A stretch of DNA of 64,000 nt, from the NCBI GenBank assembly GCA_945862075.1, contig CAMAWV010000002.1:6872-70871 (forward strand), in the 5' to 3' direction. This stretch comes from Rickettsia typhi. Its GTDB lineage: Bacteria; Pseudomonadota; Alphaproteobacteria; Rickettsiales; UBA1997. The notes under the pieces were generated by a model, which searched no databases, was not told where the DNA came from, and worked only from the letters and a program-made list of their open reading frames with translations. Position 1 is the stretch's first letter. Each line of letters begins with the position of its first letter. A program made the translations under genes and the position numbers. Positions 1 through 64,000 of the stretch are shown here, one piece after another.

Positions 1-768
1 ACCAGGTTTATTAACATGCCCTGAAATACAAAAAATTTTAGTGCCTGTATTTTTTTCTCGACCCAAAGAAGCAAACCAAACAGCTCCTCTTCTTAAAATA
101 GTTGGCACAACTGCGATAGACTCAACATTATTAATAACCGTTGGGCAACCATACAGCCCAATTAAAGCAGGAAAAGGTGGTTTTAACCTAGGTTGCCCTT
201 TATTTCCCTCTAAACTCTCTAATAACGCCGTTTCTTCCCCACAAATATAGGCTCCTGCTCCACGATGAATGTAAATATCAAGATCATAGCCAGAATTACA
301 AGCATTTTTGCCAATTAGTTTAGCATCATAAGCCTCGTTGATAGCTGTTTGTAAAATTTCGGCTTCACGAAAATATTCGCCCCTAATATAAATATAGCAA
401 GTTTTTGCATTAATAGCTCTTGAAGCAAGCAATGCTCCTTCAAGTAACTTATGCGGTTCGTATCGGAGAATATCGCGATCTTTACAAGTTCCTGGCTCAG
501 ATTCATCGGCATTAATAACTAAATAATGAGGTTTTCCAGTATGTTGATTCTCTTTTTTTGGAACAAAAGACCACTTCATGCCAGTAGGAAAGCCAGCTCC
601 ACCCCGACCTCTTAAGCCAGAAGATTTGATTTGTTCAATAATATAATCGGCACCATGATTAAGAAAATTTACAGTATTATGCCAATCGCCCCTTTTTTGA
701 GCGAAATTTAAGCTAAAAGACTGTTCACCAAATAAATTGGTAAATATTTTATTTTCGGAACTAAGCAT
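1..768 (-). CDS. nuoF: NADH-quinone oxidoreductase subunit F, N-terminal 256 codons (3' part lies beyond the window start)
   Basis: Absent from the ORF track because it runs off the edge. The minus-strand frame from ATG at 768 reads MLSSENKIF...[18 protein letters not shown]...[28 protein letters not shown]...[20 protein letters not shown]...[21 protein letters not shown]. These are the NADH/FMN-binding signatures of the 51-kDa complex I subunit, and the frame stays open to position 1. Confidence 0.9.
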
Positions 769-893
769 AAAAAAAACAAAATTGATGCAATAAAAAATAA
801 TCTAAAATAATTTTAAAAAAACAACTTGTAATTATCTTAATTGATGAATTATAATATTGCAAATCAATTTAACTTTTTATTTTCATATATTTT

Positions 894-2522
894 GTGCTAA
901 ATATATTTCAAATTCGGCAAGCCTTATTTTATAAAATACTGCTACTTTTTATACTACTTCTTGGTTTTTCTTGTTCTAAAAACAAGCTAGATCTTTTTGA
1001 TACAAAATCTGGTTTATCAATTTCTGATATTGAAAAATCAATGATAAAAGAAAAAAAAGACAACACAACCAAAGATCAAATTCAAAAACAAATACAATCT
1101 TCAATTCCAAAGCTAAATAAAACTATTATCACTCCTCCTCCCCCAATTATTGGTGGCGATATTATAATGTCTGTCTATATTAATTCTTCTAATCCTATAG
1201 TTGATGCTTTAGTTGATATTGGCAGAGCCGCTAATATTGATATTGATATCGATTCGGCAATCAATAATGCAGCCGGTGTTATTATTAATGCCAATAATCG
1301 TCCACTCAAAGAAATTATCGATCGCATTTGTGTTCAAGCTAATTTACGATATTCTTACAAAAATAAAGTTTTGTTTTTTGAGCCAGATAAATCTTTCTTA
1401 AAAAATTATCATTCCGATTTTTTACCAGATTCTCCCTTATGGGATGAGGTTAAAACCAACCTCGATAACATCTTAACCGCAGAAGCTCCAAAGAGCAACT
1501 TTACTACTCCTTCCGAATCTGAATCTTCCCTTTCTTCCTCTACTTCTTCTCAGGCTAGTGGCTCCATTGTTGCTAATAAAAATTCTGGTTTCTTCACTGT
1601 TTATGCCAATACTCGCCAACATTTAGCTATCGAAAAATATCTCAACGAGGTTAACAGACAAGCTTCAGCACAGGTTTTAATTGAAGCAAAAATAGTAGAA
1701 GTTTCTTTAAATGATCAATTTTCTGCTGGTATAGACTGGGGTCATAAATCTTGGGGCTCTATAAGTGGTGTAAGTGGCGGAATAGAAAATGCTAATGTAG
1801 CTTCTGCTTTTTCTCAAATAAACCCCAAAACAAGCACTGGTCTTTCTTATATACCAGGAAAAACTGTTAAAATATTTGGCTTAGGTCCCGATATTAATTT
1901 AGCAGTAAAAGCTCTTTCAACATTTGGAATTACTAAAGCGGTTTCTAGTCCTCGAATTAGTGCTATAAATAACCAAAAATCAACCCTCACTTTTGCCAAT
2001 AAATTAGTATATTTTAAAATCGAGCAAACCGCAGGTATTCCTGGTACAAATAGCACTCCAAGCACTGCTGGAGCTAAAAACTCTACAAAGCAAGAAGAAT
2101 CGGTAGGTGTCATACTTAATCTCACCCCTTCAATAAATCTTAAAAGCAACGAAGTTACTATTAGCATTGAACCAAAATTCACTACTAGCAACCAAAAAGT
2201 AGAAGATCCAGCAAATAAAGATAATTTTATTCCAGTTATTGTAACTCGCGAATTAAAAACTATCGCCAAAATACAAAGTGGCAATGTTTTGGTTCTTGGT
2301 GGCTTAATGGAAGATGCCTCTACAAATTCTCAAACTGGTGTACCATTTGTTAGTAAAATTCCAATTTTGGGGTGGTTTTTTAAATTTGTTAGCCGAACTT
2401 CCAGTATTAAAGAAACAGTTATTTTTATTAAAGCAACTATTGTTAATTCTAGCGGACAAGTTAATTCTGTTGATCGCGATTTACAAGAAAAATACGATAT
2501 TAACCGTAGAGAATATTTTTAG
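894..2522 (+). CDS. Secretin-family outer-membrane channel, lipoprotein type (GspD/PilQ/MshL-like)
   Basis: GTG start. Lipobox LLLGFSC (Cys27). The N-terminal segment (IVDALVDIGRAANIDIDID...RPLKEIIDRICVQANLRY) resembles a secretin N-domain. The C-terminal core VLVLGGLMEDASTNSQTGVPFVSKIPILGWFFKF...ETVIFIKATIV is the classic secretin signature. Confidence 0.75.
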   Translation: MLNIFQIRQALFYKILLLFILLLGFSCSKNKLDLFDTKSGLSISDIEKSMIKEKKDNTTKDQIQKQIQSSIPKLNKTIITPPPPIIGGDIIMSVYINSSNPIVDALVDIGRAANIDIDIDSAINNAAGVIINANNRPLKEIIDRICVQANLRYSYKNKVLFFEPDKSFLKNYHSDFLPDSPLWDEVKTNLDNILTAEAPKSNFTTPSESESSLSSSTSSQASGSIVANKNSGFFTVYANTRQHLAIEKYLNEVNRQASAQVLIEAKIVEVSLNDQFSAGIDWGHKSWGSISGVSGGIENANVASAFSQINPKTSTGLSYIPGKTVKIFGLGPDINLAVKALSTFGITKAVSSPRISAINNQKSTLTFANKLVYFKIEQTAGIPGTNSTPSTAGAKNSTKQEESVGVILNLTPSINLKSNEVTISIEPKFTTSNQKVEDPANKDNFIPVIVTRELKTIAKIQSGNVLVLGGLMEDASTNSQTGVPFVSKIPILGWFFKFVSRTSSIKETVIFIKATIVNSSGQVNSVDRDLQEKYDINRREYF

Positions 2523-2525
2523 TTT

Positions 2526-3290
2526 ATGTTACCAATTTTGAAATATATTTTAAGAAATGGATTACGAGATAAACTTTATCTAGGTTTATTTATCACAGTT
2601 GCTATCTGTTTAGCAATCGCTATATTTTTAGGCTCTACCATGTTAGTTGAGCAAACCCAAACTAGTGTTGCTTATTTTGCTGGTTCTTGTCGAACTATTT
2701 TATCTTGCGGTTTAATTTTATTTGTTTGCATCACTATAAATAGAGCTTTCGAACACAAAGAAATAGAATTTATTTTATCAAAAGCCATTTCTCGAGAACA
2801 ATTTATTTTAGGTTATCTGCTTGGTTTTTTTGTAGCTGGTATTATTATTCTACTACCACTAACTCTTATAGCAATGGTTATTTTTGGTATTTATAACATG
2901 GGTTTAGTTTGTTGGTTTCTTACAGTTTTAGCCGAAAATTTAATTGTAATTTGTTTTGCCTTACTTAGCTCGCTTATTTTAAAAAATGCTTTTTCTGCTA
3001 TTTTAGCTTCTTTAGGGTTTTATGCCATTTCTCGATTAATGGGTATGTTTGTTTTAGCAATAGAATTACCAGAAAAAATTACCATAAATTCTTATAATGC
3101 CTTAGCAATATCTTTAAAATTTTTATCGGTTTTGTTTCCGAGACTCGATTTATTTTCTCAAAGTTCATGGCTTGCTTATGCTAGCTCTATAAATTCTACC
3201 GAGTTATTGATTATTTTTTTTCAATCAATTATCTACCTGCCTCTGCTTATTTTTATGTCATTTCACGATTTTAAGAAAAAACAATTTTAG
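2526..3290 (+). CDS. Polytopic inner-membrane protein, possibly an ABC-2/NosY-like permease
   Basis: Starts 3 nt after the secretin stop. About six hydrophobic helices. The N-terminus ILRNGLRDKLYLGLF resembles ABC-2-type permeases. Family assignment is by eye only. Confidence 0.4.
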   Translation: MLPILKYILRNGLRDKLYLGLFITVAICLAIAIFLGSTMLVEQTQTSVAYFAGSCRTILSCGLILFVCITINRAFEHKEIEFILSKAISREQFILGYLLGFFVAGIIILLPLTLIAMVIFGIYNMGLVCWFLTVLAENLIVICFALLSSLILKNAFSAILASLGFYAISRLMGMFVLAIELPEKITINSYNALAISLKFLSVLFPRLDLFSQSSWLAYASSINSTELLIIFFQSIIYLPLLIFMSFHDFKKKQF

Positions 3291-3292
3291 CC

Positions 3293-4063
3293 ATGAAATG
3301 TAAAACTTTTTTTTATATTTATTCTCATAAAATATTTTTTTGGCTTTTTATTTTTTTCTTTAGTTTGCAGGTTTGGTTTTGGAAAAAAACCGAGTCTTAT
3401 CACCAAGCACAACAACCTATTCCAGAAGCACCTAGTAAATATGTAGTTTCGGCAAGTTCTTTTGGCGATAAAGAATTTTTATTTCGAGTTTTAGCAAGTC
3501 GCATTCAAAATGCTGGCGATATTTTTGCTGGTTTTATGGCTCTTAAACATTACTCTTATAAAAATCTTTATGAATGGCTAAAAACCCTCGATAATTTAAA
3601 TAATAAATCATTATTAATGCCATCTTTGGCTAGTTATTACTATTCACAAACTCAAAATAAACTAGATACAATTTACATTATAAATTATCTCGATGAATTT
3701 GCCAGTAAAGATATCGATAAATATTGGTGGTGGCTATTTCAAGCCACTTTTATTGCCAAACGCGATTTAAAAGATTATAATTTAAGCCTTAAAATTGCCA
3801 ATAAATTAGCTCAAAACCAAGCAAAACAAGCCCCTCTCTGGACCAAACAAATGCCAGCTTTCATTAGTGCCGAAATGGGCGATAATTGTTTAGCACTAAA
3901 AACTATCAGTAATATTTTGCAAGATTATCAACAAAAATCAGCTAAAAATATTCAAGATAATAATCCAGAAATCATCAAAGAAATTAACTTCATGAAGTTT
4001 TTCATTGAAAAACAAATTTACTTATTAAAGCAACAAAATTTTAATGCAAAAGAATGCAAATAA
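3293..4063 (+). CDS. Hypothetical N-terminally anchored helical protein
   Basis: Starts 2 nt after the preceding gene and overlaps the nadC start by 10 nt. One N-terminal TM segment (IFFWLFIFFFSLQVWFW), followed by helical-looking sequence (YYYSQTQNKLD, KYWWWLFQATFIAK). I recognise no family. Confidence 0.4.
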   Translation: MKCKTFFYIYSHKIFFWLFIFFFSLQVWFWKKTESYHQAQQPIPEAPSKYVVSASSFGDKEFLFRVLASRIQNAGDIFAGFMALKHYSYKNLYEWLKTLDNLNNKSLLMPSLASYYYSQTQNKLDTIYIINYLDEFASKDIDKYWWWLFQATFIAKRDLKDYNLSLKIANKLAQNQAKQAPLWTKQMPAFISAEMGDNCLALKTISNILQDYQQKSAKNIQDNNPEIIKEINFMKFFIEKQIYLLKQQNFNAKECK

Positions 4064-4914
4064 AGTCTCTTTCAGCAATTATTTCTCTTGCCTTGCAAGA
4101 AGATAACGCTTATAACGATGTTACTTCTGATTTTACTATAAACGAACAACAAGAAAATAATTTTTCTATAGTCGCACGTCAAGACATGATATTAAGTGGT
4201 ATCAATGTTTTAGAAGAAACTTTTTTACAATTAAAAAAAAATAAAAAATTTAACCAAAGCAAATATCAATTAACCATTAATTGTCAAGATGGTGATTTTG
4301 TTTGTACCAACCAAATAATTGCTAGCGGTAAAGCCTCTACCAAGCTTATTTTAGCAGGTGAAAGAACCATTTTAAACATTTTACAACATTTAAGTGGTAT
4401 TGCCACTAAAACTAATCAATTAGTTAAAAAATTAAATAATCCAAATATTGCAATATTTGATACTCGAAAAACCCTACCAGGACTACGCGAATTACAAAAA
4501 TATGCAGTTTGGTGCGGAGGCGGTAATAACCATAGATTTTGTTTAGCTAGTCAAATATTAATCAAAGATAATCATATCGCTTCTAACCAAAATATTTTGC
4601 ATACCATCAAAAAAGCACAATCTCAAAATACACAAAATTTACTTCTTGAAGTAGAGTGCGACAATATAAAACAAGTATCACAGGCATTATTAACTAACCC
4701 CAATATTATTATGCTCGATAATATGCCTATAAACGAAATTATTGAATGTTGCAAAATAATTAAAAATCATAATAAATCAATTATTATAGAGGTTTCTGGC
4801 TCAATAAACTTAAAAAACATTCATTTATATAGCCAACTCGATATAAACAGAATCTCTATCGGCTCACTTACTCATTCTGTAAATAGTATCGATATTGGTT
4901 TAGATTTTTTATAA
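4054..4914 (+). CDS. nadC: Nicotinate-nucleotide pyrophosphorylase (quinolinate phosphoribosyltransferase)
   Basis: Motifs ERTILNILQHLSGIAT, DTRKTLPGLRELQKYAVWCGGGNNHR, LIKDNHI, IMLDNM, EVSGSINL and ISIGSLTHS are typical of NadC. Confidence 0.9.
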   Translation: MQIKSLSAIISLALQEDNAYNDVTSDFTINEQQENNFSIVARQDMILSGINVLEETFLQLKKNKKFNQSKYQLTINCQDGDFVCTNQIIASGKASTKLILAGERTILNILQHLSGIATKTNQLVKKLNNPNIAIFDTRKTLPGLRELQKYAVWCGGGNNHRFCLASQILIKDNHIASNQNILHTIKKAQSQNTQNLLLEVECDNIKQVSQALLTNPNIIMLDNMPINEIIECCKIIKNHNKSIIIEVSGSINLKNIHLYSQLDINRISIGSLTHSVNSIDIGLDFL

Positions 4915-4931
4915 TTTTTCATCTTGTAAAA

Positions 4932-5894
4932 TTATAACCACTCTAAAATTTGGCAAGCAAGTTGTTTGTTAAAAAAATCATTTTCAGCAAGCCTATTTAT
5001 CACCAAATGTTTTACTCTAGGTATAAATTGCAAATATTGTTGTTTATTATCTCTTATCGCTAATCTAGCAAAAATACCTAATATTTTTAAGTTTCGTTGC
5101 AACGAAAGCACCTGATAATCGGCATTAAAACTATTTTTATCATAACCGCTTTGCTCTAAAAAATATTGATATAAAGTTATTTTATTTTGTTTATCAACAT
5201 CTCTTCGAGCATCTTCAAGTAACGAAACTAAATCGTAAGCAACAGAGCCAATTAAAGCATCTTGAAAATCAAGCAAACCAACTTCTTGTGAGTTGTTGTA
5301 ATTAAATAACATTAAATTATCAACATGATAATCTCGAAGCACTAAACATTGATTTTGCTTGTTTAGTTTATCAAATAGTTTTAATAATTCGTTTTTATAA
5401 AAAGCTTTTTGCAAAATACTAGCTTGCTTGTTTTGCCAAGGCAAATACCAATCAAGAAATAACCAAGCCTCTTTTAGTAAAACATAGTTATTATAGCTTA
5501 AAATTTGTGGTTTAGTGGTAATTTTTTGTAAGTTAATAAGCACCAAGCAAGCTTTTTGATAAAGAGAAAGCTCAAGAGAAGGGTTTTGCTGTAAAGCTTT
5601 GTTAAAACTAATATCACCAAAATCTTGCAACAATAAAAAACCATCTTGTGGTTGATAAGCAAAAACTTTTGGAGCAAAAAAATTATTTTCTTGTAAAAAA
5701 GTAGCAATTTTTATAAAAGGTTTAGGATCTTCATAGCCAACTGGTGCAAACATCAAAATATAAGATTTATCACCATTTAAAACCCGATAATATGAGCGAA
5801 AAGAAGCATCGCCAGCAACTTTACTGATTTTTGGTTGTAAAATATTTTGCGAAGCAAGAAAATTATAAATCTTTGTTAAATTTAATTCTATCAT
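4932..5894 (-). CDS. Aminoglycoside-phosphotransferase-fold kinase (AmgK-like sugar kinase family)
   Basis: Contains GDASFRSYYRV, the catalytic-loop-like LRDYHVDNLM, and LLDFQDA (DFG-like), a pattern typical of the APH/choline-kinase fold. Confidence 0.65.
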   Translation of the reverse strand: MIELNLTKIYNFLASQNILQPKISKVAGDASFRSYYRVLNGDKSYILMFAPVGYEDPKPFIKIATFLQENNFFAPKVFAYQPQDGFLLLQDFGDISFNKALQQNPSLELSLYQKACLVLINLQKITTKPQILSYNNYVLLKEAWLFLDWYLPWQNKQASILQKAFYKNELLKLFDKLNKQNQCLVLRDYHVDNLMLFNYNNSQEVGLLDFQDALIGSVAYDLVSLLEDARRDVDKQNKITLYQYFLEQSGYDKNSFNADYQVLSLQRNLKILGIFARLAIRDNKQQYLQFIPRVKHLVINRLAENDFFNKQLACQILEWL

Positions 5895-5900
5895 AAGTAA

Positions 5901-6977
5901 TTACACTAAAATTTTTTGCAAAACATTAAGTAAATATTGATTTTCTTGAGTATTGCCAATACTAATACGTAAGCAAGAATGTAAGTTATAAGAAGCCATA
6001 TCACGCACAATAATACCGTTTTCTAGTAGTTTTTCGTTTATTTCTTGAGCTTTTTGCTGGCTAAAAAAATCAACCAACACAAAATTTGCCACCGAAGGAT
6101 ACTGCACCACAGTTTTTAAATTAGTAAAAAATTGCTGAAATTTCTCTAGCCAATAACTATTATGATAAACCGATTCTTGTAAAAACTCAACATCTTGTAA
6201 CGAAGCAATTGCTGTTATTTGCCCAGCTCCATTTACATTAAAAGGCCCTCTTACTTTATGAAGCATTTCTGACACATATAAACTACTATAAGACCAACCA
6301 ATTCTTAAAGATGCTAAACCATAAATTTTTGAAAACGTTCTAGTAATGACTAAATTTTGATATTTTTCCACCAAATCAAAACCATGATAATAATTAGTAG
6401 CAGTTACAAACTCTTGGTAAGCATGATCAAGCACCACCAAAATATTACTTGGCACTTTACTTAAAAAACTTTCTAACTCTTGTTGTAAAACATAAGAACC
6501 AGTAGGGTTATTTGGGTTAGCAATAAAAATAATTTTTGTTTTACTAGAAATATTATTTAAAAAATTATCGAGATTAGTTTTTAAATTAGTTTCTAGCACT
6601 TTTCTTGGTTTTGCTCCAACTTTTTTTGCCGAAATTGGATACATCAAAAAACCATATTCACTATATAAAACTTCATCATCAATACTAGCAAAAGCAGTGG
6701 TTAATAAAGAAATAATCTCATCAGAACCTGCACCACAAACGATTTGCTTTTGGTTAATATTGTTTATTTCTGCCAAACAATTAGTTAAATCAAGACAACT
6801 ACCATCTGGGTAGCGAAAAAGTTTGTCGGCATGTTTTTTATAAACCTCAATAGCTTTTTTACTAGCACCTAAAGCATTTTCGTTTGAAGAAAGTTTAATT
6901 ACCTGCTGATGATTAGTTTTAGATTTTCCAGGAATATAACTAGGTATATCAAGTAAAAATTGATTAGCTTTTAACAT
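5901..6977 (-). CDS. hisC: Histidinol-phosphate aminotransferase
   Basis: LSSNENALG, YPDGSC, GAGSDEII, NPNNPTGS and TRTFSKIYGLASLRIGW (PLP-lysine motif) are present. Confidence 0.85.
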   Translation of the reverse strand: MLKANQFLLDIPSYIPGKSKTNHQQVIKLSSNENALGASKKAIEVYKKHADKLFRYPDGSCLDLTNCLAEINNINQKQIVCGAGSDEIISLLTTAFASIDDEVLYSEYGFLMYPISAKKVGAKPRKVLETNLKTNLDNFLNNISSKTKIIFIANPNNPTGSYVLQQELESFLSKVPSNILVVLDHAYQEFVTATNYYHGFDLVEKYQNLVITRTFSKIYGLASLRIGWSYSSLYVSEMLHKVRGPFNVNGAGQITAIASLQDVEFLQESVYHNSYWLEKFQQFFTNLKTVVQYPSVANFVLVDFFSQQKAQEINEKLLENGIIVRDMASYNLHSCLRISIGNTQENQYLLNVLQKILV

Positions 6978-6983
6978 ATTAGA

Positions 6984-8015
6984 TTATTTTTTATGAATAA
7001 TTTTTAACAATAACTCAACATTAGCAATTGGAGTTTGAGGTAAGATACCATGCCCTAAATTAAAAATAAATGGTTTATCAGTAAAATTTAGTAAAATTTC
7101 TTCTGTTTGCTTTATAATTTGTTGTTGAGTGCCAAATGCTAATAAAAAATTATCAAGATTACCTTGTAGCACTACTTTTTTTGTGGCAAATAAATAATTA
7201 GCATAATCAAGGCTAATTGATTGATCTATAGCTAAAACACTGCAATTTACTTGTTGTAAAAAATTTTTATAATTAACTCCAATATTTTTTGGAAAATAAA
7301 TAATTGGCACTTGTGGGTAATTTTTTATAAAATAATCAACTATTTTTTTAGCAGGATTTATTATAAAATCTTGCACTTGCTGGCAAGGTAAAATACCTGC
7401 CCAAGAATCAAAAATTTTAATAATATCGGCACCACTTTTAATTTTTTGTTCTAAAAATAAAATAATTGCTTCACTTAAAAAATTTAATAATTCTAAAAAT
7501 TCATCTTTATTTGCAGTGGCAATTTGTTTAACTTTATCAAAATTTTTTGCAGAACCACCTTGCAACATATAACAAGCCAAGGTAAAAGGAGCACCAGCAA
7601 AACCAATAAGAGAAGTTTGTTTGTTTAATTTACTTTTTGTTAAAGAAACCGCTTCAAAAACTGGCTTAAGTTTTTGTAAAAAATTATTATTTAATTTTAA
7701 TTTAGTTAAATCAGATAAATTAAAGTTAGCTAAAATTGGTCCATGATTTTTTATAAAATCAACTTTAATACCTAAAGCATCTGGAATTACTAAAATATCA
7801 GAAAAAATAATTGCCGAATCAAAACCAAATCTTTCAATTGGTTGTAGAGTTACTTTACTTGCTAAAACAGGATTATAACATAAATCTAAAAAATTTTCAA
7901 GTTTATTTCTAACTTCTAAATATTCTGGTAAATACCGACCAGCTTGGCGCATAATCCAAATAGGAGGATTAGAATAAACTTGATGATTATTTATAACATT
8001 AATTATTTTATTCAT
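6984..8015 (-). CDS. hemE: Uroporphyrinogen decarboxylase
   Basis: N-terminal PIWIMRQAGRYLPEY signature, then FGFDSAIIFSDILVIPDALG and FNLGHGI. Confidence 0.95.
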   Translation of the reverse strand: MNKIINVINNHQVYSNPPIWIMRQAGRYLPEYLEVRNKLENFLDLCYNPVLASKVTLQPIERFGFDSAIIFSDILVIPDALGIKVDFIKNHGPILANFNLSDLTKLKLNNNFLQKLKPVFEAVSLTKSKLNKQTSLIGFAGAPFTLACYMLQGGSAKNFDKVKQIATANKDEFLELLNFLSEAIILFLEQKIKSGADIIKIFDSWAGILPCQQVQDFIINPAKKIVDYFIKNYPQVPIIYFPKNIGVNYKNFLQQVNCSVLAIDQSISLDYANYLFATKKVVLQGNLDNFLLAFGTQQQIIKQTEEILLNFTDKPFIFNLGHGILPQTPIANVELLLKIIHKK

Positions 8016-8311
8016 TTAATTTTTATTAATATTAGTGCTGTTAAAATGTGAATAAAAAGTTATTAACAAATTATTAACATTTTTGTGCGAAAATTTTTAT
8101 CACCATTGTAAGTAGTAAAATTAAAACTTGCAAACAATAATTTATATGTTTAAAATAGCAGTTATTAACATTATTTTTTTAATCAAAAATTAGTTATTAA
8201 CATTTTTATTTTGTTAATAACTTGTTAATGCTTGCTAATAACTTGATAATATCAAAAAAAAATGTTAATAAGTGGTAATTTATTAACAAAAACTAACAAA
8301 TTATTCACAAA
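8016..8311. other. Candidate chromosomal replication origin (DnaA-box cluster)
   Basis: Nine exact TTATT[A/C]ACA 9-mers in both orientations, starting at 8047, 8060, 8071, 8162, 8194, 8212, 8263, 8280 and 8301. Two of them (8047 reverse, 8301) equal the TTATNCACA consensus. TTAA-N7-TTAA motifs lie at 8063-8077 and 8214-8228. The region sits beside hemE, where alphaproteobacterial origins are known to lie. Confidence 0.55.
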
Positions 8312-8560
8312 ATGAAAGAAAGAATTGTTAACAACTTAACAAAAAATTTTCAACCTAGTTTTTTGCAAGTTATTGATAACTCTTCTGCTCATAGTGGGCA
8401 TTTTGTTTCTACTAATAATTTAGGCACTCATTTTAAAGTTATAATTACTAGTGATTTTTTTACTCACTGCACAAAAATTCAGGCCCATCGACTTATTAAT
8501 AAAAGTTTAAAGCAAGAATTTTTAGATGGTTTACATGCTTTGGAAATTAAAATTGTTTAA
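8312..8560 (+). CDS. BolA-family protein
   Basis: 82 aa with ...VIDNSSAHSGH...FKVIITSDFF...KIQAHRLINKSL...LHALEIK, the BolA fold signature. Confidence 0.8.
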   Translation: MKERIVNNLTKNFQPSFLQVIDNSSAHSGHFVSTNNLGTHFKVIITSDFFTHCTKIQAHRLINKSLKQEFLDGLHALEIKIV

Positions 8561-8752
8561 TTTAAGGATTTTTTTATATAATCTTTCCTTGCAACAATAG
8601 TTTTAGTTAATTATTTAAAAATGCTAATTGCTTTAATTTTTTATTCACAATACTTTTACAAGAAAAAGTTGTAAAATATTTTGCATTTTGAGTTTTTTAT
8701 AAGTAATATTTAGATAGTTTATCTTAATTATTATAAATTAATAAATTTTGCT

Positions 8753-9274
8753 ATGAAATACAGTTATTCAGCTAGGGTTTTTCATTGGTTAATGGCTTTA
8801 GTTATTATTGTAGCTTTTGCTTTAGCTTTTTACATGACTTCTCTTAATAAAGAAAATGAAAATCGTTTATTTTTTTATTCTTTACATAAATCTTTTGGGG
8901 TTCTGGCTTTAATCTTGATTTTTGCTAGAATAATAAATCGCTTTTTATATAAATCGCCTCAATTACCAGTAGAAACTGCTAAATATATTGTTAAATTAGC
9001 TAAAATAACTCATTTTATGCTATATTTATTAATGTTTCTTACTCCGTTATCTGGTTATTTAATGTCTAACTATTATGGTTATCCTGTAAAACTTTTTGGC
9101 ATGGAGATACCTATTTTAGTTGAAACAAATTTTGATTTGGCTAAAAACTTCTCTGAACTACATGAAATTTTTGCTTTTAGTTTATTAGGTTTGATCGTTG
9201 TTCATTTGTTAGCAGTTATAAAACATCATTTTATTGGTGCTAACAAATTTCCTATTATTAAACGTATGTTATAA
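8753..9274 (+). CDS. Cytochrome b561 family protein
   Basis: Four TM helices with conserved His positions (RVFHWLMAL, LHKSFG, HFMLY, VVHLLAVIKHH), typical of the CybB family. Confidence 0.8.
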   Translation: MKYSYSARVFHWLMALVIIVAFALAFYMTSLNKENENRLFFYSLHKSFGVLALILIFARIINRFLYKSPQLPVETAKYIVKLAKITHFMLYLLMFLTPLSGYLMSNYYGYPVKLFGMEIPILVETNFDLAKNFSELHEIFAFSLLGLIVVHLLAVIKHHFIGANKFPIIKRML

Positions 9275-9277
9275 ACT

Positions 9278-10021
9278 ATGTTAAAACCTAGAATTATTCC
9301 ATGTCTTGATGTTAAAAACGGCAGAGTTGTAAAAGGTATTAACTTCGAAAATTTAGCTGATGCTGGTAATCCTGTTGTTCAAGCTCAATACTATTATCAA
9401 GAAAAAGCCGATGAGCTTTGTTTTCTCGATATTTCTGCTACTCAAGAAAATAGGCAAAATATGTTTGATATGGTTAAAAAAGTTGCTTCAACTTGTTTTA
9501 TTCCGTTTACTGTTGGCGGTGGTATCAAAGAAATAGCTGATTTCTTAACTTTAATGCGATGTGGAGCCGATAAAGTTTCAATTAATTCTTCGGCAATTAG
9601 TAATCCTGCTTTAATTACCGAGGCTGCTAATAAATTTGGTTCACAGTGTGTGGTGGTGGCTTTAGATGTTAAAAAAACCAATAATGGTTATGAGGTTTTT
9701 AGTCATGGTGGCACAAAACCAACTGGTTTAAATGCTATAAATTGGGCAATTAAAGTTCAGCAATTAGGAGCAGGTGAAATTTTGCTTACTTCAATGGATA
9801 AAGACGGCACAAAAACTGGCTATGATCTTAATTTAATAAAAGAAATTACCAGTAAAGTTAGTATTCCTGTAATTGCTTCGGGTGGAGTTGGTAGTTTAAA
9901 TGATTTAGCCGATGGTTTAAAAGCTGGTGCTTCTGCTGTTTTAGCTGCTTCTATTTTTCATTTTCGGCAATTTTCTATTACTGAAGCAAAAAATTTTTTA
10001 AAACAAGAGCAGTTGATTTAA
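9278..10021 (+). CDS. hisF: Imidazole glycerol phosphate synthase cyclase subunit
   Basis: [56 protein letters not shown] and ASGGVG are present. Confidence 0.95.
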
Positions 10022-10028
10022 AAATTAG

Positions 10029-10057
10029 TTGTAATTAAAATATTTTTTGTTTAAAAT
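10029..10057 (+). promoter_or_regulatory. Possible sigma70-type promoter upstream of nuoA
   Basis: TTGTAA (10029-10034), a 17-nt spacer, then TAAAAT (10052-10057), 30 nt upstream of the nuoA ATG. AT-rich context makes chance matches likely. Confidence 0.25.
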
Positions 10058-10087
10058 TTGAAAAAAATTTCTTTTTACAAATAAATT

Positions 10088-10495
10088 ATGAATCTTTTTA
10101 ACACTCAACAACTACAACCAAAACTTTTTACATCGCAAGCAGTTTCAATTGAATATTTACCTATACTTATTTTTTTTGCAGTTGCTTTAGGGTTATCTTT
10201 ATTAATTATCGTTTTGCCTTTTTTTATTAATAAACTTCGCCCAAATAAACATAAAAATTCTCCTTACGAATGTGGTTTTGAAGGATCAGGTGAGGTGCGC
10301 AATAAATTTAATGTTAAGTTTTATTTAGTGGCAATTTTATTTTTAATTTTCGATCTAGAAATAGCCTTTTTATTTCCGTGGGCGGTTTCTCTAAAAACAA
10401 TTGGTTATACTGGTTTTTGGTCGATGATGTTTTTTTTAAATGTGCTTACTATTGGTTTTGTTTATGAATTAAAAAGAGGCGCTCTCGAATGGTAA
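10088..10495 (+). CDS. nuoA: NADH-quinone oxidoreductase subunit A
   Basis: Three-TM protein with YECGFE and [15 protein letters not shown] motifs. Confidence 0.9.
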
Positions 10496-11019
10496 ACTCC
10501 TACATAACCACTACATCTTCTTTGCAAGAAACTGATTTTGAAAAACTGCCTAAAGATATTGCTAATCAAGGCTTTATAACTGCTAAACTCGATGATTTAA
10601 TAAACTGGGCAAGGTCTGGTTCTCTTTGGCCTATGACTTTCGGCTTAGCTTGTTGTGCAGTTGAAATGATGCAAACCGCAGCTAGTCGATATGATATTGA
10701 CAGATTTGGTATGGTTTTTCGTCCATCACCAAGGCAATCCGATGTCATGATTGTTGCTGGCACCCTTACCAATAAAATGGCTCCTGCTTTACGCAAAGTC
10801 TACGATCAAATGTCGGAGCCTAAATATGTGGTTTCTATGGGTAGTTGTGCCAATGGCGGAGGTTATTATCATTATTCTTATTCGGTTGTTAGAGGTTGTG
10901 ATCGTATTGTGCCTGTTGATGTTTATGTGCCGGGTTGTCCGCCAACCGCTGAAGCTTTGCTTTATGGTTTATTGGTTTTGCAAAATAAAATTATCAGAAC
11001 CAAAAATTTTAAACGATAA
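10489..11019 (+). CDS. nuoB: NADH-quinone oxidoreductase subunit B
   Basis: [27 protein letters not shown] and VPGCPP (Fe-S cluster N2 ligands). Overlaps nuoA by 7 nt. Confidence 0.95.
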
Positions 11020-11022
11020 ATT

Positions 11023-11622
11023 ATGTTTTTAGATTTAGCCAAACAAGAGTTTTATATTAAAGAAAATTTCAAACAAACTTCTTTACAAACTTCAATTACT
11101 AACGATAATTTAATTATTATTTGCCCAGTTGAAAAAATCATTAATTTTCTTACTTTTTTAAAACAAGATACCGCTCTTTCTTTTAAAACTTTGGTTGATC
11201 TTTTCGCTTCCGATATGCTTTATTTAAAAGAAATTCGTTTTGAAGTGATTTATAATTTACTAAGTTATAAATTAAACAGCCGAATCACTGTAAAAGTTTG
11301 TCTTGAAAGCACACAAATAAAAGTTCCAACAGCAATTAATATTTTTAGTTCTGCTGGTTGGTATGAAAGAGAAGTTTTTGATATGTATGGAATTTATTTT
11401 GAAAATCACCCAGATTTACGTCGAATTCTCACCGATTATAATTTTGTTGGGCATCCTTTACAAAAAGATTTTCCTCTCACTGGTTACCAAGAAGTTAGAT
11501 ATGATGAAGAGTTACAACAAGTGGTTTATGAGCCAGTAAAACTTACCCAAGAATTTCGTAATTTTGATTTCGATATGCCTTGGTATGGTCCAAAAAATAA
11601 TAATAAAAATTCTGATCAATGA
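11023..11622 (+). CDS. nuoC: NADH-quinone oxidoreductase subunit C
   Basis: AGWYEREVFDMYGIYFENHPDLRRILTDY and GHPLQKDFPLTGY are present. Confidence 0.9.
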   Translation: MFLDLAKQEFYIKENFKQTSLQTSITNDNLIIICPVEKIINFLTFLKQDTALSFKTLVDLFASDMLYLKEIRFEVIYNLLSYKLNSRITVKVCLESTQIKVPTAINIFSSAGWYEREVFDMYGIYFENHPDLRRILTDYNFVGHPLQKDFPLTGYQEVRYDEELQQVVYEPVKLTQEFRNFDFDMPWYGPKNNNKNSDQ

Positions 11623-11999
11623 AGAAAATTTGGCAATCTTTTTATAAAGCATCATTAGGGCAAGAAACTACTAAAGTAGTAGAGGTTTTTTGGTTTTTAT
11701 CTTTGTGTTTTGTATTTTATATTACTCATAAAATAAATTATTATTTTCAAACTAGTTATTTTTTCACAACTTTATTGATTGTTATTTTAATTATTTGGCA
11801 TATTTATGTGGTTTATAAATGCAAAACTATTGAATCTTCCAATTTAACAAAAGAAGAACAACAACTTTCTAAAATTAAAAAACCAAGTTCTGTGTTAAAA
11901 AAAATATTATTGCGAGAGCCAATTTCTAAGCCAAGCTGGAGGCAAATAGTGGTAGTAATTGATATTTTATTACTTTTATCGGCACTTTCTTGGTTATAA
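11619..11999 (+). CDS. Small hypothetical membrane protein, translationally coupled to nuoC
   Basis: ATGA start/stop overlap with nuoC. It has two to three hydrophobic segments and occupies the position where nuoD normally follows. No recognisable family. Confidence 0.5.
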   Translation: MKKIWQSFYKASLGQETTKVVEVFWFLSLCFVFYITHKINYYFQTSYFFTTLLIVILIIWHIYVVYKCKTIESSNLTKEEQQLSKIKKPSSVLKKILLREPISKPSWRQIVVVIDILLLLSALSWL

Positions 12000-12016
12000 A
12001 CCTAATCTAAAAATCT

Positions 12017-13354
12017 ATGCCACAATTTAAATTGCCCTATCAAAACAAAAATACTGATTTTTCTATTTTATATCAAAATGCCAGAATTATTGATCCGGCA
12101 ACTGGTTATGATTGTCTTGGTAATTTACTTACTATTGGCAATAAAATTATCGATTTTGGTCCTAATTTACAAGCTTCGGCAAATTTAGTTATTGATTGCA
12201 AGCAGCATATTTTAGCTCCTGGTCTTATTGATTTGCAGGTACATTTTCGCGATCCAGGACAACACCATAAAGAAACTCTACAAACTGGCTCTGCCTCTGC
12301 GGTGGCAGGTGGTATTACCACTGTGGTGTGTCAACCTAATACCGTTCCTTGTCTTGATTCGGTTTTTACCCTAGAATATCTAAAATTAAAAGCCAAAGAA
12401 TCTGCTTATTGTAATGTTTTGGCTTATGCTTGTATTACTAAAAATATGCAAGGTCAAGAACTTACCGAAATGAATCTATTAAAACAAGCTGGTGCAGTTG
12501 GTTTTACCGACGATGGCTTGCCTGTAATGAATGCTAATATCATGAGAAGAGCTTTTGAAATGAGTCGAGATCTCGATGTTGTGGTTGCTCAACATGCCGA
12601 AGATTTAAACTTATCTAATAAAGGTTGTATTAACGAAGGTATAGTTGCTCACCAGCTCGGTATAAGAGGAATTCCAAATATTTCAGAATCGGTAATTGTA
12701 GAAAGAGATTTGGCGATTTTAGAGGCAATTAAAGGTAAATATCATTTACTGCATGTTTCAACAAAAGAAGCTTTACAAGCCATTGTTAGAGCAAAAGATA
12801 AAGGTTTATCGGTAACTGTTGAGGTGGCTCCGCATCATTTTACCTTAACTGATGAGCAGGTTTTAATTTCTGGCACTAATGCTAAAATGAACCCACCACT
12901 TCGCTCACAGTCAGATAAAGAGGCTTTGCTTGATGCTTTAAAATTAGGGTTAATTGATGCAATTGCCACCGATCATGCTCCTCACGATTTAGCATCTAAA
13001 GAAAAATCTTTGCAAGAAGCATCTTTTGGTATTGTTGGAGTAGAAACTTTATTATGTTTGTCGCTTGCTTTGTATCATCAAAAACTATTAACTTTACCGC
13101 AAGTATTGGCGAAACTCACTTGTAATCCAGCTAAAATCATTAATTTAAAAAAAGGTATTATTGCCAAAAATGCTATTGCCGATTTGGTGTTGATAGATCT
13201 CAATTTCGCTTGGCAAATTGAGATTGATAAATTTTATAGTAAATCAAAAAATTCGCCCTTTGATGGTTTTCAAACTAAAGGCAAAGCACTACTTACGGTT
13301 GTTGATGGAATTATTGTATTTGACGATTTTACTAAAAATAGCAATAATTGTTAA
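12017..13354 (+). CDS. pyrC: Dihydroorotase
   Basis: PGLIDLQVHFRDPG (metal-binding HxH region), HAED, LHVSTKE and ATDHAPH are present. Confidence 0.85.
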   Translation: MPQFKLPYQNKNTDFSILYQNARIIDPATGYDCLGNLLTIGNKIIDFGPNLQASANLVIDCKQHILAPGLIDLQVHFRDPGQHHKETLQTGSASAVAGGITTVVCQPNTVPCLDSVFTLEYLKLKAKESAYCNVLAYACITKNMQGQELTEMNLLKQAGAVGFTDDGLPVMNANIMRRAFEMSRDLDVVVAQHAEDLNLSNKGCINEGIVAHQLGIRGIPNISESVIVERDLAILEAIKGKYHLLHVSTKEALQAIVRAKDKGLSVTVEVAPHHFTLTDEQVLISGTNAKMNPPLRSQSDKEALLDALKLGLIDAIATDHAPHDLASKEKSLQEASFGIVGVETLLCLSLALYHQKLLTLPQVLAKLTCNPAKIINLKKGIIAKNAIADLVLIDLNFAWQIEIDKFYSKSKNSPFDGFQTKGKALLTVVDGIIVFDDFTKNSNNC

Positions 13355-13357
13355 TTT

Positions 13358-14278
13358 ATGATTATTATTGAAAATCTGCATAAAAATTATCAAAAATCTG
13401 CTAAATCATTGTCAAAAATAGCTCTTGATGGCATTAATTTAAACATAAAAAAAGGTTCATTTTTTGGTTTATTAGGGCCAAACGGAGCTGGTAAATCAAC
13501 CATCATTAATATTTTAGCGGGTTTAGTAAATAAAACCAGTGGCAAAGTTATTATAGCTGGTTTTGATATCGATACTCACTCTTGTCAAAGTAAATATAAA
13601 ATTGGCATTGTTCCACAAGAATTAATCATCGATCCGTTTTTTAATGTTTATGAAACTCTCGAAATTTATGCTGGTTATTTTGGAGTGCCAAAATCTCAAC
13701 GCAAAACCGCTCAAATCATTGAGGCTTTAGGGTTGGCTGATAAAGCAAAATCAAAACCTAGAGCTTTATCTGGTGGCATGAGAAGAAGGCTTTTGGTGGC
13801 AAAAGCTTTGGTTCATAACCCTGAAATTTTAGTGCTTGATGAACCTACCGCAGGAGTTGATGTTGAGTTACGAAACCAGCTTTGGGCTTATGTGCAAAAT
13901 CTCAATAAACAAGGAACCACAATATTGCTTACCACTCATTATTTAACCGAAGCAGAACAACTTTGCAACGAAATTGCTGTTATTAATAAAGGTAAAGTTG
14001 TGGCTTGTGATAGCAAACAAAATTTGTTAAATAGTTTATCTGAAAAACAATTAATTATTCATACCAAACAAGTATTACCTGCTAATTTTTTGTTACCAAA
14101 TCTTGATTTTAAATTAGACAAAGCAAACGAAATTATTATTAATTATAATCCAAATCATATTGCAATTACCGATATTTTATGGCAAGTTACAGCACAAAAA
14201 CTCGATATTCTCGATATTTTTACCAAGCAACCAGATTTAGAACAGGTTTTTCAACATATTGTGCAAAAAAATGAATAA
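13358..14278 (+). CDS. ABC transporter ATP-binding protein (ABC-2 subfamily-like)
   Basis: Walker A GPNGAGKST, signature LSGGMRRRL and Walker B LVLDEPTAGVD. No permease gene lies adjacent. Confidence 0.85.
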   Translation: MIIIENLHKNYQKSAKSLSKIALDGINLNIKKGSFFGLLGPNGAGKSTIINILAGLVNKTSGKVIIAGFDIDTHSCQSKYKIGIVPQELIIDPFFNVYETLEIYAGYFGVPKSQRKTAQIIEALGLADKAKSKPRALSGGMRRRLLVAKALVHNPEILVLDEPTAGVDVELRNQLWAYVQNLNKQGTTILLTTHYLTEAEQLCNEIAVINKGKVVACDSKQNLLNSLSEKQLIIHTKQVLPANFLLPNLDFKLDKANEIIINYNPNHIAITDILWQVTAQKLDILDIFTKQPDLEQVFQHIVQKNE

Positions 14279-15179
14279 TCTACTTTCTATTTTGCCGTTA
14301 CAACCGCAACAAATATTGCAAATACTTGATGTAGCTAAATTTTATTATAATAACCCTAAGCAATATTTTGATATTTTAAAAGGCAAATTGTTAGTGAATT
14401 TTTTTTTTGAAAACTCTACCAGAACCAGAATGTCTTTTGAATTATCGGCAAAAAAAATGGGAGCCGAAGTTATTAATCTTGATATTTCGCTTTCGTCTTT
14501 AAAAAAAGGTGAAACAATTATTGATACTGCTAAAACAATTTCGGCGATGGAGCCAGATTTTGTGGCAATTCGGCATAATTCTAGTGGAATTTTACAGATT
14601 CTGCAAAAACATATTTCAGCTAGCCTAATTAATGCAGGTGATGGCACTAACGAGCATCCTTCGCAAGCTTTACTTGATGCTTTTACCATTTTAGAGCATA
14701 AAAAAACCCTGAAAGGTTTAAAAGTGGCAATTTGTGGCGATGTTTTGCATTCAAGAGTTGCTCGATCTAATATTTTTTTACTAAGAAAATTTGGCTGTGA
14801 AATCAATATTAACACTCCGCCAACTCTTTTACCTTTTGGTTATGAACAATGGCTCAAAAATTATAATGTCAAAATATGTACAAAATTATCAACAGCAATT
14901 ACTGATGCCGATGTTATCATGATGCTTCGCCTACAGCAAGAAAGAATGGAAAGTTGCTATATAGCTTCTTTTGATGAATATTTTCATCTTTATGGTCTTG
15001 ATAATCATAAAATTAAATTAGCACCTAAAGCAATTATTTTACATCCAGGACCAATCAATCGTCAAGTTGAAATAGATGCTAATCTTGCTTACGATACTCA
15101 AAAATCTTGTATTTTAAACCAAGTAAAAGCAGGAGTGGCGGTTCGCATGGCAATTCTACAATGTTTATCACATATTTAA
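14271..15179 (+). CDS. pyrB: Aspartate carbamoyltransferase catalytic subunit
   Basis: FFENSTRTRMSFELSAKKMG, HPSQALLD and HPGPINR are present. The track starts at TTG 14259; I prefer ATG 14271 (MNNLLS...), which overlaps the ABC gene stop by 8 nt. Confidence 0.9.
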   Translation: MNNLLSILPLQPQQILQILDVAKFYYNNPKQYFDILKGKLLVNFFFENSTRTRMSFELSAKKMGAEVINLDISLSSLKKGETIIDTAKTISAMEPDFVAIRHNSSGILQILQKHISASLINAGDGTNEHPSQALLDAFTILEHKKTLKGLKVAICGDVLHSRVARSNIFLLRKFGCEININTPPTLLPFGYEQWLKNYNVKICTKLSTAITDADVIMMLRLQQERMESCYIASFDEYFHLYGLDNHKIKLAPKAIILHPGPINRQVEIDANLAYDTQKSCILNQVKAGVAVRMAILQCLSHI

Positions 15180-15207
15180 TACATTTTGTTGTACTTTTAT
15201 ATTCTAA

Positions 15208-16593
15208 TTACGGCAAAAATAATACTGCTGAAGTTTGGTAGGTTTCTTGGTTATCGGTTAAGATAAAATCTATCACTAAACTCTCGGTGTTGGTAATTTT
15301 ATTTTTGGTGGTGAGAAAAATTTTAAATTCGCTTAATGCTTGTGGCTTTAATTCAATAAAATTATGTTCTTGATTCAAAATTTTTAAATCTAGCACATTG
15401 CTGTGGCTTGTAGTAAGTGTAAGTTTTTTTGTATGATAGCTTTTGTTAGTAATATTTAATTGATAAGTATTGCGAATAGATCCATCGCTTAACAACACAT
15501 AAAGGGGGTTTCTTCCTTGCAAAACTGAAACTGAAATTGGTTTTTTGGTGATCAAGCCAAACATAATCGCTGTGCAAATAATGCTAATAATAATCAGATA
15601 ATATAAAGTTCGAGGTCGAAAAAATTTGGCTTTTTGCACACTAAAAAAATCTGGGTTAGTATTTAGATTTTGTAAAGTATCGTAGCGAATTAAACCTGTA
15701 GGTAAAGCAAGTTTTTTCATAATATTGTCGCAAGCATCTATACATAAACCACAAGCAATGCATTGCATTTGCAAGCCATCACGAATATCAATGCCAACAG
15801 GGCAAACCACTACACATTGTTTACAATCAATACAATGCCCTCTTTGATTAAAATCATCGCCCTGATGATGTTTTTGTCTGGGCTCGCCCCTTTTATGTTG
15901 GTAAGAAACAATTAAGGTGTTATTGTCAAACATTGCCGATTGAAATCGAGCATATGGGCACATATAAGTACAAACATGCTCTCTAGCAAAGCCTGCCATC
16001 AGGTAGGTAGCAAAGCCAATGCCAACAATCCAGCCCAAAACAGCAGGCGAAAGTTGTAGGGTAATAATTTGTTGATAAAGCACAAACACATCGTTAAAAT
16101 AACTCACAAAAACCACACCAGTAAACAACGAAAGAACTATCCAGCAAAAATGAGTGCAGATTTTTTTTTGGTAATACTTGAAGTTTTTATGACGATCAAG
16201 TAAAATTCGGCTGTTTCTATCGCCTTGCCAAAATTTTTCGATTGCAATAAATAGATCGGTCCAAACTGTTTGAAAGCAAGCATATCCGCACCAAACTCTG
16301 CCAAATAAAGAGGTGATAAAAAATAGCACTAAGGCAGCTAAAACTAAAATTCCTGCTAAATAATAAATTTCTTGCGGCCAAATTTCGATAAAGAAAAAAT
16401 AGATTACATCGGTGTTAAAATCAATTAAGATTGCTTGATTAGGAGCCGAATTTTGCCTATTAAAACGTAGGTAAGGTAAAAAAATGTAGATACTTAAGAA
16501 GAAAAAATTTAACCAATTTTTTAAAGAACGAATTTTACCTTTTGCTTGTTGTGGATATAATTTTTTTTTGGCTACAAAATATTCAGAAAACAT
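15208..16593 (-). CDS. ccoG: Cytochrome c oxidase accessory protein CcoG/FixG (polyferredoxin)
   Basis: Multiple N-terminal TM helices, two 4Fe-4S motifs (CIDCKQCVVVCPVGIDIRDG, CIACGLCIDACD) and a C-terminal Ig-like tail, as in FixG. Confidence 0.85.
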   Translation of the reverse strand: MFSEYFVAKKKLYPQQAKGKIRSLKNWLNFFFLSIYIFLPYLRFNRQNSAPNQAILIDFNTDVIYFFFIEIWPQEIYYLAGILVLAALVLFFITSLFGRVWCGYACFQTVWTDLFIAIEKFWQGDRNSRILLDRHKNFKYYQKKICTHFCWIVLSLFTGVVFVSYFNDVFVLYQQIITLQLSPAVLGWIVGIGFATYLMAGFAREHVCTYMCPYARFQSAMFDNNTLIVSYQHKRGEPRQKHHQGDDFNQRGHCIDCKQCVVVCPVGIDIRDGLQMQCIACGLCIDACDNIMKKLALPTGLIRYDTLQNLNTNPDFFSVQKAKFFRPRTLYYLIIISIICTAIMFGLITKKPISVSVLQGRNPLYVLLSDGSIRNTYQLNITNKSYHTKKLTLTTSHSNVLDLKILNQEHNFIELKPQALSEFKIFLTTKNKITNTESLVIDFILTDNQETYQTSAVLFLP

Positions 16594-16734
16594 AGTTGGT
16601 TGTAAATAAGTAAAAATAAGTGGTTTTAACCATCGCTTCCCACAGGCCTAAAAACAAGGGGTTTTAACCACTTGTAATCACTAGTGCGAGAGGCTGAAGC
16701 TCTTTGTTAAATACAGATAATGAAATTCGCCATT

Positions 16735-17598
16735 TTATAAAACTGTTGCAATCTGAACCGCAACGGTTTTAATGGTGCGATTATCAACGGCAATTACCTT
16801 AAAATTAATGCCAAATTTTTCGATTTCTTCATTGATTTCTGGGAGTCTTTTGAATGCTGAAATAACCAAGCCAGCCACAGTATCGATGTTCTCTTCTTCT
16901 ATAGAAAAACCTACTATTTCCGATAGTTTTGCTAATGCCACTCTCCCTCCGAGATGAAAAATATTGTTTTCGAGTTCTTTGATTTGAAAAAAAGCACTTT
17001 CTAGCGGTAAATCGTGTTCATCTTCTATTTGTCCAACAATTTCTTCCACAATATTTTCGATAGTAACCAAGCCATCAACACCGCCAAATTCATCAAGCAC
17101 AATACCAATATGCACTCTTGACATGCGCATTAGCATTAATACATCAATAAGCTTCATAGAACATGGAAAAAATAAGATTTTTCTGATAATTTTGCTAATT
17201 TGAAAGATTTCTTGATTTTGTTTTGATAAAAATTTTGCCAAATCTTTGCTATGAATGAAACCTGTAATATTGTCGAAAGTTTCGGCATAAATCGGAATTC
17301 TGGTGTGTTGATCTTCGTTGATGATGGTTTTAATTTCTTCGAGGCTAGCAGTTTGTTTGATAGCTATAATATCGGAACGGTTGGTCATGATGGTGTTGAT
17401 TTTTTTATCGGCAAAGCCCACTATATTGCGAAATAATTTTTTCTCTTCACTTGAAATTAATCCTTCGGAAGCAAAAGTTTCGGTGATATGATTAATCACA
17501 GTGGCAAAAGATTTTTTAGTTTTTTTGCCAAAAATATTTTTTAAAAGTTGGTAAATTTTACTAAAAGTTGGGAGTATCTTTTTAGAAAAAATAGTCAT
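16735..17598 (-). CDS. tlyC: CBS-pair plus CorC/HlyC domain protein (hemolysin C / CorC family)
   Basis: CBS-domain region (IMTNRSDIIAI...RIPIY) and C-terminal transporter-associated domain. It overlaps ybeY by 4 nt, the conserved ybeY-corC arrangement. Confidence 0.8.
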   Translation of the reverse strand: MTIFSKKILPTFSKIYQLLKNIFGKKTKKSFATVINHITETFASEGLISSEEKKLFRNIVGFADKKINTIMTNRSDIIAIKQTASLEEIKTIINEDQHTRIPIYAETFDNITGFIHSKDLAKFLSKQNQEIFQISKIIRKILFFPCSMKLIDVLMLMRMSRVHIGIVLDEFGGVDGLVTIENIVEEIVGQIEDEHDLPLESAFFQIKELENNIFHLGGRVALAKLSEIVGFSIEEENIDTVAGLVISAFKRLPEINEEIEKFGINFKVIAVDNRTIKTVAVQIATVL

Positions 17599-18110
17599 AA
17601 GTAAGGGTTGGTAATGTTAAGAGTGTGTAAGATGGAAATTTCTTGTTCTTCCATAATTTTTGCCATTTCTGGTTGCTGATGATCGTTGCCTAATAAATGT
17701 AAAATGCCATGCACAAGCAAATGAGTGAGATGATTTTGAAAGGTTTTATTTTGTTGATGAGCTTCTTTTTGAATGGTTTGATAAGCAAATAAAAGATCAC
17801 CTAAAGCAACAAAACTGCTCTTGGCAAGCACTTGATTGATATTGGTGGTTTGTAGTTCAATTTCGTTTAGATTGGCAAAAGATAAAACATTAGTAGGTTT
17901 GTTTTGTTGTCTAAATTGCTGGTTGATTTTTTTGATTTGTAAATCGGCAAGTAAAATAATGTTTAATTGCAAGATATTAGATTTTTTTTGCAAAAAATTT
18001 GCTAAACTAGTGTATGGTAAAATGTTTTTAGTGGTTTTTAATAAAAAAGTACAGATGTTTTTTTGTTGTTGCCATCTAGTGCTTTTTTGTAATATATCGA
18101 CAATAATCAT
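17595..18110 (-). CDS. ybeY: rRNA maturation endoribonuclease YbeY
   Basis: Zinc-binding HLLVHGILHLLGNDH motif. Confidence 0.85.
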   Translation of the reverse strand: MIIVDILQKSTRWQQQKNICTFLLKTTKNILPYTSLANFLQKKSNILQLNIILLADLQIKKINQQFRQQNKPTNVLSFANLNEIELQTTNINQVLAKSSFVALGDLLFAYQTIQKEAHQQNKTFQNHLTHLLVHGILHLLGNDHQQPEMAKIMEEQEISILHTLNITNPYL

Positions 18111-18119
18111 AAAAAAGTT

Positions 18120-19160
18120 TTAAGCCGAATTGTTTGGGCATAGTTTGAAATTTTTTGGGCAGTTGCGTACACAAGAAGTACCGCAGAAAAATTTATTTTG
18201 ATGTTTTTGAGTGTTTAAAACCATTTGAGTGAGGCTATTGATAAAATCGGTATGCAGGTTTAGTGAAGCAACTCGATGATATTGCGAAATACCAAGTTCA
18301 TGGGCTAGTTCTTTATATTCGATGTCGAGTTCAACTAAAGTTTCGGAGTGATCAGAAACAAAAGCAATTGGAGTGATAATGGCAATTTTGTTGTCAATGG
18401 CGGTTTTTCTAAGGCAATCGTCTAGGCTAGGTGTGGTCCATTTTAATGGACCAACTTTTGATTGATAGCAAATTTGATAATCGAGATTTGAATAACCTAA
18501 ATTTTTTAGGTTATTCATAACTTCGGCAACTGTTTGCTCTATCTGATACACATAAGGATCGCCAGCGTTGATAATTTTTTGAGGTAAGCCGTGAGCGGAG
18601 AATAAAATTCTAGCTTTTGCTAATTCTGGTTGGGTAAGTTTTTGTAAAATTGCTAAAATCAAATAGCTATGAGCTTTGATAAAACTGGTTTCGGTAGGGT
18701 AACAACAAATAATTTTAACATCGTTGTTTTTAAAATTTGCTAAAAAATCGTTGATAGAAGATGCTGAAGTAGTGCTTGAAAATTGCGGATAAAGTGGCAA
18801 TAAAATTACATTATCAGGTTTGTAAGCTTTAATTTTTTCAACTACTTCGTAAGAACTTGGCTTGGTGTATCGCATATTTACGAAAACTTGGTAATCGCCA
18901 TAAAAAGAAAGTTCTTTTTCTAAGCTTTCGGCTTGAGCAGAGGTAATGGCAAGAATTGGAGATTTATTGTTGATTTGCTTGTAAATGTTTTGAGCTTTAG
19001 GGGTTCTTTTATGAGAAATTAATTTTGCCAATAAAAACCGCAAAGGTTGCGGTAAAGAAATAATTGCTTTATCGTTAAATAAATTAAATAAAAATGGCTT
19101 AACTTCTTCTAAATTGCTAGGTCCTCCTAGATTAAATAGAATAACTGCGGTTTTTTGCAT
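18120..19160 (-). CDS. hemH: Ferrochelatase
   Basis: AVILFNLGGP, LPLYPQFSSTT, LFSAHGLP and SDHSETL are present. Confidence 0.9.
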   Translation of the reverse strand: MQKTAVILFNLGGPSNLEEVKPFLFNLFNDKAIISLPQPLRFLLAKLISHKRTPKAQNIYKQINNKSPILAITSAQAESLEKELSFYGDYQVFVNMRYTKPSSYEVVEKIKAYKPDNVILLPLYPQFSSTTSASSINDFLANFKNNDVKIICCYPTETSFIKAHSYLILAILQKLTQPELAKARILFSAHGLPQKIINAGDPYVYQIEQTVAEVMNNLKNLGYSNLDYQICYQSKVGPLKWTTPSLDDCLRKTAIDNKIAIITPIAFVSDHSETLVELDIEYKELAHELGISQYHRVASLNLHTDFINSLTQMVLNTQKHQNKFFCGTSCVRNCPKNFKLCPNNSA

Positions 19161-19163
19161 AAA

Positions 19164-19871
19164 TTAAAAAGAAAAAAGTAATTGACAGGAAATTTGATTG
19201 CTTACTAAATATTTGCTGTTTTGTAAGCAACTTTCTTGCCCAGAATTATCGTTTAAGGTTTGCCCAGTTTTGGCTAATATTTTACCAGAATTTGGTAAAC
19301 CATCATCAAATTTTTTATCGAGATCATGGGCTTTTGCAGCAGAAAGAACTGGCTTGGTATAAAGCTGGGTGGCATCAGCTTCGCTAAAACCAAGATGTAA
19401 AAAATTAGTTTTCTGATGATTAATTAATTTACCAAAAGCAATAATGCCAGCTTGATTGTTTTCTGATATACCTAAGGCTTTTGGCATGCTAAAACCAATT
19501 CGAGCTGATTCGTTGCTAAAACCATCGTATGTTTCAGAAAACATTTTAAAATTACCAAGATGAAGCCAAAAATTGGCTATTTCACCATCAAATAAAGTAT
19601 TTCCAATTATTGAGTCGGTAATAATTCCGTCGGCATTGCCATTGGTAGGATAGTTGCTTAATTTTAACTCAAAAGCATTAGAAATATCGCCTGGTAAAGC
19701 CTGATATTTTGTGTAGAAAGAATCTATTTGTTGTTGAATTTTAGTAATTTGGATGTGTAATTGTTTTTCGCTAGAAGATTTGGAAATATTTTTAATAACA
19801 AAGCCTAAAGCAATACCAACCACAAGCAAAAAAATAAAGATCATTTTAACAATAATGAAATCTATTTTCAT
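19164..19871 (-). CDS. Hypothetical N-terminally anchored exported protein (235 aa) with a C-terminal Cys-Cys loop
   Basis: The track ORF (to 20015) reads through tRNA-Lys, so I trimmed it to ATG 19871 (MKIDFIIVKMIFIFLLVVGIALGF...). It starts 11 nt after the tRNA 3' end and ends 3 nt before hemH. Two Cys residues 14 positions apart lie at the C-terminus (CLQNSKYLVSNQISC). Confidence 0.55.
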   Translation of the reverse strand: MKIDFIIVKMIFIFLLVVGIALGFVIKNISKSSSEKQLHIQITKIQQQIDSFYTKYQALPGDISNAFELKLSNYPTNGNADGIITDSIIGNTLFDGEIANFWLHLGNFKMFSETYDGFSNESARIGFSMPKALGISENNQAGIIAFGKLINHQKTNFLHLGFSEADATQLYTKPVLSAAKAHDLDKKFDDGLPNSGKILAKTGQTLNDNSGQESCLQNSKYLVSNQISCQLLFSF

Positions 19872-19882
19872 AAAAAAAATGG

Positions 19883-19958
19883 TGGTGAGCACGGTTGGAA
19901 TCGAACCAACGACAACCTCATTAAAAGTGAGGTGCTCTACCGACTGAGCTACGTGCTC
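19883..19958 (-). tRNA. tRNA-Lys (anticodon UUU)
   Basis: Reverse complement GAGCACGTAGCTCAGTCGGTAGAGCACCTCACTTTTAATGAGGTTGTCGTTGGTTCGATTCCAACCGTGCTCACCA folds as a perfect 76-nt cloverleaf. Anticodon loop is CTTTTAA and CCA is encoded. Confidence 0.92.
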
Positions 19959-20133
19959 TAAAAAATCTAGTATATTAAAGAATAACCTCAATAATATAGG
20001 TAATTTTAGATGCAAAATATTTTAAAACAACAAAATAAAAATAGCAAGAATTTTTTTATAATTTTATTTAAAATAAATTTGGGATGTAATAGTCTCGTAA
20101 TATTAAAACTATTTTAAATTTGTAAAAAACTGT

Positions 20134-20162
20134 TTGACAATTAAAAATTAATGTAATACTAT
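20134..20162 (+). promoter_or_regulatory. Possible sigma70-type promoter for the 20230 ORF
   Basis: TTGACA (20134-20139), a 17-nt spacer, then TACTAT (20157-20162). Confidence 0.25.
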
Positions 20163-20229
20163 TCATCTATTAATCTATAAATTATTTTACAGATTATATT
20201 AATGTGATTAACTTAAAATTTTTTAATTT

Positions 20230-20910
20230 GTGCCAAATGTATGTGAAAATCTTGCCGATCCACAAGTAATTACTCAAAAAATTATTGAACTATTTTCTAA
20301 TGATAGTATTGATGATAATGTCAAAAGAAAGAAAGCGACATTACTTGCTTCTCGTATTCCTAGTGATGCACTGGGTTTTTTAAATGACAATAGTTTATTA
20401 TCTAATGATGAAAAGCTTACGCAACTTAAAATACTTTTTACAACACATACTGAATCTGCGATTGAAAAAAATACAAACAAACATTTATCAAATAGTAAGA
20501 AAACAAAGCAATGGAGTGTATTTGGATGTGCTTATATGGCGTCCATTATTGTTGTGGCGACATCGGCAACAGCAGTTGGGGGTACCGTTTCTGCTGGAGT
20601 TTTTGCTGCTGCTGTAGGAGTTGCTACTGTAGGATGTATAACATATGGGTATTATAGAAATAAATCACTGGTAGCTGAAAACAACAATCTGGAAGCACAA
20701 ATTAATTTTATGAATAATGACAATGCTAATGAATTGCTGCAAGAAGAAACTGGTAAAATGGTCTTAATGAAGAAAGATTTTGCTAACTTCAAAGAATGGG
20801 TATCATCATTTTTTAGTAGAAGAGAAATACCTAGTAGTGATGCGAGTCATCCTGTAGTAGGAAGAGTAGTAGGAAGAAGAATAGAAACACAAGGGTTCTT
20901 GGCCGTATAA
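20230..20910 (+). CDS. Hypothetical protein with a central bilobed hydrophobic domain
   Basis: GTG start, with no in-frame ATG near the 5' end. It is flanked by AT-rich non-coding DNA. The central segment VFGCAYMASIIVVATSATAVGGTVSAGVFAAAVGVATVGCITYGYY reads as two closely spaced TM helices. No recognisable family. Confidence 0.5.
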   Translation: MPNVCENLADPQVITQKIIELFSNDSIDDNVKRKKATLLASRIPSDALGFLNDNSLLSNDEKLTQLKILFTTHTESAIEKNTNKHLSNSKKTKQWSVFGCAYMASIIVVATSATAVGGTVSAGVFAAAVGVATVGCITYGYYRNKSLVAENNNLEAQINFMNNDNANELLQEETGKMVLMKKDFANFKEWVSSFFSRREIPSSDASHPVVGRVVGRRIETQGFLAV

Positions 20911-20967
20911 TAATGTTGTAACAGGGCGGTTATAAATTGACAAAATATTAAAAATTAAAATGCCATT

Positions 20968-21951
20968 TTACTTAAAAATGATTTTTGATAATCTGTGAGC
21001 TTCGTTTAGTGGTAAATAACTGTATTTAGTAAGCCTTGTTTGATTTGGTAAAAGTATTTGAGCTAAATTTTCTTGTTGTAATTGTTGGTGAAATAAATTA
21101 TGTTTATTTTTAATAATATGAGGGTGGCTAAAAATATAAACAGGCTTGCCAGTGGAGAGACTTTCCGAGATCATCGAAACAGAATCGCCAGTGATAACTA
21201 AAAAATTTGCCAAAGCAAGGGTTTGTAAATAATAATCGCTGCCACTCTGATGCCAATCATGAAAAATAATATTTGTTTGTTGTTGTAAAAAGTTGTTAAT
21301 AGCAGAGCTGGTTCTTTTGCTGTTTAAAACGATTAATTGAGCTTGCATTTTTTTGACAATGCTAGATATTTGGTTATAGAGTTGTAAAAAAATTTCTAAT
21401 GAAAAATTTTGTTTTTTAGCAAACGATCCGCCTATTAAAAGAGCTATGATTGGTTGATTTTGATTAATTTTAGCAAGAAAAGTGTTGTCAAAACTAATAT
21501 TGCGAATTTTTGTGTTATCAAAGTTAGCTAAACCACCTAAACTAAATAAAACATTTTTTGGTAAATTTGGTTTATGGTCGTGTTTTGGTAGAATTATCCA
21601 ATCAAATAAGTGAAGAGGAAGTTGTGGATGCATAATCTGAATTATTTTTGGCAAAGCAAAACCTTTTTTTTTGGCTTGTTTTTGTAGATATAAAGCAAAA
21701 GTTGCCGTTCTTCTGCCAGCAGAAATAATATGAGAGGGAAAATAATTGAGATTTTTAAAAATATGTTTATTTTTTAAGCGAAATAAACAATAATCAATGC
21801 CAAAAGTGAAATTGGGTAGATTTGCCAAATAATTATAATCAAGATAAAATTTATGCTGTGCAATATTGATATAATTTGCCAAAGCAATAGCTTGGCTAGA
21901 GGTTCCGGGGCGATTATCGAGCAATAGCCAAATTTCTGGTTTATTTTGCAT
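20968..21951 (-). CDS. ELM1-family (DUF1022, mitochondrial-fission ELM1-like) putative glycosyltransferase
   Basis: IWLLLDNRPGTSSQAIALA, IISAGRRT, IIALLIGGS and VITGDSVSMISESLSTGKPVYIF match the ELM1/DUF1022 pattern. I trimmed the start to ATG 21951 (MQNKPEIW), which overlaps the coaD stop by 11 nt. Confidence 0.65.
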   Translation of the reverse strand: MQNKPEIWLLLDNRPGTSSQAIALANYINIAQHKFYLDYNYLANLPNFTFGIDYCLFRLKNKHIFKNLNYFPSHIISAGRRTATFALYLQKQAKKKGFALPKIIQIMHPQLPLHLFDWIILPKHDHKPNLPKNVLFSLGGLANFDNTKIRNISFDNTFLAKINQNQPIIALLIGGSFAKKQNFSLEIFLQLYNQISSIVKKMQAQLIVLNSKRTSSAINNFLQQQTNIIFHDWHQSGSDYYLQTLALANFLVITGDSVSMISESLSTGKPVYIFSHPHIIKNKHNLFHQQLQQENLAQILLPNQTRLTKYSYLPLNEAHRLSKIIFK

Positions 21952-22447
21952 ATTTTTTTTGTAATTGCATAGCAACATTTTGCGAAACAAATTCGGCAGT
22001 GTTGCCACCAAGCCGAGCAACTTCTTTTACAAATCTAGAAGCGGTAAAATGATGATTTTTTGATGCAGGTAAAAAAATGGTTTGAATATTAGAGTTAAGA
22101 GTAGAATTCATGCCAAACATTTGAAATTCATATTCGAAATCTGATACCGCTCTTAAGCCTCTAACAATTGCTATTGCTTGGTTTTGCTTGGCAAAATCAA
22201 CCAACAAACCGCTAAAAGAAGTGGTAAAAACTTTTTCGTTAAGATTATGATGGTGAATTTCATGTTGAATGAGATTTATTCTTTCTTGAACCGAAAAAAG
22301 TGAATTTTTAACATTATCATAAGCAACTCCTACAATAAGTTTTTCAAATATTGCACTGGCTCTAATAATAATATCGAGATGTCCAAAAGTTATGGGATCA
22401 AAACTACCTGGATAAATAGCGGTTTTATTAGTCATGTTTTTTATCAT
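21941..22447 (-). CDS. coaD: Phosphopantetheine adenylyltransferase
   Basis: AIYPGSFDPITFGHLDII (HxGH nucleotidyltransferase motif) and RGLRAVSDFEYE are present. Confidence 0.9.
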   Translation of the reverse strand: MIKNMTNKTAIYPGSFDPITFGHLDIIIRASAIFEKLIVGVAYDNVKNSLFSVQERINLIQHEIHHHNLNEKVFTTSFSGLLVDFAKQNQAIAIVRGLRAVSDFEYEFQMFGMNSTLNSNIQTIFLPASKNHHFTASRFVKEVARLGGNTAEFVSQNVAMQLQKKYAK

Positions 22448-24014
22448 TTGATTTATGATTAGAGATTGGCATCACCTCTAAAATTGGAGCGATATTTTTA
22501 ATAATTTTACCTGCAATAGGAGCTGCAATCATACCTGCGGTATTGTAAATATTATTTGGCCTATCAAACAAAATATAAACTAAATATTGAGGCTTGCTTA
22601 TAGGAAAGATGCTAACAAAAGATGCTAAAGTTTGTTTTTCGTTGTAAATTCCGTTTTCGGCTCTGTCTGCTGTGCCAGTTTTGCCACCAACCTCGTAGCC
22701 CTCAACATTAGCAAATTTACCAGTACCATTTTCTACTGCATTTCTTAACATTTTTTTAAGATTTTCGTTGGTTTCTTGGCTAATTACTTGGGATTTATTG
22801 AGTTTATATTGGTTTTTGATGAAAATTGGAGTAAGTAAATTGCCTCCATTTACCATAGCTGAAGCGGCGATAGCAAAATGTAGTGGTGTAGTTGCTAAAC
22901 CGTGTCCGTAAGAGATGGTAAACATATTGATCTCTCGCCAGTTTTTAGGATAAAGGGGTTTGCCTAGTCCTGGAAAATCGGCGATAATTTTATTTAAAAA
23001 ACCTATTTTTGTTAAAAATTCTTGTTGAGCTTTAGGACCAAATTTTTCGGCAATTTTGATAGTGCCAATATTAGAAGAATAGGCGAATATTTGGTTAACA
23101 TCAAGAATTTCTTGATGAAAATCATGATCTTTAATGGTGAATCTGCCATATTTTATTGGTTCTTTTACCGAAAAAGTGGTATTGAGATTGACTAATTTTT
23201 TTTCTAAGGCTAATGCATTAGTAAAAAGCTTCATGACTGAACCAAGTTCATAAACTCCGCCAGTTATCATATTGAATCGTTGCTCTGGATTAGCTTCGCT
23301 TTGTAAATTTGGATCAAAAGATGGTAAAGAAGAAAGAGCTAAAATTTCGCCAGTGTTAACATTTAAAATTAGTCCCCCAACATTTTTAGCTTTGAATTGC
23401 TCTTTTGCTTTAATTAGTTCATTGTGTAAAATATCTTGCACTCTAATATCAAGAGAAAGATAAACTGGTTTATTGCTTAATAATTGTTTATTGTATTGCA
23501 TTTCAATTCCAGCTAAGCCGTTGCGATCGGAATCGGTGTAGCCTACATAATGGCTTACAATTGATTTTTGAGGGTAGATTCTGATTAGATCTTCTTCGAA
23601 AATTAAGCCAGCTATTTCGAGTTTTTTTACTTGCTCTACTTGTGAAGGGGTAAGGTTTCTTTTGAGTAAAATTTGTTGTTTGTTTTTTTTATTGTCAACG
23701 ATTTTTTTTAATAATTCTTTTTCAGAAATATCGCTGAAAATCATTGGTAAAGTTTTAGCAATAAATTGACTATTTCTTGCTAAATTAGAGTGTAGATAAA
23801 GAGATTTTGTTTTTAAGTCGGTGGCAACTAAAATGCCGTTTCTATCGTAAATATCGGCTCTAGAATTTAATTTGTTATTATTATATAGATTGTTGATTTT
23901 TTTATCTTGATTTAGAACTAAAGTTATCATTTTGATAATTATAAAAGTAAATATCAAAATGATAACAATAAAAATAAAACTTAATCTAGAATACTTAATA
24001 TGTTTTGTGTTCAT
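22428..24014 (-). CDS. ftsI: Class B penicillin-binding protein / division transpeptidase (FtsI-like)
   Basis: N-terminal TM anchor and transpeptidase motifs GSVMK (SxxK), SSN and KTGTA. Confidence 0.85.
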   Translation of the reverse strand: MNTKHIKYSRLSFIFIVIILIFTFIIIKMITLVLNQDKKINNLYNNNKLNSRADIYDRNGILVATDLKTKSLYLHSNLARNSQFIAKTLPMIFSDISEKELLKKIVDNKKNKQQILLKRNLTPSQVEQVKKLEIAGLIFEEDLIRIYPQKSIVSHYVGYTDSDRNGLAGIEMQYNKQLLSNKPVYLSLDIRVQDILHNELIKAKEQFKAKNVGGLILNVNTGEILALSSLPSFDPNLQSEANPEQRFNMITGGVYELGSVMKLFTNALALEKKLVNLNTTFSVKEPIKYGRFTIKDHDFHQEILDVNQIFAYSSNIGTIKIAEKFGPKAQQEFLTKIGFLNKIIADFPGLGKPLYPKNWREINMFTISYGHGLATTPLHFAIAASAMVNGGNLLTPIFIKNQYKLNKSQVISQETNENLKKMLRNAVENGTGKFANVEGYEVGGKTGTADRAENGIYNEKQTLASFVSIFPISKPQYLVYILFDRPNNIYNTAGMIAAPIAGKIIKNIAPILEVMPISNHKSNDKKHD

Positions 24015-24068
24015 TGGTTAATTATCAAAACAAGAAGCTGTAGCATTTGTTTTTTGTTAAAAAAGACT

Positions 24069-25639
<1,571 letters not shown>

Positions 25640-25647
<8 letters not shown>

Positions 25648-26377
25648 TTGTAGCTAATTGTTTTGATTTTTCTTCGAGTTGTTGGGTGAGGGTTTGTATA
25701 AAATGTTGTTTATTTAAACCGATATTTATTGGTGGTAAAAATTCAATAAGAATTGTTCCTGATTTATGGCTAAAAAGTTTTTTTGGCCAAAAAAGCCCAG
25801 AATTTAGAGCAATTGGAACTACAGGAACTTGACAATTTTGATAAAGCGCAATAATGCCAGGTTGATAGGGATATTGGAAAATTTCACTAAAAACTTCTAC
25901 TCGAGTTCCTTGTGGAAAAATAACAATTGATTGATTTTTGCTTAAGTATTTTTTGGCTTGTTGTAAAACATGTTTTAAGGCACTAGCACCACCTTTTCGT
26001 TTTACTTTAATACCGCTCATGGCATTTAAAAACCAACCGTAAAAAGGTATTTTTAGAAGCTCGGTTTTGTAAGCATAAACTGGACGATGAATAATAAGAT
26101 GCATAATAATTGTTTCCCACATAGATTGATGTTTGCAGGCGAAAATACAAGGATAGTTTGGAATGTTATGCTTATTAATTATTTGATAATTGATGCCACA
26201 TATATTTTTTAAAGAAAACATGATAATTTTAGCCCAAATTTTAGCACCAAAATCGGCTATTTTATTACTTTTAAAAATAATTGATGGGATAAAAAATATT
26301 GCAGGAATTAAAAAACTAAATAAAAAGAGAGCTGTATAAAAAAGAAATGATCTGAAAAATGAAAAGATTTTAGGCAT
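25640..26377 (-). CDS. plsC: 1-acyl-sn-glycerol-3-phosphate acyltransferase
   Basis: N-terminal TM segment, acyltransferase motif KHQSMWET, and FPQGTR. Confidence 0.8.
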
Positions 26378-26406
26378 ATTGTTTGGTGTTTGACAAGCTA
26401 AAAACG

Positions 26407-26481
26407 TGGTGCCGAATGTCGGATTTGAACTGACGACCTACTGTTTACAAGACAGTTGCTCTACCACTGAGCTAATTCGGC
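26407..26481 (-). tRNA. tRNA-Thr (anticodon UGU)
   Basis: Reverse complement GCCGAATTAGCTCAGTGGTAGAGCAACTGTCTTGTAAACAGTAGGTCGTCAGTTCAAATCCGACATTCGGCACCA is 75 nt. Anticodon loop is CTTGTAA. There is one A-C mismatch in the T stem, and CCA is encoded. Confidence 0.85.
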
Positions 26482-26486
26482 TAAAA

Positions 26487-26527
26487 CCTAAAAAAACATA
26501 ATATTTTTAATCTTATGTTTTTTTAGG
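26487..26527 (-). terminator. Hairpin terminator downstream of the 93-aa secreted-protein gene
   Basis: Perfect 15-bp inverted repeat CCTAAAAAAACATAA (26487-26501) / TTATGTTTTTTTAGG (26513-26527) with an 11-nt loop, 22 nt after the gene stop. On the minus strand it is followed by TTTTAG. Confidence 0.5.
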
Positions 26528-26548
26528 TAATAATTTAGTACAACACTA

Positions 26549-26830
26549 TTATTTTTTAGCATTTGGAACATTTGCAGGAACTGGTTGTTTTGCAGGATCA
26601 ACTGCAACAGCAGGAGCGGCAGCGGGAGCGGCAGCAACGGCAGCAACAGGAGCGGCAACAGTAGCATCAGTTTTAGGAGCTTTTTTAGGAGCTTTTTTAG
26701 GAGCTTTTTTAGGAGCTTCTTTCGCCGCAGTATTATCACTAGGATTTGTAGTATCTGAACTTGGACCTTGAGCTATAGCAGAAGTTGCAAATAAAGCAAC
26801 TAAAACGGCAAAAAATGAAAACTTTTTCAT
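26549..26830 (-). CDS. Small secreted Lys/Ala/Pro-repeat protein
   Basis: Signal peptide MKKFSFFAVLVALFATSAIA-QG, then AKEAPKKAPKKAPKKAPK and an Ala/Pro/Val tract (VAAPVAAVAAAPAAAPAVAV). The gene is locally GC-rich in an AT-rich genome. Promoter-like and terminator-like signals flank it. Confidence 0.7.
   Translation of the reverse strand: MKKFSFFAVLVALFATSAIAQGPSSDTTNPSDNTAAKEAPKKAPKKAPKKAPKTDATVAAPVAAVAAAPAAAPAVAVDPAKQPVPANVPNAKK
26671..26716. repeat. 12-bp tandem repeat (about 3.8 copies) encoding the KAPK repeats
   Basis: ttttaggagc followed by three exact ttttttaggagc units, at 26681, 26693 and 26705. Confidence 0.85.
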
Positions 26831-26932
26831 AATTTATTAATTTAGTATTGTTGTTTTTTTATTGTTTAAACGACTTCAACTCGCTAAGAACTTTACTTAT
26901 GATAAAGATCGGCTAATTTAATCTTAAAAAAC

Positions 26933-26961
26933 ATTTTAAAAACAATATTTTTGATTGTCAA
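26933..26961 (-). promoter_or_regulatory. Consensus-like sigma70 promoter for the 93-aa secreted-protein gene
   Basis: The minus strand reads TTGACA (26961-26956), a 17-nt spacer, then TAAAAT (26938-26933), about 100 nt upstream of the ATG at 26830. Confidence 0.35.
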
Positions 26962-27100
26962 TAATTTTTTTAAAATTATTCTTTTATTTTTATAAAAATA
27001 TGAAAAATCTTAAAAAGTAGTTGCAAAATGAAAAACGGTATTTAAAATATTACGATTGTTTATTTTTTTAAACAAAAATACAAATAACATAATTTTTTGA

Positions 27101-27174
27101 GCGGGTGTAGCTCAATGGTAGAGTTCCAGCCTTCCAAGCTGGCCGTGAGGGTTCAATTCCCTTCACCCGCTCCA
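27101..27174 (+). tRNA. tRNA-Gly (anticodon UCC)
   Basis: GCGGGTGTAGCTCAATGGTAGAGTTCCAGCCTTCCAAGCTGGCCGTGAGGGTTCAATTCCCTTCACCCGCTCCA is 74 nt. Acceptor stem is GCGGGTG/CACCCGC, anticodon loop is CTTCCAA, and CCA is encoded. Confidence 0.9.
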
Positions 27175-27191
27175 TTATTTTGTTTTTTAGC

Positions 27192-27277
27192 GGAGGGATG
27201 GCCGAGTGGTCAATGGCAGCAGACTGTAAATCTGCCCGCGTTAGCGTTCGCAGGTTCAAATCCTGCTCCCTCCACCA
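27192..27277 (+). tRNA. tRNA-Tyr (anticodon GUA)
   Basis: GGAGGGATGGCCGAGTGGTCAATGGCAGCAGACTGTAAATCTGC...GCAGGTTCAAATCCTGCTCCCTCCACCA is an 86-nt type II tRNA with a long variable arm. CCA is encoded. Confidence 0.9.
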
Positions 27278-27311
27278 CCTTCAAAAATAATTTTACTTTT
27301 TTATTAATTTT

Positions 27312-27863
27312 ATGTTTAAAAATATCAAATTATTATTTCTTACAATAATTCAAATTTTCTTTCTTATGTCTAATGTTAATGCAACTAATTTAGAAAACAC
27401 TCTTTATATCGATTTAAAAGATGGTCGAGTAGTTATTGAAATGCTTCCAGATATTGCTCCGAAGCATGTAGAAAGAATTAAAACATTAACTCGTCAAAAA
27501 TTTTATGATGGTATTGTTTTTCATAGAGTTCTTGATGGTTTTATGGTGCAAACTGGCGATCCTACTGGTACTGGTACGGGAGGTAGTAAATTAAACGATC
27601 TTACAGCAGAATTTTCTAAACAACCTCATGTTAGAGGAGTTGTTTCTATGGCAAGGGCTCAATCACCAAATAGTGCCAATAGTCAATTTTTTATTGTAAC
27701 CAAAGATTCTAATTTTCTTGATGGTCAGTATACTGTATGGGGTAAAGTTGTTTCTGGTATTGAGTTTGTTGATAAAATTAAAAAAGGTAATCCCGCTAAT
27801 AATGGTCAAGTTTCTGATCCTGACAAAATGTTAAAAGTGAGAGTTGCTTCTGATGTAAAATAG
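27312..27863 (+). CDS. ppiB: Cyclophilin-type peptidyl-prolyl cis-trans isomerase, exported
   Basis: Signal-peptide-like N-terminus, then FYDGIVFHRVLDGFMVQTGDPTGTGTGGS and ANSQFFIV. Confidence 0.9.
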   Translation: MFKNIKLLFLTIIQIFFLMSNVNATNLENTLYIDLKDGRVVIEMLPDIAPKHVERIKTLTRQKFYDGIVFHRVLDGFMVQTGDPTGTGTGGSKLNDLTAEFSKQPHVRGVVSMARAQSPNSANSQFFIVTKDSNFLDGQYTVWGKVVSGIEFVDKIKKGNPANNGQVSDPDKMLKVRVASDVK

Positions 27864-27886
27864 TGAAAAATTTTTATTTTGCTGTT

Positions 27887-27947
27887 ATCCAGTTTTATAT
27901 TAAAAAATTCTTGTTAATATTTTGATATAAAACTGGATTTTTTTTTT
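27887..27947 (+). terminator. Rho-independent terminator after the PPIase gene
   Basis: Perfect 14-bp inverted repeat ATCCAGTTTTATAT (27887-27900) / ATATAAAACTGGAT (27925-27938), followed directly by a run of about ten T. tRNA-Ser begins immediately afterwards. Confidence 0.55.
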
Positions 27948-28041
27948 GGATGAATGGCCGAGTGGTCGAAGGCGCACGCCTGGAAAGTGTGTATAGGGCT
28001 AAAAAACTCTATCGAGAGTTCGAATCTCTCTTCATCCGCCA
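27948..28041 (+). tRNA. tRNA-Ser (anticodon GGA)
   Basis: GGATGAATGGCCGAGTGGTCGAAGGCGCACGCCTGGAAAGTGTG...GAGAGTTCGAATCTCTCTTCATCCGCCA is a 94-nt type II tRNA with a long variable arm. CCA is encoded. Confidence 0.9.
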
Positions 28042-28057
28042 ATTTTTTTTATGAAAA

Positions 28058-29449
28058 ATGTTTGATAAATATTTAATTTATGGCTTGGGCAAATCTGGCC
28101 TAGCAACTGCCAAGTTTTTAGATGATAATAATTGTTTAGTTTTTGCTATCGATGATAACTTGCAAAAAATAGAAGAATTAGTTTCTGTTTATCCAAAAAT
28201 TAATTTTTTAACCAATCTTGATAATTTTATTTTTGATAGTAAAACAGCGGTGATTTTTGCTCCTGGTATTCCACTTTATTACCCTACAAGGCATAAAATT
28301 ATTGATTTATGTCAAAAATTTCACTCTCATCTTTTGGGCGACATAGAATTATTTTTTTTGTTAAATAATTTTTATAATCAATTTATTGGTATTACTGGCA
28401 CAAATGGTAAATCAACCACTACTTCTTTGGTGGCTTTTATTTTTGAAAAACTGCAAATAAATTATTCGGTGGGTGGGAATTTGGGTTTTTCTTGTTTTTC
28501 TTTGCCACAGCAGCAACAAAATCATCATTATATTTTTGAAATTTCTTCTTTTCAGCTCGATTTAATTAAATACACTAGGTTTCATATTGCATCTTTGCTA
28601 AATATTACTCCTGATCATCTCGATAGACATGGAAGTTTTCAAAATTATATTGACTCAAAAAAACGAATTTTTATTAATCAATTGCCGTGTGATTATGCAA
28701 TAATAAGTATTGACAATAAAATTAATGCAAATATTATTGCCGATTGGCAGTTTGCAAGCAGATTATTGCCAGTTTCAAATAATCAAATCTTGCAGAATGG
28801 TATTAGTTTGGTTAATGGTGTTTTATCGATTAATTTTATGGGTTATAGTTATTGTAAAAAAATGCAATCAGAGTTTTTAAGAGGCAAGCATAATGAACAA
28901 AATATTGTGGTTGCTTTTGCAAATTTATTTTGCTATTTTTTAAGTAAAAATCAATTAAACAACAATATAATTGAGGCAATAATTAATGCTATTTTGCAGT
29001 TTACTGGTTTGAAACATCGCTTACAAATTGTAGCACAACAAAATAATATTTGTTTTATTAACGATAGTAAGGCAACCAATGCCGATTCTACTAAACATGC
29101 TCTTTCTGCCTACAATAATATTTTTTGGATTTTAGGCGGAAAAGCTAAAGAAGGGGGAATAGATAGCTTGGTTGAATATTTTACTAAAATTAATAAAGCC
29201 TATTTAATTGGCGAGTCTGCCTGTGATTTTGCTTTAGTTTTGCAAAAGCATAAAGTGCAGTTTACAATTTGCCACAATCTCGAATCTGCTTTTAATATTG
29301 CCTATAACGATGCTAAAAAAGATAATAATAAATTAGCAAATATTTTACTTTCTCCAGCTTGTGCTTCATTAGATCAATGGCAGAGTTTTGAGCATCGGGG
29401 AGACTATTTTTGTAAGTTAGTTACTAATGTTGTTGGTGATAAAAAATGA
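28058..29449 (+). CDS. murD: UDP-N-acetylmuramoylalanine--D-glutamate ligase
   Basis: GLGKSG, GITGTNGKSTTT, NITPDHLDRH, NDSKATN and the Mur ligase C-terminal domain are present. Confidence 0.9.
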   Translation: MFDKYLIYGLGKSGLATAKFLDDNNCLVFAIDDNLQKIEELVSVYPKINFLTNLDNFIFDSKTAVIFAPGIPLYYPTRHKIIDLCQKFHSHLLGDIELFFLLNNFYNQFIGITGTNGKSTTTSLVAFIFEKLQINYSVGGNLGFSCFSLPQQQQNHHYIFEISSFQLDLIKYTRFHIASLLNITPDHLDRHGSFQNYIDSKKRIFINQLPCDYAIISIDNKINANIIADWQFASRLLPVSNNQILQNGISLVNGVLSINFMGYSYCKKMQSEFLRGKHNEQNIVVAFANLFCYFLSKNQLNNNIIEAIINAILQFTGLKHRLQIVAQQNNICFINDSKATNADSTKHALSAYNNIFWILGGKAKEGGIDSLVEYFTKINKAYLIGESACDFALVLQKHKVQFTICHNLESAFNIAYNDAKKDNNKLANILLSPACASLDQWQSFEHRGDYFCKLVTNVVGDKK

Positions 29450-29477
29450 AGTTTTTTAGGTTAATCAATAAAAATCT

Positions 29478-32400
29478 ATGCTAATTTTAACCAAATATAA
29501 ACAAGCAATTATTAAGGTTCTTTCTAGTTTAACTAATTGTTTGTTTTTTATATGGTTACAAAAAATATTTAGCAGTAAAAGTAAAAAAATACTCCTATAT
29601 TTTATAGCTATTTTTGGCATTATTTCATTACTTTGGCAGTTTCATTTTAAAGCGGTTTTGTCTGATGCTAATCCTCCTTATAAAAACACTGCCCACCCTA
29701 GAAAAGATGCTTTCCCTACTCCTATTCTGCCTAGCTTTGATGCAACCACTGTTTTAGAATCTCCCTTGACCTCTGAAACAATAAATGTTGACAGGCTAGG
29801 TTATGCATTAACCAAGCTTTATTATCAAAATGGTGTCGATTACTTTCGTTGTGCAACAAACGATCTAACAAAAAACGATCTGCAATATTATTGTGATTCT
29901 TCTATAAACAAAGATGATTCTTTAAAAATCAAAGATAGTCAATGTGGCATTACTCCTATTTTTTGCACAGAAGAACAGGTTTTTAATTTTCAAGCTATAA
30001 AACGAGAGAGTTTTTATAAAAGATCACCAGGTGAAAAAATTATACGTTTAGTTAAAGAATATAAATCAGGTGATACTATTTTAACCGACTATCGTATTAG
30101 TTATTTACCGCCTTATGATCAATTTAATTTAGTGCCCACTGATAGTACTGGAGTGCTAAATGTATCTAGTGTTGGAAATCCTGCTATCAAAATTGACTCA
30201 GGATCAACATCTAGCCCATATACTAATTACAATGGTAAAGCAAGCAATTTACCTGCTTGCAAAGCTGGAGCTAGTTTGCAAGATATAGGCAATACTTGTA
30301 TGTTAAAAATTAAGATAGATGATATCAATAGAATAAAAATTAATGCAAAAGACTTTGATTTTGCAAAAACTGATGATTACTGTCATACCAAAACTAAAGA
30401 AGCTCCAGTTTTGGGTGAAAATTGTAGACTTCCTTCTTGTTTATCTATTTCAAAAGAATATTATCGCAGACCAGGTATCAATTGCTTGGCAGATTGCAAT
30501 GATGGTGCAGAGTTTAATGGTATTGATAATGCAAATTTGCGATTACCAGGTATAAATTGCTTGCCTGCTTGTGAAACTGGCTCAAAAAGTGTTTCTTATA
30601 CTAGTGATTATCAAAGTTTAGATCCATTTCTACCTAAAGATATTGGAGTTACTTGTTTTTTAAAGCATCAAGGTTATGTAATGCCAGTTTGCAACAGTAC
30701 ACCATTGGTAAATTCTCCCAATTCTAATTCTCAAAATATATCCGATGTAAAAAATACTATTATCGCTGCTAGTCCGAATGTTCCTAGAAAAGATTGTCTG
30801 AATGCCGCTGATTTACCTTTATGTGCTTTTTTCTCTTATGCTGATAGAGCAGGAGTGGCAAGTAAATTTGGTTGTTTGGGCATGGTAATGCAAAACACTG
30901 CTGGTGGTGCACCGTCATTTATTGATAATCAATATGTTTTAGGAGTTGACACAATCAATTTATCACTTCTACCTCAATACGATGAAGATCCTGGAGTTAC
31001 AGCAACACTTAAAAACATACCAATTATTGATTATACGCCAAGAAATTGTAATGATGCAACATTTACAATTGGATGTGGTAAGCCTTATACTTATTCTAAA
31101 TTAGCCCAAGCAGCTAGTAGTATTGCCTCTGGACTTTATCCTGCTAATGTTGATATGATACCGGTGCAAGATGCTAGTTATAATGATGCCTTAAATCACG
31201 ATAGCGTTAATGAAAATCATGCTAATTCTTTAAGAACGAATCCTTTTTATAACACTACAAGAACTAGTACAGCTTTTTCTGTGGGTAAAGATTCTTCTGG
31301 AGTTACAGTTAAATATAAAATTACAGAAACTCTCGATCCTTATTATAATGCAACTAATAAACCAAGTTGTTCGTTACTTACCAAGCAAGAACTTAAATTT
31401 ATTGGTACTAGAAATTGTGATTTAAACCAAATTTGGAGCGATTCTACAGGTGGAAAAAATAGTATACCCGATTTATCGTCTAGTTCTAGTAAAAATTTTT
31501 GTGAAGGTCAATATTTTTGTAAAGTTGATACTCGTTGTTCGATGTTTAGTGATGAGCAATTGCAAGAAGCGAAAGCATTTTTTCATTGTTTACCTGCTCA
31601 ATATAGTAAATATGAAGAGAGTAAAGTTGATATTAAATGTAATGTTTTAAATGATTTTGAAATTTTGGCTCTTACTAAAACTACTAAAACCACATCTGCA
31701 GTAGAACTTGATGAATTAAAAAATTATATTACTAATGCTTGTTTTAGAGGCAACTTGGCTTTTTTGATTCACAAGCGAATAGATCATAACATTGCAAATT
31801 CGACTATTCTTGCGAATACTGATAATGTTCCAGATTATAGCAAGATCAATAGTTCGATCTTTGATCCTAGTGTTGTTGTTGGCACCCTTCCTTCTCTTGC
31901 TTCGCAATGTAAGTATGTTGATAATGCTAGAGTAAATTATATGTTTCCTACTGGTAATCCTAGTGCGTGTGGTGCTAGCGTTACAGCGATAAGCTCTACA
32001 TCAGGCAGTTGTTTATCTGGTAAATTTGCTTGTTATCATTCTAGTCAATTTTCTTGTAATCTAGAGCATTATAAGACAGCTTGTTATTTATTGGCAAACT
32101 ATAAATTTCAAAATATTGATAGCTTTCTTAATGGCCAAACAACATCAATAAGCGATGATAAAATAGCACCTATATCGATTGGTTGCTCTGGAAGTGCTCC
32201 TGATAATAAAAAATGTGTAGTTAAATATGGATTAGATAATTTAGGTATGCTTAATTGTTTTAGCGATTATGCTAATTTTACTAATACAAGTACTGATGGC
32301 AAATTTGATGCTGATCGATTTGCCACAATTAGTAAATGCGATGCAAATCCTCTTTTATTAACTCTTTTTGTGCCAAATGCCAAAAAAACAATTGTTTATG

Positions 32401-35400
32401 CCGATACTACACCTTTAAGCCAAAGGCTTATAAACGATAATAAAGTTGATTGTCCTGATTGTTATTGTGTTTCAATTGATGGTTCTGCACTATCAAAAAC
32501 TAAATATCTAATTAGCGGAGGTTCCGATATTGATTTTTCTTTATCTCCTGATGCACGTTCTGATTCGATAGTTCCTATCTGCGGAGCTCCTAATTCTAAT
32601 TGTTATATATGTTATAAACCAAATTTTTATGCTGGTTTATTTAAAAAATCAACTCCCTCCTCTCCTTATTATCCTGTTATCGAACATGAAATAACCCGGT
32701 TAATTGGCGTAATGCAAGAAGGTGCTTCACAAGAAACGACAAGTAATATGGGTTATTATCAATACGAAGATCCTTTTTATAGCTGGTTCTTTTTTCCAAA
32801 GCCAAATACATCAGGCTCAGATGCGATACAAACGGTAAGAGATTGTGGAGATAGTAAAAAATGTTATAAGGCTTTTACTGTTGATTTTCCGAATAGTCGT
32901 GGTAGTACAGATGTTAATAGTCCTGGCTTTCTAAATTATTCAACTAATAAAGCTGAATATCTAGATTTTTTTCAATATCCGCCAATTTATTATTATGGTA
33001 ATGGTAGTTATGGTGATGATGGTGAAAAAGAAAAATATAATCTAGTCTCAAGTGAAGAGGGATTAAATTATGGTGTGCCCAATAGAGTTGGTTTGCACTC
33101 TATTAACAAAATTTCTTCTCCTAGTGCCACAGCTTTAAGAGGTGCTGATACGATGGGGGTCAATCCTTATGGCAATTATACATATACCTCTTCATTTGAT
33201 AGAGAATGGTTATGCGGAATGAATCGTGATCCGGGCGGATTGCCAGATGAAGATACTTTTGCTTATTTTGCTCCTGTTTTAGTGCAAGGGGGCAGATTCG
33301 GTTTACAAACAAACAATGTGCAGGGCGATCGGAGAAGATTTGCTTTTTCTGATACAAAATGGAATAGTGTCACAAAAAAACTTGAGTATTATGTTAATAT
33401 TTGTTTGCGATACGAATCGGCAATGGCGGTTGGGGCTTGTGGTAGAAGAGAGTGTCGAATAGATAATAAACCAGGTATGATGCATTGCGGTGAAGATCAA
33501 TGTCGTAAATTTATCGTTGAAGCCCCAGATGATGGGGTTTATAGCAAGTGTCATTTGTTAGCGAAGACGGCTATGGCAGATATTGATGGCAAACCACAAT
33601 CGCATTGGTTTGTTAATAACTTGCAAGAATCATTATCTTCTGAAAGCGATCCTCTTCGGATCGATAAATTTCTTGATGACGATGGATTGCCTACTGACTA
33701 TGAAAAATGCGCAAAGCTTTATAGTGCCCCCACTTTAGAACTTGGTAAAAGACTTGGTAAAGGTGCGGGTGCGGCATTCCTTACTGCTGCTACTTTTGGT
33801 CTTGGAGTTGGAGTTAGTGCTTTTGTAGCGACAGTTTGGGATTATACTAATCATCGAGTGAGAGCTTTTTATGACAAAGGTGGTTATGTATGTGCCGAGC
33901 TTGATTTTTATGGTATGGATTTGAATGCATATAATGCAAATAAAAATGACTTGAAGGATTATTCGTTTTTTGAATTGCCAGATGGAGAAGGAAAAATTTG
34001 TTATGGAGGTAGAGTTGTTAATAATAACAAAGAATGTGATTTTGTAAATGGTGGTTTTAATACTTTTGCCGATCTTAATTCAGGTATTGGTGGCTTGCCC
34101 GGTGCTCCAGATCCTACGGTTTGGAGAGCGGTGAGAAAGGTTAAATTTATCAGTAATATTTCTAATGATCCAAATATTGAATTTTTAGGTTATAGTGTTC
34201 CAGAGGTTGCCGATCAGTCTACTCAATATGCTTACAGAACAGATACAAATGTGCATAATCTTTTTCCTGCCAAAATGAAGGCACAAGATGGTCTAATTAC
34301 TATGGTATACAATCATGCTACTAGAATGAGAACAATAGAAAGAATCGATTCTTCGTTATCTGAAACTGCTATTTTTAGATCACATCAAAATGACCGAGAT
34401 ACAGCAGCAGAACAATCGCCTGATTTAACATATGGTTTGTTGCAAATGTCAAGAGGTAAAAAAAATCCTTATTACGGATTTAACGGCTATAGTGATGATA
34501 ACGATCCCACTTGGAAGTGGCTTAGCACTTCGTTTCCAGATGATTATTCTTTATGTAGTATCTTTGGATTTATTCCAGTACCTATCAATGGTTTATGTGC
34601 TAGTATTTCTATACCATATGTGTCAACAGTTGCACAAGATATTACAAAACAAAGAGAGGACGGAACTGGAGATGGATCTCGTGTAGCAACCTCGACATTG
34701 TATAAAACAGCATTTCAGCCAAATAACTTTTTAAAAGAAAAAGTATGGTTCAAATCAGATTGTGTGCCAGTGCAGAAAAGAGTAGGTTTTCCATTGCTTT
34801 CTGCTGTTGCTACTCCAGATAATGCACCTAATTTATTTGCGCCAGAACCTATGGTTTTCGCTTTAAAAACAACATCCGTTACTAATTCATGGAAAAAAAT
34901 CACTGAAATTAACGATATGGATAAATTAAATTTTTCTGATCCAGAAATTGTTTTAAAATATGGCAACAAATATTACTATATACAAGTTCCTAAAAAACAT
35001 GCTTCTTTAACAAAGTGTAATACCACTAATAATAAAATATTTGATAACACTGGCGATGCAAGATTAAAATTTATTTTAAAAGAAATACCTAGCGTCGCTA
35101 ATGATAATGATCTTTTAGACAAATTAAATAATAATCAAGTTAATTCATCAAAGAATGAGGTATCAACAACATCAACAACAAAATTTGAAGACGATATACC
35201 GTCTTTTAAAGAGCATCATAACCCTAATTTTCAAGACAGTACAGATTCCGATTCCATACCTAATAAATGCGGGAATAGTAGTAGACCGTATGGAGTTGTT
35301 ATTGCTTCGAATCTTAAGCAAATAACTAGCGCCGTTCCTGCTGTTTCTAATAATACTATGTTATATGCTCAAATTGTGGCTAAAAAAGAACATCAAGGCA

Positions 35401-38400
35401 ATCAACCAGTTTTATGTGTGTATAGAGCTCTTATGAATGGTGATAATCCTGCCGCAGCAGAAGATAGTGATTTAAAAATTATTGCTTGTTTTCCAAGACA
35501 ACAGCCATTGGTTAATAATATGAGACTTGTTAAAACTCCACTTTCTGATGTTAATAATGATTTTTTAAATCATGAAGTGAGTTTTGAATATAAATATTCT
35601 GATGTTTCTACTGCTTATGATCGTATTGCCAATATGTTTAAAATTATTACCCCATCTGTTCCTGGCAATCTTAATAATGCGAATAAATATCAATTAAAAG
35701 ACAAATTATATGATTTATTTATTGCTAAAAATACAGGTTTTATAGAAGATGGTATTTATTTTGAAGGTATAAAAATATCTTCTGTAAGGCATTACTGCAC
35801 AGCTCTTAATCTAGATTGCATTGATAATGAACGAGAAATTCAAAAAATTTGCAACAATGAAGATCTTATATGTAACCGATCAATGGTGAAAACAAATGAA
35901 GATCTTGAAAAATTAAACCGAGATCTTAATCATGAGAATTATGATGCTTTTAATAAAAATGTAGCCAAATATTCCATTAGAGAATCTTTAATTGTAAAGT
36001 TACGAGTCAGAAACTTTTGTACAACAGATTTACTGAATTCTTGTAATCTGATTAATGGTTATACTTCTGACGATATTAAAAAATTTCCAGCAATTCAAAC
36101 CCTAAATCCACAATGGAATAATAGAACTACAACACTACCGAGTGATATTTCTGATTCTGCAAAAAATACTTTGGGTTTTAAAAATATGGTGTGTTTAAAA
36201 AAAGGTGTGGAAAATTTAATTAATCAATCGCCACAATTTGTTGTGCAAACAAAAAATGGGCTTCCTGATAATGTAAAAGGCAAAAAAGCAACTTCAGATA
36301 ATTATCAAATTTGTCCAGAGTCGCTTCCTAGTATTTCTTATCGTTTTGCAGAAATATATGAATATAAACAAGGTAATGTTTTAAATAATATTATAACTGG
36401 TGGCAATGATTTATGTGTTGGAATTGGAGGAGGAACAATTAATGTTCCTAAGTTGGTTGATTTTTGTGAGGCAGAATTATATCCTTTAAAAAATTTAAAG
36501 TATGTAAATTTTAAAGAAAATTTTCTAAGAAAAGAAGATTTAATTACTCAAGGCAATGTTATATATAAAAGCCTGATAGCCAAAAACTACACTCCTCCTG
36601 CTTCTAGTTATTTTTATTCTGATGAAAATGATTTAGGAGAGTTTGGAGTTGATAAATCTCACAATAATAGAAATAATGGCAAAATTATTAATAGTAATAC
36701 AAGAACCGCTCATGCTGAAGTAGATGTTTCTTTCGCGGGAGATGATGGGATGTATGGAATTTGCAATGGTTTTTGGAAAAATAAAGATATAATTGATGCA
36801 CCAAGATATCGCTGTGATTCTGCTACTACTTTGGTGTTGTCGCGTTCTCCTAGTTCTGATACTTGCACACGTTATTCTTGCCCTGCTATCCAATATGGAA
36901 ACCCAATTTCTAGTTCACTATCTGATGGCTATAATAATCAAGCAAATAAAAATGGTTTATATACTTTTTATAGCGGTAATTATGTTATCGGTTTGGATGT
37001 TATGAAAAAAAGAGGCTGGGCTTCTTGGAAATCTTTTACAAAAACAAATGATTTTATAGAAGATGTTGAAGGTAATGTTGGTAATAAAAGTGCTTGTGTA
37101 GTTGGTTTTGCAAAAGATCGCTCTAGTTTAGATGTTGGTTTGTTCGATTCTAATTCTTGTGCCGTAGCTCAAGATAGTAATCCTGGTACTGCAAAGATGC
37201 TTACAGCTATTTGTCCAAACTCATCTGTCGGAGATGGCAATGTTTATAACAATGTGGGCGATTTACCTTCTACTCAATGTAATCAATTTGGTTATTGGCG
37301 ATTTGATTGGACGAGTGAAGAATTTCTAACAAGATATGACGGAGGTATTTTTTCTATGAGTAGTGGCAAAACAGTACTCGACAGTTGCCAAAGAATTGAG
37401 TGTTCTGTTACTGATTTAGAAAGTAAATTTTTCGACACTACACCAAACCCCAAAACACCAATTCGTTTAATTAAACAGAGATGTCGCGATAGTTTGCCTG
37501 GCTCACCAGTGGTAATTATTGCCGAGCTAAATACCCAAATTCCAAGTTTCGTTGTTAATAAGTATTATTATTTAAAAACCAATAATTTAACAAATTGTAA
37601 CAATGCTACCCAAGTACATATAATTAAAAAAGGTACATCATATGATGCAACTGATGGCAAAACTTATGATCAGATCGATATTGCTTCAATTCCGTCAAAT
37701 GCAAGAGATTTTAATACCTCTAGCACTAATCCAGTTACTGCTTGGTATTTTAAAGTAATACAACCATCTTTAGATTTTGCAATTGACACTTTGCGCTTTG
37801 AGGTAACCACAAAGAACAACAAAAATACAGTAGAACACGAAAAACTTTTAAAAGTATGGAGTAAAATAGCTGGTTTTCAACCGCAGAGCGATAGCAGAAC
37901 TTCAATTCCTGCAATGCGAAACAAAACAATAGAACATGATAAAATTGGTGGCGAAAAAATCTCTAAAATCTCTGCAAATTTAGATGATGATGATTATGAT
38001 ACCGAAGGCAAATGTTTAATTTCTTTAGGATACAGAATAATTGCTACAGGCTTTAATCCAAAATTGTTGTGTAACTATCAAGGTATATTAAAAATTAAAG
38101 TGCCTTGTATTTCTACTTGTGATGCTGTTGATAATTCTATGGCTGATACTGAAATACATGGTTATTCGCTATGGGCTGAAACCGAAAATAAAATTAAAGT
38201 TTGTGGTGATAGATGTAGCCCCGTTACTACTAAAATTCCTTTTTCTTATATTGGCAAATCAACCCCTCAATGTTTGACTGGCAAAAAGCCATACCCATAT
38301 CCGCCTTTCCGTAGCCTAGAAGGTGTTAAATTTGAATTTATGAATAATCCTATTGTATCAGTGCAGGCTAGATACCATTCTTCTTCTACTAAAAGCAAAG

Positions 38401-41400
38401 ATATTTATGATGCAACTGCCTGCTCTTCTGCCTTGAATGGATGCATAGTTGAATTTGATAAAACAAATATTACAGAAAATGTATTTTTAAAAGAATCTAA
38501 TACAGAGGTTGCTTTATATAAAAAAGATTCTCTTGGTGGTAAAGAAAAATTTGCTTCTTATGATATCTTGCCAAATGTTAAATATAAAATAAATCAAGAA
38601 TCATCAGATTACTTTGTGACTTTGGTGCAATCAATAAAATTGACAGATGATAATCGTTGGCAAGAATATAATATAAATAAAAGAAAAATTTTTAAAGTAG
38701 CAGATTGTTCGATAAGTGCAAATAGTATTAATTGTCAATGCGGAAGCGGTTCCCATCCAGCTTGCCCTTTTGATAATGTTTTTGATAAAATTTCTGAAGG
38801 TGAGGTGGTAGAAATTAATTTAGCTTCTAGTAGCTCTCCTGTAAGTCTAAAATTTCAACAAAATACAAGTTATACAAATAATATCGATATTGAGACGATA
38901 TCCACCGCTAGCAGTCATTTTGTGCTACAATTAAAAAAAGATCTTTCTGGTAATTTGCAATGGAAACAACTTGTTGGCTCTTATCTTGGTTTAGAGAGGC
39001 TAGCAAATACTACTTCTGTTTCTATGGCAACTTGTACTCAACTAATTGATTCTGCTGTTGGCTTGGCTTCAAGTGATTACAATTGTAATTTAAACCTTAA
39101 TACATTAGCTGATCCTCCTGTTGTTTTAAGAAATAATCAAGAAATCAAAATTAATTTTCCATCTACAGTCCTTACTGGTGGTAATCCTTCTGATAACTAT
39201 ATTATTAATTATAATTCAAAACCAGTTAAAAAATATAACAGTCAAGGTAATTTGATTACCAATTTTAATCATCAAGAGCTATTTGGTGACTATATTTTAA
39301 GAGCGGTTGATGAGCCAAGTAATGGTGTTGGCATTGATTATTATTTATTAATCAATGCCACTGATTTTGCTTCAGCTCCTGCAAATAATAATTATCCACT
39401 TCCAAATCGAACTTGTCGCTATGGTATTGGCAATGTATGGAGTTTGCCAGATTCTGCTTGTCAAAATACTTGCCCTGGTTTAACACAAACTGTGCCTAGT
39501 AGTGGAGATGTTGAGGCAATTATTACTAATAATAACTTTGATTCTAGAATTGGCTCGGCAATAACCGAGCACACAATTAGTACAAGCGGTTTGAGTGGGT
39601 TGAGTTTAGGATATTTAAGTGTTCATAATAGTGGTGTTGCAATTCAAAATAGAGACAAAATCGCAGTAAAAGTTGTTGATATAACAGCTAACCAAGCTAC
39701 TTTGCATGTTATTTGGCCAGCATTATCTCATCAGCATGATGTTACTTTAATTCTTCAAAAAGATAGTAATACTTACAAAATTATACAAACTAATCCAATA
39801 GGAACTGGACCATTAGAGCCATCTCTCTCTGCTCTGCACTATGAAAGAGATGGTGTTAAAGATTCTATTATTTTATATCGTAGGTGTGGTGCAGATGGCA
39901 AATGGCAAGATCCAATTTCGCTTTGTCCAATTGCAGGCCCAGCAAAAGGTGGGCATAGTTCTCTTAACTCAATTTTAGGTTTTGTTAGTGCCAGCAATAT
40001 TGAGCCAGGTAATGAGTATACCCCAACAATTGCAAGTATTAGAAGCAACACTAGTTTTGATTTTAATCCTGGTTTTGACACCGGTGTATTAAAACAAAAG
40101 GCATTACAAAATATGGATAGTATTAGTGCGGTTTTTTATAGATTATTCAAAGTTGCTTCTGGCGATAATATTGCTCAAATTCCAGTAATACCAGATTATC
40201 GTATTATTGGCAATTCTCTAAATCAATTTGGTGTTTCAAATAATGGGAATGGGGTACCTTTAGGCATGAATCCACATAATATTTATGCTTATGCAATGTG
40301 TAATTATAATTATAGTAATAATAGCTCAAATCCAGATTATTACAATTTTTATAATCAAGATTTTGGCAGCGCGCTTAACAATGGTTGGGGAACAAATGCA
40401 AAATATCAATGCCAGTCTGCTACAGATAACCATTTAAATACCTATAAAATTGCTACTTCTTCTGGCACTTCTGCTTGTACACAAAAATGCAATGCTGGCA
40501 TTATTCATAGAGTTGGTAGAGATACGAATTTACAACTAGGTGGCAATATTGATGAAAATTTTACAGGAGCTGCTACAGGAGCTGGGTCTACAACTACTAA
40601 TTACTCTAAGATTGAGGTTTCAAAGACTTATTTTGCTGATAATTCTTATTCAAAATATAACCTTATAAACACTGGCGATCATTATAATTTTTATTCAGGC
40701 AATAGTGGGATTGGAGGAGATCCAGACAAAATTAGATTATTTGAAATATTTGGTTCCATCACTCCTAGAAATTGTAAAGATATGTCAAATAGTGAATCTG
40801 GTAGATGTAATTTATTTGAAAAAACCTCACAATCTTCAACTGATGGTCTTGTTGATGTTGTTTTGGAATCTCAATGCAATAATGAATCTGGAATTACAAT
40901 TAATCCTAGCATTTCTATCAATAAGGATGATGGTTTGGGCACTTATGGTTATATCGGGGAACATCCAGTTAAAGTCTCTAAATATTGTTGGGGTTTAAAA
41001 AAAACACAAAGTGCAGATATTTTATTGCCTTATGCATCATGTAGATCTAATGGTCAATTTTCTTTAGCAAATCCTTTTCAAGGCAAAAAACAAGATGAAT
41101 CTACAAGATTTAAATTTTGGAAAGATGTTCATGGAGGGGAAAGTATATCGGAATATATAATTAACAATGGTATTGTTCGTGAAATATTGTTGCAATATGG
41201 TGATATAGCAATGCGAAGAGGTGATACGTGTGGTTTGGATAGGTGGAGAAGAAGATGTAACAGTTCGGTTGTTTTGTTAAAAAATGGTGCAGTGAATTAT
41301 GATAGTGAGAGAAGGTTGCCAGAATTTGAATATAGCAAAATAGTAGATGAGGACATGTGTGGTTGCTGGGACGGAGTTATAAATTGGTCTATCCACTACA

Positions 41401-44400
41401 ATTTTGGCAGAAGGTACGTTGCTGATAAGATGAGTCCTTGGTATGATGCAAGTGTTACTGGAACAAGCCAATACTACGCCGGTTGGACTAAAGATAACAA
41501 CTATCATATAGCTAAAAAAATAGATATAACAGGCGATATGTTTAATATATTATGTAGTACAATCCCATCCGACAAAAGACCACCAGATAATAGTTGTGTT
41601 GGTTTTAAGTGTCCTAGTGCTTTTTGTAAAAATAATTATGACTCAGGATTTGTTATTCGTGAAATGTCCGGGGACGATAAGCATTACCTTGCCTTGAGTG
41701 AAGGTGTTAGAAGTTTGAAAATAATTATGTGGGGTTGTCCTACTGGTTATAATATAAGTTACGATTATCATGCTAATAGATGCATAGCATCTAGCTCTAC
41801 TTTTATCCCATCTAATTTTTATCCTAGTAGTATTGCTAGTGTTCGATGTTCTAGTTATAGTCTTTCTAGCAACAATATGTATGATCCAAGTAGTCCACCT
41901 GATTCTGCTATCACTCTTTATAATGGTCAGGTAAAAAATATGGCTTGCAAATTTGGTTATGAGGCTTATCAAATTAGCTCAACAGTTCTAGCATCGCCTG
42001 CAACCCCTAAAACATTATCTTGCAGTGTTCCTTCTGGATCAACATCGGCACCACCAGCTACTGCTAATTTTGAATGTAGGGCAAAACAATGTATTGCAGC
42101 AGATATTGCAGCTTTTTGTACAGCTGAGAAAATAAATAATTGCCCTTTAACTATCTCATTAACATCACCAACTACTAATCTTCAATGCATATCTCCTCCT
42201 GGTCGATTTGCCAATAATTTGATATGTATCAATGGTAAACCTAGTTATGATCGGGATTTTCGTATTGATAACTTATGTGGTCAATTTTGTACTTATACAT
42301 CACAAAATGCTGGTAAAGACGGTGTTACTTTCTTAACATCAGCATCAGGAAGTGGCGAATTGATAAGATATGATGAAAAATCTCTGTTCGTCTGTAAGAC
42401 CGGCTTTACACGTCAATATAATTCTGTTGGTCCTGATATAATACAAATTAATTGCAGAGCTGGCAATCTTGTTTACGACGATGCTCGTTGTATTTCTAAT
42501 AACTATTGCAGTTTAAATTCAGCTCCTGATATAAATTTTGCTAGTACTAATTGCAATCAGCCAGGTATTTTTTGCAAGAAAGTTGATGGCGCTACAACTG
42601 AAATATTAATTTCGCAAAATCAAAGTGTTAATGTTTCTTGTGGCGGTAGTACTGTTGGCACCAAAACCTATAATTGCACTAGTGGTAGTAGTACAGGCGG
42701 TACTGCAACTACTTCTGACACTTGTTCTCCTATCACTTGCACTGTTCCTTCTGCATTTTCTACTGCTAATATTATTTATACAACAGCTTCCGGATCTTCT
42801 CCATTAACTTCTTCAACAACTCTTGGTTATAGAGATTCTAGTGGTGGTTTAAATTGTGCTACTGGCTATACTAATTCTGCTGATTTAGGTTATACTTGCA
42901 CTACAAGTGGCATTGCAACAATGACTGGCCGTTGTTATCGTCAATGTATTGTTGACAGTGGGGTGATAACAAGTAATAGGGCATATACAAAACGATCTTC
43001 TTCAATAATTTATCTTAATCATAATTCTGTCTCGAATGCTAATATAGTTTGTAGCAGTGGCTATAGCGGAACTGCAGGTTATGCTTGTAATGATGGCACT
43101 CTTGCCTTTAATGGATGTAGTGTTAATAGTTGCACTATACCAAGTGATTCTCATATTAATATATCTGCTAATCAATTATCCTCAACTGAATCTCCAATTG
43201 GTCATGACACAACACTTTATTGCATACAAGGCTATACTTCTGTTTATAGTGCAGGATCTGCATCTTTAATGGCAGATTGCACTGGTGCATCAGGTGCTGT
43301 TGCTGGTGGTAGTTGTATAAAAAATTGTGACACTCTTCCCAATAGCGATTATGCTACCAAAAGAGGTGTTTATAACGATAAAGCCACTTGCAATGATGGT
43401 TATGGAGGAATAATCAGTCCTCAAAACAGAATCTGCCAAGCAAATGGCGCTTGGAGTGGAGCTTGCAATATTAACAATTGTGACACTCTTGCCAATAGCG
43501 ATTATGCTACCAAAATCGGTGTTTATAACGATCGAGCCATTTGTAAGGGTAGCTCAGGCTATGGATCTAGCACTCCTGGATATCATCTAGTTTGCCGAGC
43601 AAATGGCACTTGGAGTGCAACTTGTGTAACAAACTTATGTAATGTAAATCGTGGAGTTATTGGATACAATTATATAACAACTGATAACCCACCCGCAGTT
43701 CCTTATGGAGGAAATCGAGCAGGAGATCCTAATACAGGAAGTGGTTCTTATTTATTTAGTTCTGATTATATAAAATGTGCTGATGGTTATAGTAGCGGGC
43801 AAGGATCAGATGGTAAATCTGCTGTTTATCAATGCAATAATAAAAACTCAGATGGTACAAGAATCAATATCGACCCTATATGGTGTGCCCCAGAAAATTG
43901 TTCTTTTACTTATAGTAAATATGTAGGGGATCAATCCTCGCCAACATCTACAACTATAACCATTAATCACGGAACAACTGCTACCGCAGACAACTATAAT
44001 TGCGAATATAAACAACAAAATACAGAACCTCTTTCTTCAACCAATCCAGATGCAGTTCTTCTAAATCATAAAGGAAATATGAAACTTTCTTGTTCATTTG
44101 GAGTAGTTTCCAAGAATTCTTACTGCCCTGCTTCTACAACAATGACAGGATCAGAGAGTTCTGGCCAACAAGTTCTTACTATTAATGACCTAGGTAGCGA
44201 CAGAACAATAAGATCTTATGCTAGATATTATAAAGGAGTTGAGTATGGTTCGGGAGAATCAAAAGATGTAACATATCAAGTGGGCTGGTGTCAATTTGCC
44301 AACAGATGGGAGGTTCCTGCTTGTTATCTTAATACTTGGTGTAGAGTATGTGCAAAGAATGAGTGGTGGGGCGATGATCCTGCAAGAACATTCTGGAAAA

Positions 44401-44480
44401 AAATAGACTGGGTTTTATTATACTGCCCAAACACTAAATTCAATGGATCAAGACACGATTATGGATTATGTGATTATTGA
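29478..44480 (+). CDS. Giant (5000 aa) membrane-anchored, cysteine-rich surface or secreted protein with Sushi/CCP-like modules
   Basis: A single 15,003-nt open frame in AT-rich DNA; the longest alternative-frame ORF listed inside it is 109 aa. N-terminal hydrophobic anchor (LLYFIAIFGIISLLWQF). Cys residues recur along the whole length, often as C-x2-5-C linkers. By eye I see no RTX, autotransporter, Rhs/YD or NRPS motifs. Confidence 0.85.
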   Translation: MLILTKYKQAIIKVLSSLTNCLFFIWLQKIFSSKSKKILLYFIAIFGIISLLWQFHFKAVLSDANPPYKNTAHPRKDAFPTPILPSFDATTVLESPLTSETINVDRLGYALTKLYYQNGVDYFRCATNDLTKNDLQYYCDSSINKDDSLKIKDSQCGITPIFCTEEQVFNFQAIKRESFYKRSPGEKIIRLVKEYKSGDTILTDYRISYLPPYDQFNLVPTDSTGVLNVSSVGNPAIKIDSGSTSSPYTNYNGKASNLPACKAGASLQDIGNTCMLKIKIDDINRIKINAKDFDFAKTDDYCHTKTKEAPVLGENCRLPSCLSISKEYYRRPGINCLADCNDGAEFNGIDNANLRLPGINCLPACETGSKSVSYTSDYQSLDPFLPKDIGVTCFLKHQGYVMPVCNSTPLVNSPNSNSQNISDVKNTIIAASPNVPRKDCLNAADLPLCAFFSYADRAGVASKFGCLGMVMQNTAGGAPSFIDNQYVLGVDTINLSLLPQYDEDPGVTATLKNIPIIDYTPRNCNDATFTIGCGKPYTYSKLAQAASSIASGLYPANVDMIPVQDASYNDALNHDSVNENHANSLRTNPFYNTTRTSTAFSVGKDSSGVTVKYKITETLDPYYNATNKPSCSLLTKQELKFIGTRNCDLNQIWSDSTGGKNSIPDLSSSSSKNFCEGQYFCKVDTRCSMFSDEQLQEAKAFFHCLPAQYSKYEESKVDIKCNVLNDFEILALTKTTKTTSAVELDELKNYITNACFRGNLAFLIHKRIDHNIANSTILANTDNVPDYSKINSSIFDPSVVVGTLPSLASQCKYVDNARVNYMFPTGNPSACGASVTAISSTSGSCLSGKFACYHSSQFSCNLEHYKTACYLLANYKFQNIDSFLNGQTTSISDDKIAPISIGCSGSAPDNKKCVVKYGLDNLGMLNCFSDYANFTNTSTDGKFDADRFATISKCDANPLLLTLFVPNAKKTIVYADTTPLSQRLINDNKVDCPDCYCVSIDGSALSKTKYLISGGSDIDFSLSPDARSDSIVPICGAPNSNCYICYKPNFYAGLFKKSTPSSPYYPVIEHEITRLIGVMQEGASQETTSNMGYYQYEDPFYSWFFFPKPNTSGSDAIQTVRDCGDSKKCYKAFTVDFPNSRGSTDVNSPGFLNYSTNKAEYLDFFQYPPIYYYGNGSYGDDGEKEKYNLVSSEEGLNYGVPNRVGLHSINKISSPSATALRGADTMGVNPYGNYTYTSSFDREWLCGMNRDPGGLPDEDTFAYFAPVLVQGGRFGLQTNNVQGDRRRFAFSDTKWNSVTKKLEYYVNICLRYESAMAVGACGRRECRIDNKPGMMHCGEDQCRKFIVEAPDDGVYSKCHLLAKTAMADIDGKPQSHWFVNNLQESLSSESDPLRIDKFLDDDGLPTDYEKCAKLYSAPTLELGKRLGKGAGAAFLTAATFGLGVGVSAFVATVWDYTNHRVRAFYDKGGYVCAELDFYGMDLNAYNANKNDLKDYSFFELPDGEGKICYGGRVVNNNKECDFVNGGFNTFADLNSGIGGLPGAPDPTVWRAVRKVKFISNISNDPNIEFLGYSVPEVADQSTQYAYRTDTNVHNLFPAKMKAQDGLITMVYNHATRMRTIERIDSSLSETAIFRSHQNDRDTAAEQSPDLTYGLLQMSRGKKNPYYGFNGYSDDNDPTWKWLSTSFPDDYSLCSIFGFIPVPINGLCASISIPYVSTVAQDITKQREDGTGDGSRVATSTLYKTAFQPNNFLKEKVWFKSDCVPVQKRVGFPLLSAVATPDNAPNLFAPEPMVFALKTTSVTNSWKKITEINDMDKLNFSDPEIVLKYGNKYYYIQVPKKHASLTKCNTTNNKIFDNTGDARLKFILKEIPSVANDNDLLDKLNNNQVNSSKNEVSTTSTTKFEDDIPSFKEHHNPNFQDSTDSDSIPNKCGNSSRPYGVVIASNLKQITSAVPAVSNNTMLYAQIVAKKEHQGNQPVLCVYRALMNGDNPAAAEDSDLKIIACFPRQQPLVNNMRLVKTPLSDVNNDFLNHEVSFEYKYSDVSTAYDRIANMFKIITPSVPGNLNNANKYQLKDKLYDLFIAKNTGFIEDGIYFEGIKISSVRHYCTALNLDCIDNEREIQKICNNEDLICNRSMVKTNEDLEKLNRDLNHENYDAFNKNVAKYSIRESLIVKLRVRNFCTTDLLNSCNLINGYTSDDIKKFPAIQTLNPQWNNRTTTLPSDISDSAKNTLGFKNMVCLKKGVENLINQSPQFVVQTKNGLPDNVKGKKATSDNYQICPESLPSISYRFAEIYEYKQGNVLNNIITGGNDLCVGIGGGTINVPKLVDFCEAELYPLKNLKYVNFKENFLRKEDLITQGNVIYKSLIAKNYTPPASSYFYSDENDLGEFGVDKSHNNRNNGKIINSNTRTAHAEVDVSFAGDDGMYGICNGFWKNKDIIDAPRYRCDSATTLVLSRSPSSDTCTRYSCPAIQYGNPISSSLSDGYNNQANKNGLYTFYSGNYVIGLDVMKKRGWASWKSFTKTNDFIEDVEGNVGNKSACVVGFAKDRSSLDVGLFDSNSCAVAQDSNPGTAKMLTAICPNSSVGDGNVYNNVGDLPSTQCNQFGYWRFDWTSEEFLTRYDGGIFSMSSGKTVLDSCQRIECSVTDLESKFFDTTPNPKTPIRLIKQRCRDSLPGSPVVIIAELNTQIPSFVVNKYYYLKTNNLTNCNNATQVHIIKKGTSYDATDGKTYDQIDIASIPSNARDFNTSSTNPVTAWYFKVIQPSLDFAIDTLRFEVTTKNNKNTVEHEKLLKVWSKIAGFQPQSDSRTSIPAMRNKTIEHDKIGGEKISKISANLDDDDYDTEGKCLISLGYRIIATGFNPKLLCNYQGILKIKVPCISTCDAVDNSMADTEIHGYSLWAETENKIKVCGDRCSPVTTKIPFSYIGKSTPQCLTGKKPYPYPPFRSLEGVKFEFMNNPIVSVQARYHSSSTKSKDIYDATACSSALNGCIVEFDKTNITENVFLKESNTEVALYKKDSLGGKEKFASYDILPNVKYKINQESSDYFVTLVQSIKLTDDNRWQEYNINKRKIFKVADCSISANSINCQCGSGSHPACPFDNVFDKISEGEVVEINLASSSSPVSLKFQQNTSYTNNIDIETISTASSHFVLQLKKDLSGNLQWKQLVGSYLGLERLANTTSVSMATCTQLIDSAVGLASSDYNCNLNLNTLADPPVVLRNNQEIKINFPSTVLTGGNPSDNYIINYNSKPVKKYNSQGNLITNFNHQELFGDYILRAVDEPSNGVGIDYYLLINATDFASAPANNNYPLPNRTCRYGIGNVWSLPDSACQNTCPGLTQTVPSSGDVEAIITNNNFDSRIGSAITEHTISTSGLSGLSLGYLSVHNSGVAIQNRDKIAVKVVDITANQATLHVIWPALSHQHDVTLILQKDSNTYKIIQTNPIGTGPLEPSLSALHYERDGVKDSIILYRRCGADGKWQDPISLCPIAGPAKGGHSSLNSILGFVSASNIEPGNEYTPTIASIRSNTSFDFNPGFDTGVLKQKALQNMDSISAVFYRLFKVASGDNIAQIPVIPDYRIIGNSLNQFGVSNNGNGVPLGMNPHNIYAYAMCNYNYSNNSSNPDYYNFYNQDFGSALNNGWGTNAKYQCQSATDNHLNTYKIATSSGTSACTQKCNAGIIHRVGRDTNLQLGGNIDENFTGAATGAGSTTTNYSKIEVSKTYFADNSYSKYNLINTGDHYNFYSGNSGIGGDPDKIRLFEIFGSITPRNCKDMSNSESGRCNLFEKTSQSSTDGLVDVVLESQCNNESGITINPSISINKDDGLGTYGYIGEHPVKVSKYCWGLKKTQSADILLPYASCRSNGQFSLANPFQGKKQDESTRFKFWKDVHGGESISEYIINNGIVREILLQYGDIAMRRGDTCGLDRWRRRCNSSVVLLKNGAVNYDSERRLPEFEYSKIVDEDMCGCWDGVINWSIHYNFGRRYVADKMSPWYDASVTGTSQYYAGWTKDNNYHIAKKIDITGDMFNILCSTIPSDKRPPDNSCVGFKCPSAFCKNNYDSGFVIREMSGDDKHYLALSEGVRSLKIIMWGCPTGYNISYDYHANRCIASSSTFIPSNFYPSSIASVRCSSYSLSSNNMYDPSSPPDSAITLYNGQVKNMACKFGYEAYQISSTVLASPATPKTLSCSVPSGSTSAPPATANFECRAKQCIAADIAAFCTAEKINNCPLTISLTSPTTNLQCISPPGRFANNLICINGKPSYDRDFRIDNLCGQFCTYTSQNAGKDGVTFLTSASGSGELIRYDEKSLFVCKTGFTRQYNSVGPDIIQINCRAGNLVYDDARCISNNYCSLNSAPDINFASTNCNQPGIFCKKVDGATTEILISQNQSVNVSCGGSTVGTKTYNCTSGSSTGGTATTSDTCSPITCTVPSAFSTANIIYTTASGSSPLTSSTTLGYRDSSGGLNCATGYTNSADLGYTCTTSGIATMTGRCYRQCIVDSGVITSNRAYTKRSSSIIYLNHNSVSNANIVCSSGYSGTAGYACNDGTLAFNGCSVNSCTIPSDSHINISANQLSSTESPIGHDTTLYCIQGYTSVYSAGSASLMADCTGASGAVAGGSCIKNCDTLPNSDYATKRGVYNDKATCNDGYGGIISPQNRICQANGAWSGACNINNCDTLANSDYATKIGVYNDRAICKGSSGYGSSTPGYHLVCRANGTWSATCVTNLCNVNRGVIGYNYITTDNPPAVPYGGNRAGDPNTGSGSYLFSSDYIKCADGYSSGQGSDGKSAVYQCNNKNSDGTRINIDPIWCAPENCSFTYSKYVGDQSSPTSTTITINHGTTATADNYNCEYKQQNTEPLSSTNPDAVLLNHKGNMKLSCSFGVVSKNSYCPASTTMTGSESSGQQVLTINDLGSDRTIRSYARYYKGVEYGSGESKDVTYQVGWCQFANRWEVPACYLNTWCRVCAKNEWWGDDPARTFWKKIDWVLLYCPNTKFNGSRHDYGLCDY
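43323..43639 (+). repeat. Tandem duplication of one four-cysteine module inside the giant gene (period about 153 bp)
   Basis: aattgtgacactcttCccaatagcgattatgctaccaaaAGAggtgtttataacgat at 43323 recurs at 43476 with only 4 substitutions. gcaaatggcGcttggagtgGaGcttg recurs as gcaaatggcActtggagtgCaActtg. Protein: CDTLPNSDYATKRGVYNDKATC... versus CDTLANSDYATKIGVYNDRAIC... Confidence 0.8.
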
Positions 44481-44932
44481 TATTTTTCAATTTTGCGTAT
44501 TGTATAAAAAGCATTCCACACCTTTTCTTGTAAACCGCAGTTATTTAATTTTTAAGTGAATGATACTCAAAAATGGTTTTTTATTTTGGCATCTCCTACA
44601 GCATTATAAATGGCGGTTGTGAAGAAGTTAGTTGTCAATTAAAATTTTATGAGTGACAATCTAAATAAGAATACAGCAATGCCTGTGTTTGATATCTAGA
44701 TTAAACAAGATTTGATCATTTTACAAAAAGCTTTTGATAATATTATCTTAACTTTCTAATTAGATATTTTTATCATTTCTTATCTTTAAGTAATGCGATT
44801 AATAATTATTTCAAAGAGAAAAATAAATGTAGCTAATGTTTTTATCAAAGGCAATCAAAAACTAGCTTTATAAGAATATTTATCTGGTAAACTAAACTTT
44901 ATTGCGAAAGAATCTCAAATTTCTTTCTTAAA

Positions 44933-45133
44933 TCAATCAAGATCTGTTTTTGATTTGGTGCCAAATCTTGATTCATCAACATAATTAATGTGCTTGGTTG
45001 GATTTTTGCCATCATAATTTGCTTTTATTTCGGTTAGAATTTTTTTAATTCCCCGAGTTTTTCTTGATTTTGTGTATAGTGAATTATCGAAGTTTCTTAA
45101 TATAATTATAGAGTTTTTAATTGGTCTTGGCAT
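44933..45133 (-). pseudogene. Possible remnant of an IS630/Tc1-type DDE transposase
   Basis: A 66-aa ORF ends in ...KHINYVDESRFGTKSKTDLD, resembling the first catalytic-Asp region (xDExRFG) of IS630-family transposases. It is isolated in about 770 bp of otherwise non-coding, stop-riddled DNA. The assignment is weak. Confidence 0.3.
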
Positions 45134-45253
45134 ATTTTTGAAGTGTGTTTAACAAAATGATTTCCAAGATTATCTAGCGATGATTCGTCAATATTTTATT
45201 ACATTATTGAAAATGGTGTTATATAAAAACAATCTGTGTTAAATATTTTGATA

Positions 45254-46051
45254 TTATACTAAAACTCCGCCGAGTTTGATAGGAGTAATTTTAATAGCAA
45301 GCCCTTGTTGATTAGCCTGCACAAAACAACCGCAAAAAGTAGCTTCTTGACTGGCGGGTTGCATACGTTCGGTTTTTCTTTTGTGTAAAAAAATTTGAAT
45401 TGGCACATTTTTTTCCATACCAATTACCGAATCGTAGTCGCCACACATACCAGCATCGGTTTGATAAGCGGTGCCAGCTTTCATAATGTGGCAATCATTA
45501 GTAGGAATATGAGTGTGCGAACCAACAAGAGCGGTTATTTTTCCATCTAAAAATTTTGCCATGGCCATTTTTTCAGAGGTGGCTTCGGCATGAAAATCAA
45601 CAAAAATAGCATCAATATCTTTGCCGAGGGGGTAATTTTTAATAATTTTTTCGGCAAAAGCAAAAGGACAATCAACATTATATTTCATAAAAACCTGCCC
45701 CATCAAATGCAAAACTAAAATTTTTTTAGTGCTTGAAACCTCAAAAATACCAAAACCATTACCAGGGCTAGAAGGCGGAAAATTAGCAGGGCGTAAAATA
45801 TTTTTGTGTGTAGAAAGTAAATTATTAGCTTCTTTGTTATCCCAAATATGATCGCCACCAGTAATAACATTGGCTCCTGCTTGAAATATTTCAAGGCAAG
45901 ATTGCTGATTTAAGCCAAAACCACCACTAGCATTATCGGCATTAACAATAATAAAATCGAGGTTTAACTGCTGTTTGAGAAGTGGTAAATATTTAGCAAC
46001 AGCGGTTTTGCCAACCCTACCTACAACATCACCACAAAATAAAATATTCAT
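45254..46051 (-). CDS. YmdB-family metallophosphoesterase (2',3'-cyclic-nucleotide phosphodiesterase-like)
   Basis: ILFCGDVVGRVGK, NADNASGGFGL, ITGGDHIWD, DFHAEATSEK and GSHTHIPTND match the TIGR00282/YmdB pattern. Confidence 0.85.
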   Translation of the reverse strand: MNILFCGDVVGRVGKTAVAKYLPLLKQQLNLDFIIVNADNASGGFGLNQQSCLEIFQAGANVITGGDHIWDNKEANNLLSTHKNILRPANFPPSSPGNGFGIFEVSSTKKILVLHLMGQVFMKYNVDCPFAFAEKIIKNYPLGKDIDAIFVDFHAEATSEKMAMAKFLDGKITALVGSHTHIPTNDCHIMKAGTAYQTDAGMCGDYDSVIGMEKNVPIQIFLHKRKTERMQPASQEATFCGCFVQANQQGLAIKITPIKLGGVLV

Positions 46052-46537
46052 TTAATAACCTTGCTTTTTAAGGTTTAAATTATTTTGTAAAGCAGATTCG
46101 TATTTGTCGCCATTTTCAAGGAGTTTTTCTTTGGTGTAGTAAAGTTCTTGGCGAGTTTCGGTGGCAAACTCAAAATTAGGGCCCTCAACAATTGCATCGA
46201 CAGGGCAAGCCTCTTGACACAAGCCACAATAAATACATTTAATCATATCAATGTCATATTTAGTGGTTTTACGACTGCCATCTTCTCGTTCACAAGCCTC
46301 AATAGTGATTGCCGAAGCTGGGCAAATTGCCTCGCATAACTTACAGGCAATACAGCGTTCTTCGCCGTTAGGGTATCGACGCAGAGCATGTTCGCCACGA
46401 AACCTAGGGCTGATTGGGCCTTTCTCGTAAGGATAATTGATGGTATATTTTTTTTTAAACATATGCTTAAAAGTAAGCCAATGTCCTTTGATGATATCGA
46501 TTAACAAAAAAGAAAAAAGATATTTAAATATTTTCAT
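46052..46537 (-). CDS. nuoI: NADH-quinone oxidoreductase subunit I
   Basis: Two 4Fe-4S motifs, [12 protein letters not shown] and [12 protein letters not shown]. Confidence 0.95.
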
Positions 46538-46540
46538 TTT

Positions 46541-47533
46541 TTATAAAAAAGGTTGGAAATAAACAATATAAGTGGCAACACCTATCACCCAAAGCAGAGA
46601 AATAGGTAGAAATACCTTCCAACCTAAGCGCATTAGTTGATCGTAGCGATATCGTGGTAAAGTAGCTCTTACCCAAATAAAACAAAAAAGTAAAAAAATA
46701 ACTTTTAGCATTAACCACACAAAGCCTGGAATAGCCATGCAAAAAGGATGATTACAAATTGGCAACCAACCACCTAAAAATAAAATAGAAGCAACAGAAG
46801 AAATGAGAATCATGTTGGCATATTCGCCTAAAAAAAACATAGCAAAAGCCATAGAGCTATATTCAACATTATAACCAGCCACAAGCTCGGCTTCGGCCTC
46901 GGGAAGATCGAAAGGGTGACGATTAGTTTCGGCTAAAGCAGAAGCAAAAAACAAAACAAACATAGGAAACATAGAAAAAACATACCAGCCATTTTTTTGA
47001 GCCAAGACAATTTCAGATAAGTTAAGAGAGCCAGCCATCAAAACCACTGAAATAACAATAAGACCAATGGAAACCTCGTAAGAAATCATTTGAGCAGAAG
47101 AGCGGATGGCACCTAAAAAAGCATATTTAGAATTACTCGCCCAACCAGCAATAATAATGCCATAAACACCTAAAGAAGAAGTAGCAAGCAAATATAATAC
47201 ACCGATGTTAAGATTGGCAACTACAAAATTTTCGCTAAATGGAATTACTGCCCAGCCAATAAGAGCAAGCACAAAGGTGATAATTGGCGCAAGTAAAAAT
47301 AAGGCTTTATTTGCTTTATCTGGAATGATAATTTCTTTTAACAGCAGTTTTAAACCATCGGCTAAAGGTTGCAATAAACCAAATGGACCAACTACATTAG
47401 GGCCTTTACGCAGTTGCATAGAAGCAATAACTTTTCGCTCCATTAAAGTAAGGTAGGCAACCGCACCAAGCAACGGCAGTATTATAATGATAATTTTTAT
47501 AAGAACAGAAATTAGATAAGAAATATCTATCAT
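46541..47533 (-). CDS. nuoH: NADH-quinone oxidoreductase subunit H
   Basis: [39 protein letters not shown], and [28 protein letters not shown] trimmed the start from 47698 to ATG 47533 (MIDISYL..., 330 aa) to match normal NuoH length and to avoid overlap with the divergent queD. Confidence 0.9.
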
Positions 47534-47684
47534 TTGATTCAAAAATAATGTTAAAAGACCAACTAGTAAACTTGATATTAATTTTAAAGAACAATATTTT
47601 TTTGTCAAACATTTTATATTGCATTTTATAAGTAAATTAGCTATACTTTTTTCTAGAAAAACAACAAAAATTTTATTTAATTTA

Positions 47685-48104
47685 ATGATAACCTGCACTA
47701 GAAAATTTCATTTTGATTCTGCTCATCGAGTAATGCAACACGAACATAAATGTAAGTTACTGCATGGCCATCGCTATGTGGTTGAGGCAACTTTTACCGC
47801 TTCTAATCTTGATAGTGTTGGTAGAATTATTGATTTTTCAATCATTAAAAATTTACTTGGCTCTTGGTTAGATAACAATTTTGATCACAACACAATTCTA
47901 CATCAAGAAGATGCTTTACTAGGCGAGCAAATTTCTAAAATAACTGGGCAAAAAATTTATTACCTACCTTGTAATCCTACTGCCGAAAATATTGCTTGGT
48001 ATTTACATAAAAAAATCTGCCCTATGCTTTTTGATGATTATAACATTACTTGTGTAAGTATCGCCGTTTTTGAAACTCCTAATTGTTCTGCCAAAATAAA
48101 ATGA
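47685..48104 (+). CDS. queD: 6-carboxy-5,6,7,8-tetrahydropterin synthase
   Basis: FHFDSAHRV...HGHRY (zinc and catalytic His cluster) and FDHN are present. I trimmed the start to ATG 47685 ([10 protein letters not shown]). Confidence 0.85.
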
Positions 48105-48496
48105 ATCACCAATTTTTTTGCCGAGTTTATTACGAAGATACCGATTGTGGCAAAGTTGTTTATTATGCCAATTATCTAAAATTTTTCGAACGAGCCAGAA
48201 CCGAGCTTTTACGTAGTTTGAATATTTCGCAAAGTATTTTAGCAAAAGAGCAACAGCTTGCTTTTGTAGTGCGAAATTGTCAAATAAATTATCAGCATCC
48301 TGCTATTTTTGACGATTTACTTTTAGTTGAAAGCAAAATCAGTAATTTAGGCAAGGCATCTATTGATATGGAGCAAAAAATTACTTGCAATAGCAAAAAA
48401 ATTGCCAGTCTTGTTGTCAATTTAGCCTGCATTAACACCATAACTTTTAAGCCTTGCAAACTACCAACAACCATTCAATCAATTTTTTATGTTTGA
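48083..48496 (+). CDS. ybgC: YbgC-type acyl-CoA thioesterase (4HBT hot-dog fold)
   Basis: RVYYEDTDCGKVVYYANYLKFFERARTELLR is the YbgC/4HBT active-site region. Confidence 0.8.
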   Translation: MFCQNKMNHQFFCRVYYEDTDCGKVVYYANYLKFFERARTELLRSLNISQSILAKEQQLAFVVRNCQINYQHPAIFDDLLLVESKISNLGKASIDMEQKITCNSKKIASLVVNLACINTITFKPCKLPTTIQSIFYV

Positions 48497-49829
48497 TAAT
48501 TTTTCTAATAAAGTAACCCAAATTTTTCAGAGTATTTCTGGTAAAAAACTTATCACCGAAGATCATCTAAACGAAACCCTGCGTGAAATCAGAATCGCCT
48601 TGCTTGAAGCCGATGTTTCTTTACCCGTTGCCAAAGATTTTATTAATAAAGTAAAAGAAGAAGCCCTAGGTAAGCAAATTCTAAAAAATATCGCTCCAGG
48701 GCAAATGATTGTTAAGGTGGTGCATGATTGCTTGGTTGATTTATTTGGCACAGAAAAAGCCGAAATTAATTTAGCTACCACTCCACCTGCGGTTATAATG
48801 ATGGTTGGCTTGCAAGGTGCCGGAAAAACTACCAGTTCTGCCAAATTAGCATCTCTTTTAAAAAATAAAATGCGCAAAAAAGTTTTACTAGCTTCACTTG
48901 ATATTTACAGGCCAGCAGCGGTTGAGCAGTTAGAAATTTTGGCAAAAAAAATAGATGTCGATTTTGCTCATTTTGTTGCCGAAAAAAACGTGTTGCAGTT
49001 GGCAGAAATTGCTAAACAACAAGCTTCTGATTATGCTTATGATGTTTTAATTCTTGATACTGCAGGTCGAACATCTATAAATGCCGAGCTAATGCAAGAG
49101 TTAATCAATTTAAATAAATTCACTAATCCTTGCGAAATTTTACTTACCGTCGATGCCATGATTGGGCAAGATGCTTTAAATGTTGCCAAAAATTTTCAAC
49201 AAGCTTTACCGCTTACTGGTGTGGTGCTTACTAGGCTCGATGGCGATAGTCGTGGCGGTGTTGCTCTTACCATGAAGGCAACTACCAACTGCCCAATTAA
49301 ATTTATTGGCACTGGTGAAAAACTCGGCGATTTTGCCGAGTTTAACCCAGATCGTATTGCATCTAGAATTGTTGGTATGGGCGATGTTGTTTCGTTAGTT
49401 GAAAAAGCTCAAGAGATTTTTGATATTAAAGAAATGGAAACCACCACTAGTAAATTTAAAAAAGGCAAAGTTGATTTTAATGATATTTTAAGTCAAATTC
49501 GTAATATGCGAAAAATGGGCGGAATGGCATCTATTGTTAATTTGTTACCTGGTTTTAATGGTATTAAAGAACAACTTAAAAATATGTCACATTTCGAAAC
49601 AGAGGTAAAAAAACAAGAGGCTATTATTTTAGCCATGACTCCTAAAGAACGTCTTAACCCAGATTTACTTAACTCTTCTCGAAAACATCGTATTGCCAAA
49701 GGCGCTGGTTCAAATATTCAAGAAGTAAATAGATTAATGAAAAAACATAAACAAATGCAAAAAATGATGCAAAAATTTGGCAAAATCGATCCTAAAAAAC
49801 TCGAAGAAATGATGGAGAAAACTCAATAA
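48489..49829 (+). CDS. ffh: Signal recognition particle protein
   Basis: GLQGAGKTT, DTAGR, LTRLDGDSRGG and a Met-rich M domain with a KKHKQMQKMMQKF tail. Confidence 0.95.
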   Translation: MFDNFSNKVTQIFQSISGKKLITEDHLNETLREIRIALLEADVSLPVAKDFINKVKEEALGKQILKNIAPGQMIVKVVHDCLVDLFGTEKAEINLATTPPAVIMMVGLQGAGKTTSSAKLASLLKNKMRKKVLLASLDIYRPAAVEQLEILAKKIDVDFAHFVAEKNVLQLAEIAKQQASDYAYDVLILDTAGRTSINAELMQELINLNKFTNPCEILLTVDAMIGQDALNVAKNFQQALPLTGVVLTRLDGDSRGGVALTMKATTNCPIKFIGTGEKLGDFAEFNPDRIASRIVGMGDVVSLVEKAQEIFDIKEMETTTSKFKKGKVDFNDILSQIRNMRKMGGMASIVNLLPGFNGIKEQLKNMSHFETEVKKQEAIILAMTPKERLNPDLLNSSRKHRIAKGAGSNIQEVNRLMKKHKQMQKMMQKFGKIDPKKLEEMMEKTQ

Positions 49830-49842
49830 ATATACAAAAAAT

Positions 49843-51207
49843 ATGCAAAATTACTTTCTTAAATTTATCATTTTTTTGTGGCTCACTCTATTTATTTCTG
49901 GTTGCTCTACCGATAAAAAATACGATAAAAAAAAAGCGATTGACTTACTTACAAATAATCAAGAAACCATAATTTCTGGTGAAAAAGTATTATTGTCAAA
50001 AACAATAAACAAAAAGTCTTTCACTTATAATCAACTTAATGGTTTTGAGCATTTAGCTAAAAATTATCATCTCAAACAGCAAAATTTTTTTGGTCTATCA
50101 TCAAAACAATTTTATGAATTTAGCAAGCAAACAATATATCAGAAATTTTATTTACAAAATCACAGCCAAACTTTTGTTTTTGAGCCCCAAATTGTTGAAA
50201 ATAATTTGTTTGTTTTTAGCGCTTCGGGGCATTTGCAAAAATATCAAATAATTGAAGTTGATAAAAATATTTCTTTTCAGCTATTATGGGAAAAGCCAAT
50301 ATTTACTAGCATTAGCAACCATCAATATCGCTTATTAAAAATTTCAAGTTGCCAAGAAATGCTTCTGTTAATTGATGGTAGCAACAAAATAAAAGCTTTT
50401 TCTGCCGATAATGGCAATTTATTGTGGCAAAAAGAGTTATCTGCTATACTTTCTTCGGCTCCAGTATGTTCGGCAAATTCTGTTTTTGTAAGCAGTAGCA
50501 ATAACAAAACTTTTTCATTACAAAAAAATAATGGCAACATTAATTGGTTGCATCAAGGGCTGCTTGCAAACACTACAATTTTTAATAGCTCAAACATTGT
50601 TTTGTGGCAAAATAATTTATTGGTGGCCTATGCTTCTGGTGATATTTATTTATTGCAACAACAAAATGGTAACGAGCTTTGGCAAAATAATGTTAATCTA
50701 TATCAAAACACTTTTCATCAAGATTATTTAAACGATATTAATGCTAATTTAGTAATTGCCGATAATGCGGTTTTTGTGGTAGGAAATGGCGGCTTATTAA
50801 AAAGTTTAAAATTGGTCGACGGATCTTTATTATGGCAAATTACCGAATCTAGTTTAGCAAATTTTTGGCTAGTTTCTGATAATTTATTTTTTATAAACAA
50901 TCAAAATAAACTTATTGCTCTTAACAAAAACACTGGCAAAATCAAGTGGCAAAGCCAATTACCTTATTTAAAAAAAGCCAAAAAAATGACTAGTAAAATT
51001 ATTTATAATGGTCTTGTAGTGGCCGGTGAAAAAATTTTAATCACTAGCCAAAATGGTGATTTTATTATTATTTCTGCTCTTGATGGCGACATAGAAACAA
51101 CCATAACTCTAGGAGCAGAAATTTTTCATCAACCTTTAGTGGTAGATGATAAAATATATCTACACTTACTTCATAAATTTACTAGTCAACTAATTGTTTT
51201 ACAATAA
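49843..51207 (+). CDS. bamB: BamB-like PQQ-repeat beta-propeller outer-membrane lipoprotein
   Basis: Lipobox LFISGCS and repeated xG(N/S/K)xxWQ blades (NGNLLWQ, NGNINWL, NGNELWQ, DGSLLWQ, TGKIKWQ). Confidence 0.7.
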   Translation: MQNYFLKFIIFLWLTLFISGCSTDKKYDKKKAIDLLTNNQETIISGEKVLLSKTINKKSFTYNQLNGFEHLAKNYHLKQQNFFGLSSKQFYEFSKQTIYQKFYLQNHSQTFVFEPQIVENNLFVFSASGHLQKYQIIEVDKNISFQLLWEKPIFTSISNHQYRLLKISSCQEMLLLIDGSNKIKAFSADNGNLLWQKELSAILSSAPVCSANSVFVSSSNNKTFSLQKNNGNINWLHQGLLANTTIFNSSNIVLWQNNLLVAYASGDIYLLQQQNGNELWQNNVNLYQNTFHQDYLNDINANLVIADNAVFVVGNGGLLKSLKLVDGSLLWQITESSLANFWLVSDNLFFINNQNKLIALNKNTGKIKWQSQLPYLKKAKKMTSKIIYNGLVVAGEKILITSQNGDFIIISALDGDIETTITLGAEIFHQPLVVDDKIYLHLLHKFTSQLIVLQ

Positions 51208-53775
51208 ATGTTTACATCTTTTCCTACTCAATACAATGTTGGTGCTGCCGAAAGCAAATGGCAAAAATACTGGCAAGAACAAAAAATTTATCAATGGCAA
51301 GCTCCAGATTCACGATTTAATAGTTTTGTTATCGATACTCCTCCTCCAACAGTTTCTGGTCTCTTGCATATGGGGCATGTTTTTTCGTACACTCAAGCCG
51401 ATTTTATTGCCAGATTTCAGCGTATGCAAGGTAAACAAGTTTTTTATCCAATGGGTTTTGATGATAATGGTTTACCTACCGAAAGGTTGGTTGAAAAAAT
51501 CATTGGCAAAAAAGCCAGTATTTACGAACAAGAAAATGGGCAAGGTTCTTTTGTAAAAAAGTGTCAAGAAGTTGTGCAAGAAGCCGAAACTGAATTTGAA
51601 AGTTTATTTAACCAAATTGCTTTATCTGTTGATTGGGAGCAAAAATATCAAACTATTTCACCACAATCGCAAAAGTTATCGCAAGCTTCTTTTCTTGATT
51701 TATGGCATAAAGGTTTCATAGAAAAAAAACTTGCTCCAGTTTTTTACGATATTGCCGATCGCACTGCCTTGGCTCAAGCCGATTTAGTTGATAACGAAGT
51801 TGAAGGTTTTCAGTATCAATTTTATTTTACAATTGAGAAATATCAAGTTGCCATCATGACAACTCGCCCAGAGCTTTTACCTGCTTGTGTAGCAATTATG
51901 GTGCATCCGCAAGATGGTCGATATCAAAAATTTATTGGTAAAAAAGCCGTTTCGCCGTTATTTAATATCGAAGTTTTGGTAATTGCCGACGATCTTGTGC
52001 AGTTTGAAAAGGGCACAGGAGCGGTAATGTGTTGCACTTTTGGCGATGAAACCGATTTAAAATGGCAAAAAAAACATAATCTACCAAACCGAGAAATTAT
52101 CAATAGTTTTGGCAAATTTAAAACCGCTTCCGAACTTACTCATTTAGCTGATAACAAGCTTTATCAAGAGCTTTTAGCCGATAAAAAACTCAAAGAAGGC
52201 AAAGAAGCCCTAGTTTTGGCTTTAACTCAACAAAAACTGCTATTAGGCGAGCCTCAAAAAATTGTGCGCTCGGTAAAATGTGCCGAACGATCAGGTACTC
52301 CAATTGAAATTATTTCACAAGAACAATGGTTTATCAAGTTACTCAATAAAAAAGCCGACTTGCATCATAAAGTAGAGCAGTGCAATTGGAAACCTAACTA
52401 TATGAAAGTAAGAATCCAGCAATGGATAGATGGTTTGGCATTTGATTGGTGTATTTCTAGACAACGATTTTTTGGAGTAAAATTTCCTGTTTGGAAGCTG
52501 GTTTCGCTAGATGGCACAACTACTAAATTTGCAGTTGCCGATATTTCGCAACTACCAGTTGATCCACTCCTTGATTTACCTTTTGGCTATGTTAAAACTT
52601 CTCATAATTTGGTTGAAGATACTAGCGGTCAGAGGTGGCAAATTTTTCCAGAAACCGCAGTGATGGATACTTGGGCGACTTCTTCTATCACTCCTCAACT
52701 TTCATCGCACGGTATCAGTAGTAATTTTTGTTTTGATTACGATAGACATCAGCAACTTTTTCCAGCCGATTTACGGCCACAAGCTCACGAAATTATTAGA
52801 ACTTGGGCATTTTATACTATTGCCAAATCTTTACTGCATGCCGATAGTGTTCCGTGGTATAATCTTATGATTTCTGGTTGGTGTTTAGCTTCTGATAAAA
52901 CCAAAATGAGTAAATCAAAAGGCAATGTTATTACTCCTGCTAGTTTAATTGCTAGCAAAGGGGCCGATGCGGTTCGTTATTGGGCCTCGGCTTCGAGCTT
53001 GGGTGCCGATATTACTTATAGTGAAGAAGTATTTAAGATTGGGCAAAAATTAATTACCAAGCTTTTTAATGCTTGTAAGTTTGCTTATAGTCATTTTGGA
53101 GTGCTAAAAAAATTTGACAATGCTTATTTTGTTGCAAATATTACTCATGCAGCCGATTTATATATTTTACAGAAATTGCAAAATGTTTTAGAAATTTACC
53201 AGCAAGAATTTCAGCAGTTCGAGTATGCTAAAGCAAGAGAAGTGGTAGAAGAATTTTTTTGGAAATATCTTTGCGACAATTATTTAGAGATTTGCAAAGT
53301 TCGTTGTTATGGCTTGGTGGCCGAAAAATATGCAGGTCAAACATTAAATCAAGAGCAACAAGAAAATATTTTAGCAGGTCAACAAAGTGCGGTAAGTAGC
53401 TTGTATTTAATATTTAATATGGTATTAAAATTATTTGCTCCTTTTTTACCGCATATTTGTGAAGAACTTTATAGTTTAGTTTTTCCTTCAGAATTTGCCG
53501 AAAAAAAATCTATTCATAGTTGTAATAATTTTGCCTATTTGCCTTTATGTTTTGAAAACAGTAAAGCTTTACAACAAGGCGAATGGCTTTTGGCAACACT
53601 TTTTGCAGTACGTAAATATAAATCAGAGCATAATTTATCAATGAAAACTACTATCAATAAATTAATTGTTCATTATAATTTTTGCGATGATGTTTTGCTT
53701 GATTTAGCTAATGTTTGCAATGCTAACAATGTTGAAATTAATTTATTTTTAGAAAATATTAAGATAGAAAATTAA
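51208..53775 (+). CDS. valS: Valine--tRNA ligase (archaeal-like type as in Rickettsiales)
   Basis: HIGH region PPPTVSGLLHMGHVFSYT, then GFDDNGLPTE and KMSKSKGN. N-terminal and HIGH-region spacing resemble the archaeal-type ValRS known from Rickettsia, not the canonical bacterial PPPNVTG type. Confidence 0.8.
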   Translation: MFTSFPTQYNVGAAESKWQKYWQEQKIYQWQAPDSRFNSFVIDTPPPTVSGLLHMGHVFSYTQADFIARFQRMQGKQVFYPMGFDDNGLPTERLVEKIIGKKASIYEQENGQGSFVKKCQEVVQEAETEFESLFNQIALSVDWEQKYQTISPQSQKLSQASFLDLWHKGFIEKKLAPVFYDIADRTALAQADLVDNEVEGFQYQFYFTIEKYQVAIMTTRPELLPACVAIMVHPQDGRYQKFIGKKAVSPLFNIEVLVIADDLVQFEKGTGAVMCCTFGDETDLKWQKKHNLPNREIINSFGKFKTASELTHLADNKLYQELLADKKLKEGKEALVLALTQQKLLLGEPQKIVRSVKCAERSGTPIEIISQEQWFIKLLNKKADLHHKVEQCNWKPNYMKVRIQQWIDGLAFDWCISRQRFFGVKFPVWKLVSLDGTTTKFAVADISQLPVDPLLDLPFGYVKTSHNLVEDTSGQRWQIFPETAVMDTWATSSITPQLSSHGISSNFCFDYDRHQQLFPADLRPQAHEIIRTWAFYTIAKSLLHADSVPWYNLMISGWCLASDKTKMSKSKGNVITPASLIASKGADAVRYWASASSLGADITYSEEVFKIGQKLITKLFNACKFAYSHFGVLKKFDNAYFVANITHAADLYILQKLQNVLEIYQQEFQQFEYAKAREVVEEFFWKYLCDNYLEICKVRCYGLVAEKYAGQTLNQEQQENILAGQQSAVSSLYLIFNMVLKLFAPFLPHICEELYSLVFPSEFAEKKSIHSCNNFAYLPLCFENSKALQQGEWLLATLFAVRKYKSEHNLSMKTTINKLIVHYNFCDDVLLDLANVCNANNVEINLFLENIKIEN

Positions 53776-53810
53776 AATATAGCAGAATCGATTTTGATTT
53801 TAACAAGTTA

Positions 53811-53839
53811 TTGACAATAATCAGTAGTTGTTTTAAAAT
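53811..53839 (+). promoter_or_regulatory. Possible sigma70-type promoter upstream of ilvC
   Basis: TTGACA (53811-53816), a 17-nt spacer, then TAAAAT (53834-53839), 42 nt upstream of the ilvC ATG. Confidence 0.3.
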
Positions 53840-53866
53840 AATTAATAGAAATTTTTGTTAATCTAA

Positions 53867-54901
<1,035 letters not shown>

Positions 54902-54908
54902 TAAATTA

Positions 54909-56267
54909 ATGTCTCAAAACAAGCTAGTAGTGGTTATTTTGGCGGCAGGAAAAGGCACCAGAATGAAATCATCTCTGCCAAAAGTAATGCATCAGTTGTC
55001 TTTTCGACCAATGCTTTACTTGGTTTTAGATCAAGTTATTAAGCTTGCACCACAACAAATAATTATTGTTTGTTCGCAACATTTACTCTCTTACCAACAA
55101 CAAATTATTGCCGAATTTAGCCATCTACCTTTGGTTTTTGTTTTGCAAGAACAACAACTAGGTACGTCACATGCTGTAAAGTCGGCATTGCCAGAGCTTG
55201 CTAAACAACAGGCAAAACAGGTTTTAGTGCTTTATGCTGATACTCCTCTCATTACCAACGACACTCTGTTAAAAATGCAAAACTCTCTTTCTTCTGTCTC
55301 GTTAGTGGTGTTAAGTTTTGTGCAAAATAATCCTCACCAATATGGCAGGCTAATTACTCAGCAAGAAAAAGTTTTACAAATTATTGAGCATAAAGATTGC
55401 AATTTAGAGCAACAACAAATCTCTCTTTGCAATTCAGGTGTTATGGCAATTGATGGCGAACTTTTACCAAAGTTACTTGCCGAAGTTACTAACCATAACA
55501 AAGCAGGCGAATATTATCTTACCGATTTAATTTTTATTGCTAATCAGCACAATTTAATTTGTCACCATCTGCCTGTGTCAAAAGAAGAGGTTTTAGGGGT
55601 GAATTCGCAAGTTGAGTTAGCGATGGTTGAAAAAATCCATCAAAAACAAATTAAAAAAAACCTGCAAGAAAATGGAGTTACTATTTTAATGCCTAAAAAC
55701 ACCTACATTGCCTATAATGCCAAAATTGCTTCCGATGTTATTTTGCATCCTTTTGTGGTTATTGGGCCAGATGTAGTTATTGAGTCGCAAGCCGAAATTA
55801 AATCTTTTTCGCATTTGCAAGGGGTAGTGGTTAAATCGCAAGCAAGTGTTGGACCATTCGCTAGAATTAGGCCAAATTCTACTATTAAGCAAAAAGCGAA
55901 AATCGGCAATTTTGTTGAAATTAAAAACAGTTCTATTGGTGAAAATAGTCAAGTAAATCATCTTAGTTATGTAGGTGATGCTGTGGTAGGCAACAAAACC
56001 AATATCGGTGCAGGAGTTATTACTTGCAACTACGATGGCTATCAAAAATCTACTACCAATATTGGCGATGAGGTATTTATTGGCTCTAATTCTTGTTTAA
56101 TTGCCCCCATTAATGTGGTAAGCAACACTATTGTGGGAGCGGGTTCTGTTATTACCAAGTCGCTAGAAACTGGCGATTTGGCTATTGCTCGAGCTAAACA
56201 AATCAACATTAAAAACGGAGCAGTTGTTTATCATAACAAAAAAAATATTAACAAGAAACCTAAATAA
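54909..56267 (+). CDS. glmU: Bifunctional GlcNAc-1-P uridyltransferase / GlcN-1-P acetyltransferase
   Basis: VILAAGKGTRMKS is present, and the C-terminal left-handed beta-helix hexapeptide repeats end in NYDG. Confidence 0.9.
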   Translation: MSQNKLVVVILAAGKGTRMKSSLPKVMHQLSFRPMLYLVLDQVIKLAPQQIIIVCSQHLLSYQQQIIAEFSHLPLVFVLQEQQLGTSHAVKSALPELAKQQAKQVLVLYADTPLITNDTLLKMQNSLSSVSLVVLSFVQNNPHQYGRLITQQEKVLQIIEHKDCNLEQQQISLCNSGVMAIDGELLPKLLAEVTNHNKAGEYYLTDLIFIANQHNLICHHLPVSKEEVLGVNSQVELAMVEKIHQKQIKKNLQENGVTILMPKNTYIAYNAKIASDVILHPFVVIGPDVVIESQAEIKSFSHLQGVVVKSQASVGPFARIRPNSTIKQKAKIGNFVEIKNSSIGENSQVNHLSYVGDAVVGNKTNIGAGVITCNYDGYQKSTTNIGDEVFIGSNSCLIAPINVVSNTIVGAGSVITKSLETGDLAIARAKQINIKNGAVVYHNKKNINKKPK

Positions 56268-56278
56268 GCGATTGAGCT

Positions 56279-56746
56279 ATGAAATTTTTTGTTTTTTTGA
56301 TGTTGTTATTCAATTTTTATAGCAAAATCACCTTTGCGACTGCTACAATTCAAGAGGTAAAATATTTTGCGTCACTTAGAGCAAGCGAAACCAATGTTCG
56401 ATCTGGTCCGGGGCATCAGTATCCAATAAAATTTACTTTTCAAAATAAAAATATTCCTGTTTTAGTAGTAAGTGAATACGATAATTGGCTTGAAATACAA
56501 GATTATCAAAACGAAAAAGGCTGGGTTTCGCAAAGTTTAATTACCAAAAAAAGACATTTAATCGTGGTAAATGCTAGCCAAAATGTTGCAATGTATAAAA
56601 AAAATAATCTAAATTCTAAAGTATTATTTATGCTTGAAAATTTTGTGATTGGTGAATATCAAAAATGCCATGAAACAATGTGTTTAATGAATGTTAACAA
56701 CAAAGAAGGTTGGGTTAAAAAAGAAAATTTATATGGTTTTGACTAA
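56279..56746 (+). CDS. Exported bacterial SH3-like domain protein
   Basis: Signal peptide, then two SH3b-like segments (NVRSGPGHQYPIKF...WLEIQDYQNEKGWVSQSLI and ...NNKEGWVKKENLYG). Confidence 0.6.
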   Translation: MKFFVFLMLLFNFYSKITFATATIQEVKYFASLRASETNVRSGPGHQYPIKFTFQNKNIPVLVVSEYDNWLEIQDYQNEKGWVSQSLITKKRHLIVVNASQNVAMYKKNNLNSKVLFMLENFVIGEYQKCHETMCLMNVNNKEGWVKKENLYGFD

Positions 56747-56918
56747 AAAATTTACACAAATTTATAATTTTATGAAGCTAGTTGTTAGCTACATAAATGG
56801 CGATTTTGCTTATCAACAATTTTTGCAACATCATAGCGGTTGTTGTGTGCCAAGTAAAAAACAATTTTTAGCCGCAAAACGAAAACAAAAATGGCAAAAT
56901 TGCAATCGTTGTTGTTAA
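56733..56918 (+). CDS. YbdD/YjiX-family small protein (DUF466)
   Basis: 61 aa ending ...YQQFLQHH...KKQFLAAKRKQKWQNCNRCC. The terminal RCC and the DYxxYvxH-like core are characteristic of this family. I trimmed the start to ATG 56733, which overlaps the upstream stop. Confidence 0.55.
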   Translation: MVLTKKFTQIYNFMKLVVSYINGDFAYQQFLQHHSGCCVPSKKQFLAAKRKQKWQNCNRCC

Positions 56919-57046
56919 GTAATTAGATAAAATCAAGTTTTTAACTAAAAATATTATTTCCCTTCTTGTAATATTTGAAAGTGGTTGGTAACAAGATTGA
57001 GTTTGTAAATTTATAATATTTATGTAGCATTGCCATACGAACCTAG

Positions 57047-59398
57047 TTATATTTTTTGATATTCTTCTAAGGTATAATCGTCAACAGCCACAACTTCGGC
57101 AATAGCAAGTTTAGTATTATGTAGCAAATTGGCCTGCTCTTCGTGAATAATATTTTTTTGTAATGCCAAAATGATGAGATTTTGCCAATTTTCTTTTGGT
57201 AAATTTTTTTCTTTAATCGCTTGTTTAATTTGTTTGATAGCATCTTTTGCTTGTGTTTTTAACTCTAAAGCATAGATAAATCTGCCGAAGGAATCATCTT
57301 TATTGTTGGTTTTATAAATGCCATTTGTGAGGCTGTTTTGAAATTCGGCATCGTTAAGTAAGGCTTGGGCAATTTGATGAGTTTCGGTGTCGCTAGCAGG
57401 GCAAGAAAAAACATTTAATTTTACCCACCAGTTAATTGGTTTAAAAAGCCAAGCCAAAAGCCCAGTGAATAAATTTTGATAAATGCCTTCAATAGCTTGT
57501 TGAGCTTTACAAAGTTGCTCTTTTAAAGCATATTCTGCTGTTAAATATTGTTGAGGGCTAATAGCAGAATGCTGTATTTTGCGTAAAATGCAAACACTAA
57601 TATACATTGCCGAAAGCACATCGCCAAATCTACCGTTAAGCTTTTCTTTGCTTTTTAGTTTTCCACCAAATTTTAATAAAGCTATGTCGGCTAAAAAAGC
57701 GAAAGTTGCCGAACACCAAGCTATTTTGCGCTGGTATTTAGCAATTTTGCCACTTTGCATAAAACTAAAAGCATAACCTCTAGTTAAAGATAAAATAATG
57801 GAAAGCCCGATGTTTCTTATAAAATGGCAAATATGTTGCCAAAAAGCTTTATCAAACTGGGCAACATTGTTGTTTTCTATTGCCATAAATTCTTTATAAA
57901 TATAAGGATGCGACATAATAGCACCCTGCCCAAACTGAATTAAGCCTCGAGTTAAAATATTAGCTCCTTCAACGGTAATAGAAATAGGAGTAGAAAAATA
58001 AGGAGCAGAAAATAAATTTCTTTTACCACAAATAATACCTGCTCCACCTAAAATATCCATGCCAGCATTGATGTTTTGTCGAAACATTTCGGTAGCATGA
58101 TATTTAGCAATAGCACTTACCACGGCAGGTTTGGCACCAGAATCAACAGAAGAAGCGGTGAAAGATCTCATGGCATCAAGGGCAAAAGTTTTGCCTGCTA
58201 TATTTGCTAAAACCTCTTCTATTGCTTCAAACTTGCCAATTTCGGTAGAAAATTGTTCTCTTAAATTGCTATAAGCACAAGCTACTGCCAATACAAATTT
58301 TGAGCCACCGCAACTAGTAGAAGGTAAAGAAATTCCTCTGCCTGCCGATAAACACTCCATCAGCATTTGCCAGCCTTTGCCTAAACCAGATTTTTCGCCA
58401 ATAACAGCATTAAGCCCCACTATCACATTTTCTCCGTTGAGCGGTGAGTTAACGAAAGGAGTAAAGAGTGGATTATGCCTTCTGCCTTGCCTTACTCCTT
58501 GTGTGTTATGAGGAATTAAAGCGCAAGTAATACCTACATCGGAGTTTTGAAATAATAAATTTTCAGGATCTTTGAGTTGAAAAGCTACACCAATTAATGT
58601 AGCATAGGCTCCAAGAGTGATGTATCGTTTATTCCAGTTGAGTCTGATTTTTATTTCGCCGTCGCTATCGGTAAATAATACACCATTAGAAACAATAGAA
58701 GTAGCATCGCTACCTGCATTTGGTTCGGTGAGGGCGAAACAAGGTAACTCTTGACCGCAAGCCAGTTTTGGCAGGTAATGATCTTGTTGTTGTTTAGTGC
58801 CGTAATGAAGCAATAACTCGGCAGGCCCTAACGAATTTGGCACCATTACAGTGATTGCCAAACAAACAGAGCGAGAAGCGAGTTTTTCGATAACACAACT
58901 ATGAGCAAAAGCCGAAAAACCTAAACCGCCATAACTTTTTGGAATAATCATGCCAAAAAATTTTTCTTGCTTTAGAAATTGCCAAACTTCTTGCGGTAAG
59001 TCTTTAAGCTGCTGCACTTGATAATCGTTGCACATTTCACAAACTTTATTTACTTGATTATCTAAAAAGTTTTGCTCTTCGCAAGTGAGAGTTGGATAGG
59101 ATTCTTGCCATATTTTAGCAAAATTTGGTTTTCCTGAAAAAAGTTCGCCATCAACCCAAACTGTGCCAGATGTGAGAGCGATTTTTTCGGTATTAGAAAT
59201 TTTTGGAGCAAGCTTTAAAAAATGAATAAGTTGCATTATTAGCTTTGAAACTAAATAAGCTCTAAGCGGAGTAGCAAAAATAACCAATAAAATTAGTAGC
59301 AAATTAGCAACAAAATTATGCTTTGCAACATATAAAAAAGCAATAGCAACAAAAATAGCAAGAGAAAAAATAATTTTTTTTGTTAGGCAGTTTTTCAT
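57047..59398 (-). CDS. fadE: Large membrane-associated acyl-CoA dehydrogenase (FadE type)
   Basis: N-terminal TM helices, then GELFSGKP, DLPQEVWQFLKQEKFFGMIIPKSYGGLGFSA, NSLGPAELLLHYGT..Q..HYLPKLA.GQELPCFALTEPNAGSDA, collinear with E. coli FadE. Confidence 0.85.
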   Translation of the reverse strand: MKNCLTKKIIFSLAIFVAIAFLYVAKHNFVANLLLILLVIFATPLRAYLVSKLIMQLIHFLKLAPKISNTEKIALTSGTVWVDGELFSGKPNFAKIWQESYPTLTCEEQNFLDNQVNKVCEMCNDYQVQQLKDLPQEVWQFLKQEKFFGMIIPKSYGGLGFSAFAHSCVIEKLASRSVCLAITVMVPNSLGPAELLLHYGTKQQQDHYLPKLACGQELPCFALTEPNAGSDATSIVSNGVLFTDSDGEIKIRLNWNKRYITLGAYATLIGVAFQLKDPENLLFQNSDVGITCALIPHNTQGVRQGRRHNPLFTPFVNSPLNGENVIVGLNAVIGEKSGLGKGWQMLMECLSAGRGISLPSTSCGGSKFVLAVACAYSNLREQFSTEIGKFEAIEEVLANIAGKTFALDAMRSFTASSVDSGAKPAVVSAIAKYHATEMFRQNINAGMDILGGAGIICGKRNLFSAPYFSTPISITVEGANILTRGLIQFGQGAIMSHPYIYKEFMAIENNNVAQFDKAFWQHICHFIRNIGLSIILSLTRGYAFSFMQSGKIAKYQRKIAWCSATFAFLADIALLKFGGKLKSKEKLNGRFGDVLSAMYISVCILRKIQHSAISPQQYLTAEYALKEQLCKAQQAIEGIYQNLFTGLLAWLFKPINWWVKLNVFSCPASDTETHQIAQALLNDAEFQNSLTNGIYKTNNKDDSFGRFIYALELKTQAKDAIKQIKQAIKEKNLPKENWQNLIILALQKNIIHEEQANLLHNTKLAIAEVVAVDDYTLEEYQKI

Positions 59399-59401
59399 AG
59401 G

Positions 59402-59656
59402 CTAATTTTTTAATAAATCGTTAAGTTTATTGGTAGATTCAAGTAAATATAAATCATCGCAACCGCCAATATGCTGATTATTGATGAAAATTTGCGGTAC
59501 TGTAAGCCTGCCATTAGCTTTGGCAACCATTTCGGCTTTAATTTGTTCGTTGATTACTTTTATTTCGGTGAACTGCGCTTGTTTTTTTTGCAACAAAGCT
59601 TTTGCCTTGGTGCAGTAAGGACAGATATCTGTGGTATAAATAATAATTTTAGCCAT
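59402..59656 (-). CDS. grxC: Glutaredoxin 3
   Basis: CPYC active site, TVPQIFI and GGCDDL are present. Confidence 0.9.
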   Translation of the reverse strand: MAKIIIYTTDICPYCTKAKALLQKKQAQFTEIKVINEQIKAEMVAKANGRLTVPQIFINNQHIGGCDDLYLLESTNKLNDLLKN

Positions 59657-59667
59657 ATTTTTTTAAA

Positions 59668-60078
59668 TTAACGGTTAGTATCGAAATATTGAGCACTGTT
59701 AGGAATTTTATAGTATTGATCTTGATCTTGAATTTGAGGCATTCTTTGTAAAACTGGTTGTGGAATAACATAAGGATTGGTATAAATTGTTGAGCCGCCT
59801 TGATAATAGTGATATGGATAATAAACTGGCTGATAACCATATTGTTGTTGATAATTTAACTGATTCGCAGGAACATAATATTGATTGGGAACAGGGTTTT
59901 GATTTGGATAGGCAGGTTGATGTTGTTGTTCTGGTTGTTGTTGACTTTTATTATTGTTTTTAAAGTAAGAATCTGGTAAAGGATCATCGTGTGGATAAAG
60001 ATAATAACAGCCACAAATCAAGCACAGCCACACAAAAAGTAATGAAGTTTTAAAAATTTTTATAGCAGTGCTAAACAT
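59668..60078 (-). CDS. Gln/Pro/Tyr-rich putative lipoprotein (paralog A)
   Basis: Lipobox-like LCLICGC, then a low-complexity QQQPEQQHQPAYPNQNPVPNQYY...YGYQPVYYPYHYY tract, and the motif TNPYVIPQP shared with the next gene. Confidence 0.6.
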   Translation of the reverse strand: MFSTAIKIFKTSLLFVWLCLICGCYYLYPHDDPLPDSYFKNNNKSQQQPEQQHQPAYPNQNPVPNQYYVPANQLNYQQQYGYQPVYYPYHYYQGGSTIYTNPYVIPQPVLQRMPQIQDQDQYYKIPNSAQYFDTNR

Positions 60079-60094
60079 ATTATTTGGTTGAGTT

Positions 60095-60379
60095 TTAATT
60101 TGGATGAGAATATTTTAAGGGTAATGTGTAGTATTTGTCAACATCATAATTAGGATAATAAGGTTGCGGAATAATATATGGATTAGAATAAGTCATTGAT
60201 TTATAATTTTGATTTATAATTGGTTGAGTACGTATATAAAAATCGGGGCTTGGAGGGGGTAGATTATTATCATAAGGAATATTGTTTGGTAATTTATTAA
60301 TAAATTTTGGATTACTAAATTCGCTTGTTGCACAAGAAATAAGATTGAAAAAAAATAGTATAATAAAAAATTGTTTCAT
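60095..60379 (-). CDS. Pro/Tyr/Asn-rich putative lipoprotein (paralog B)
   Basis: Lipobox FNLISCA, the shared motif SNPYIIPQPYYPNYD, and a position 16 nt upstream of paralog A on the same strand. Confidence 0.6.
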   Translation of the reverse strand: MKQFFIILFFFNLISCATSEFSNPKFINKLPNNIPYDNNLPPPSPDFYIRTQPIINQNYKSMTYSNPYIIPQPYYPNYDVDKYYTLPLKYSHPN

Positions 60380-60453
60380 ATTTTGTATTATTTTAAAAAA
60401 ATAATGCTACATTTTAAGTTCTTGGTTAAGAATAGCAAATAATTTTCACATAA

Positions 60454-61575
60454 ATGATTAATTTAACTGAATATGATTTAAAATTTATTAATTATGCCAT
60501 AAGAATGGCTAAAATTAATTTTGGTAATACTGGCGAAAACCCTAGTGTTGGTTGTGTTATTGTCAAAGATAATCAAGTTCTTAGCGCTGCTACAACAGCT
60601 GTTGGCGGTAGGCCTCATGCCGAAATTGTTGCCATCAGTAAAGTGGAAAATAAACATTTGTTAATTGGGGCAACAATGTTTGTAACTCTTGAGCCGTGTT
60701 CTCACTATGGCAAAACAAACCCTTGTGTATTAAGTATTATTGAGCATAAAATTGCTAAAGTAGTGATTTGTCATCAAGATATAGATTTGCGAGTGAACGG
60801 CTTGGGTATTAAAGCCTTACAAGAAGCAAAAATAGAGGTGGTACTGTTAAATAATTTTACAGAAGCTCAAGATCAATTTTTTTTCTATGCTAAAAAGCAT
60901 CAAAAATCTTGGCTCGCCGCTAAAATCGCCACTTCTCTTGATGGTAAAATTGCCACTCAAAACCAACAAAGCAAATGGATAACCTCATTGCAAGCAAGGC
61001 AATATGGCAATTGGCTACGAAGCCAATATCAGGCAATTATGGTGGGCGCAAATACTGTAAAACAAGATAATCCAAGTTTAGATTGTCGAATTGCTGGTTT
61101 AGAGCATTTGTCGCCAATTAAAATTATTGTAAGTGCCAATCTTGATTTTACTTTTTGTGAAACGGTTTTTAATAACCAAACTATCATTTATATTATTACC
61201 GCAACGAATCAGCAACACAATAAAAATTTACAACAATGGCTTGCTAAAAACCAGAATCATCAAGCAATTTTTTTGCCACATCAAAACGGCTTATTCGATT
61301 TAGAATTATTGCTTAAAAAACTTTATCAGCATAATATTAACTCGGTTTTGCTAGAAGGTGGAGCCAAATTATTTACTGGTTTTTTACAGCAAAATTTAGT
61401 GCAAGAATTAATCTGGATAAAAAGCCAAAAAATACTTGGCAACGAAGGTTTATCAGCAGTGCAAAATCTCAATATTTTAGCAATTAACGATGCTTTGCAA
61501 AATCTAAAAATACACTCGCATTTTAGTTTAGAAAATGATTTAATTACTAGATACCATAACAATTCTAGTAACTAA
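60454..61575 (+). CDS. ribD: Bifunctional riboflavin biosynthesis deaminase/reductase
   Basis: Deaminase zinc motifs HAEIVAI and TLEPCSHYGKTNPC. The reductase domain has KIATSLDGKIA and LLEGGAKL. Confidence 0.9.
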   Translation: MINLTEYDLKFINYAIRMAKINFGNTGENPSVGCVIVKDNQVLSAATTAVGGRPHAEIVAISKVENKHLLIGATMFVTLEPCSHYGKTNPCVLSIIEHKIAKVVICHQDIDLRVNGLGIKALQEAKIEVVLLNNFTEAQDQFFFYAKKHQKSWLAAKIATSLDGKIATQNQQSKWITSLQARQYGNWLRSQYQAIMVGANTVKQDNPSLDCRIAGLEHLSPIKIIVSANLDFTFCETVFNNQTIIYIITATNQQHNKNLQQWLAKNQNHQAIFLPHQNGLFDLELLLKKLYQHNINSVLLEGGAKLFTGFLQQNLVQELIWIKSQKILGNEGLSAVQNLNILAINDALQNLKIHSHFSLENDLITRYHNNSSN

Positions 61576-61651
61576 AATCATTGAAAAATAATTGTCATTT
61601 TTTAAAATATGGCAAAACATAAAATTCTATTTATTATCAAAAAAGTAAAAA

Positions 61652-63196
61652 ATGAAAAGCACACAACAAAGAGCAACTCTACAACGCCAAATCTGGCAAA
61701 TTGCCAACGAAGTTCGAGGTGCAGTTGACGGCTGGGATTTCAAACAATATGTGCTAGGCACGCTTTTTTATCGTTTTATCAGCGAAAATTTTGCTTCTTA
61801 TATGAAAGGCGATGAAACTATTAATTACCTAGAACTTGCCGATAAAGTTATTACTCCTGCCATTAAAGATGATGCCATTAAAACCAAAGGCTATTTTATT
61901 TATCCTAGCCAGCTATTTGCTAATGTTATTAAAAATACTCATAACAACGAAAGCCTCAACACAGACCTAGCCAAAATTTTCTCTGAAATTGAAAAATCAG
62001 CCATCGGCTACCTTTCAGAAAACGATATTAAAGGTCTTTTTGCCGATTTTGATACCACTAGCAACCGCCTTGGCAATACAGTAAAAGATAAAAACACCCG
62101 TTTAACCGCCGTTCTTAAAGGAGTGGCCGAGTTAGAATTTGGGGATTTTTCTGGTAGTCAAATTGATTTATTTGGCGATGCTTACGAATTTCTTATTTCT
62201 AACTACGCCGCCAATGCTGGCAAATCTGGCGGTGAATTTTTTACCCCGCAAAATGTTTCTCAATTAATTGCCCAACTTGCAATGCACAAGCAAGAAACTG
62301 TCAACAAAATTTACGATCCTGCTTGTGGCTCGGGCTCTTTATTGTTGCAAGCTAAAAAGCATTTCGATGCCCATATTATTGAAGAAGGTTTTTTTGGCCA
62401 AGAGTTAAACCACACCACTTATAACCTTGCCAGAATGAATATGTTTTTACACAACATTAATTACAATAAGTTTGAAATTAAGTTAGGCGATACTTTGCTT
62501 CAGCCTCATTTTGGAAACAGCAAACTATTTGATGCTATTGTTTCTAACCCGCCTTATTCGGTGAAATGGATCGGCTCTGATGATCCCACCTTAATTAACG
62601 ACGATCGCTTTGCCCCAGCAGGAGTGCTTGCCCCAAAATCAAAAGCCGACTTTGCTTTTGTGCTTCATGCATTAAGCTATCTTTCAAGCAAAGGGCGGGC
62701 GGCAATTGTTTGCTTTCCTGGAATTTTTTATCGTGGCGGAGCCGAACAAAAAATAAGGCAATACTTGGTAGATAATAACTATGTTGAAACCATTATTTCA
62801 CTGGCTTCAAACTTGTTTTATGGCACCTCAATTGCGGTTACAATTTTGGTTCTTGCGAAAAATAAAAAAGACACCAACACCCAATTTATTGATGCTAGTG
62901 GCTTGTTTAAAAAAGAAACCAACAACAACGTTTTAACCGAAGATAACATCAGCCAGATTATGCAAGTGTTTGATAGCAAAGAAAATATTCTGCATTTTGC
63001 TAGATCGGTGCCATATGCAGAGATTGTTGCTAAAGATTACAACTTATCGGTTAGTAGCTATGTTGAAGCCAAAGATAATCGTGAGGCGGTTGATATTACT
63101 AAACTCAATTCTGAGTTAAAAATTACAGTTGAAAAAATTAATCGCTTGCGTGCCGATATTAATACAATTGTTGCAGAAATTGAAGGAGGCTCTTAA
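61652..63196 (+). CDS. hsdM: Type I restriction-modification system methyltransferase subunit
   Basis: N-terminal HsdM domain ([11 protein letters not shown]...[16 protein letters not shown]), SAM motif [11 protein letters not shown] and catalytic NPPYS. Confidence 0.9.
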
Positions 63197-63198
63197 TT

Positions 63199-64000
63199 AT
63201 GAAAAAAGACAATAATTTGATAATCCAGCCACCAATAGGCTATATTGATTGGCTATCAGAGTTAAAAATAAAAATTCATAACGCTCAGCAACGCGCAACT
63301 CTGGCGGTAAATAAAGAATTAGTGCTTTTGTATTGGCAAATTGGCAATGAGATTTTAACTAGACAAGAAAAGCAAGGCTGGGGGGCGAAAGTTATTGAGC
63401 GGTTAGCTTATGATTTACGAACTGCCTTCCCCGAGATGAGGGGCTTTTCCCGCACCAATCTACTCTATATGCGCTCTTTTGCCGAAGGTTGGCCTGATGA
63501 GCAAATTGTCCAACAAGCTGTTGGACAATTGCCATGGGGACATAATTTAGTTTTGCTTGATAAACTTAAAAATAGTGAAGATCGTGTTTGGTATGCTAAA
63601 AAAACCATACAAAACAACTGGTCGCGTAATGTTTTGGTGATGCAAATTGAAAGCAAGCTTATTGCAAGACAAGGCAAAGCGATAACTAATTTTGCATTAT
63701 GCTTGCCAAAACCGCAATCCGATTTGGCAATTGAAAGCCTCAAAGACCCTTATCGTTTTGATTTTTTGAGCTTGGGCGAAGAAGCGGGGGAGCGAGAAAT
63801 AGAAAATGCTTTGGTTAAGCAAGTAACGGCATTTTTATTGGAGCTTGGTGCTGGCTTTGCTTATGTTGGCAAGCAAGTTAACATTGAGGTTGGTGGCGAT
63901 GATTTTTTTATCGATCTTTTATTTTATCACCTCAAGCTTCGTTGTTATATCGTTATTGAGCTTAAAACTGGCGATTTTAAACCCGAGCATTTAGGTCAGC
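63199..64000 (+). CDS. DUF1016/YhcG-family PD-(D/E)xK nuclease-like protein (3' end beyond the window)
   Basis: Absent from the ORF track because it is open at the window end. ATG 63199 lies 2 nt after the hsdM stop and is preceded by GAAGGAGG. It reads MKKDNNLIIQPPIGYIDWLSELKIKIHNAQQRATLAVNKELVLLYWQIGNEIL...WGHNLVLLDKL...DPYRFDFL...FAYVGKQVNIEVGGDDFFIDLLFYHLKLRCYIVIELK. The D...IELK nuclease core is visible. Confidence 0.8.
   Translation, partial: MKKDNNLIIQPPIGYIDWLSELKIKIHNAQQRATLAVNKELVLLYWQIGNEILTRQEKQGWGAKVIERLAYDLRTAFPEMRGFSRTNLLYMRSFAEGWPDEQIVQQAVGQLPWGHNLVLLDKLKNSEDRVWYAKKTIQNNWSRNVLVMQIESKLIARQGKAITNFALCLPKPQSDLAIESLKDPYRFDFLSLGEEAGEREIENALVKQVTAFLLELGAGFAYVGKQVNIEVGGDDFFIDLLFYHLKLRCYIVIELKTGDFKPEHLGQ

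Follow-up and report, generated by a model that had tools for sequence, protein, structure and literature searches.

A conserved DnaA-box array between hemE and bolA is the probable chromosomal replication origin of an uncultured freshwater alphaproteobacterium

The intergenic region between the divergent hemE and bolA-family genes (positions 8016–8311; 296 bp, 17% G+C) of the 64-kb stretch of DNA analysed here, which we refer to as the window, is very probably the DnaA-dependent chromosomal origin of replication (oriC) of an uncultured low-G+C freshwater alphaproteobacterium. We favor this reading because the region contains a cluster of DnaA-box-like 9-mers that is unique in the window, because the cluster is conserved in related loci, because GC skew switches sign at the gap, and because adjacency of origins to hemE is documented in Alphaproteobacteria. 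The same observations bear out the original prediction, in which a candidate oriC was placed beside hemE from the DNA letters, and its assignment of the flanking genes is confirmed by matches to TIGR01464 for hemE on the minus strand and to PF01722 for the bolA-family gene on the plus strand. The hemE–bolA gap joins a known class of hemE-adjacent alphaproteobacterial origins and is of the ordinary, expected kind. That DnaA binds to TTATTAACA, the predominant box of the array, and that replication fires from this site is what we infer from sequence. The features of the locus are listed in Table 1.

Table 1. Features of the hemE–bolA locus, in window coordinates. L007 is one of the relatives used for comparison.
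Feature	Position	Strand	Basis or remark
hemE–bolA intergenic region, core of the predicted oriC with DnaA-box array	8016..8311		boxes, conservation, skew trough
DnaA box TTATTCACA, exact TTATNCACA match, outermost on the hemE side	8047..8055	−	reads TGTGAATAA on the plus strand
DnaA-box variant TTATTAACA, first of 11-bp tandem pair	8060..8068	+	pattern match
DnaA-box variant TTATTAACA, second of tandem pair with 8060	8071..8079	+	pattern match
DnaA-box variant TTATTAACA, first of 32-bp same-orientation pair	8162..8170	+	repeat D2
DnaA-box variant TTATTAACA, second of 32-bp pair	8194..8202	+	pattern match and repeat
DnaA-box variant TTATTAACA, half-box nearby at 8223	8212..8220	−	L007 ortholog is TTATTCACA
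Degenerate box TTATTAGCA, one mismatch, 21 bp from the 8212 box	8233..8241	−	repeat D5; conserved poorly
DnaA-box variant TTATTAACA	8263..8271	−	invariant in near group
DnaA-box variant TTATTAACA	8280..8288	+	pattern match, alignment
DnaA box TTATTCACA, exact consensus, outermost on the bolA side	8301..8309	+	L007 has TTATTAACA there
Predicted sigma-70-type promoter TTGCAA-17-TACAAT, towards hemE	8105..8133	−	consensus match
Predicted promoter TTGCAA-17-TAAAAT, towards bolA	8128..8156	+	consensus match
Small G+C cluster AGTGCTG, between outermost box and AT-rich stretch	8034..8040		conserved core
Candidate DNA-unwinding element, overlaps first hemE codons	7975..8034		nearest-neighbour stability scan
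hemE (uroporphyrinogen decarboxylase), left boundary gene	6984..8015	−	TIGR01464, 353.9 bits against a cut-off of 303
bolA-family gene, 82 codons, right boundary gene	8312..8560	+	PF01722
Extra TTATTCACA box in the bolA–cytochrome b561 gap	8641..8649	+	pattern match

A pattern search of the gap finds nine exact TTATT[A/C]ACA 9-mers (TTATTMACA) in both orientations, at each of the starts originally predicted, where an oriC is expected to have at least four DnaA boxes in non-coding DNA. The outermost box on the bolA side ends 2 nt ahead of the bolA ATG. Two of the nine are TTATTCACA, an exact match to the DnaA-box consensus TTATNCACA, and the remaining seven are TTATTAACA, which is one base off the consensus, at position 6; these counts agree with those first proposed. 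Several further one-mismatch variants had also been claimed, and such boxes are indeed present, but there are just two of them within the gap, at 8023 and 8233. Neighboring boxes in the same orientation are spaced by 11, 21 or 32 bp.

This density of boxes is not a property of the window at large. The whole 64 kb contains 15 copies of TTATT[A/C]ACA compared to 5.2 expected, with nine in the gap and six in the remaining 63.7 kb, such that boxes are about 300 times denser in the gap than elsewhere in the window. When the gap was shuffled with preservation of dinucleotides (5000 shuffles) the mean number of boxes was 0.09 and the maximum was 2, versus the nine actually present, and at each stringency tried the gap was the best-scoring 296-bp segment of the whole sequence. 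Finding the 9-mer equally dense in other intergenic regions would have spoken against an origin; no other intergenic region of at least 100 bp, including four that are equally AT-rich, has more than one copy, and the origin reading therefore survives this check.

We compared the gap with 19 related loci that extend upstream of hemE, comprising six genome loci and thirteen metagenome loci from two independent collections, with HemE identities of 62–99%. In all 19, 6–9 exact boxes are found within approximately 400 bp upstream of hemE, and the rest of the locus is almost devoid of them. The box-bearing region adjoins hemE in all relatives, and a divergent bolA is located beside hemE in each of the five that were translated (L007, L008, L010, L011 and L012). 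Among three close lineages (the near group) invariant columns make up 95% of box positions compared to 68% of non-box positions (Fisher p = 3e-7), and across six lineages the corresponding values are 72% and 27% (Fisher p = 2e-12). A and C replace one another at box position 6 at orthologous sites (in L007, for example, the 8212 site is TTATTCACA and the 8301 site is TTATTAACA), and TTATTAACA and the canonical TTATTCACA thus behave as versions of one site. The 8047 box site is kept across all lineages as TTATTCACA, TTATTGACA, TAATTAACA or TTATCGACA.

The arrangement of the boxes is conserved as well as their sequence. The tandem pair is kept in every relative with a spacing of 11 or 12 bp, and the 32-bp box pair recurs in near and far relatives. 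Every lineage contains a module of two tandem boxes, an opposite box, a degenerate box, the G+C cluster, and AT-rich DNA extending into the hemE start; the core of the G+C cluster, CAGCAC or CAGCCC on the hemE strand, is near-invariant in all of them. The logo built from 44 sites, (A)(G)TTATT[A>C]ACA, lacks symmetry, as would be expected of a site bound by a monomer more than of a palindromic operator.

At about 8.0–8.5 kb, negative GC skew gives way to positive. To the left of the gap it is −0.093 for plus-strand genes and −0.080 for minus-strand genes, and to the right it is +0.066 and +0.090 respectively; both gene strands agree on each side, and the sign change is therefore not a coding-strand effect. 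The cumulative G−C curve spans a 73-kb stretch, an overlapping contig (L013) adding 9 kb on the left (window positions −9106 to −107), and it has a flat trough at approximately 6.5–9.25 kb with its minimum at 8489. In the added 9 kb the skew is close to zero, with a slightly positive value at third codon positions, so the negative arm extends for about 8 kb only and is followed by 9 kb of flat curve, whereas the positive skew on the right covers 56 kb. Because the left extension is flat, the minimum at 8489 is shown locally only. On the GC-skew check proposed for the origin, the curve has a local minimum at 8.0–8.5 kb within 73 kb, on both gene strands, and its negative arm is short and then flat. 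The sign change is repeated in the closer relatives, and in the most distant ones the skew is flat within 3 kb on either side.

Gene orientation flips at the gap, as had been noted originally, but other parts of the orientation argument fare less well. The run of plus-strand genes between 8312 and 15179, given previously as thirteen, is ten, and the proposed co-orientation of genes with the replication forks applies locally only, with 23 plus-strand and 19 minus-strand genes to the right of the gap by ORF count. The plus strand accounts for 69% of coding length on that side. With the run miscounted and its validity only local, the gene-orientation argument for the origin is weak.

The center of the gap (approximately 8103–8145) is free of boxes and is the longest conserved non-box block. 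It contains the two predicted back-to-back promoters, which share a palindromic −35 hexamer, TTGCAA (8128–8133). The TACAAT hexamer of the hemE-side promoter is invariant in six aligned lineages, and both hexamers of the bolA-side promoter are conserved in L007 and L008. Promoter-like matches in the region are not above shuffles (12, compared to 8.0 with a standard deviation of 2.9), and the two predicted promoters may be active; transcription directed towards hemE would pass through the three boxes on that side.

In a nearest-neighbour scan, the array is flanked by the two 60-mers of lowest stability in the window, one at 8690–8749 (the least stable), which is next after the 8641 box, and one at 7975–8034 (the second). 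We favor 7975–8034, which adjoins the module conserved in every lineage, as the likeliest site of unwinding; its position is a predicted one. The order of AT-rich DNA, spacer, and then TGTGAATAA matches the polarity of the DUE and R1 box in E. coli oriC. A bipartite origin, with a second half composed of the 8641 box and the unstable 8690–8749 segment, is disfavored by the absence of that box at the matching position in both L006 (99% HemE identity) and L007, and this extra box is probably outside of the core origin.

We propose that initiation would proceed as follows. The initiator DnaA would bind the array of nine to eleven 9-bp boxes, for which the consensus in this lineage would be (A)(G)TTATTAACA with the canonical TTATTCACA as an interchangeable variant. 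The 11, 21 and 32 bp spacings are close to whole helical turns and would position bound DnaA on one face of the helix, as for an oligomer. This DnaA oligomer would then open the adjacent AT-rich stretch, most likely that at 7975–8034 by the outermost box. Transcripts from the back-to-back hemE and bolA promoters in the box-free center would run outward across the box arrays.

Whether such an origin would also be gated by CtrA, as in Caulobacter, is the alternative that survives best, although we regard it as unlikely. In this scheme CtrA~P bound at 8063–8078 and 8213–8228 would block DnaA. It derives from the prediction that two TTAA-N7-TTAA motifs in the gap, at 8063 and 8214, fit the arrangement of CtrA sites, and the motifs certainly exist: both extend to full TTAA-N7-TTAAC matches (8063–8078 and 8213–8228) that overlap boxes, and each relative retains at least one box-overlapping TTAA-N7-TTAA. 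CtrA is present in most Alphaproteobacteria (PMC6393856), and the Rickettsiales genomes compared in one study are reported to have ctrA orthologs (PMC1914354). However, both motifs arise because a TTAAC-containing box has another box or a half-box at a distance of 11 bp, and they are automatic by-products of that spacing; the 8060 and 8071 boxes together create TTAA-N7-TTAAC at 8063–8078, and the 8212 box and the half-box at 8223 create TTAA-N7-TTAA at 8214–8228. Shuffling of the other bases around fixed boxes gives an expectation of 1.4 such motifs, compared to the 2 observed (P(≥2) = 0.33), and in the window as a whole TTAA-N7-TTAA is under-represented (8 versus 16 expected). In most of the distant relatives the tandem pairs have a spacing of 12 bp, and the motif spacer then becomes N8. 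A separate CtrA signal is therefore not above chance, and the window counts, the simulation with boxes fixed, and the N8 spacing in relatives led us to reject the motifs as an independent signal.

Other observations also speak against CtrA gating. GANTC, the CcrM methylation site whose presence in the origin is particular to Caulobacter, does not occur in 7900–8800, compared to 232 sites in the whole window; ctrA was not found in the 64-kb window, and nor was dnaA; and in several Rickettsiales no more than one CtrA site is present in the predicted origin (PMC1914354). CtrA control of the origin is not supported, as nothing in the sequence would call for it. A variation on this theme is that the DnaA box has shifted to TTATTAACA and with it to the CtrA half-site TTAAC, so that DnaA and CtrA would compete for the same bases, which we consider distinctly improbable. 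Its corollary, that two boxes one helical turn apart would form a full CtrA site, TTAA-N7-TTAAC, where the Caulobacter sites overlap partly, is improbable to the same degree. In a milder version, the DnaA of this lineage may have co-evolved towards a preference for A at position 6 of the box.

A different possibility is that the gap is a DnaA-box cluster but not an origin, acting either as a datA/DARS-like titrating or reactivating locus or in repression of the hemE and bolA promoters by DnaA. The two predicted promoters lie in the midst of the boxes, and the short negative skew arm described above would be accommodated by such a locus. But nine to eleven boxes are kept over deep divergence and at the canonical hemE origin position, the change in skew sign coincides with the boxes both here and in close relatives, and the least stable DNA flanks them. 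We consider a non-origin role very improbable. Least credible of all is an array of operators through which a factor other than DnaA would control hemE and bolA by binding the partly palindromic GTTA-N-TAAC, since, although the location is a divergent promoter region and about half of the sites have a G at position 0 that generates the palindrome GTTA-T-TAAC, the 44-site logo is asymmetric (3′ ACA in 44 of 44 sites, 5′ G in 23 of 44) and speaks against a palindromic operator, the palindrome-breaking DnaA-consensus TTATTCACA substitutes freely at orthologous sites, nine sites over 260 bp in both orientations are untypical of an operator, and the boxes are located where the skew switches and next to hemE.

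Several other motifs associated with origins were sought. GATC sites are absent from 7900–8800. The IHF consensus WATCAANNNNTTR has a single match in the gap, at 8236 on the minus strand, but this is absent in L007 and positioned elsewhere in L008, and no conserved IHF site was found in this comparison. A pattern of DnaA-trios, defined for the basal unwinding system as a DnaA box, a spacer of no more than 16 bp, and at least three NAN trios (PMC8287927), can be read on the hemE side of the box at 8047–8055, with an 11-bp spacer containing the G+C cluster; we set this reading aside, as the pattern fits but is near-unavoidable, and hence uninformative, in DNA of 17% G+C. No credible Rfam matches to known RNAs were found in or near the gap, and a mild single-strand folding signal there (z = −2.2) derives from the oppositely oriented boxes.

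The HemE protein is 99% identical to that of a freshwater metagenome-assembled genome labelled "Rickettsiales bacterium", and it is encoded on metagenome contigs of ENA and Logan assemblies. Genes in the window include hisC, hisF, nadC, a dihydroorotase-like gene, a pyrB-like gene of the aspartate/ornithine carbamoyltransferase family, hemH, ybeY, a CBS/CorC gene, and nuo genes in dispersed positions, an arrangement typical of Rickettsiales. As judged from its gene content, the organism still makes histidine, NAD and pyrimidines, and because these syntheses are retained it is not a typical reduced endosymbiont. The gap would fix the start of replication for a freshwater Rickettsiales-like lineage known only from metagenomes, and its position would be useful for ordering and orienting contigs, for coverage-based estimates of growth rate (peak-to-trough ratios), and for shuttle vectors if the organism is ever cultured. 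For origin evolution in Alphaproteobacteria, it presents a case in which hemE adjacency is retained, the partner is bolA, and CtrA, IHF and CcrM motifs are not seen. Current understanding is unchanged, since an origin of this kind is expected here.

The gap shares several features with well-known origins of other groups. Like E. coli oriC, it has 9-bp boxes in both directions, some of them 2 bp apart (an 11-bp period), and a candidate AT-rich unwinding region past the outermost box, which in E. coli is TGTGNATAA. E. coli oriC also has GATC/SeqA control and IHF and Fis sites and is located between gidA and mioC, none of which is seen here. Nor is an E. coli-style layout of high- and low-affinity boxes evident, as consensus and variant boxes are not fixed in position across relatives. 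The predominant box, TTATTAACA, has been annotated as a putative DnaA box in the AT-rich Mycoplasma hominis, M. mobile and M. arthritidis, although these are unrelated bacteria in which there are one or two such boxes, beside dnaA, and they are likewise only predicted (PMC2751442).

Among Alphaproteobacteria, the claim that origins adjoin hemE is documented for Caulobacter, Rickettsia and Wolbachia (PMC1914354; PMC6393856), with hemE-adjacent origins described in Caulobacter and in Rickettsia (hemE/COG1806) (PMC1914354; PMC6393856) and hemE/COG1253 origins predicted for Wolbachia, Ehrlichia and Anaplasma (PMC1914354). The Caulobacter crescentus origin, Cori, resembles the gap in being immediately upstream of hemE with the hemE promoter inside (PMC6393856; PMC1914354), a promoter that is predicted in our case, and transcription from the hemE promoter is required for initiation of replication in Caulobacter (PMC6393856). 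The gap departs from the Caulobacter model in its predicted embedded pair of divergent promoters. Whereas Cori has seven weak-to-moderate boxes (G and W), the gap has nine near-consensus boxes, mostly TTATTAACA, and is thus rich in near-consensus boxes, unlike Caulobacter with its few weak ones. Cori further has five footprinted CtrA sites, an IHF site and five GANTC sites, compared to no CtrA motifs beyond chance, no GANTC and no conserved IHF site in the gap, and its other boundary is DUF299/COG1806 where that of the gap is bolA; a DUF299 gene was not found in the 64-kb window.

There are also parallels with the predicted origins of Rickettsiales. The partner boundary in those is COG1253 or COG1806 (PMC1914354), and here the second boundary gene is neither of these but bolA. 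A COG1253-type gene (CBS/CorC_HlyC, 16735–17598) is present on the non-hemE side, beside ybeY and hemH; its counterpart bounds the Wolbachia origin (PMC1914354), and here it is 8.4 kb to the right of the gap. Two to five boxes, scored against TTATNCACA, are found in the Rickettsiales origins (PMC1914354), compared to the nine to eleven, mostly TTATTAACA, that we find. In other respects the gap and the predicted origins of Rickettsia, Wolbachia, Ehrlichia and Anaplasma are alike: they are AT-rich and bounded by hemE (theirs being 300–600 bp), and the Rickettsiales origins, like the gap, contain DnaA boxes and few or no CtrA sites, with binding sites that are more conserved than the spacers between them (PMC1914354).

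The block left of the window, reached through the overlapping contig L013, differs in composition from the DNA beside the predicted origin: GC skew is about zero across L013 1-9107, with a slightly positive third-position skew, whereas it is clearly negative over the 8 kb adjoining the origin. An independent Logan contig (L014) confirms the junction at this block, and a past inversion or transfer of the block is possible. Its genes are cydAB, an unknown 568-aa gene and genes for ferredoxin, GST, dsbD, ispDF and nuoF.

In the distant relative L010, the hemE-bolA gap (L010 4896-5290) is approximately 140 bp longer than in the related loci L011 and L012, with an extra, G+C-richer insert that contains direct repeats (…GACGAGTCTGCGTAAAC…GGTGCGTAAAGACGAGTTCTG…) and lies towards bolA from the box array. 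Within the window, a 214-bp gap of 14% G+C (20016-20229) contains no DnaA-type boxes; it adjoins a 283-aa ORF that overlaps a tRNA-Lys, and the true start of this gene is therefore probably further in.

Positions of features in the window and in the block to its left
Feature	Position	Strand	Remark
9-kb block	L013 1-9107 (window -9106 to -107)	-	all genes
283-aa ORF	19164-20015	-	mechanical listing
tRNA-Lys	19883-19958	-	
Mito_fiss_Elm1-family protein	20968-22020	-	strong match, PF06258, E = 7e-55
HsdM, type I restriction-modification methylase subunit	61652-63196	+	N6_Mtase, E = 1e-117
pyrB-like gene			aspartate/ornithine carbamoyltransferase family

A penicillin-binding transpeptidase gene adjoins the Mito_fiss_Elm1 gene, and the HsdM gene sits close to the right window edge. 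The stretch 894-4063 (+) holds a secretin gene and, after it, two ORFs (254 and 256 aa) that match no Pfam family; these may encode components of a pilus or secretion apparatus. A single ORF of exactly 5000 aa (29478-44480, +) gives no Pfam match at 1e-5, and its DNA sequence shows no substantial tandem repeats.

The nuo (complex I) genes are scattered, at window 10088-11622, window 46052-47698 and L013 8592-9875. After nuoA, nuoB and nuoC come unrelated genes (a 126-aa unknown, dihydroorotase-like, ABC ATPase and pyrB-like); nuoH and nuoI are on the opposite strand, 35 kb from these, and nuoF stands isolated at the left window edge. In Rickettsiales the nuo genes are dispersed, and the arrangement seen here resembles that layout.

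Follow-up and report, generated by a model that had tools for sequence, protein, structure and literature searches.

An uncultured freshwater Rickettsiales bacterium carries a 15-kb gene whose 5000-residue, cysteine-rich product is, with a probability of about one half, a giant extracytoplasmic and disulfide-stabilised protein of the envelope or cell surface, in which a conserved stalk would bear a variable binding tip. Environmental Rickettsiales have become pivotal in the discussion of where intracellularity and the obligate association with a host came from (Castelli et al., 2024, PMC10847448). The attachment factors of uncultured members of the order have mostly been guessed from generic adhesin families, and the giant protein offers a concrete candidate which is lineage-restricted, vertically inherited and costly, taking up about a quarter of the window (the whole 64-kb stretch of DNA analysed; Table 1). 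It also suggests a division of labour, in which the Cys-rich stalk is ultra-conserved and the sushi-like tip varies from strain to strain. If exposed at the surface, it would serve as a marker of how host range evolves, add a rare case of CCP module use in bacteria and offer a new way of building a giant surface protein, with disulfides replacing Ca2+ and Ig-like repeats; if periplasmic, it would represent a new kind of envelope scaffold tied to peptidoglycan synthesis.

Table 1. Features of the giant gene, its predicted product and its locus (nucleotide positions refer to the window).
Feature	Residues (aa)	Nucleotides	Strand	Basis and remarks
MshL/GspD/PilQ-like secretin gene		894-2522		Below every NCBIfam cut-off; best match pilus secretin MshL
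PpiA/PpiB-type peptidyl-prolyl isomerase gene		27312..27863	+	Upstream of murD; Pro_isomerase at the same place in L001 and L008
murD		28058..29449	+	TIGR01087, 342 bits; 28 nt upstream of the giant gene, same strand
Giant gene		29478..44480	+	ATG start, 5000 codons plus stop, no in-frame stop; 5002-aa near-copy P0008; orthologs of 4141-5209 aa
Hydrophobic signal-anchor (putative topology)	35-56	29580..29645	+	Hydropathy; conserved in 7/7 orthologs
Three copies of the (P)GxNC-x3/4-C motif	311-366	30408..30575	+	Motif search; N-terminal segment best kept in distant homologs
Family-wide invariant Cys cluster	1309-1358	33402..33551	+	C1309, C1321, C1326, C1337, C1342, C1358; alignments including homologs at ~25% identity
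Gly/Ala-rich hydrophobic insertion	1426-1452	33753..33833	+	Hydropathy; flanked on both sides by conserved Cys
Family-defining core	2425-2642	36750..37403	+	CNGFWKN motif, C-xRYS-C and C-QRIE-C junctions, CNQxGxW
Beta-strand-rich segment	~2955-3290	38340..39347	+	Only long stretch with moderate AlphaFold2 confidence
Variable C-terminal quarter	~3750-5000	40725..44477	+	Drop in ortholog identity
Array with seven 4-Cys modules, sushi/CCP-like	4271-4807	42288..43898	+	Module parsing and Pfam Sushi

Integrity of the giant gene

The 15-kb giant gene is real, conserved and under selection. From its base composition 379 stops would be expected in 5000 codons, and none occurs in the actual frame (log10 P = -171); the two remaining forward frames contain 255 and 739. 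An earlier note on this DNA had described a single 15-kb frame, kept open by selection and native in composition, and the analysis agrees on each point: strong purifying selection is supported and the orthologs are full-length, the GC (0.339) and GC3 (0.184) of the gene resemble those of its neighbours (GC 0.29-0.38, GC3 0.20-0.33), arguing against a recent import, and the longest ORF in an alternative frame inside the gene has exactly the 109 aa reported (41643..41972, minus strand). No notable tandem repeat was found in the DNA of the gene. P0008, from an independent assembly, is a protein of 5002 aa with 95.5% identity to the giant protein; the alignment contains 16 gap openings (24 alignment columns) and P0008 is still one unbroken product. 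Altogether, the frame is intact across at least eight independent assemblies, all of the sources of the gene being metagenome or MAG assemblies.

A small family with a conserved cysteine-rich region

At least seven species-level orthologs of 4,141-5,209 aa were recovered, and where their DNA was read the gene occupies the same locus, immediately behind murD. An exhaustive HMMER search of 1.84 billion proteins (representatives) yielded 18 clusters, all of them Cys-rich (~3-6%), in which the full-length-looking members measure ~1,800-5,200 aa, and profile searches of a 5.8-billion-cluster index contributed P0018 and P0019 alone. Family membership was defined by similarity that is collinear and takes in both the CNGFWKN core and the C1309-C1358 cluster, by an N-terminal export signal and by a Cys content of 3-6%, all of which are found in the giant protein. 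The members that were traced derive from AT-rich MAGs of uncultured, Rickettsiales-type bacteria, and a literature search found no paper on the giant family or its accessions. As judged from these searches, the family is tiny and unnamed.

Profile searches on tiles of the protein, a check proposed in the earlier note, placed its bulk in no characterised family. Ten 500-aa tiles returned nothing from NCBIfam and, searched together with the whole protein against Pfam at E<=1, gave only Sushi (see below) and four sub-threshold noise matches, while a phmmer search of the full protein and a search with a 6-sequence profile of aa 57-2330 produced only noise against PDB sequences. For aa 1-4270 no relative was detected in Pfam, NCBIfam or PDB sequences; these ~4,300 residues without a detectable relative of known fold make the protein a good target for structure determination.

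The giant protein contains 180 Cys (3.6%), its four commonest residues are Ser, Asn, Thr and Gly, Tyr amounts to 5.2% and 30 C-x2-5-C pairs are present, which matches the Cys/Asn/Ser/Thr/Gly/Tyr-rich composition described before, including every pair then quoted. Over the first 3900 aa, 109 of 116 Cys (94%) are invariant in the ortholog alignment vs 40% of all residues. No Cys is changed between P0008 and the giant protein, and many are invariant down to ~25% identity in alignments that include distant homologs. It is probable that these cysteines form disulfides. Near the N-terminus, aa 311-459 retain 33-37% identity to P0018 and P0019, and the (P)GxNC-x3/4-C motif recurs in the consensus of the compact homologs.

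Conservation across the family is centred on the core, which was matched in all 11 distant homologs compared (tblastn or BLASTP), has columns that are invariant across the homolog alignments and contains the best stretch of most of the distant matches of the exhaustive search. AlphaFold2 modelling of the core (aa 2325-2650, 22 diverse homologs) reached a mean pLDDT of 56.2; Foldseek placed CD46 SCR chains on top for this model, but with E>2, a result unusable as evidence. Modelling of aa 2100-3299 with seven orthologs gave a mean pLDDT of 39.7 and, with Foldseek, nothing at E<0.08 in the PDB. In the beta-strand-rich segment most 10-residue blocks had a pLDDT of 65-80 and nearly all were predicted as strands; its model had no significant Foldseek match.

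A variable C-terminal quarter with sushi/CCP-like modules

Mean ortholog identity is 0.5-0.7 before aa ~3750, falls to 0.35 beyond this position and to 0.03 at the end, the last 250 aa being essentially unalignable between orthologs, and in this quarter 8 of 64 Cys can be aligned as invariant. A similar pattern separates close strains: of 203 substitutions between P0008 and the giant protein, 137 fall in aa 3751-5000 and 152 (75%) in aa 3501-4750, with a divergence of 20% in aa 4501-4750 and ~0.5% in aa 501-2000. Hypervariability is meant here as an amino-acid-level measure, in which diversifying selection, relaxed constraint and recombination are not told apart; a metagenome scan provided relatives at 50-58% identity only, and the closest pair available as DNA has a protein identity of 75%.

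The seven modules of the array measure 47-83 aa and have exactly four Cys each, with C1-C4 spans at aa 4271-4338, 4421-4486, 4490-4547, 4552-4613, 4617-4663, 4668-4716 and 4721-4803. A 6-Cys segment (aa 4344-4420) separates the first two, and the others are joined by C-x3-5-C junctions. Among 28 modules drawn from five of the seven orthologs, none deviates in any of the four Cys columns, the Gly after C2 is conserved in at least 90% of the modules, and a GxW motif occurs in two of the seven modules of the giant protein (aa 4617-4663 and 4668-4716). The strict count of 4-Cys modules ranges from 0 to 10 among orthologs. Self-BLAST of the giant protein revealed no internal repeat at E<=1e-3.

The gathering score of Pfam Sushi (PF00084), 20.7, was exceeded by two tiles, aa 4271-4811 (25.0 bits, E=2.6e-5) and aa 4501-5000 (22.5 bits); the best single module scored 17.8 bits, below the same threshold. 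The whole-protein Pfam scan at E<=1 reported no family, Sushi included, a negative that was set aside as a sensitivity artefact because the same library detected Sushi on the tiles. Pfam scans of three ortholog tails gave no match. When a profile of the 28 modules was compared with 177,635 PDB sequences, 38 matches were obtained, nearly all of them CCP proteins: the best were beta2-glycoprotein I (3.3e-4) and factor H (9.4e-4), and CD46, C1r, MASP-1/2, FHR, C4BP and vaccinia OPG190 were also found. The E-values (3e-4 to 1e-2) are marginal and the specificity is high. This evidence argues modestly for a C-terminal tail built of sushi/CCP-like modules, which would fold as beta-sandwiches with C1-C3 and C2-C4 disulfides. 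The earlier statement that the protein belongs to no recognisable class holds for ~85-90% of its length and fails for this tail, where the Cys pairs previously taken as plain linkers correspond, in the C-x3-5-C form, to C4-linker-C1 junctions between modules.

Since the module array is hypervariable in comparisons of species as well as of two 95%-identical strains, the idea of a host-interaction role, also put forward in the earlier note, gains indirect support.

By eye, the core looks approximately like two loop-expanded 4-Cys modules. Its interpretation as loop-expanded CCP modules was reduced to a lead: profiles of aa 2330-2880 against PDB sequences gave 0 matches in one search and noise in the other, hhalign assigned a probability of 0.3 to the alignment of the core with the C-terminal modules, and the HMM of these modules found no match in the core. 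A far-reaching hypothesis, regarded as doubtful, extends the CCP-like 4-Cys architecture to the whole protein, which would represent a radiation of loop-expanded modules that took place independently in bacteria. The resulting eukaryote-style extracellular fibre would be the chief organelle by which extracellular (epibiotic) environmental Rickettsiales attach to their hosts; its strain-variable tip would determine the host range, and expression linked to murD would tie its display to the growth of the envelope.

Topology, locus and proposed function

The N-terminal hydrophobic anchor noticed earlier (aa ~38-56) was recovered at aa 35-56, preceded by a basic, Lys-rich patch (KIFSSKSKK) and by a weaker hydrophobic stretch at aa 9-29. 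In the giant clade a good signal-peptidase site could not be seen by eye in the N-terminus, and a motif search found no lipobox; in most compact homologs a classical signal peptide replaces the signal-anchor. The giant protein is predicted to be exported and anchored by its N-terminus. A second transmembrane helix at aa 1426-1452 was rejected, as this stretch is a lineage-specific insertion without conservation, which P0002 and all compact homologs lack and which is shortened in P0003.

In the preferred reading, that of a stalk with a binding tip, the signal-anchor would pass the chain through Sec and tether it to the inner membrane, a task for which compact relatives would use a classical signal peptide. 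Some 175 exported cysteines would then be oxidised in the periplasm, producing a long stalk (aa ~57-3750) that consists mostly of beta/coil, resists proteases and is conserved across species, while the distal quarter, with a sushi/CCP-like array variable in number and sequence, would act as a ligand-binding tip, most likely for the surface of a host or partner cell. The overall working would be that of a eukaryote-style modular adhesion receptor, or of a bacterial giant adhesin made from other parts. From these features we infer surface exposure, a binding function and a topology that extends past the inner membrane. Pfam and motif searches for an outer-membrane translocation or anchoring module (autotransporter, TPS, RTX/T1SS signal, LPxTG, lipobox) were negative. 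The genes found do not explain a route by which an inner-membrane-anchored protein reaches the surface.

The genomic context bears on this question. In L001, L008, the P0008 contig, L010 (P0018) and L005 the giant gene or its homolog is immediately preceded by a gene for a Mur ligase (MurD-like by Pfam), and in L004 a 459-aa ORF occupies the murD position, as judged by position and length only; the linkage in this way extends to P0018 and to L005/L004, two compact lineages that have diverged deeply. Homologs are also found away from murD, after a sulfatase-family gene in L006 and after serS in L007. The murD adjacency fits a role internal to the envelope equally well. In such a role the protein would be a scaffold tethered to the inner membrane, which spans or fills the periplasm, cross-links the envelope by disulfides and is co-expressed with peptidoglycan synthesis, functionally analogous to chlamydial cysteine-rich envelope proteins or to giants which span the periplasm from an anchor in the inner membrane, such as TamB/AsmA-like proteins. 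The conserved signal-anchor and the outer-membrane export module that was not found, the short murD interval in the giant clade, where no terminator-like site was seen, and the linkage in the two compact lineages, the extreme conservation of Cys and the nearby gene of a periplasmic-type PPIase are all consistent with a periplasmic scaffold. Nevertheless, such a scaffold appears rather unlikely: a tail divergence of 20% in strains that are 99.5% identical elsewhere is unexpected for a housekeeping part, as is a change from 0 to 10 modules between species; the family is missing from almost all bacteria (18 clusters in 1.84 billion proteins), the L006 and L007 homologs are not beside murD, and Pfam gave no match to chlamydial OMP or AsmA/TamB.

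The protein could alternatively be a secreted exoprotein which, after cleavage of its signal, leaves the cell folded by a secretin-based (T2SS-like) path and serves as a free matrix protein, adhesin or host-binding effector. Folded, disulfide-bonded proteins belong to the typical cargo of a T2SS, the signal peptides of the compact homologs look cleavable, and a secretin gene is present in the same window. Type IV pilus/T2SS genes have been reported to be widespread among basal Rickettsiales (Castelli et al., 2024, PMC10847448). Against this, the secretin scores below the cut-offs and is closest to the pilus-type MshL, no further T2SS gene occurs within the window, and the N-terminus of the giant clade shows, by eye, no obvious signal-peptidase site. 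No precedent is known for a T2SS cargo of 540 kDa, and secretion of this kind is considered improbable.

Conservation of the N-terminal three quarters combined with a highly variable C-terminus also recalls polymorphic toxins or effectors such as Rhs, CdiA and MafB, where a conserved delivery stalk carries a variable toxic tip. The possibility is very slight and was rejected on the downstream ORFs and on the Pfam scan of homolog tails: neither the tail of the giant protein nor five homolog tails contain a YD, TPS or PT-type motif or a toxin domain, the variable part consists of Cys modules and not of a discrete terminal domain, and the 773-nt gap 3' of the gene (25% GC, ORFs of <=66 aa) holds no plausible immunity ORF. 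Nor is this gap a decayed C-terminal extension, as tblastn with ortholog tails matched nothing past the gene end.

An artefact, be it misassembly, a pseudogene or mis-binned eukaryotic host DNA on a bacterial contig, could be suspected from the metagenomic or MAG origin of every source, from one ortholog contig in a very large NCBI WGS set (JACCDP01...) and from the typically eukaryotic nature of CCP modules, but it is already contradicted and keeps next to no probability in view of the intact frame in at least eight independent assemblies, with housekeeping genes of bacterial type at either end in the loci read, of the native codon usage and GC, of DNA without tandem repeats able to collapse and of a 15-kb frame without interruption, so that nothing suggests introns.

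Comparison with known systems

Motif and Pfam scans confirmed that the hallmarks of RTX, autotransporter/TpsA, Rhs, NRPS/PKS and Ig-like giants, whose absence had been noted by eye, are not detected: the motif search found no GGxGxD or YDxxGR, and no autotransporter, TPS, Rhs, NRPS/PKS, Ig-like, cadherin or HemolysinCabind family was matched by the whole protein or by ten 500-aa tiles in Pfam.

The closest likeness is that of the array with CCP proteins (factor H, CD46, beta2-glycoprotein I, C1r, MASPs and poxvirus SCR proteins), with which it shares tandem 4-Cys modules of ~50-85 aa, a CCP-like Cys spacing, a G-[YF] just past C2, C4-C1 linkers of 3-5 residues and, in two modules, a Trp between C3 and C4. 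Unlike these proteins, it is encoded in a bacterial host by a gene of native composition, only ~11% of the giant protein consists of modules, and most of these lack the hallmark Trp, are Ser/Thr-rich and score individually below the Pfam threshold.

With the RTX adhesins LapA, SiiE and MpIBP and with Bap/Big-repeat proteins the giant protein has in common a length of several thousand residues, a (predicted) extracytoplasmic location, a conserved region combined with a variable distal one, which binds ligands in these adhesins and would do so here, and a large genomic investment by bacteria associated with hosts or surfaces. Classical giant adhesins are Cys-poor and stabilised by Ca2+. The giant protein differs from them in its N-terminal Sec signal-anchor, its high Cys content and the lack of RTX nonapeptides, of a T1SS signal and of a near-identical Ig-like array.

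Chlamydial OmcA/OmcB, like the giant protein in its predicted form, are Cys-rich, Sec-exported envelope proteins of host-associated bacteria, and their disulfide cross-links are thought to give mechanical stability. The giant protein, in contrast, has no sequence or Pfam kinship with them, is ~10 times larger and modular with a hypervariable tail, and belongs to a bacterium that has kept its peptidoglycan genes.

Finally, as in the eukaryote-like extracellular-domain proteins of protist and invertebrate symbionts, a typically eukaryotic adhesion module would be used by a (presumed) host-associated bacterium. The giant protein differs from these in that the native composition and the only marginal similarity to eukaryotic CCPs give no sign of recent transfer, and in that most of its length belongs to a lineage-specific family for which no eukaryotic counterpart was detected.

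Neighbouring genes

The peptidyl-prolyl isomerase encoded upstream of murD, whose position is conserved in the loci of the giant clade, might, speculatively, act as a folding helper of the giant protein. Besides murD, an FtsI/PBP homolog is present, evidencing that peptidoglycan genes have been retained. The description of the genome as streamlined in the earlier note is only partly apt, as the window also contains ilvC, hisF, pyrB/pyrC, ribD, nadC and hemE/hemH together with the secretin gene.

Reading Frame and Genomic Context

The giant gene is a single frame of 5000 codons with no in-frame stops, where ~379 are expected from its base composition (log10 P ~ -171), and the other two forward frames across it hold 255 and 739 stops. 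The uninterrupted 15-kb frame described in the earlier note is thus upheld, as are its longest other-frame ORF (109 aa), its account of a product rich in Ser (10.1%), Asn (8.7%), Thr (7.0%), Gly (7.0%) and Tyr (5.2%) with Cys (180 residues, 3.6%) over the full length, and its native codon style (GC 0.339, GC3 0.184 and codon frequencies being those of adjacent housekeeping genes). Cys is densest in aa 251-1000 and 4001-5000. DNA tandem repeats able to collapse on assembly were not found in the gene.

A search of the whole product against 5.8 billion protein clusters retrieved seven, its own included, all of them giants of 4141-5209 aa (50-63% identity), nameless and with no Pfam domain. An independently assembled copy (P0008, 5002 aa, in the gene's own 90% cluster) is 95.5% identical and, for all its 203 substitutions and 16 gap openings, still one unbroken product. 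Metagenome and genome scans added further loci (L002, L003, L011-L014), and the giant clade comprises at least eight species-level lineages, labelled at NCBI as Rickettsiales MAGs, mostly from freshwater. In all giant-clade loci that could be read, murD directly precedes the giant gene and a PPIase gene also lies upstream; downstream, the window and the locus of the P0003 ortholog (L001) have in common a YmdB-type phosphoesterase gene, nuoI, nuoH, ffh and bamB. Because of these orthologs, the intact copy and the shared murD-PPIase locus, the gene must be inherited vertically, and is neither an import nor an artefact.

Downstream, the giant gene and the YmdB-type gene, which converge, are separated by a gap that contains no ORF longer than 66 aa; its counterpart at L001 measures only 57 nt. 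In the gap of the window, no decayed coding remnant (tblastn with ortholog tails) and no terminator-like site were found.

Positions of features in the window
Feature	Position	Strand	Remarks
Secretin gene	894-2522	+	Pfam Secretin 3.4e-31; best NCBIfam MshL, GspD, PilQ, all below cut-off
Two ORFs after secretin gene	2526-3290, 3293-4063		254 and 256 aa; no Pfam/NCBIfam match
tRNA (fifth in window)	19886-19958	-	
Mito_fiss_Elm1-family gene	20968-22020	-	Also kept at L001
Four tRNA genes with PPIase gene	26410-28038		Interleaved, just 5' of murD
tRNA	26410-26481	-	
tRNA	27101-27171	+	
tRNA	27192-27274	+	
tRNA	27948-28038	+	
Giant gene	29478-44480	+	
Hydrophobic insertion (aa 1426-1452)	33753-33833		
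Downstream gap	44481-45253		773 nt, 25% GC
HsdM methylase gene (type I restriction-modification)	61652-63196	+	GC3 0.33, highest among genes checked

Compact Homologs

An exhaustive HMMER search of 1.84 billion representatives with a profile of aa 2100-3299 yielded only 18 proteins at E<=1e-3. The non-giant relatives are one 3025-aa intermediate and ~15 proteins of 666-2332 aa, with 4-6% Cys and, in most, a classical N-terminal signal peptide; those that look complete measure ~1800-2300 aa. Weak ordered matches from aa ~311 to ~3480 make these compact homologs collinear with the giant, with which they share invariant Cys, the C1309-C1358 cluster and a CNGFWKN motif; from this collinearity, the giant is a ~2-fold expanded compact form with a C-terminal extension. 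Immediate 5' adjacency of murD recurs in two compact lineages of deep divergence, that of P0018 and that at L005/L004, and two other compact homologs do not directly follow it.

Some taxonomic labels appear to be wrong: the MAGs bearing L004/L005 (CAYVKI01, CAYWVI01; 33-37% GC), whose compact homologs are murD-linked, are filed as "uncultured Rhizobium sp.", and P0010 (NDE11612.1), an 880-aa fragment of the P0006 cluster, as "Chitinophagia bacterium" at NCBI; mis-binning or mis-classification is the probable cause.

Export Signal and Cysteines

The sole conserved hydrophobic feature is the N-terminus, where a weak segment (aa 9-29) and the stretch aa 35-56 flank a Lys-rich patch, and from which we infer a Sec signal-anchor that would leave the other ~4940 residues extracytoplasmic. 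A second hydrophobic stretch (aa 1426-1452) is a Gly/Ala-rich insertion, GAGAAFLTAATFGLGVGVSAFVATVW, whose spacing resembles a glycine zipper. Five of the seven giant orthologs have it; it is shorter in P0003 and missing from the closest ortholog (P0002) and all compact homologs.

No other residue comes near Cys in conservation: it is invariant at 109 of 116 positions (aa 1-3900, seven orthologs) against 40% for all residues, and does not differ at any position between the giant and P0008. Such a pattern would be expected of structural disulfides in an oxidising compartment.

A Sushi/CCP-Like C-Terminal Array

The short C-x2-5-C linkers of the earlier note exist (30 pairs, including every example quoted), and those in aa 4271-4807 turn out to be C4-linker-C1 junctions of larger units: split at C-x3-5-C pairs, this region gives seven modules of 47-83 aa with exactly four Cys each. 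Likewise, the absence of a recognisable class holds for Pfam on the whole protein (hmmscan, no family even at E<=1), for NCBIfam on tiles and for PDB sequences (full protein and aa 57-2330 profile), and fails for this array, which as a tile matches Pfam Sushi (PF00084; complement control protein, CCP) at E=2.6e-5 and 25 bits (gathering score 20.7). The tiling with HMM search proposed in that note gave Sushi at 22.5 bits (aa 4501-5000). The same library thus reports Sushi above its gathering score on the 541-aa or 500-aa tile and nothing on the 5000-aa query, which shows that weak repeat domains can be missed when the query is very long.

A 28-module profile from five of the orthologs had 38 matches among 177,635 PDB sequences, nearly all CCP chains (beta2-glycoprotein I, factor H, CD46, C1r, MASP-1/2, FHRs, C4BP and a poxvirus SCR protein). 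Since these matches have marginal E-values (none better than 3e-4), single modules fall below the Sushi threshold and Sushi went undetected in ortholog tails searched alone against Pfam, the array is called "sushi/CCP-like", short of a proven member.

By eye, the family-defining core (aa 2330-2880), which reads C..GFWK..C..W..C-xRYS-CP ... C.xGFK ... P.R.CNQLG.W...C-xRIx-CP, also resembles CCP modules with long loops. Its assignment to such modules is unlikely, all tests being negative or insignificant: its profile gave no PDB match or noise, hhalign against the C-terminal modules a probability of 0.3, and the module HMM no match; AlphaFold2, given 22 homologs, modelled it at a pLDDT of only 56, and Foldseek placed CD46 SCR chains on top with E>2. 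The model of aa 2100-3299 was poor (mean pLDDT 39.7) except at aa ~2955-3290, a beta-rich part for which no structural match was significant.

Conserved Stalk and Variable Tail

As far as aa ~3750 the giant and its orthologs share an identity of 0.5-0.7, which drops to 0.25-0.38 beyond that point and to 0.03 in the last 250 aa; strict 4-Cys modules number 0 to 10 per ortholog. Against P0008, 152 of the 203 substitutions lie within aa 3501-4750, with 51 in aa 4501-4750 (20% divergence) versus 7 in aa 501-2000 (0.5%). Conservation near the membrane together with a fast-evolving, modular distal end is what exposed binding tips usually show, and the variable C-terminus would fit this at the amino-acid level; its variation may reflect positive selection or relaxed constraint.

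At the locus of the P0007 ortholog (L008) the giant ORF stops after 4141 aa, near the equivalent of aa 4110 in the giant protein. Behind it lies a distinct ORF of 515 aa (18540-20087), whose Laminin_G_3/ConA-like lectin match falls just short of the threshold (E=1.5e-5, 25.6 bits versus 27.6); the genes downstream are different as well (TrbC/TrbL, efp, dapF). A C-terminal binding region may have been split off or replaced at this locus.

Possible Function

The reading preferred here, at a probability of about one half, is that of an envelope or surface protein that would be Sec-exported, tethered N-terminally and stabilised by disulfides, and whose variable sushi-like tail may bind the surface of a host or partner. 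What chiefly weakens this reading is that whole-protein and tile Pfam searches and motif checks show no device for passage through the outer membrane. A periplasmic scaffold tied to murD expression, in agreement with the conserved murD adjacency and the N-terminal anchor, is rather unlikely, as the tail is hypervariable and the family extremely rare. Secretin-dependent release is possible given the MshL/GspD/PilQ-like secretin gene in the window, which might encode a pilus or T2SS-like outer-membrane channel and bears on how a folded periplasmic giant could exit the cell; it is the more doubtful of the two, and this secretin may equally serve a pilus. A polymorphic toxin is improbable, and an artefact scarcely credible.

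In its broad kind the protein is a known one: giant, extracytoplasmic and adhesin-like, with a module of eukaryote type, from a presumed host-associated bacterium. The family and the way it is built (Cys-rich, murD-linked, with a CCP-like variable tail, and not RTX, T5SS or Ig-like) are new, no paper on the family having been found and no curated model covering it.

The contig of the P0003 ortholog (L001/L014; JACCDP011523970.1, GCA_013565555.1) belongs to an NCBI WGS set with contig numbering above 11.5 million, suggesting a very large assembly, possibly eukaryotic-host or bulk; its source organism might reveal a host.

Follow-up and report, generated by a model that had tools for sequence, protein, structure and literature searches.

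Tandem arrays of Sushi/CCP/SCR modules, such as those of CR2, DAF/CD55, factor H, C4BP and VCP, are built from units of ~50–80 aa bounded by Cys1 and Cys4, and the Sushi module is a predominantly metazoan domain. Here we describe a comparable arrangement at the end of a 5000-aa protein from an uncultured member of the Rickettsiales, encoded within a window of DNA (the whole 64,000-nucleotide stretch that was analysed). Like the described arrays, it combines CCP-like spacing of four cysteines with C-x2-G-Y/F after Cys2 and linkers of 3–5 residues, in a long tandem series and in a protein predicted to be extracytoplasmic. A literature search for Sushi domains in bacteria, or in Rickettsiales in particular, turned up no directly relevant work. 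The main reading of our data, to which we assign a probability of roughly 60%, is that this is an exported giant protein whose last ~880 residues comprise about nine to eleven disulfide-stabilised beta modules, remotely homologous to Sushi/CCP, followed by a SUEL-like domain.

Results

The giant protein is encoded by a single ORF (29478–44480; this and all features below lie on the + strand) with 3.6% Cys, according to the ORF list and its translation, and murD precedes the gene on four independent assemblies. The first ~4100 aa contain no domain recognisable with Pfam or by comparison with PDB sequences. Pfam scans of the entire protein, and of the protein cut into overlapping 800-aa pieces, gave zero matches, and phmmer against PDB sequences retrieved nothing. 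A Kyte-Doolittle scan located a hydrophobic segment behind a Lys/Ser-rich stretch near the N-terminus (29580–29636, aa 35–53; mean 1.74 over 19 residues), which is likely to be a Sec signal or signal anchor. Another hydrophobic segment was seen in the Kyte-Doolittle scan at aa 1432–1450 and could complicate the topology. The high Cys content, which orthologs retain, and the N-terminal segment, together with lipoprotein-type signals and Laminin_G_3 matches in relatives, suggest an extracytoplasmic location for the protein.

Ten Cys-delimited modules (M1–M10) stand back to back at aa 4205–4883, with an eleventh, M(-1), just upstream at aa 4124–4200. A preliminary description of this DNA had reported at least eight consecutive modules at 42074–44125; those coordinates are accurate (42074 corresponds to C4200 of 'CRAKQC' and 44125 to C4883 of 'SYC'), and all nine of the inter-module linkers that it quoted were found. 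To score individual modules, a family profile was used that comprised 64 modules from the giant protein and its 11 bacterial relatives. M(-1) (41847–42077) has four Cys, with CKFGY after Cys2, scores weakly (7.3 bits) and is kept in the orthologs L004 and P0005. M1 (42090–42278, aa 4205–4267) is atypical, having six Cys, no C-x2-GY and no match to the profile. M2 (42288–42491, aa 4271–4338; four Cys, CKTGF after Cys2) matches the full model at 9.8 bits, and M3 (42507–42725, aa 4344–4416), which has six Cys and a four-Cys core at aa 4366–4416, matches weakly at 5.5 bits. The four-Cys modules M4 (42738–42935, aa 4421–4486; CATGY) and M5 (42945–43118, aa 4490–4547; CSSGY) reach 25.6 and 27.8 bits, respectively, and 20.3 and 20.9 bits with a profile made from the relatives only. 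M6 (43131–43316, aa 4552–4613; four Cys, CIQGY) matches positions 1–36 of the Pfam Sushi model (E 0.054), and M7 (43326–43466, aa 4617–4663), a short form of 47 aa with CNDGY and G-A-W, matches positions 27–52 (E 0.004). M8 (43479–43625, aa 4668–4716) is likewise short, carries G-T-W, and is 60% identical to M7 in amino acids and 77% in DNA. The array closes with M9 (43638–43886, aa 4721–4803), a long form of 83 aa with CADGY (23.0 bits), and M10 (43899–44126, aa 4808–4883), an atypical four-Cys module without the GY motif and with negative family-profile scores.

The regular expression 'C-x15-50-C-x8-30-C-x7-20-C-x2-5-C' matched nine times in aa 4124–4883 versus zero times in the other 4123 aa, and 5000 shuffles of aa 4124–4883 gave a mean of 0.54 matches (maximum 4). 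The motif C-x2-G-[YF] occurs seven times in the same region (shuffle mean 0.34, maximum 4) and at two sites outside it, one of which (aa 4087) directly precedes the array. The shuffles rule out chance or low complexity as the source of the Cys pattern. Spacing across modules ranges over 20–45/11–29/9–16 residues. In the 64-module alignment, the four Cys columns are invariant and C-x2-G-Y/F after Cys2 is the consensus. Cysteines are also kept in relatives far above background: 27 of 28 align to Cys in L004 (at an overall identity of 44%), 20 of 21 in P0005 and seven of seven in P0010. The array is thus confirmed as a real chain of tandem four-cysteine modules.

Several details of the layout differ from the preliminary description. 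Modules measure 47–83 aa (it gave 50–70 aa) and linkers 3–5 residues (it gave 2–4). Its count of four Cys per module is exact for eight of the ten modules, the other two (M1 and M3) having six, and its C-x2-GY after Cys2 holds for seven of the 11 modules, with M1 and M10 lacking both the motif and a family-profile match. The G-x-W between Cys3 and Cys4, given there as part of the layout, is confined to M7, M8 and an isolated site at aa 3470. With the conserved Trp in only two of the ten modules and absent from the other eight, the layout is not the 'textbook' one that had been claimed; most family modules likewise lack the Trp of G-x-W. The isolated upstream copies that it listed (near aa 2700, 3300 and 3470) are not supported, having no Pfam match and only negative family-profile scores.

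Kinship with Sushi was assessed with Pfam PF00084, which matched the C-terminal 867 aa at E 3e-4 and 21.6 bits (cutoff 20.7) from two stretches. Among single modules, M6 matches the N-terminal half of the model and M7 the C-terminal half. In the Pfam check that had been proposed, the region as a whole barely clears the cutoff, individual modules fall short, with the best of them (M7) at 17.8–18.0 bits, and the entire protein has no match. At E<=0.1 the Sushi model found six family modules out of 64, none of which attained the domain cutoff; P0003, P0004 and P0007 (8–16 modules each) had no Sushi match at E<=1, and most many-module relatives had none at all. Such sparse detection would fit a lineage-specific bacterial four-Cys beta module that converged on CCP spacing and C-x2-GY without homology to Sushi, and that might nonetheless act as a spacer or adhesin repeat outside the cell. 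The absence of the Trp from most modules, and the restriction of a tiny family to a few bacterial metagenome bins, point the same way.

By contrast, when the 64-module profile was compared with 177,635 PDB sequences, 35 matches were obtained at E<=1, the best being CR2 (E 2.3e-8). All 35, which judged by their names are CCP/Sushi-containing proteins, argue against convergence; they include CR2, DAF, C4BP, CR1, beta2-GPI, Crry and FHR, as well as CD46, vaccinia VCP and B5, and C1s. The matches centre on the Cys2-GY-Cys3 segment. A profile restricted to nine modules of the window gave a weaker result, with a C1r CCP on top (E 0.034) and below it a mixed set of other proteins, mostly antibody heavy-chain variable domains, along with further CCP proteins.

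An exhaustive phmmer search with the C-terminus against 1.84 billion representatives returned no more than 12 relatives. Of these, eleven look bacterial; P0001, P0003, P0004 and P0007–P0012 come from Rickettsiales or 'Proteobacteria' freshwater MAGs. The twelfth, P0006 (1446 aa), is alone among them in being a bona fide Sushi protein. It has 25 near-identical repeats, which score 618 bits with the Pfam Sushi model, and is encoded on a 2.2-Mb metagenome contig whose ORF calls are short and sparse, a genomic context that looks eukaryotic. In the phmmer alignment, M3–M6 are in register with P0006, including all Cys and the linkers, those of 'C-x-x-Q-C' type too. M4 aligns in register with its Sushi repeats, and the Cys spacing of M5 (34/11/9) is near that of P0006 (26/13/10). 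Register over whole modules and linkers speaks against convergence, as does the joint coincidence of four-Cys spacing, 3–5-residue linkers and tandem architecture with CCP. The summed E of 2.8e-26 for P0006 overstates the evidence because 13 stretches copy one weak match, single stretches scoring 11–21 bits. An hhalign comparison of family modules with the P0006 repeats, which are of low diversity, gave a probability of 39% over 27 columns, a value that would also fit convergence.

Structures were predicted with AlphaFold from a di-module alignment of 28 rows that excluded bona fide Sushi sequences. The M6 model had mean pLDDT of 87–93 (by block) at model residues 21–60 and 51–73 at residues 1–20. 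It is all-beta: strands lie at Cys2 and Cys4, behind GY and on either side of Cys3, and in the confident part these predicted positions fit those expected of CCP, which would count against convergence. M7 was modelled poorly (pLDDT about 46–61), though by sequence it is the most Sushi-like module, and a single-sequence prediction of aa 4560–4762 reached a pLDDT of 29.7. Among the 24 best Foldseek matches in the PDB, roughly two in three were CCP proteins (DAF, factor H 19–20, CD46, C4BP, IL-2R alpha), top matches covering about 61 aligned columns with an rmsd of 4.4–4.5. E was >=0.73 for every match; none was significant, which favours convergence. A Foldseek search of a viral library gave nothing meaningful. 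For the structural check suggested in the preliminary description, the outcome is thus mixed: the confident part of the M6 model is all-beta with strands placed as in CCP, M7 is modelled poorly and the Foldseek matches are not significant.

Taken together, these data support kinship of the modules with the Sushi/CCP module of animals, as remote homology only, and we consider convergence unlikely. The Sushi/CCP identity first proposed is retained in that remote sense, Sushi/CCP being the only known family that the modules resemble, although each of them, taken singly, stays below the Pfam cutoff.

A different origin would be the acquisition of eukaryotic Sushi repeats from a host, mimicking host ligands or regulators of complement or receptor type. 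Such an origin is suggested by the predominantly metazoan distribution of Sushi, by the eukaryotic-looking contig of the nearest bona fide array, P0006, and by the lineage itself, since Rickettsiales are typically host-associated. However, GC3 is 0.178 in the array versus 0.184 in the rest of the gene; the array therefore shows no compositional trace of recent eukaryotic transfer, and recent horizontal acquisition is not supported. P0006 is only 34% identical, its E-value gains from the summing of 13 near-identical repeats, and the exhaustive phmmer search returned no eukaryotic Sushi protein beyond it. The relatives come from freshwater metagenomes, where likely partners would be protists or algae, presumably without complement. 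Host-ligand mimicry of eukaryotic derivation is thus somewhat disfavoured, and we regard it as improbable.

The suggestion that the modules belong to another Cys-rich extracellular family (EGF-like, HYR, GCC2_GCC3 or fibronectin type I) can draw on one 9-residue JAG1-like EGF2 match on M7 (E 0.52) and on fibronectin F1 and an EphA2 cysteine-rich domain low in the Foldseek list, but is effectively refuted, and very improbable in our judgement, by the Pfam searches, which matched no such family at E<=0.1 (64 modules) or E<=10 (867-aa region) and in which every family other than Sushi was matched by at most one of the 64 modules, and by the PDB profile matches, which include none of them.

Behind the array, the Trp/Cys-rich C-terminal tail (44127–44477, aa 4884–5000) carries a 'GDDP...K...YC' motif. 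Profiles of four to five homologous tails, compared with the PDB, retrieved three matches only. An L-rhamnose-binding lectin, 5h4s, came first (E 6.6e-5 and 2.9e-5), and CSL3, also a rhamnose-binding lectin, second (E 0.14). Single tails had no match in Pfam, Gal_Lectin included, and among the five tails compared that of the giant protein has diverged most, with some Cys lost. At the level of these profiles, the tail resembles SUEL/rhamnose-binding lectins.

Comparison of orthologs shows that array length differs between them and that one cassette has been exchanged with another gene. The ortholog L004 (MAG CE-Jul18-19) ends just after M3, and in P0002, as we read its sequence, an M6-like module directly follows M3. 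The second half of M8 and all of M9 (43535–43892) are common to the L007 gene (blastn, 359 nt, 91.9% DNA identity), while the flanks are 76% identical or unalignable; apart from the cassette, the L007 gene, which lies on a contig from a freshwater metagenome, is a different one.

Discussion

These results suggest that the giant protein most likely functions as an adhesin whose extended extracellular stalk ends in a lectin-like tip. Within this explanation, export, the pairing of disulfides, the geometry of the stalk, adhesion and the nature of any host are inferred. The N-terminal hydrophobic signal would direct export via Sec, and the module cysteines would become oxidised either periplasmically or extracellularly. 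With linkers of only 3–5 residues, the array could then form an extended, protease-resistant stalk. The lectin-like tip and the variable surfaces of the modules would thereby be held at a distance from the cell, and may there bind to glycans or proteins of a second cell, for which a microeukaryotic host is the most plausible candidate. During the evolution of the array, modules would have been gained, lost and exchanged. Freshwater Rickettsiales can live as epibionts on microeukaryotes (bioRxiv 10.1101/2023.01.31.526412).

A broader view, which we put forward tentatively and consider less likely than not, is that a small freshwater clade of Rickettsiales has an old lineage of CCP-like modules that has been evolving in bacteria and that is combined with LamG-like and rhamnose-binding-lectin-like domains in adhesins of giant or lipoprotein type, with cassettes of modules shuffled from gene to gene. 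These might together constitute a variable attachment organelle that serves an epibiotic or parasitic existence on microeukaryotes, and the Sushi fold might then have a deep non-metazoan history instead of being a mimic lately derived from a host.

Should the assignment to Sushi/CCP be correct, bacteria, and within them a host-associated order, would gain a highly divergent branch of that family that Pfam does not see. The assignment would also provide a first functional handle, in the form of stalk and lectin-like tip, on an otherwise unannotated 5000-aa protein and its relatives, and would hint at a way for these Rickettsiales to attach themselves to eukaryotic cells. By itself, the assignment is no proof of host mimicry or of recent gene transfer from a eukaryote. 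The exchanged cassette serves as a specific example of how a surface protein can recombine at the level of modules.

Set against the described Sushi/CCP arrays, the modules differ in having the Trp between Cys3 and Cys4 in two of ten cases, in mostly missing the Pro after Cys1, in their unusually variable length (47–83 aa) and in the extra Cys pair of two modules. The Pfam model misses the majority of copies, and the protein belongs to a bacterium, for which a complement-type partner is implausible. The repeats of P0006, unlike those of the giant protein, are uniform (spacing 26/13/10/3).

The bacterial relatives are much shorter (P0003 and P0004 have about 2000 aa) and have other N-terminal parts. 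A Laminin_G_3-like region precedes the array in P0001, P0004 and P0008 (weak, sub-threshold Pfam matches), and P0003 and P0004 appear, from our reading of their sequences, to begin with lipoprotein-type signals, whereas the giant protein has ~4100 aa without an assigned domain ahead of its array. At the same time, P0001, P0003, P0004 and P0007–P0012 have module types in common with it at 37–57% identity, as well as linkers, and P0004, P0009, P0010 and L007 have the SUEL-like C-terminal tail in common with it. Compared with SUEL/rhamnose-binding lectins themselves (Gal_Lectin; 5h4s and CSL3, 2zx0), single tails escape the Pfam Gal_Lectin model and that of the giant protein has diverged, with loss of some Cys, but the tail family has the '(F/C)-G-D-P-x3-(C)-x-K-x3-V-x-Y-C' motif, with 'Y-G' upstream, in common with these lectins.

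Genomic setting of the giant gene

The array forms the 3′ end of a single ORF encoding 5000 aa (window 29478–44480, + strand). This giant gene is flanked by ordinary chromosomal genes, with a peptidyl-prolyl isomerase and murD upstream and, downstream, a metallophosphoesterase and nuoI/nuoH on the opposite strand followed by ffh, bamB, valS, ilvC and glmU, in an AT-rich window (GC 26–39%). The arrangement of murD next to the giant gene was found on four independent metagenome assemblies, and the nearest genomic relatives of the C-terminal region occur in two assemblies labelled 'MAG: Rickettsiales bacterium'; the gene is therefore real and comes from an uncultured Rickettsiales-like alphaproteobacterium. 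The protein contains 180 Cys (3.6%), densest in the last 1000 residues, and has a hydrophobic segment near the N-terminus (aa 35–53). Searches of the ~4100 residues ahead of the array (aa 1–4123, window 29478–41846) gave no Pfam match and no PDB sequence match. Mid-protein, a Gly/Ala-rich hydrophobic segment, AAFLTAATFGLGVGVSAFV (aa 1432–1450, window ~33771–33827), has a faint match to the membrane-protein family DUF2157; it may cross the membrane a second time, making the topology more complex, or act as a fusion-peptide-like element.

Organisation of the module array

The preliminary description placed a chain of Sushi/CCP modules at the C-terminus, and its array coordinates (window 42074–44125) and inter-module linkers proved exact when checked against the ORF translation. 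Ten consecutive modules (M1–M10) occupy residues 4205–4883, with Cys at each boundary and linkers of 3–5 residues, and an eleventh four-Cys module (aa 4124–4200) lies immediately upstream of M1. Exactly four Cys are present in eight of the ten modules and six in M1 and M3; M1 and M10 are atypical. Module lengths are 47–83 aa, a wider range than the 50–70 aa originally proposed, and the G-x-W expected between Cys3 and Cys4 is found in M7 and M8 but in none of the other modules. A regular expression for four spaced Cys and a short linker matched nine times in aa 4124–4883 and never in the remaining 4123 residues, whereas 5000 shuffles of aa 4124–4883 gave a mean of 0.54 matches and a maximum of 4. 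The motif C-x2-G-[YF] occurs seven times in the same region, against a shuffle mean of 0.34. In alignments with three relatives, Cys conservation was far above that of the remaining sequence: Cys aligned to Cys at 27 of 28 target positions in the ortholog from MAG Rickettsiales CE-Jul18-19 (44% overall identity), at 20 of 21 in relative P0005 (44%) and at all seven in relative P0010 (57%).

Sequence evidence for a probable Sushi/CCP identity

Pfam gave no match on the whole 5000-aa protein. On the last 867 aa, Sushi (PF00084) was the sole family found (E 3e-4), although its 21.6 bits are barely above the 20.7-bit cutoff. Scanned singly, M6 matched Sushi model positions 1–36 (E 0.054) and M7 positions 27–52 (E 0.004); the only non-Sushi family in these single-module scans was a 9-residue EGF-like match (E 0.52). 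When the C-terminal 831 aa were run in an exhaustive phmmer search of 1.84 billion representatives, only 12 proteins were retrieved. Eleven of these are uncharacterised and come from metagenomes or MAGs with the label Rickettsiales, Proteobacteria or, for one, Chitinophagia, with at least one from a freshwater metagenome. A word-indexed protein search returned no match for the family, though its collection contains these 12 relatives, so that word-index negatives for these modules do not signify absence.

The window protein and its eleven bacterial relatives together yielded 64 four-Cys modules. Individually, six of these matched Sushi in Pfam (best E 0.004), and every other family was matched by one module. 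When these 64 modules were combined into a profile and compared with every PDB sequence, 35 matches came up at E ≤ 1, all of them, judged by name, CCP/Sushi-containing proteins: CR2 was best (2.3e-8), and the others include a CR1-related protein, DAF, C4BP, CR1, beta2-glycoprotein I, Crry, FHR1/2, CD46, vaccinia B5 and VCP, and C1s. This specificity is the strongest single line of evidence for Sushi identity; the matches are concentrated on the Cys2-GY-Cys3 segment, which limits their weight. With a nine-module profile from the window alone, C1r CCP modules came top (E 0.034), followed by mixed proteins, chiefly antibody heavy-chain variable domains, plus more CCP proteins. A relatives-only profile run on all six frames of the window recognised M4–M9 and nothing else.

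The three isolated upstream copies of the signature claimed initially are not supported, having no Pfam match and only negative scores with the 64-module profile. Motifs of the CGADGKWQDPISLC type (aa 3470–3483, window ~39885–39926, and the other upstream sites) resemble the stretch from Cys3 through G-x-W to Cys4 with which a CCP module ends, but they terminate domains of ~170 aa that have no Cys1 or Cys2 at CCP spacing.

Canonical Sushi was found in only one of the 12 relatives, P0006, which has 25 repeats (Pfam E 1.8e-190) and is encoded at 6001–10341 of a 2.2-Mb metagenome contig (L006; 40% GC, few and short ORF calls) that is probably eukaryotic. It aligns in register with the window protein across M3–M6, every Cys and the linkers being matched. 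Single stretches of this alignment score 11–21 bits each, and the overall E of 2.8e-26 arises because 13 copies of a nearly identical repeat are summed; hhalign of the family modules against the P0006 repeats, which are of low diversity, gave 39% probability.

Predicted structure

AlphaFold prediction from single sequence reached a pLDDT of 30. With a 28-row alignment of natural two-module family segments, from which bona fide Sushi sequences were purposely excluded, the M6–M7 model had a mean pLDDT of 69.5. M6 was confident over model residues 21–60 (block means 87–93) and is predicted to be all-beta, with strands ending at Cys2, after the GY motif, before and after Cys3 and at Cys4, a succession that in the model follows the CCP order. 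M7 was modelled poorly. Foldseek matches of the model to the PDB were not significant (best E 0.73). About two-thirds of the best 24 PDB entries were CCP proteins (DAF, factor H CCP19–20, CD46, C4BP, FHR1, IL-2R alpha), over ~61 aligned columns at an rmsd of ~4.5 Å; a viral library gave nothing informative.

The description that suits these modules best is Sushi/CCP-like but very divergent. We put the probability of remote homology to Sushi/CCP at roughly 75%. The alternative is a bacterial four-Cys module that converged on this spacing; the missing Trp motif and non-significant Foldseek matches would suit it, and the CCP-specific profile matches favour homology.

Gain, loss and exchange of modules

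The ortholog from MAG Rickettsiales CE-Jul18-19 (L004 1–1509) ends directly past its M3 equivalent, with priA next on the other strand, so that the C-terminal arrays of the orthologs differ by at least seven modules plus the tail. In relative P0002, read by eye, M3 is directly followed by an M6-like module. M7 and M8 share 60% aa and 77% DNA identity and are a recent duplicate pair. One cassette of 359 nt, spanning the latter half of M8 and all of M9 (window 43535–43892), is 91.9% identical in DNA to positions 1922–2279 of L007, a freshwater-metagenome contig, where it lies in an otherwise dissimilar LamG-plus-module gene. On either side of the cassette, identity falls to 76% or the sequences cannot be aligned, and the right breakpoint is the M9/M10 linker, which points to cassette exchange or gene conversion. 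Together, these four observations indicate that modules have been gained, lost and exchanged. Such turnover is common in surface proteins under diversifying pressure.

On L007, the gene for relative P0001 ends in 'CAPN' just past an M9-like module, and a short module and lectin-like tail continue in another frame (2285–2742); the break could reflect a frameshift, through assembly error or pseudogene formation, or else mark the boundary of two separate genes.

GC3 of the array equals that of the rest of the gene (0.178 vs 0.184), so that base composition gives no sign of the array having recently come from a eukaryote; the array's slightly higher total GC stems from second codon positions, i.e. 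amino-acid composition.

A lectin-like tail and a possible role in attachment

M10 is followed by a 117-aa Trp/Cys-rich tail (aa 4884–5000, window 44127–44477), and homologous tails are found at the ends of relatives P0004, P0009 and P0010 and of the L007 gene. Profiles built from four or five of these tails matched PDB entry 5h4s (E 6.6e-5 and 2.9e-5) and then CSL3 (0.14), their PDB matches being nearly confined to rhamnose-binding (SUEL-type) lectins; the 5h4s match is the motif '(F/C)GDP...K...V.Y.C', present in each of its three domains. Pfam matched none of the tails taken one at a time, and for this reason the tail is assigned as SUEL/rhamnose-binding-lectin-like with moderate confidence. 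Relatives P0003 and P0004 (L008 8001–14162), of ~2000 aa, have signal sequences of lipoprotein type at their N-termini (LLVLCACDNRKG; read by eye), and weak, sub-threshold Laminin_G_3-like matches precede the arrays in P0001, P0004 and P0008. In P0004, whose gene lies amid housekeeping genes, this match is followed by 7–8 modules and the same lectin-like tail. These predicted features fit an extracytoplasmic, binding-type architecture.

A giant protein of this kind would be exported via Sec, after which its C-terminal modules would become oxidised and, through their short linkers, form extended, semi-rigid beads on a string; the resulting stalk could present the lectin-like tip and variable module surfaces so as to attach to another cell. 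Some lineages of freshwater Rickettsiales have been observed as epibionts of microeukaryotes (bioRxiv 10.1101/2023.01.31.526412), which makes a microeukaryotic partner plausible. Of the host-ligand mimicry suggested in the preliminary description, a complement-type form is unlikely towards such partners, and mimicry of some other Sushi-binding system may occur.

The array provides a first handle on an otherwise blank family of 5000-aa proteins in Rickettsiales, and the giant gene a case of module-level recombination. Domains annotated as Sushi are already known from bacteria in Pfam and InterPro species distributions, and the array is accordingly best regarded as a very divergent addition to a known family rather than a new kind of module.
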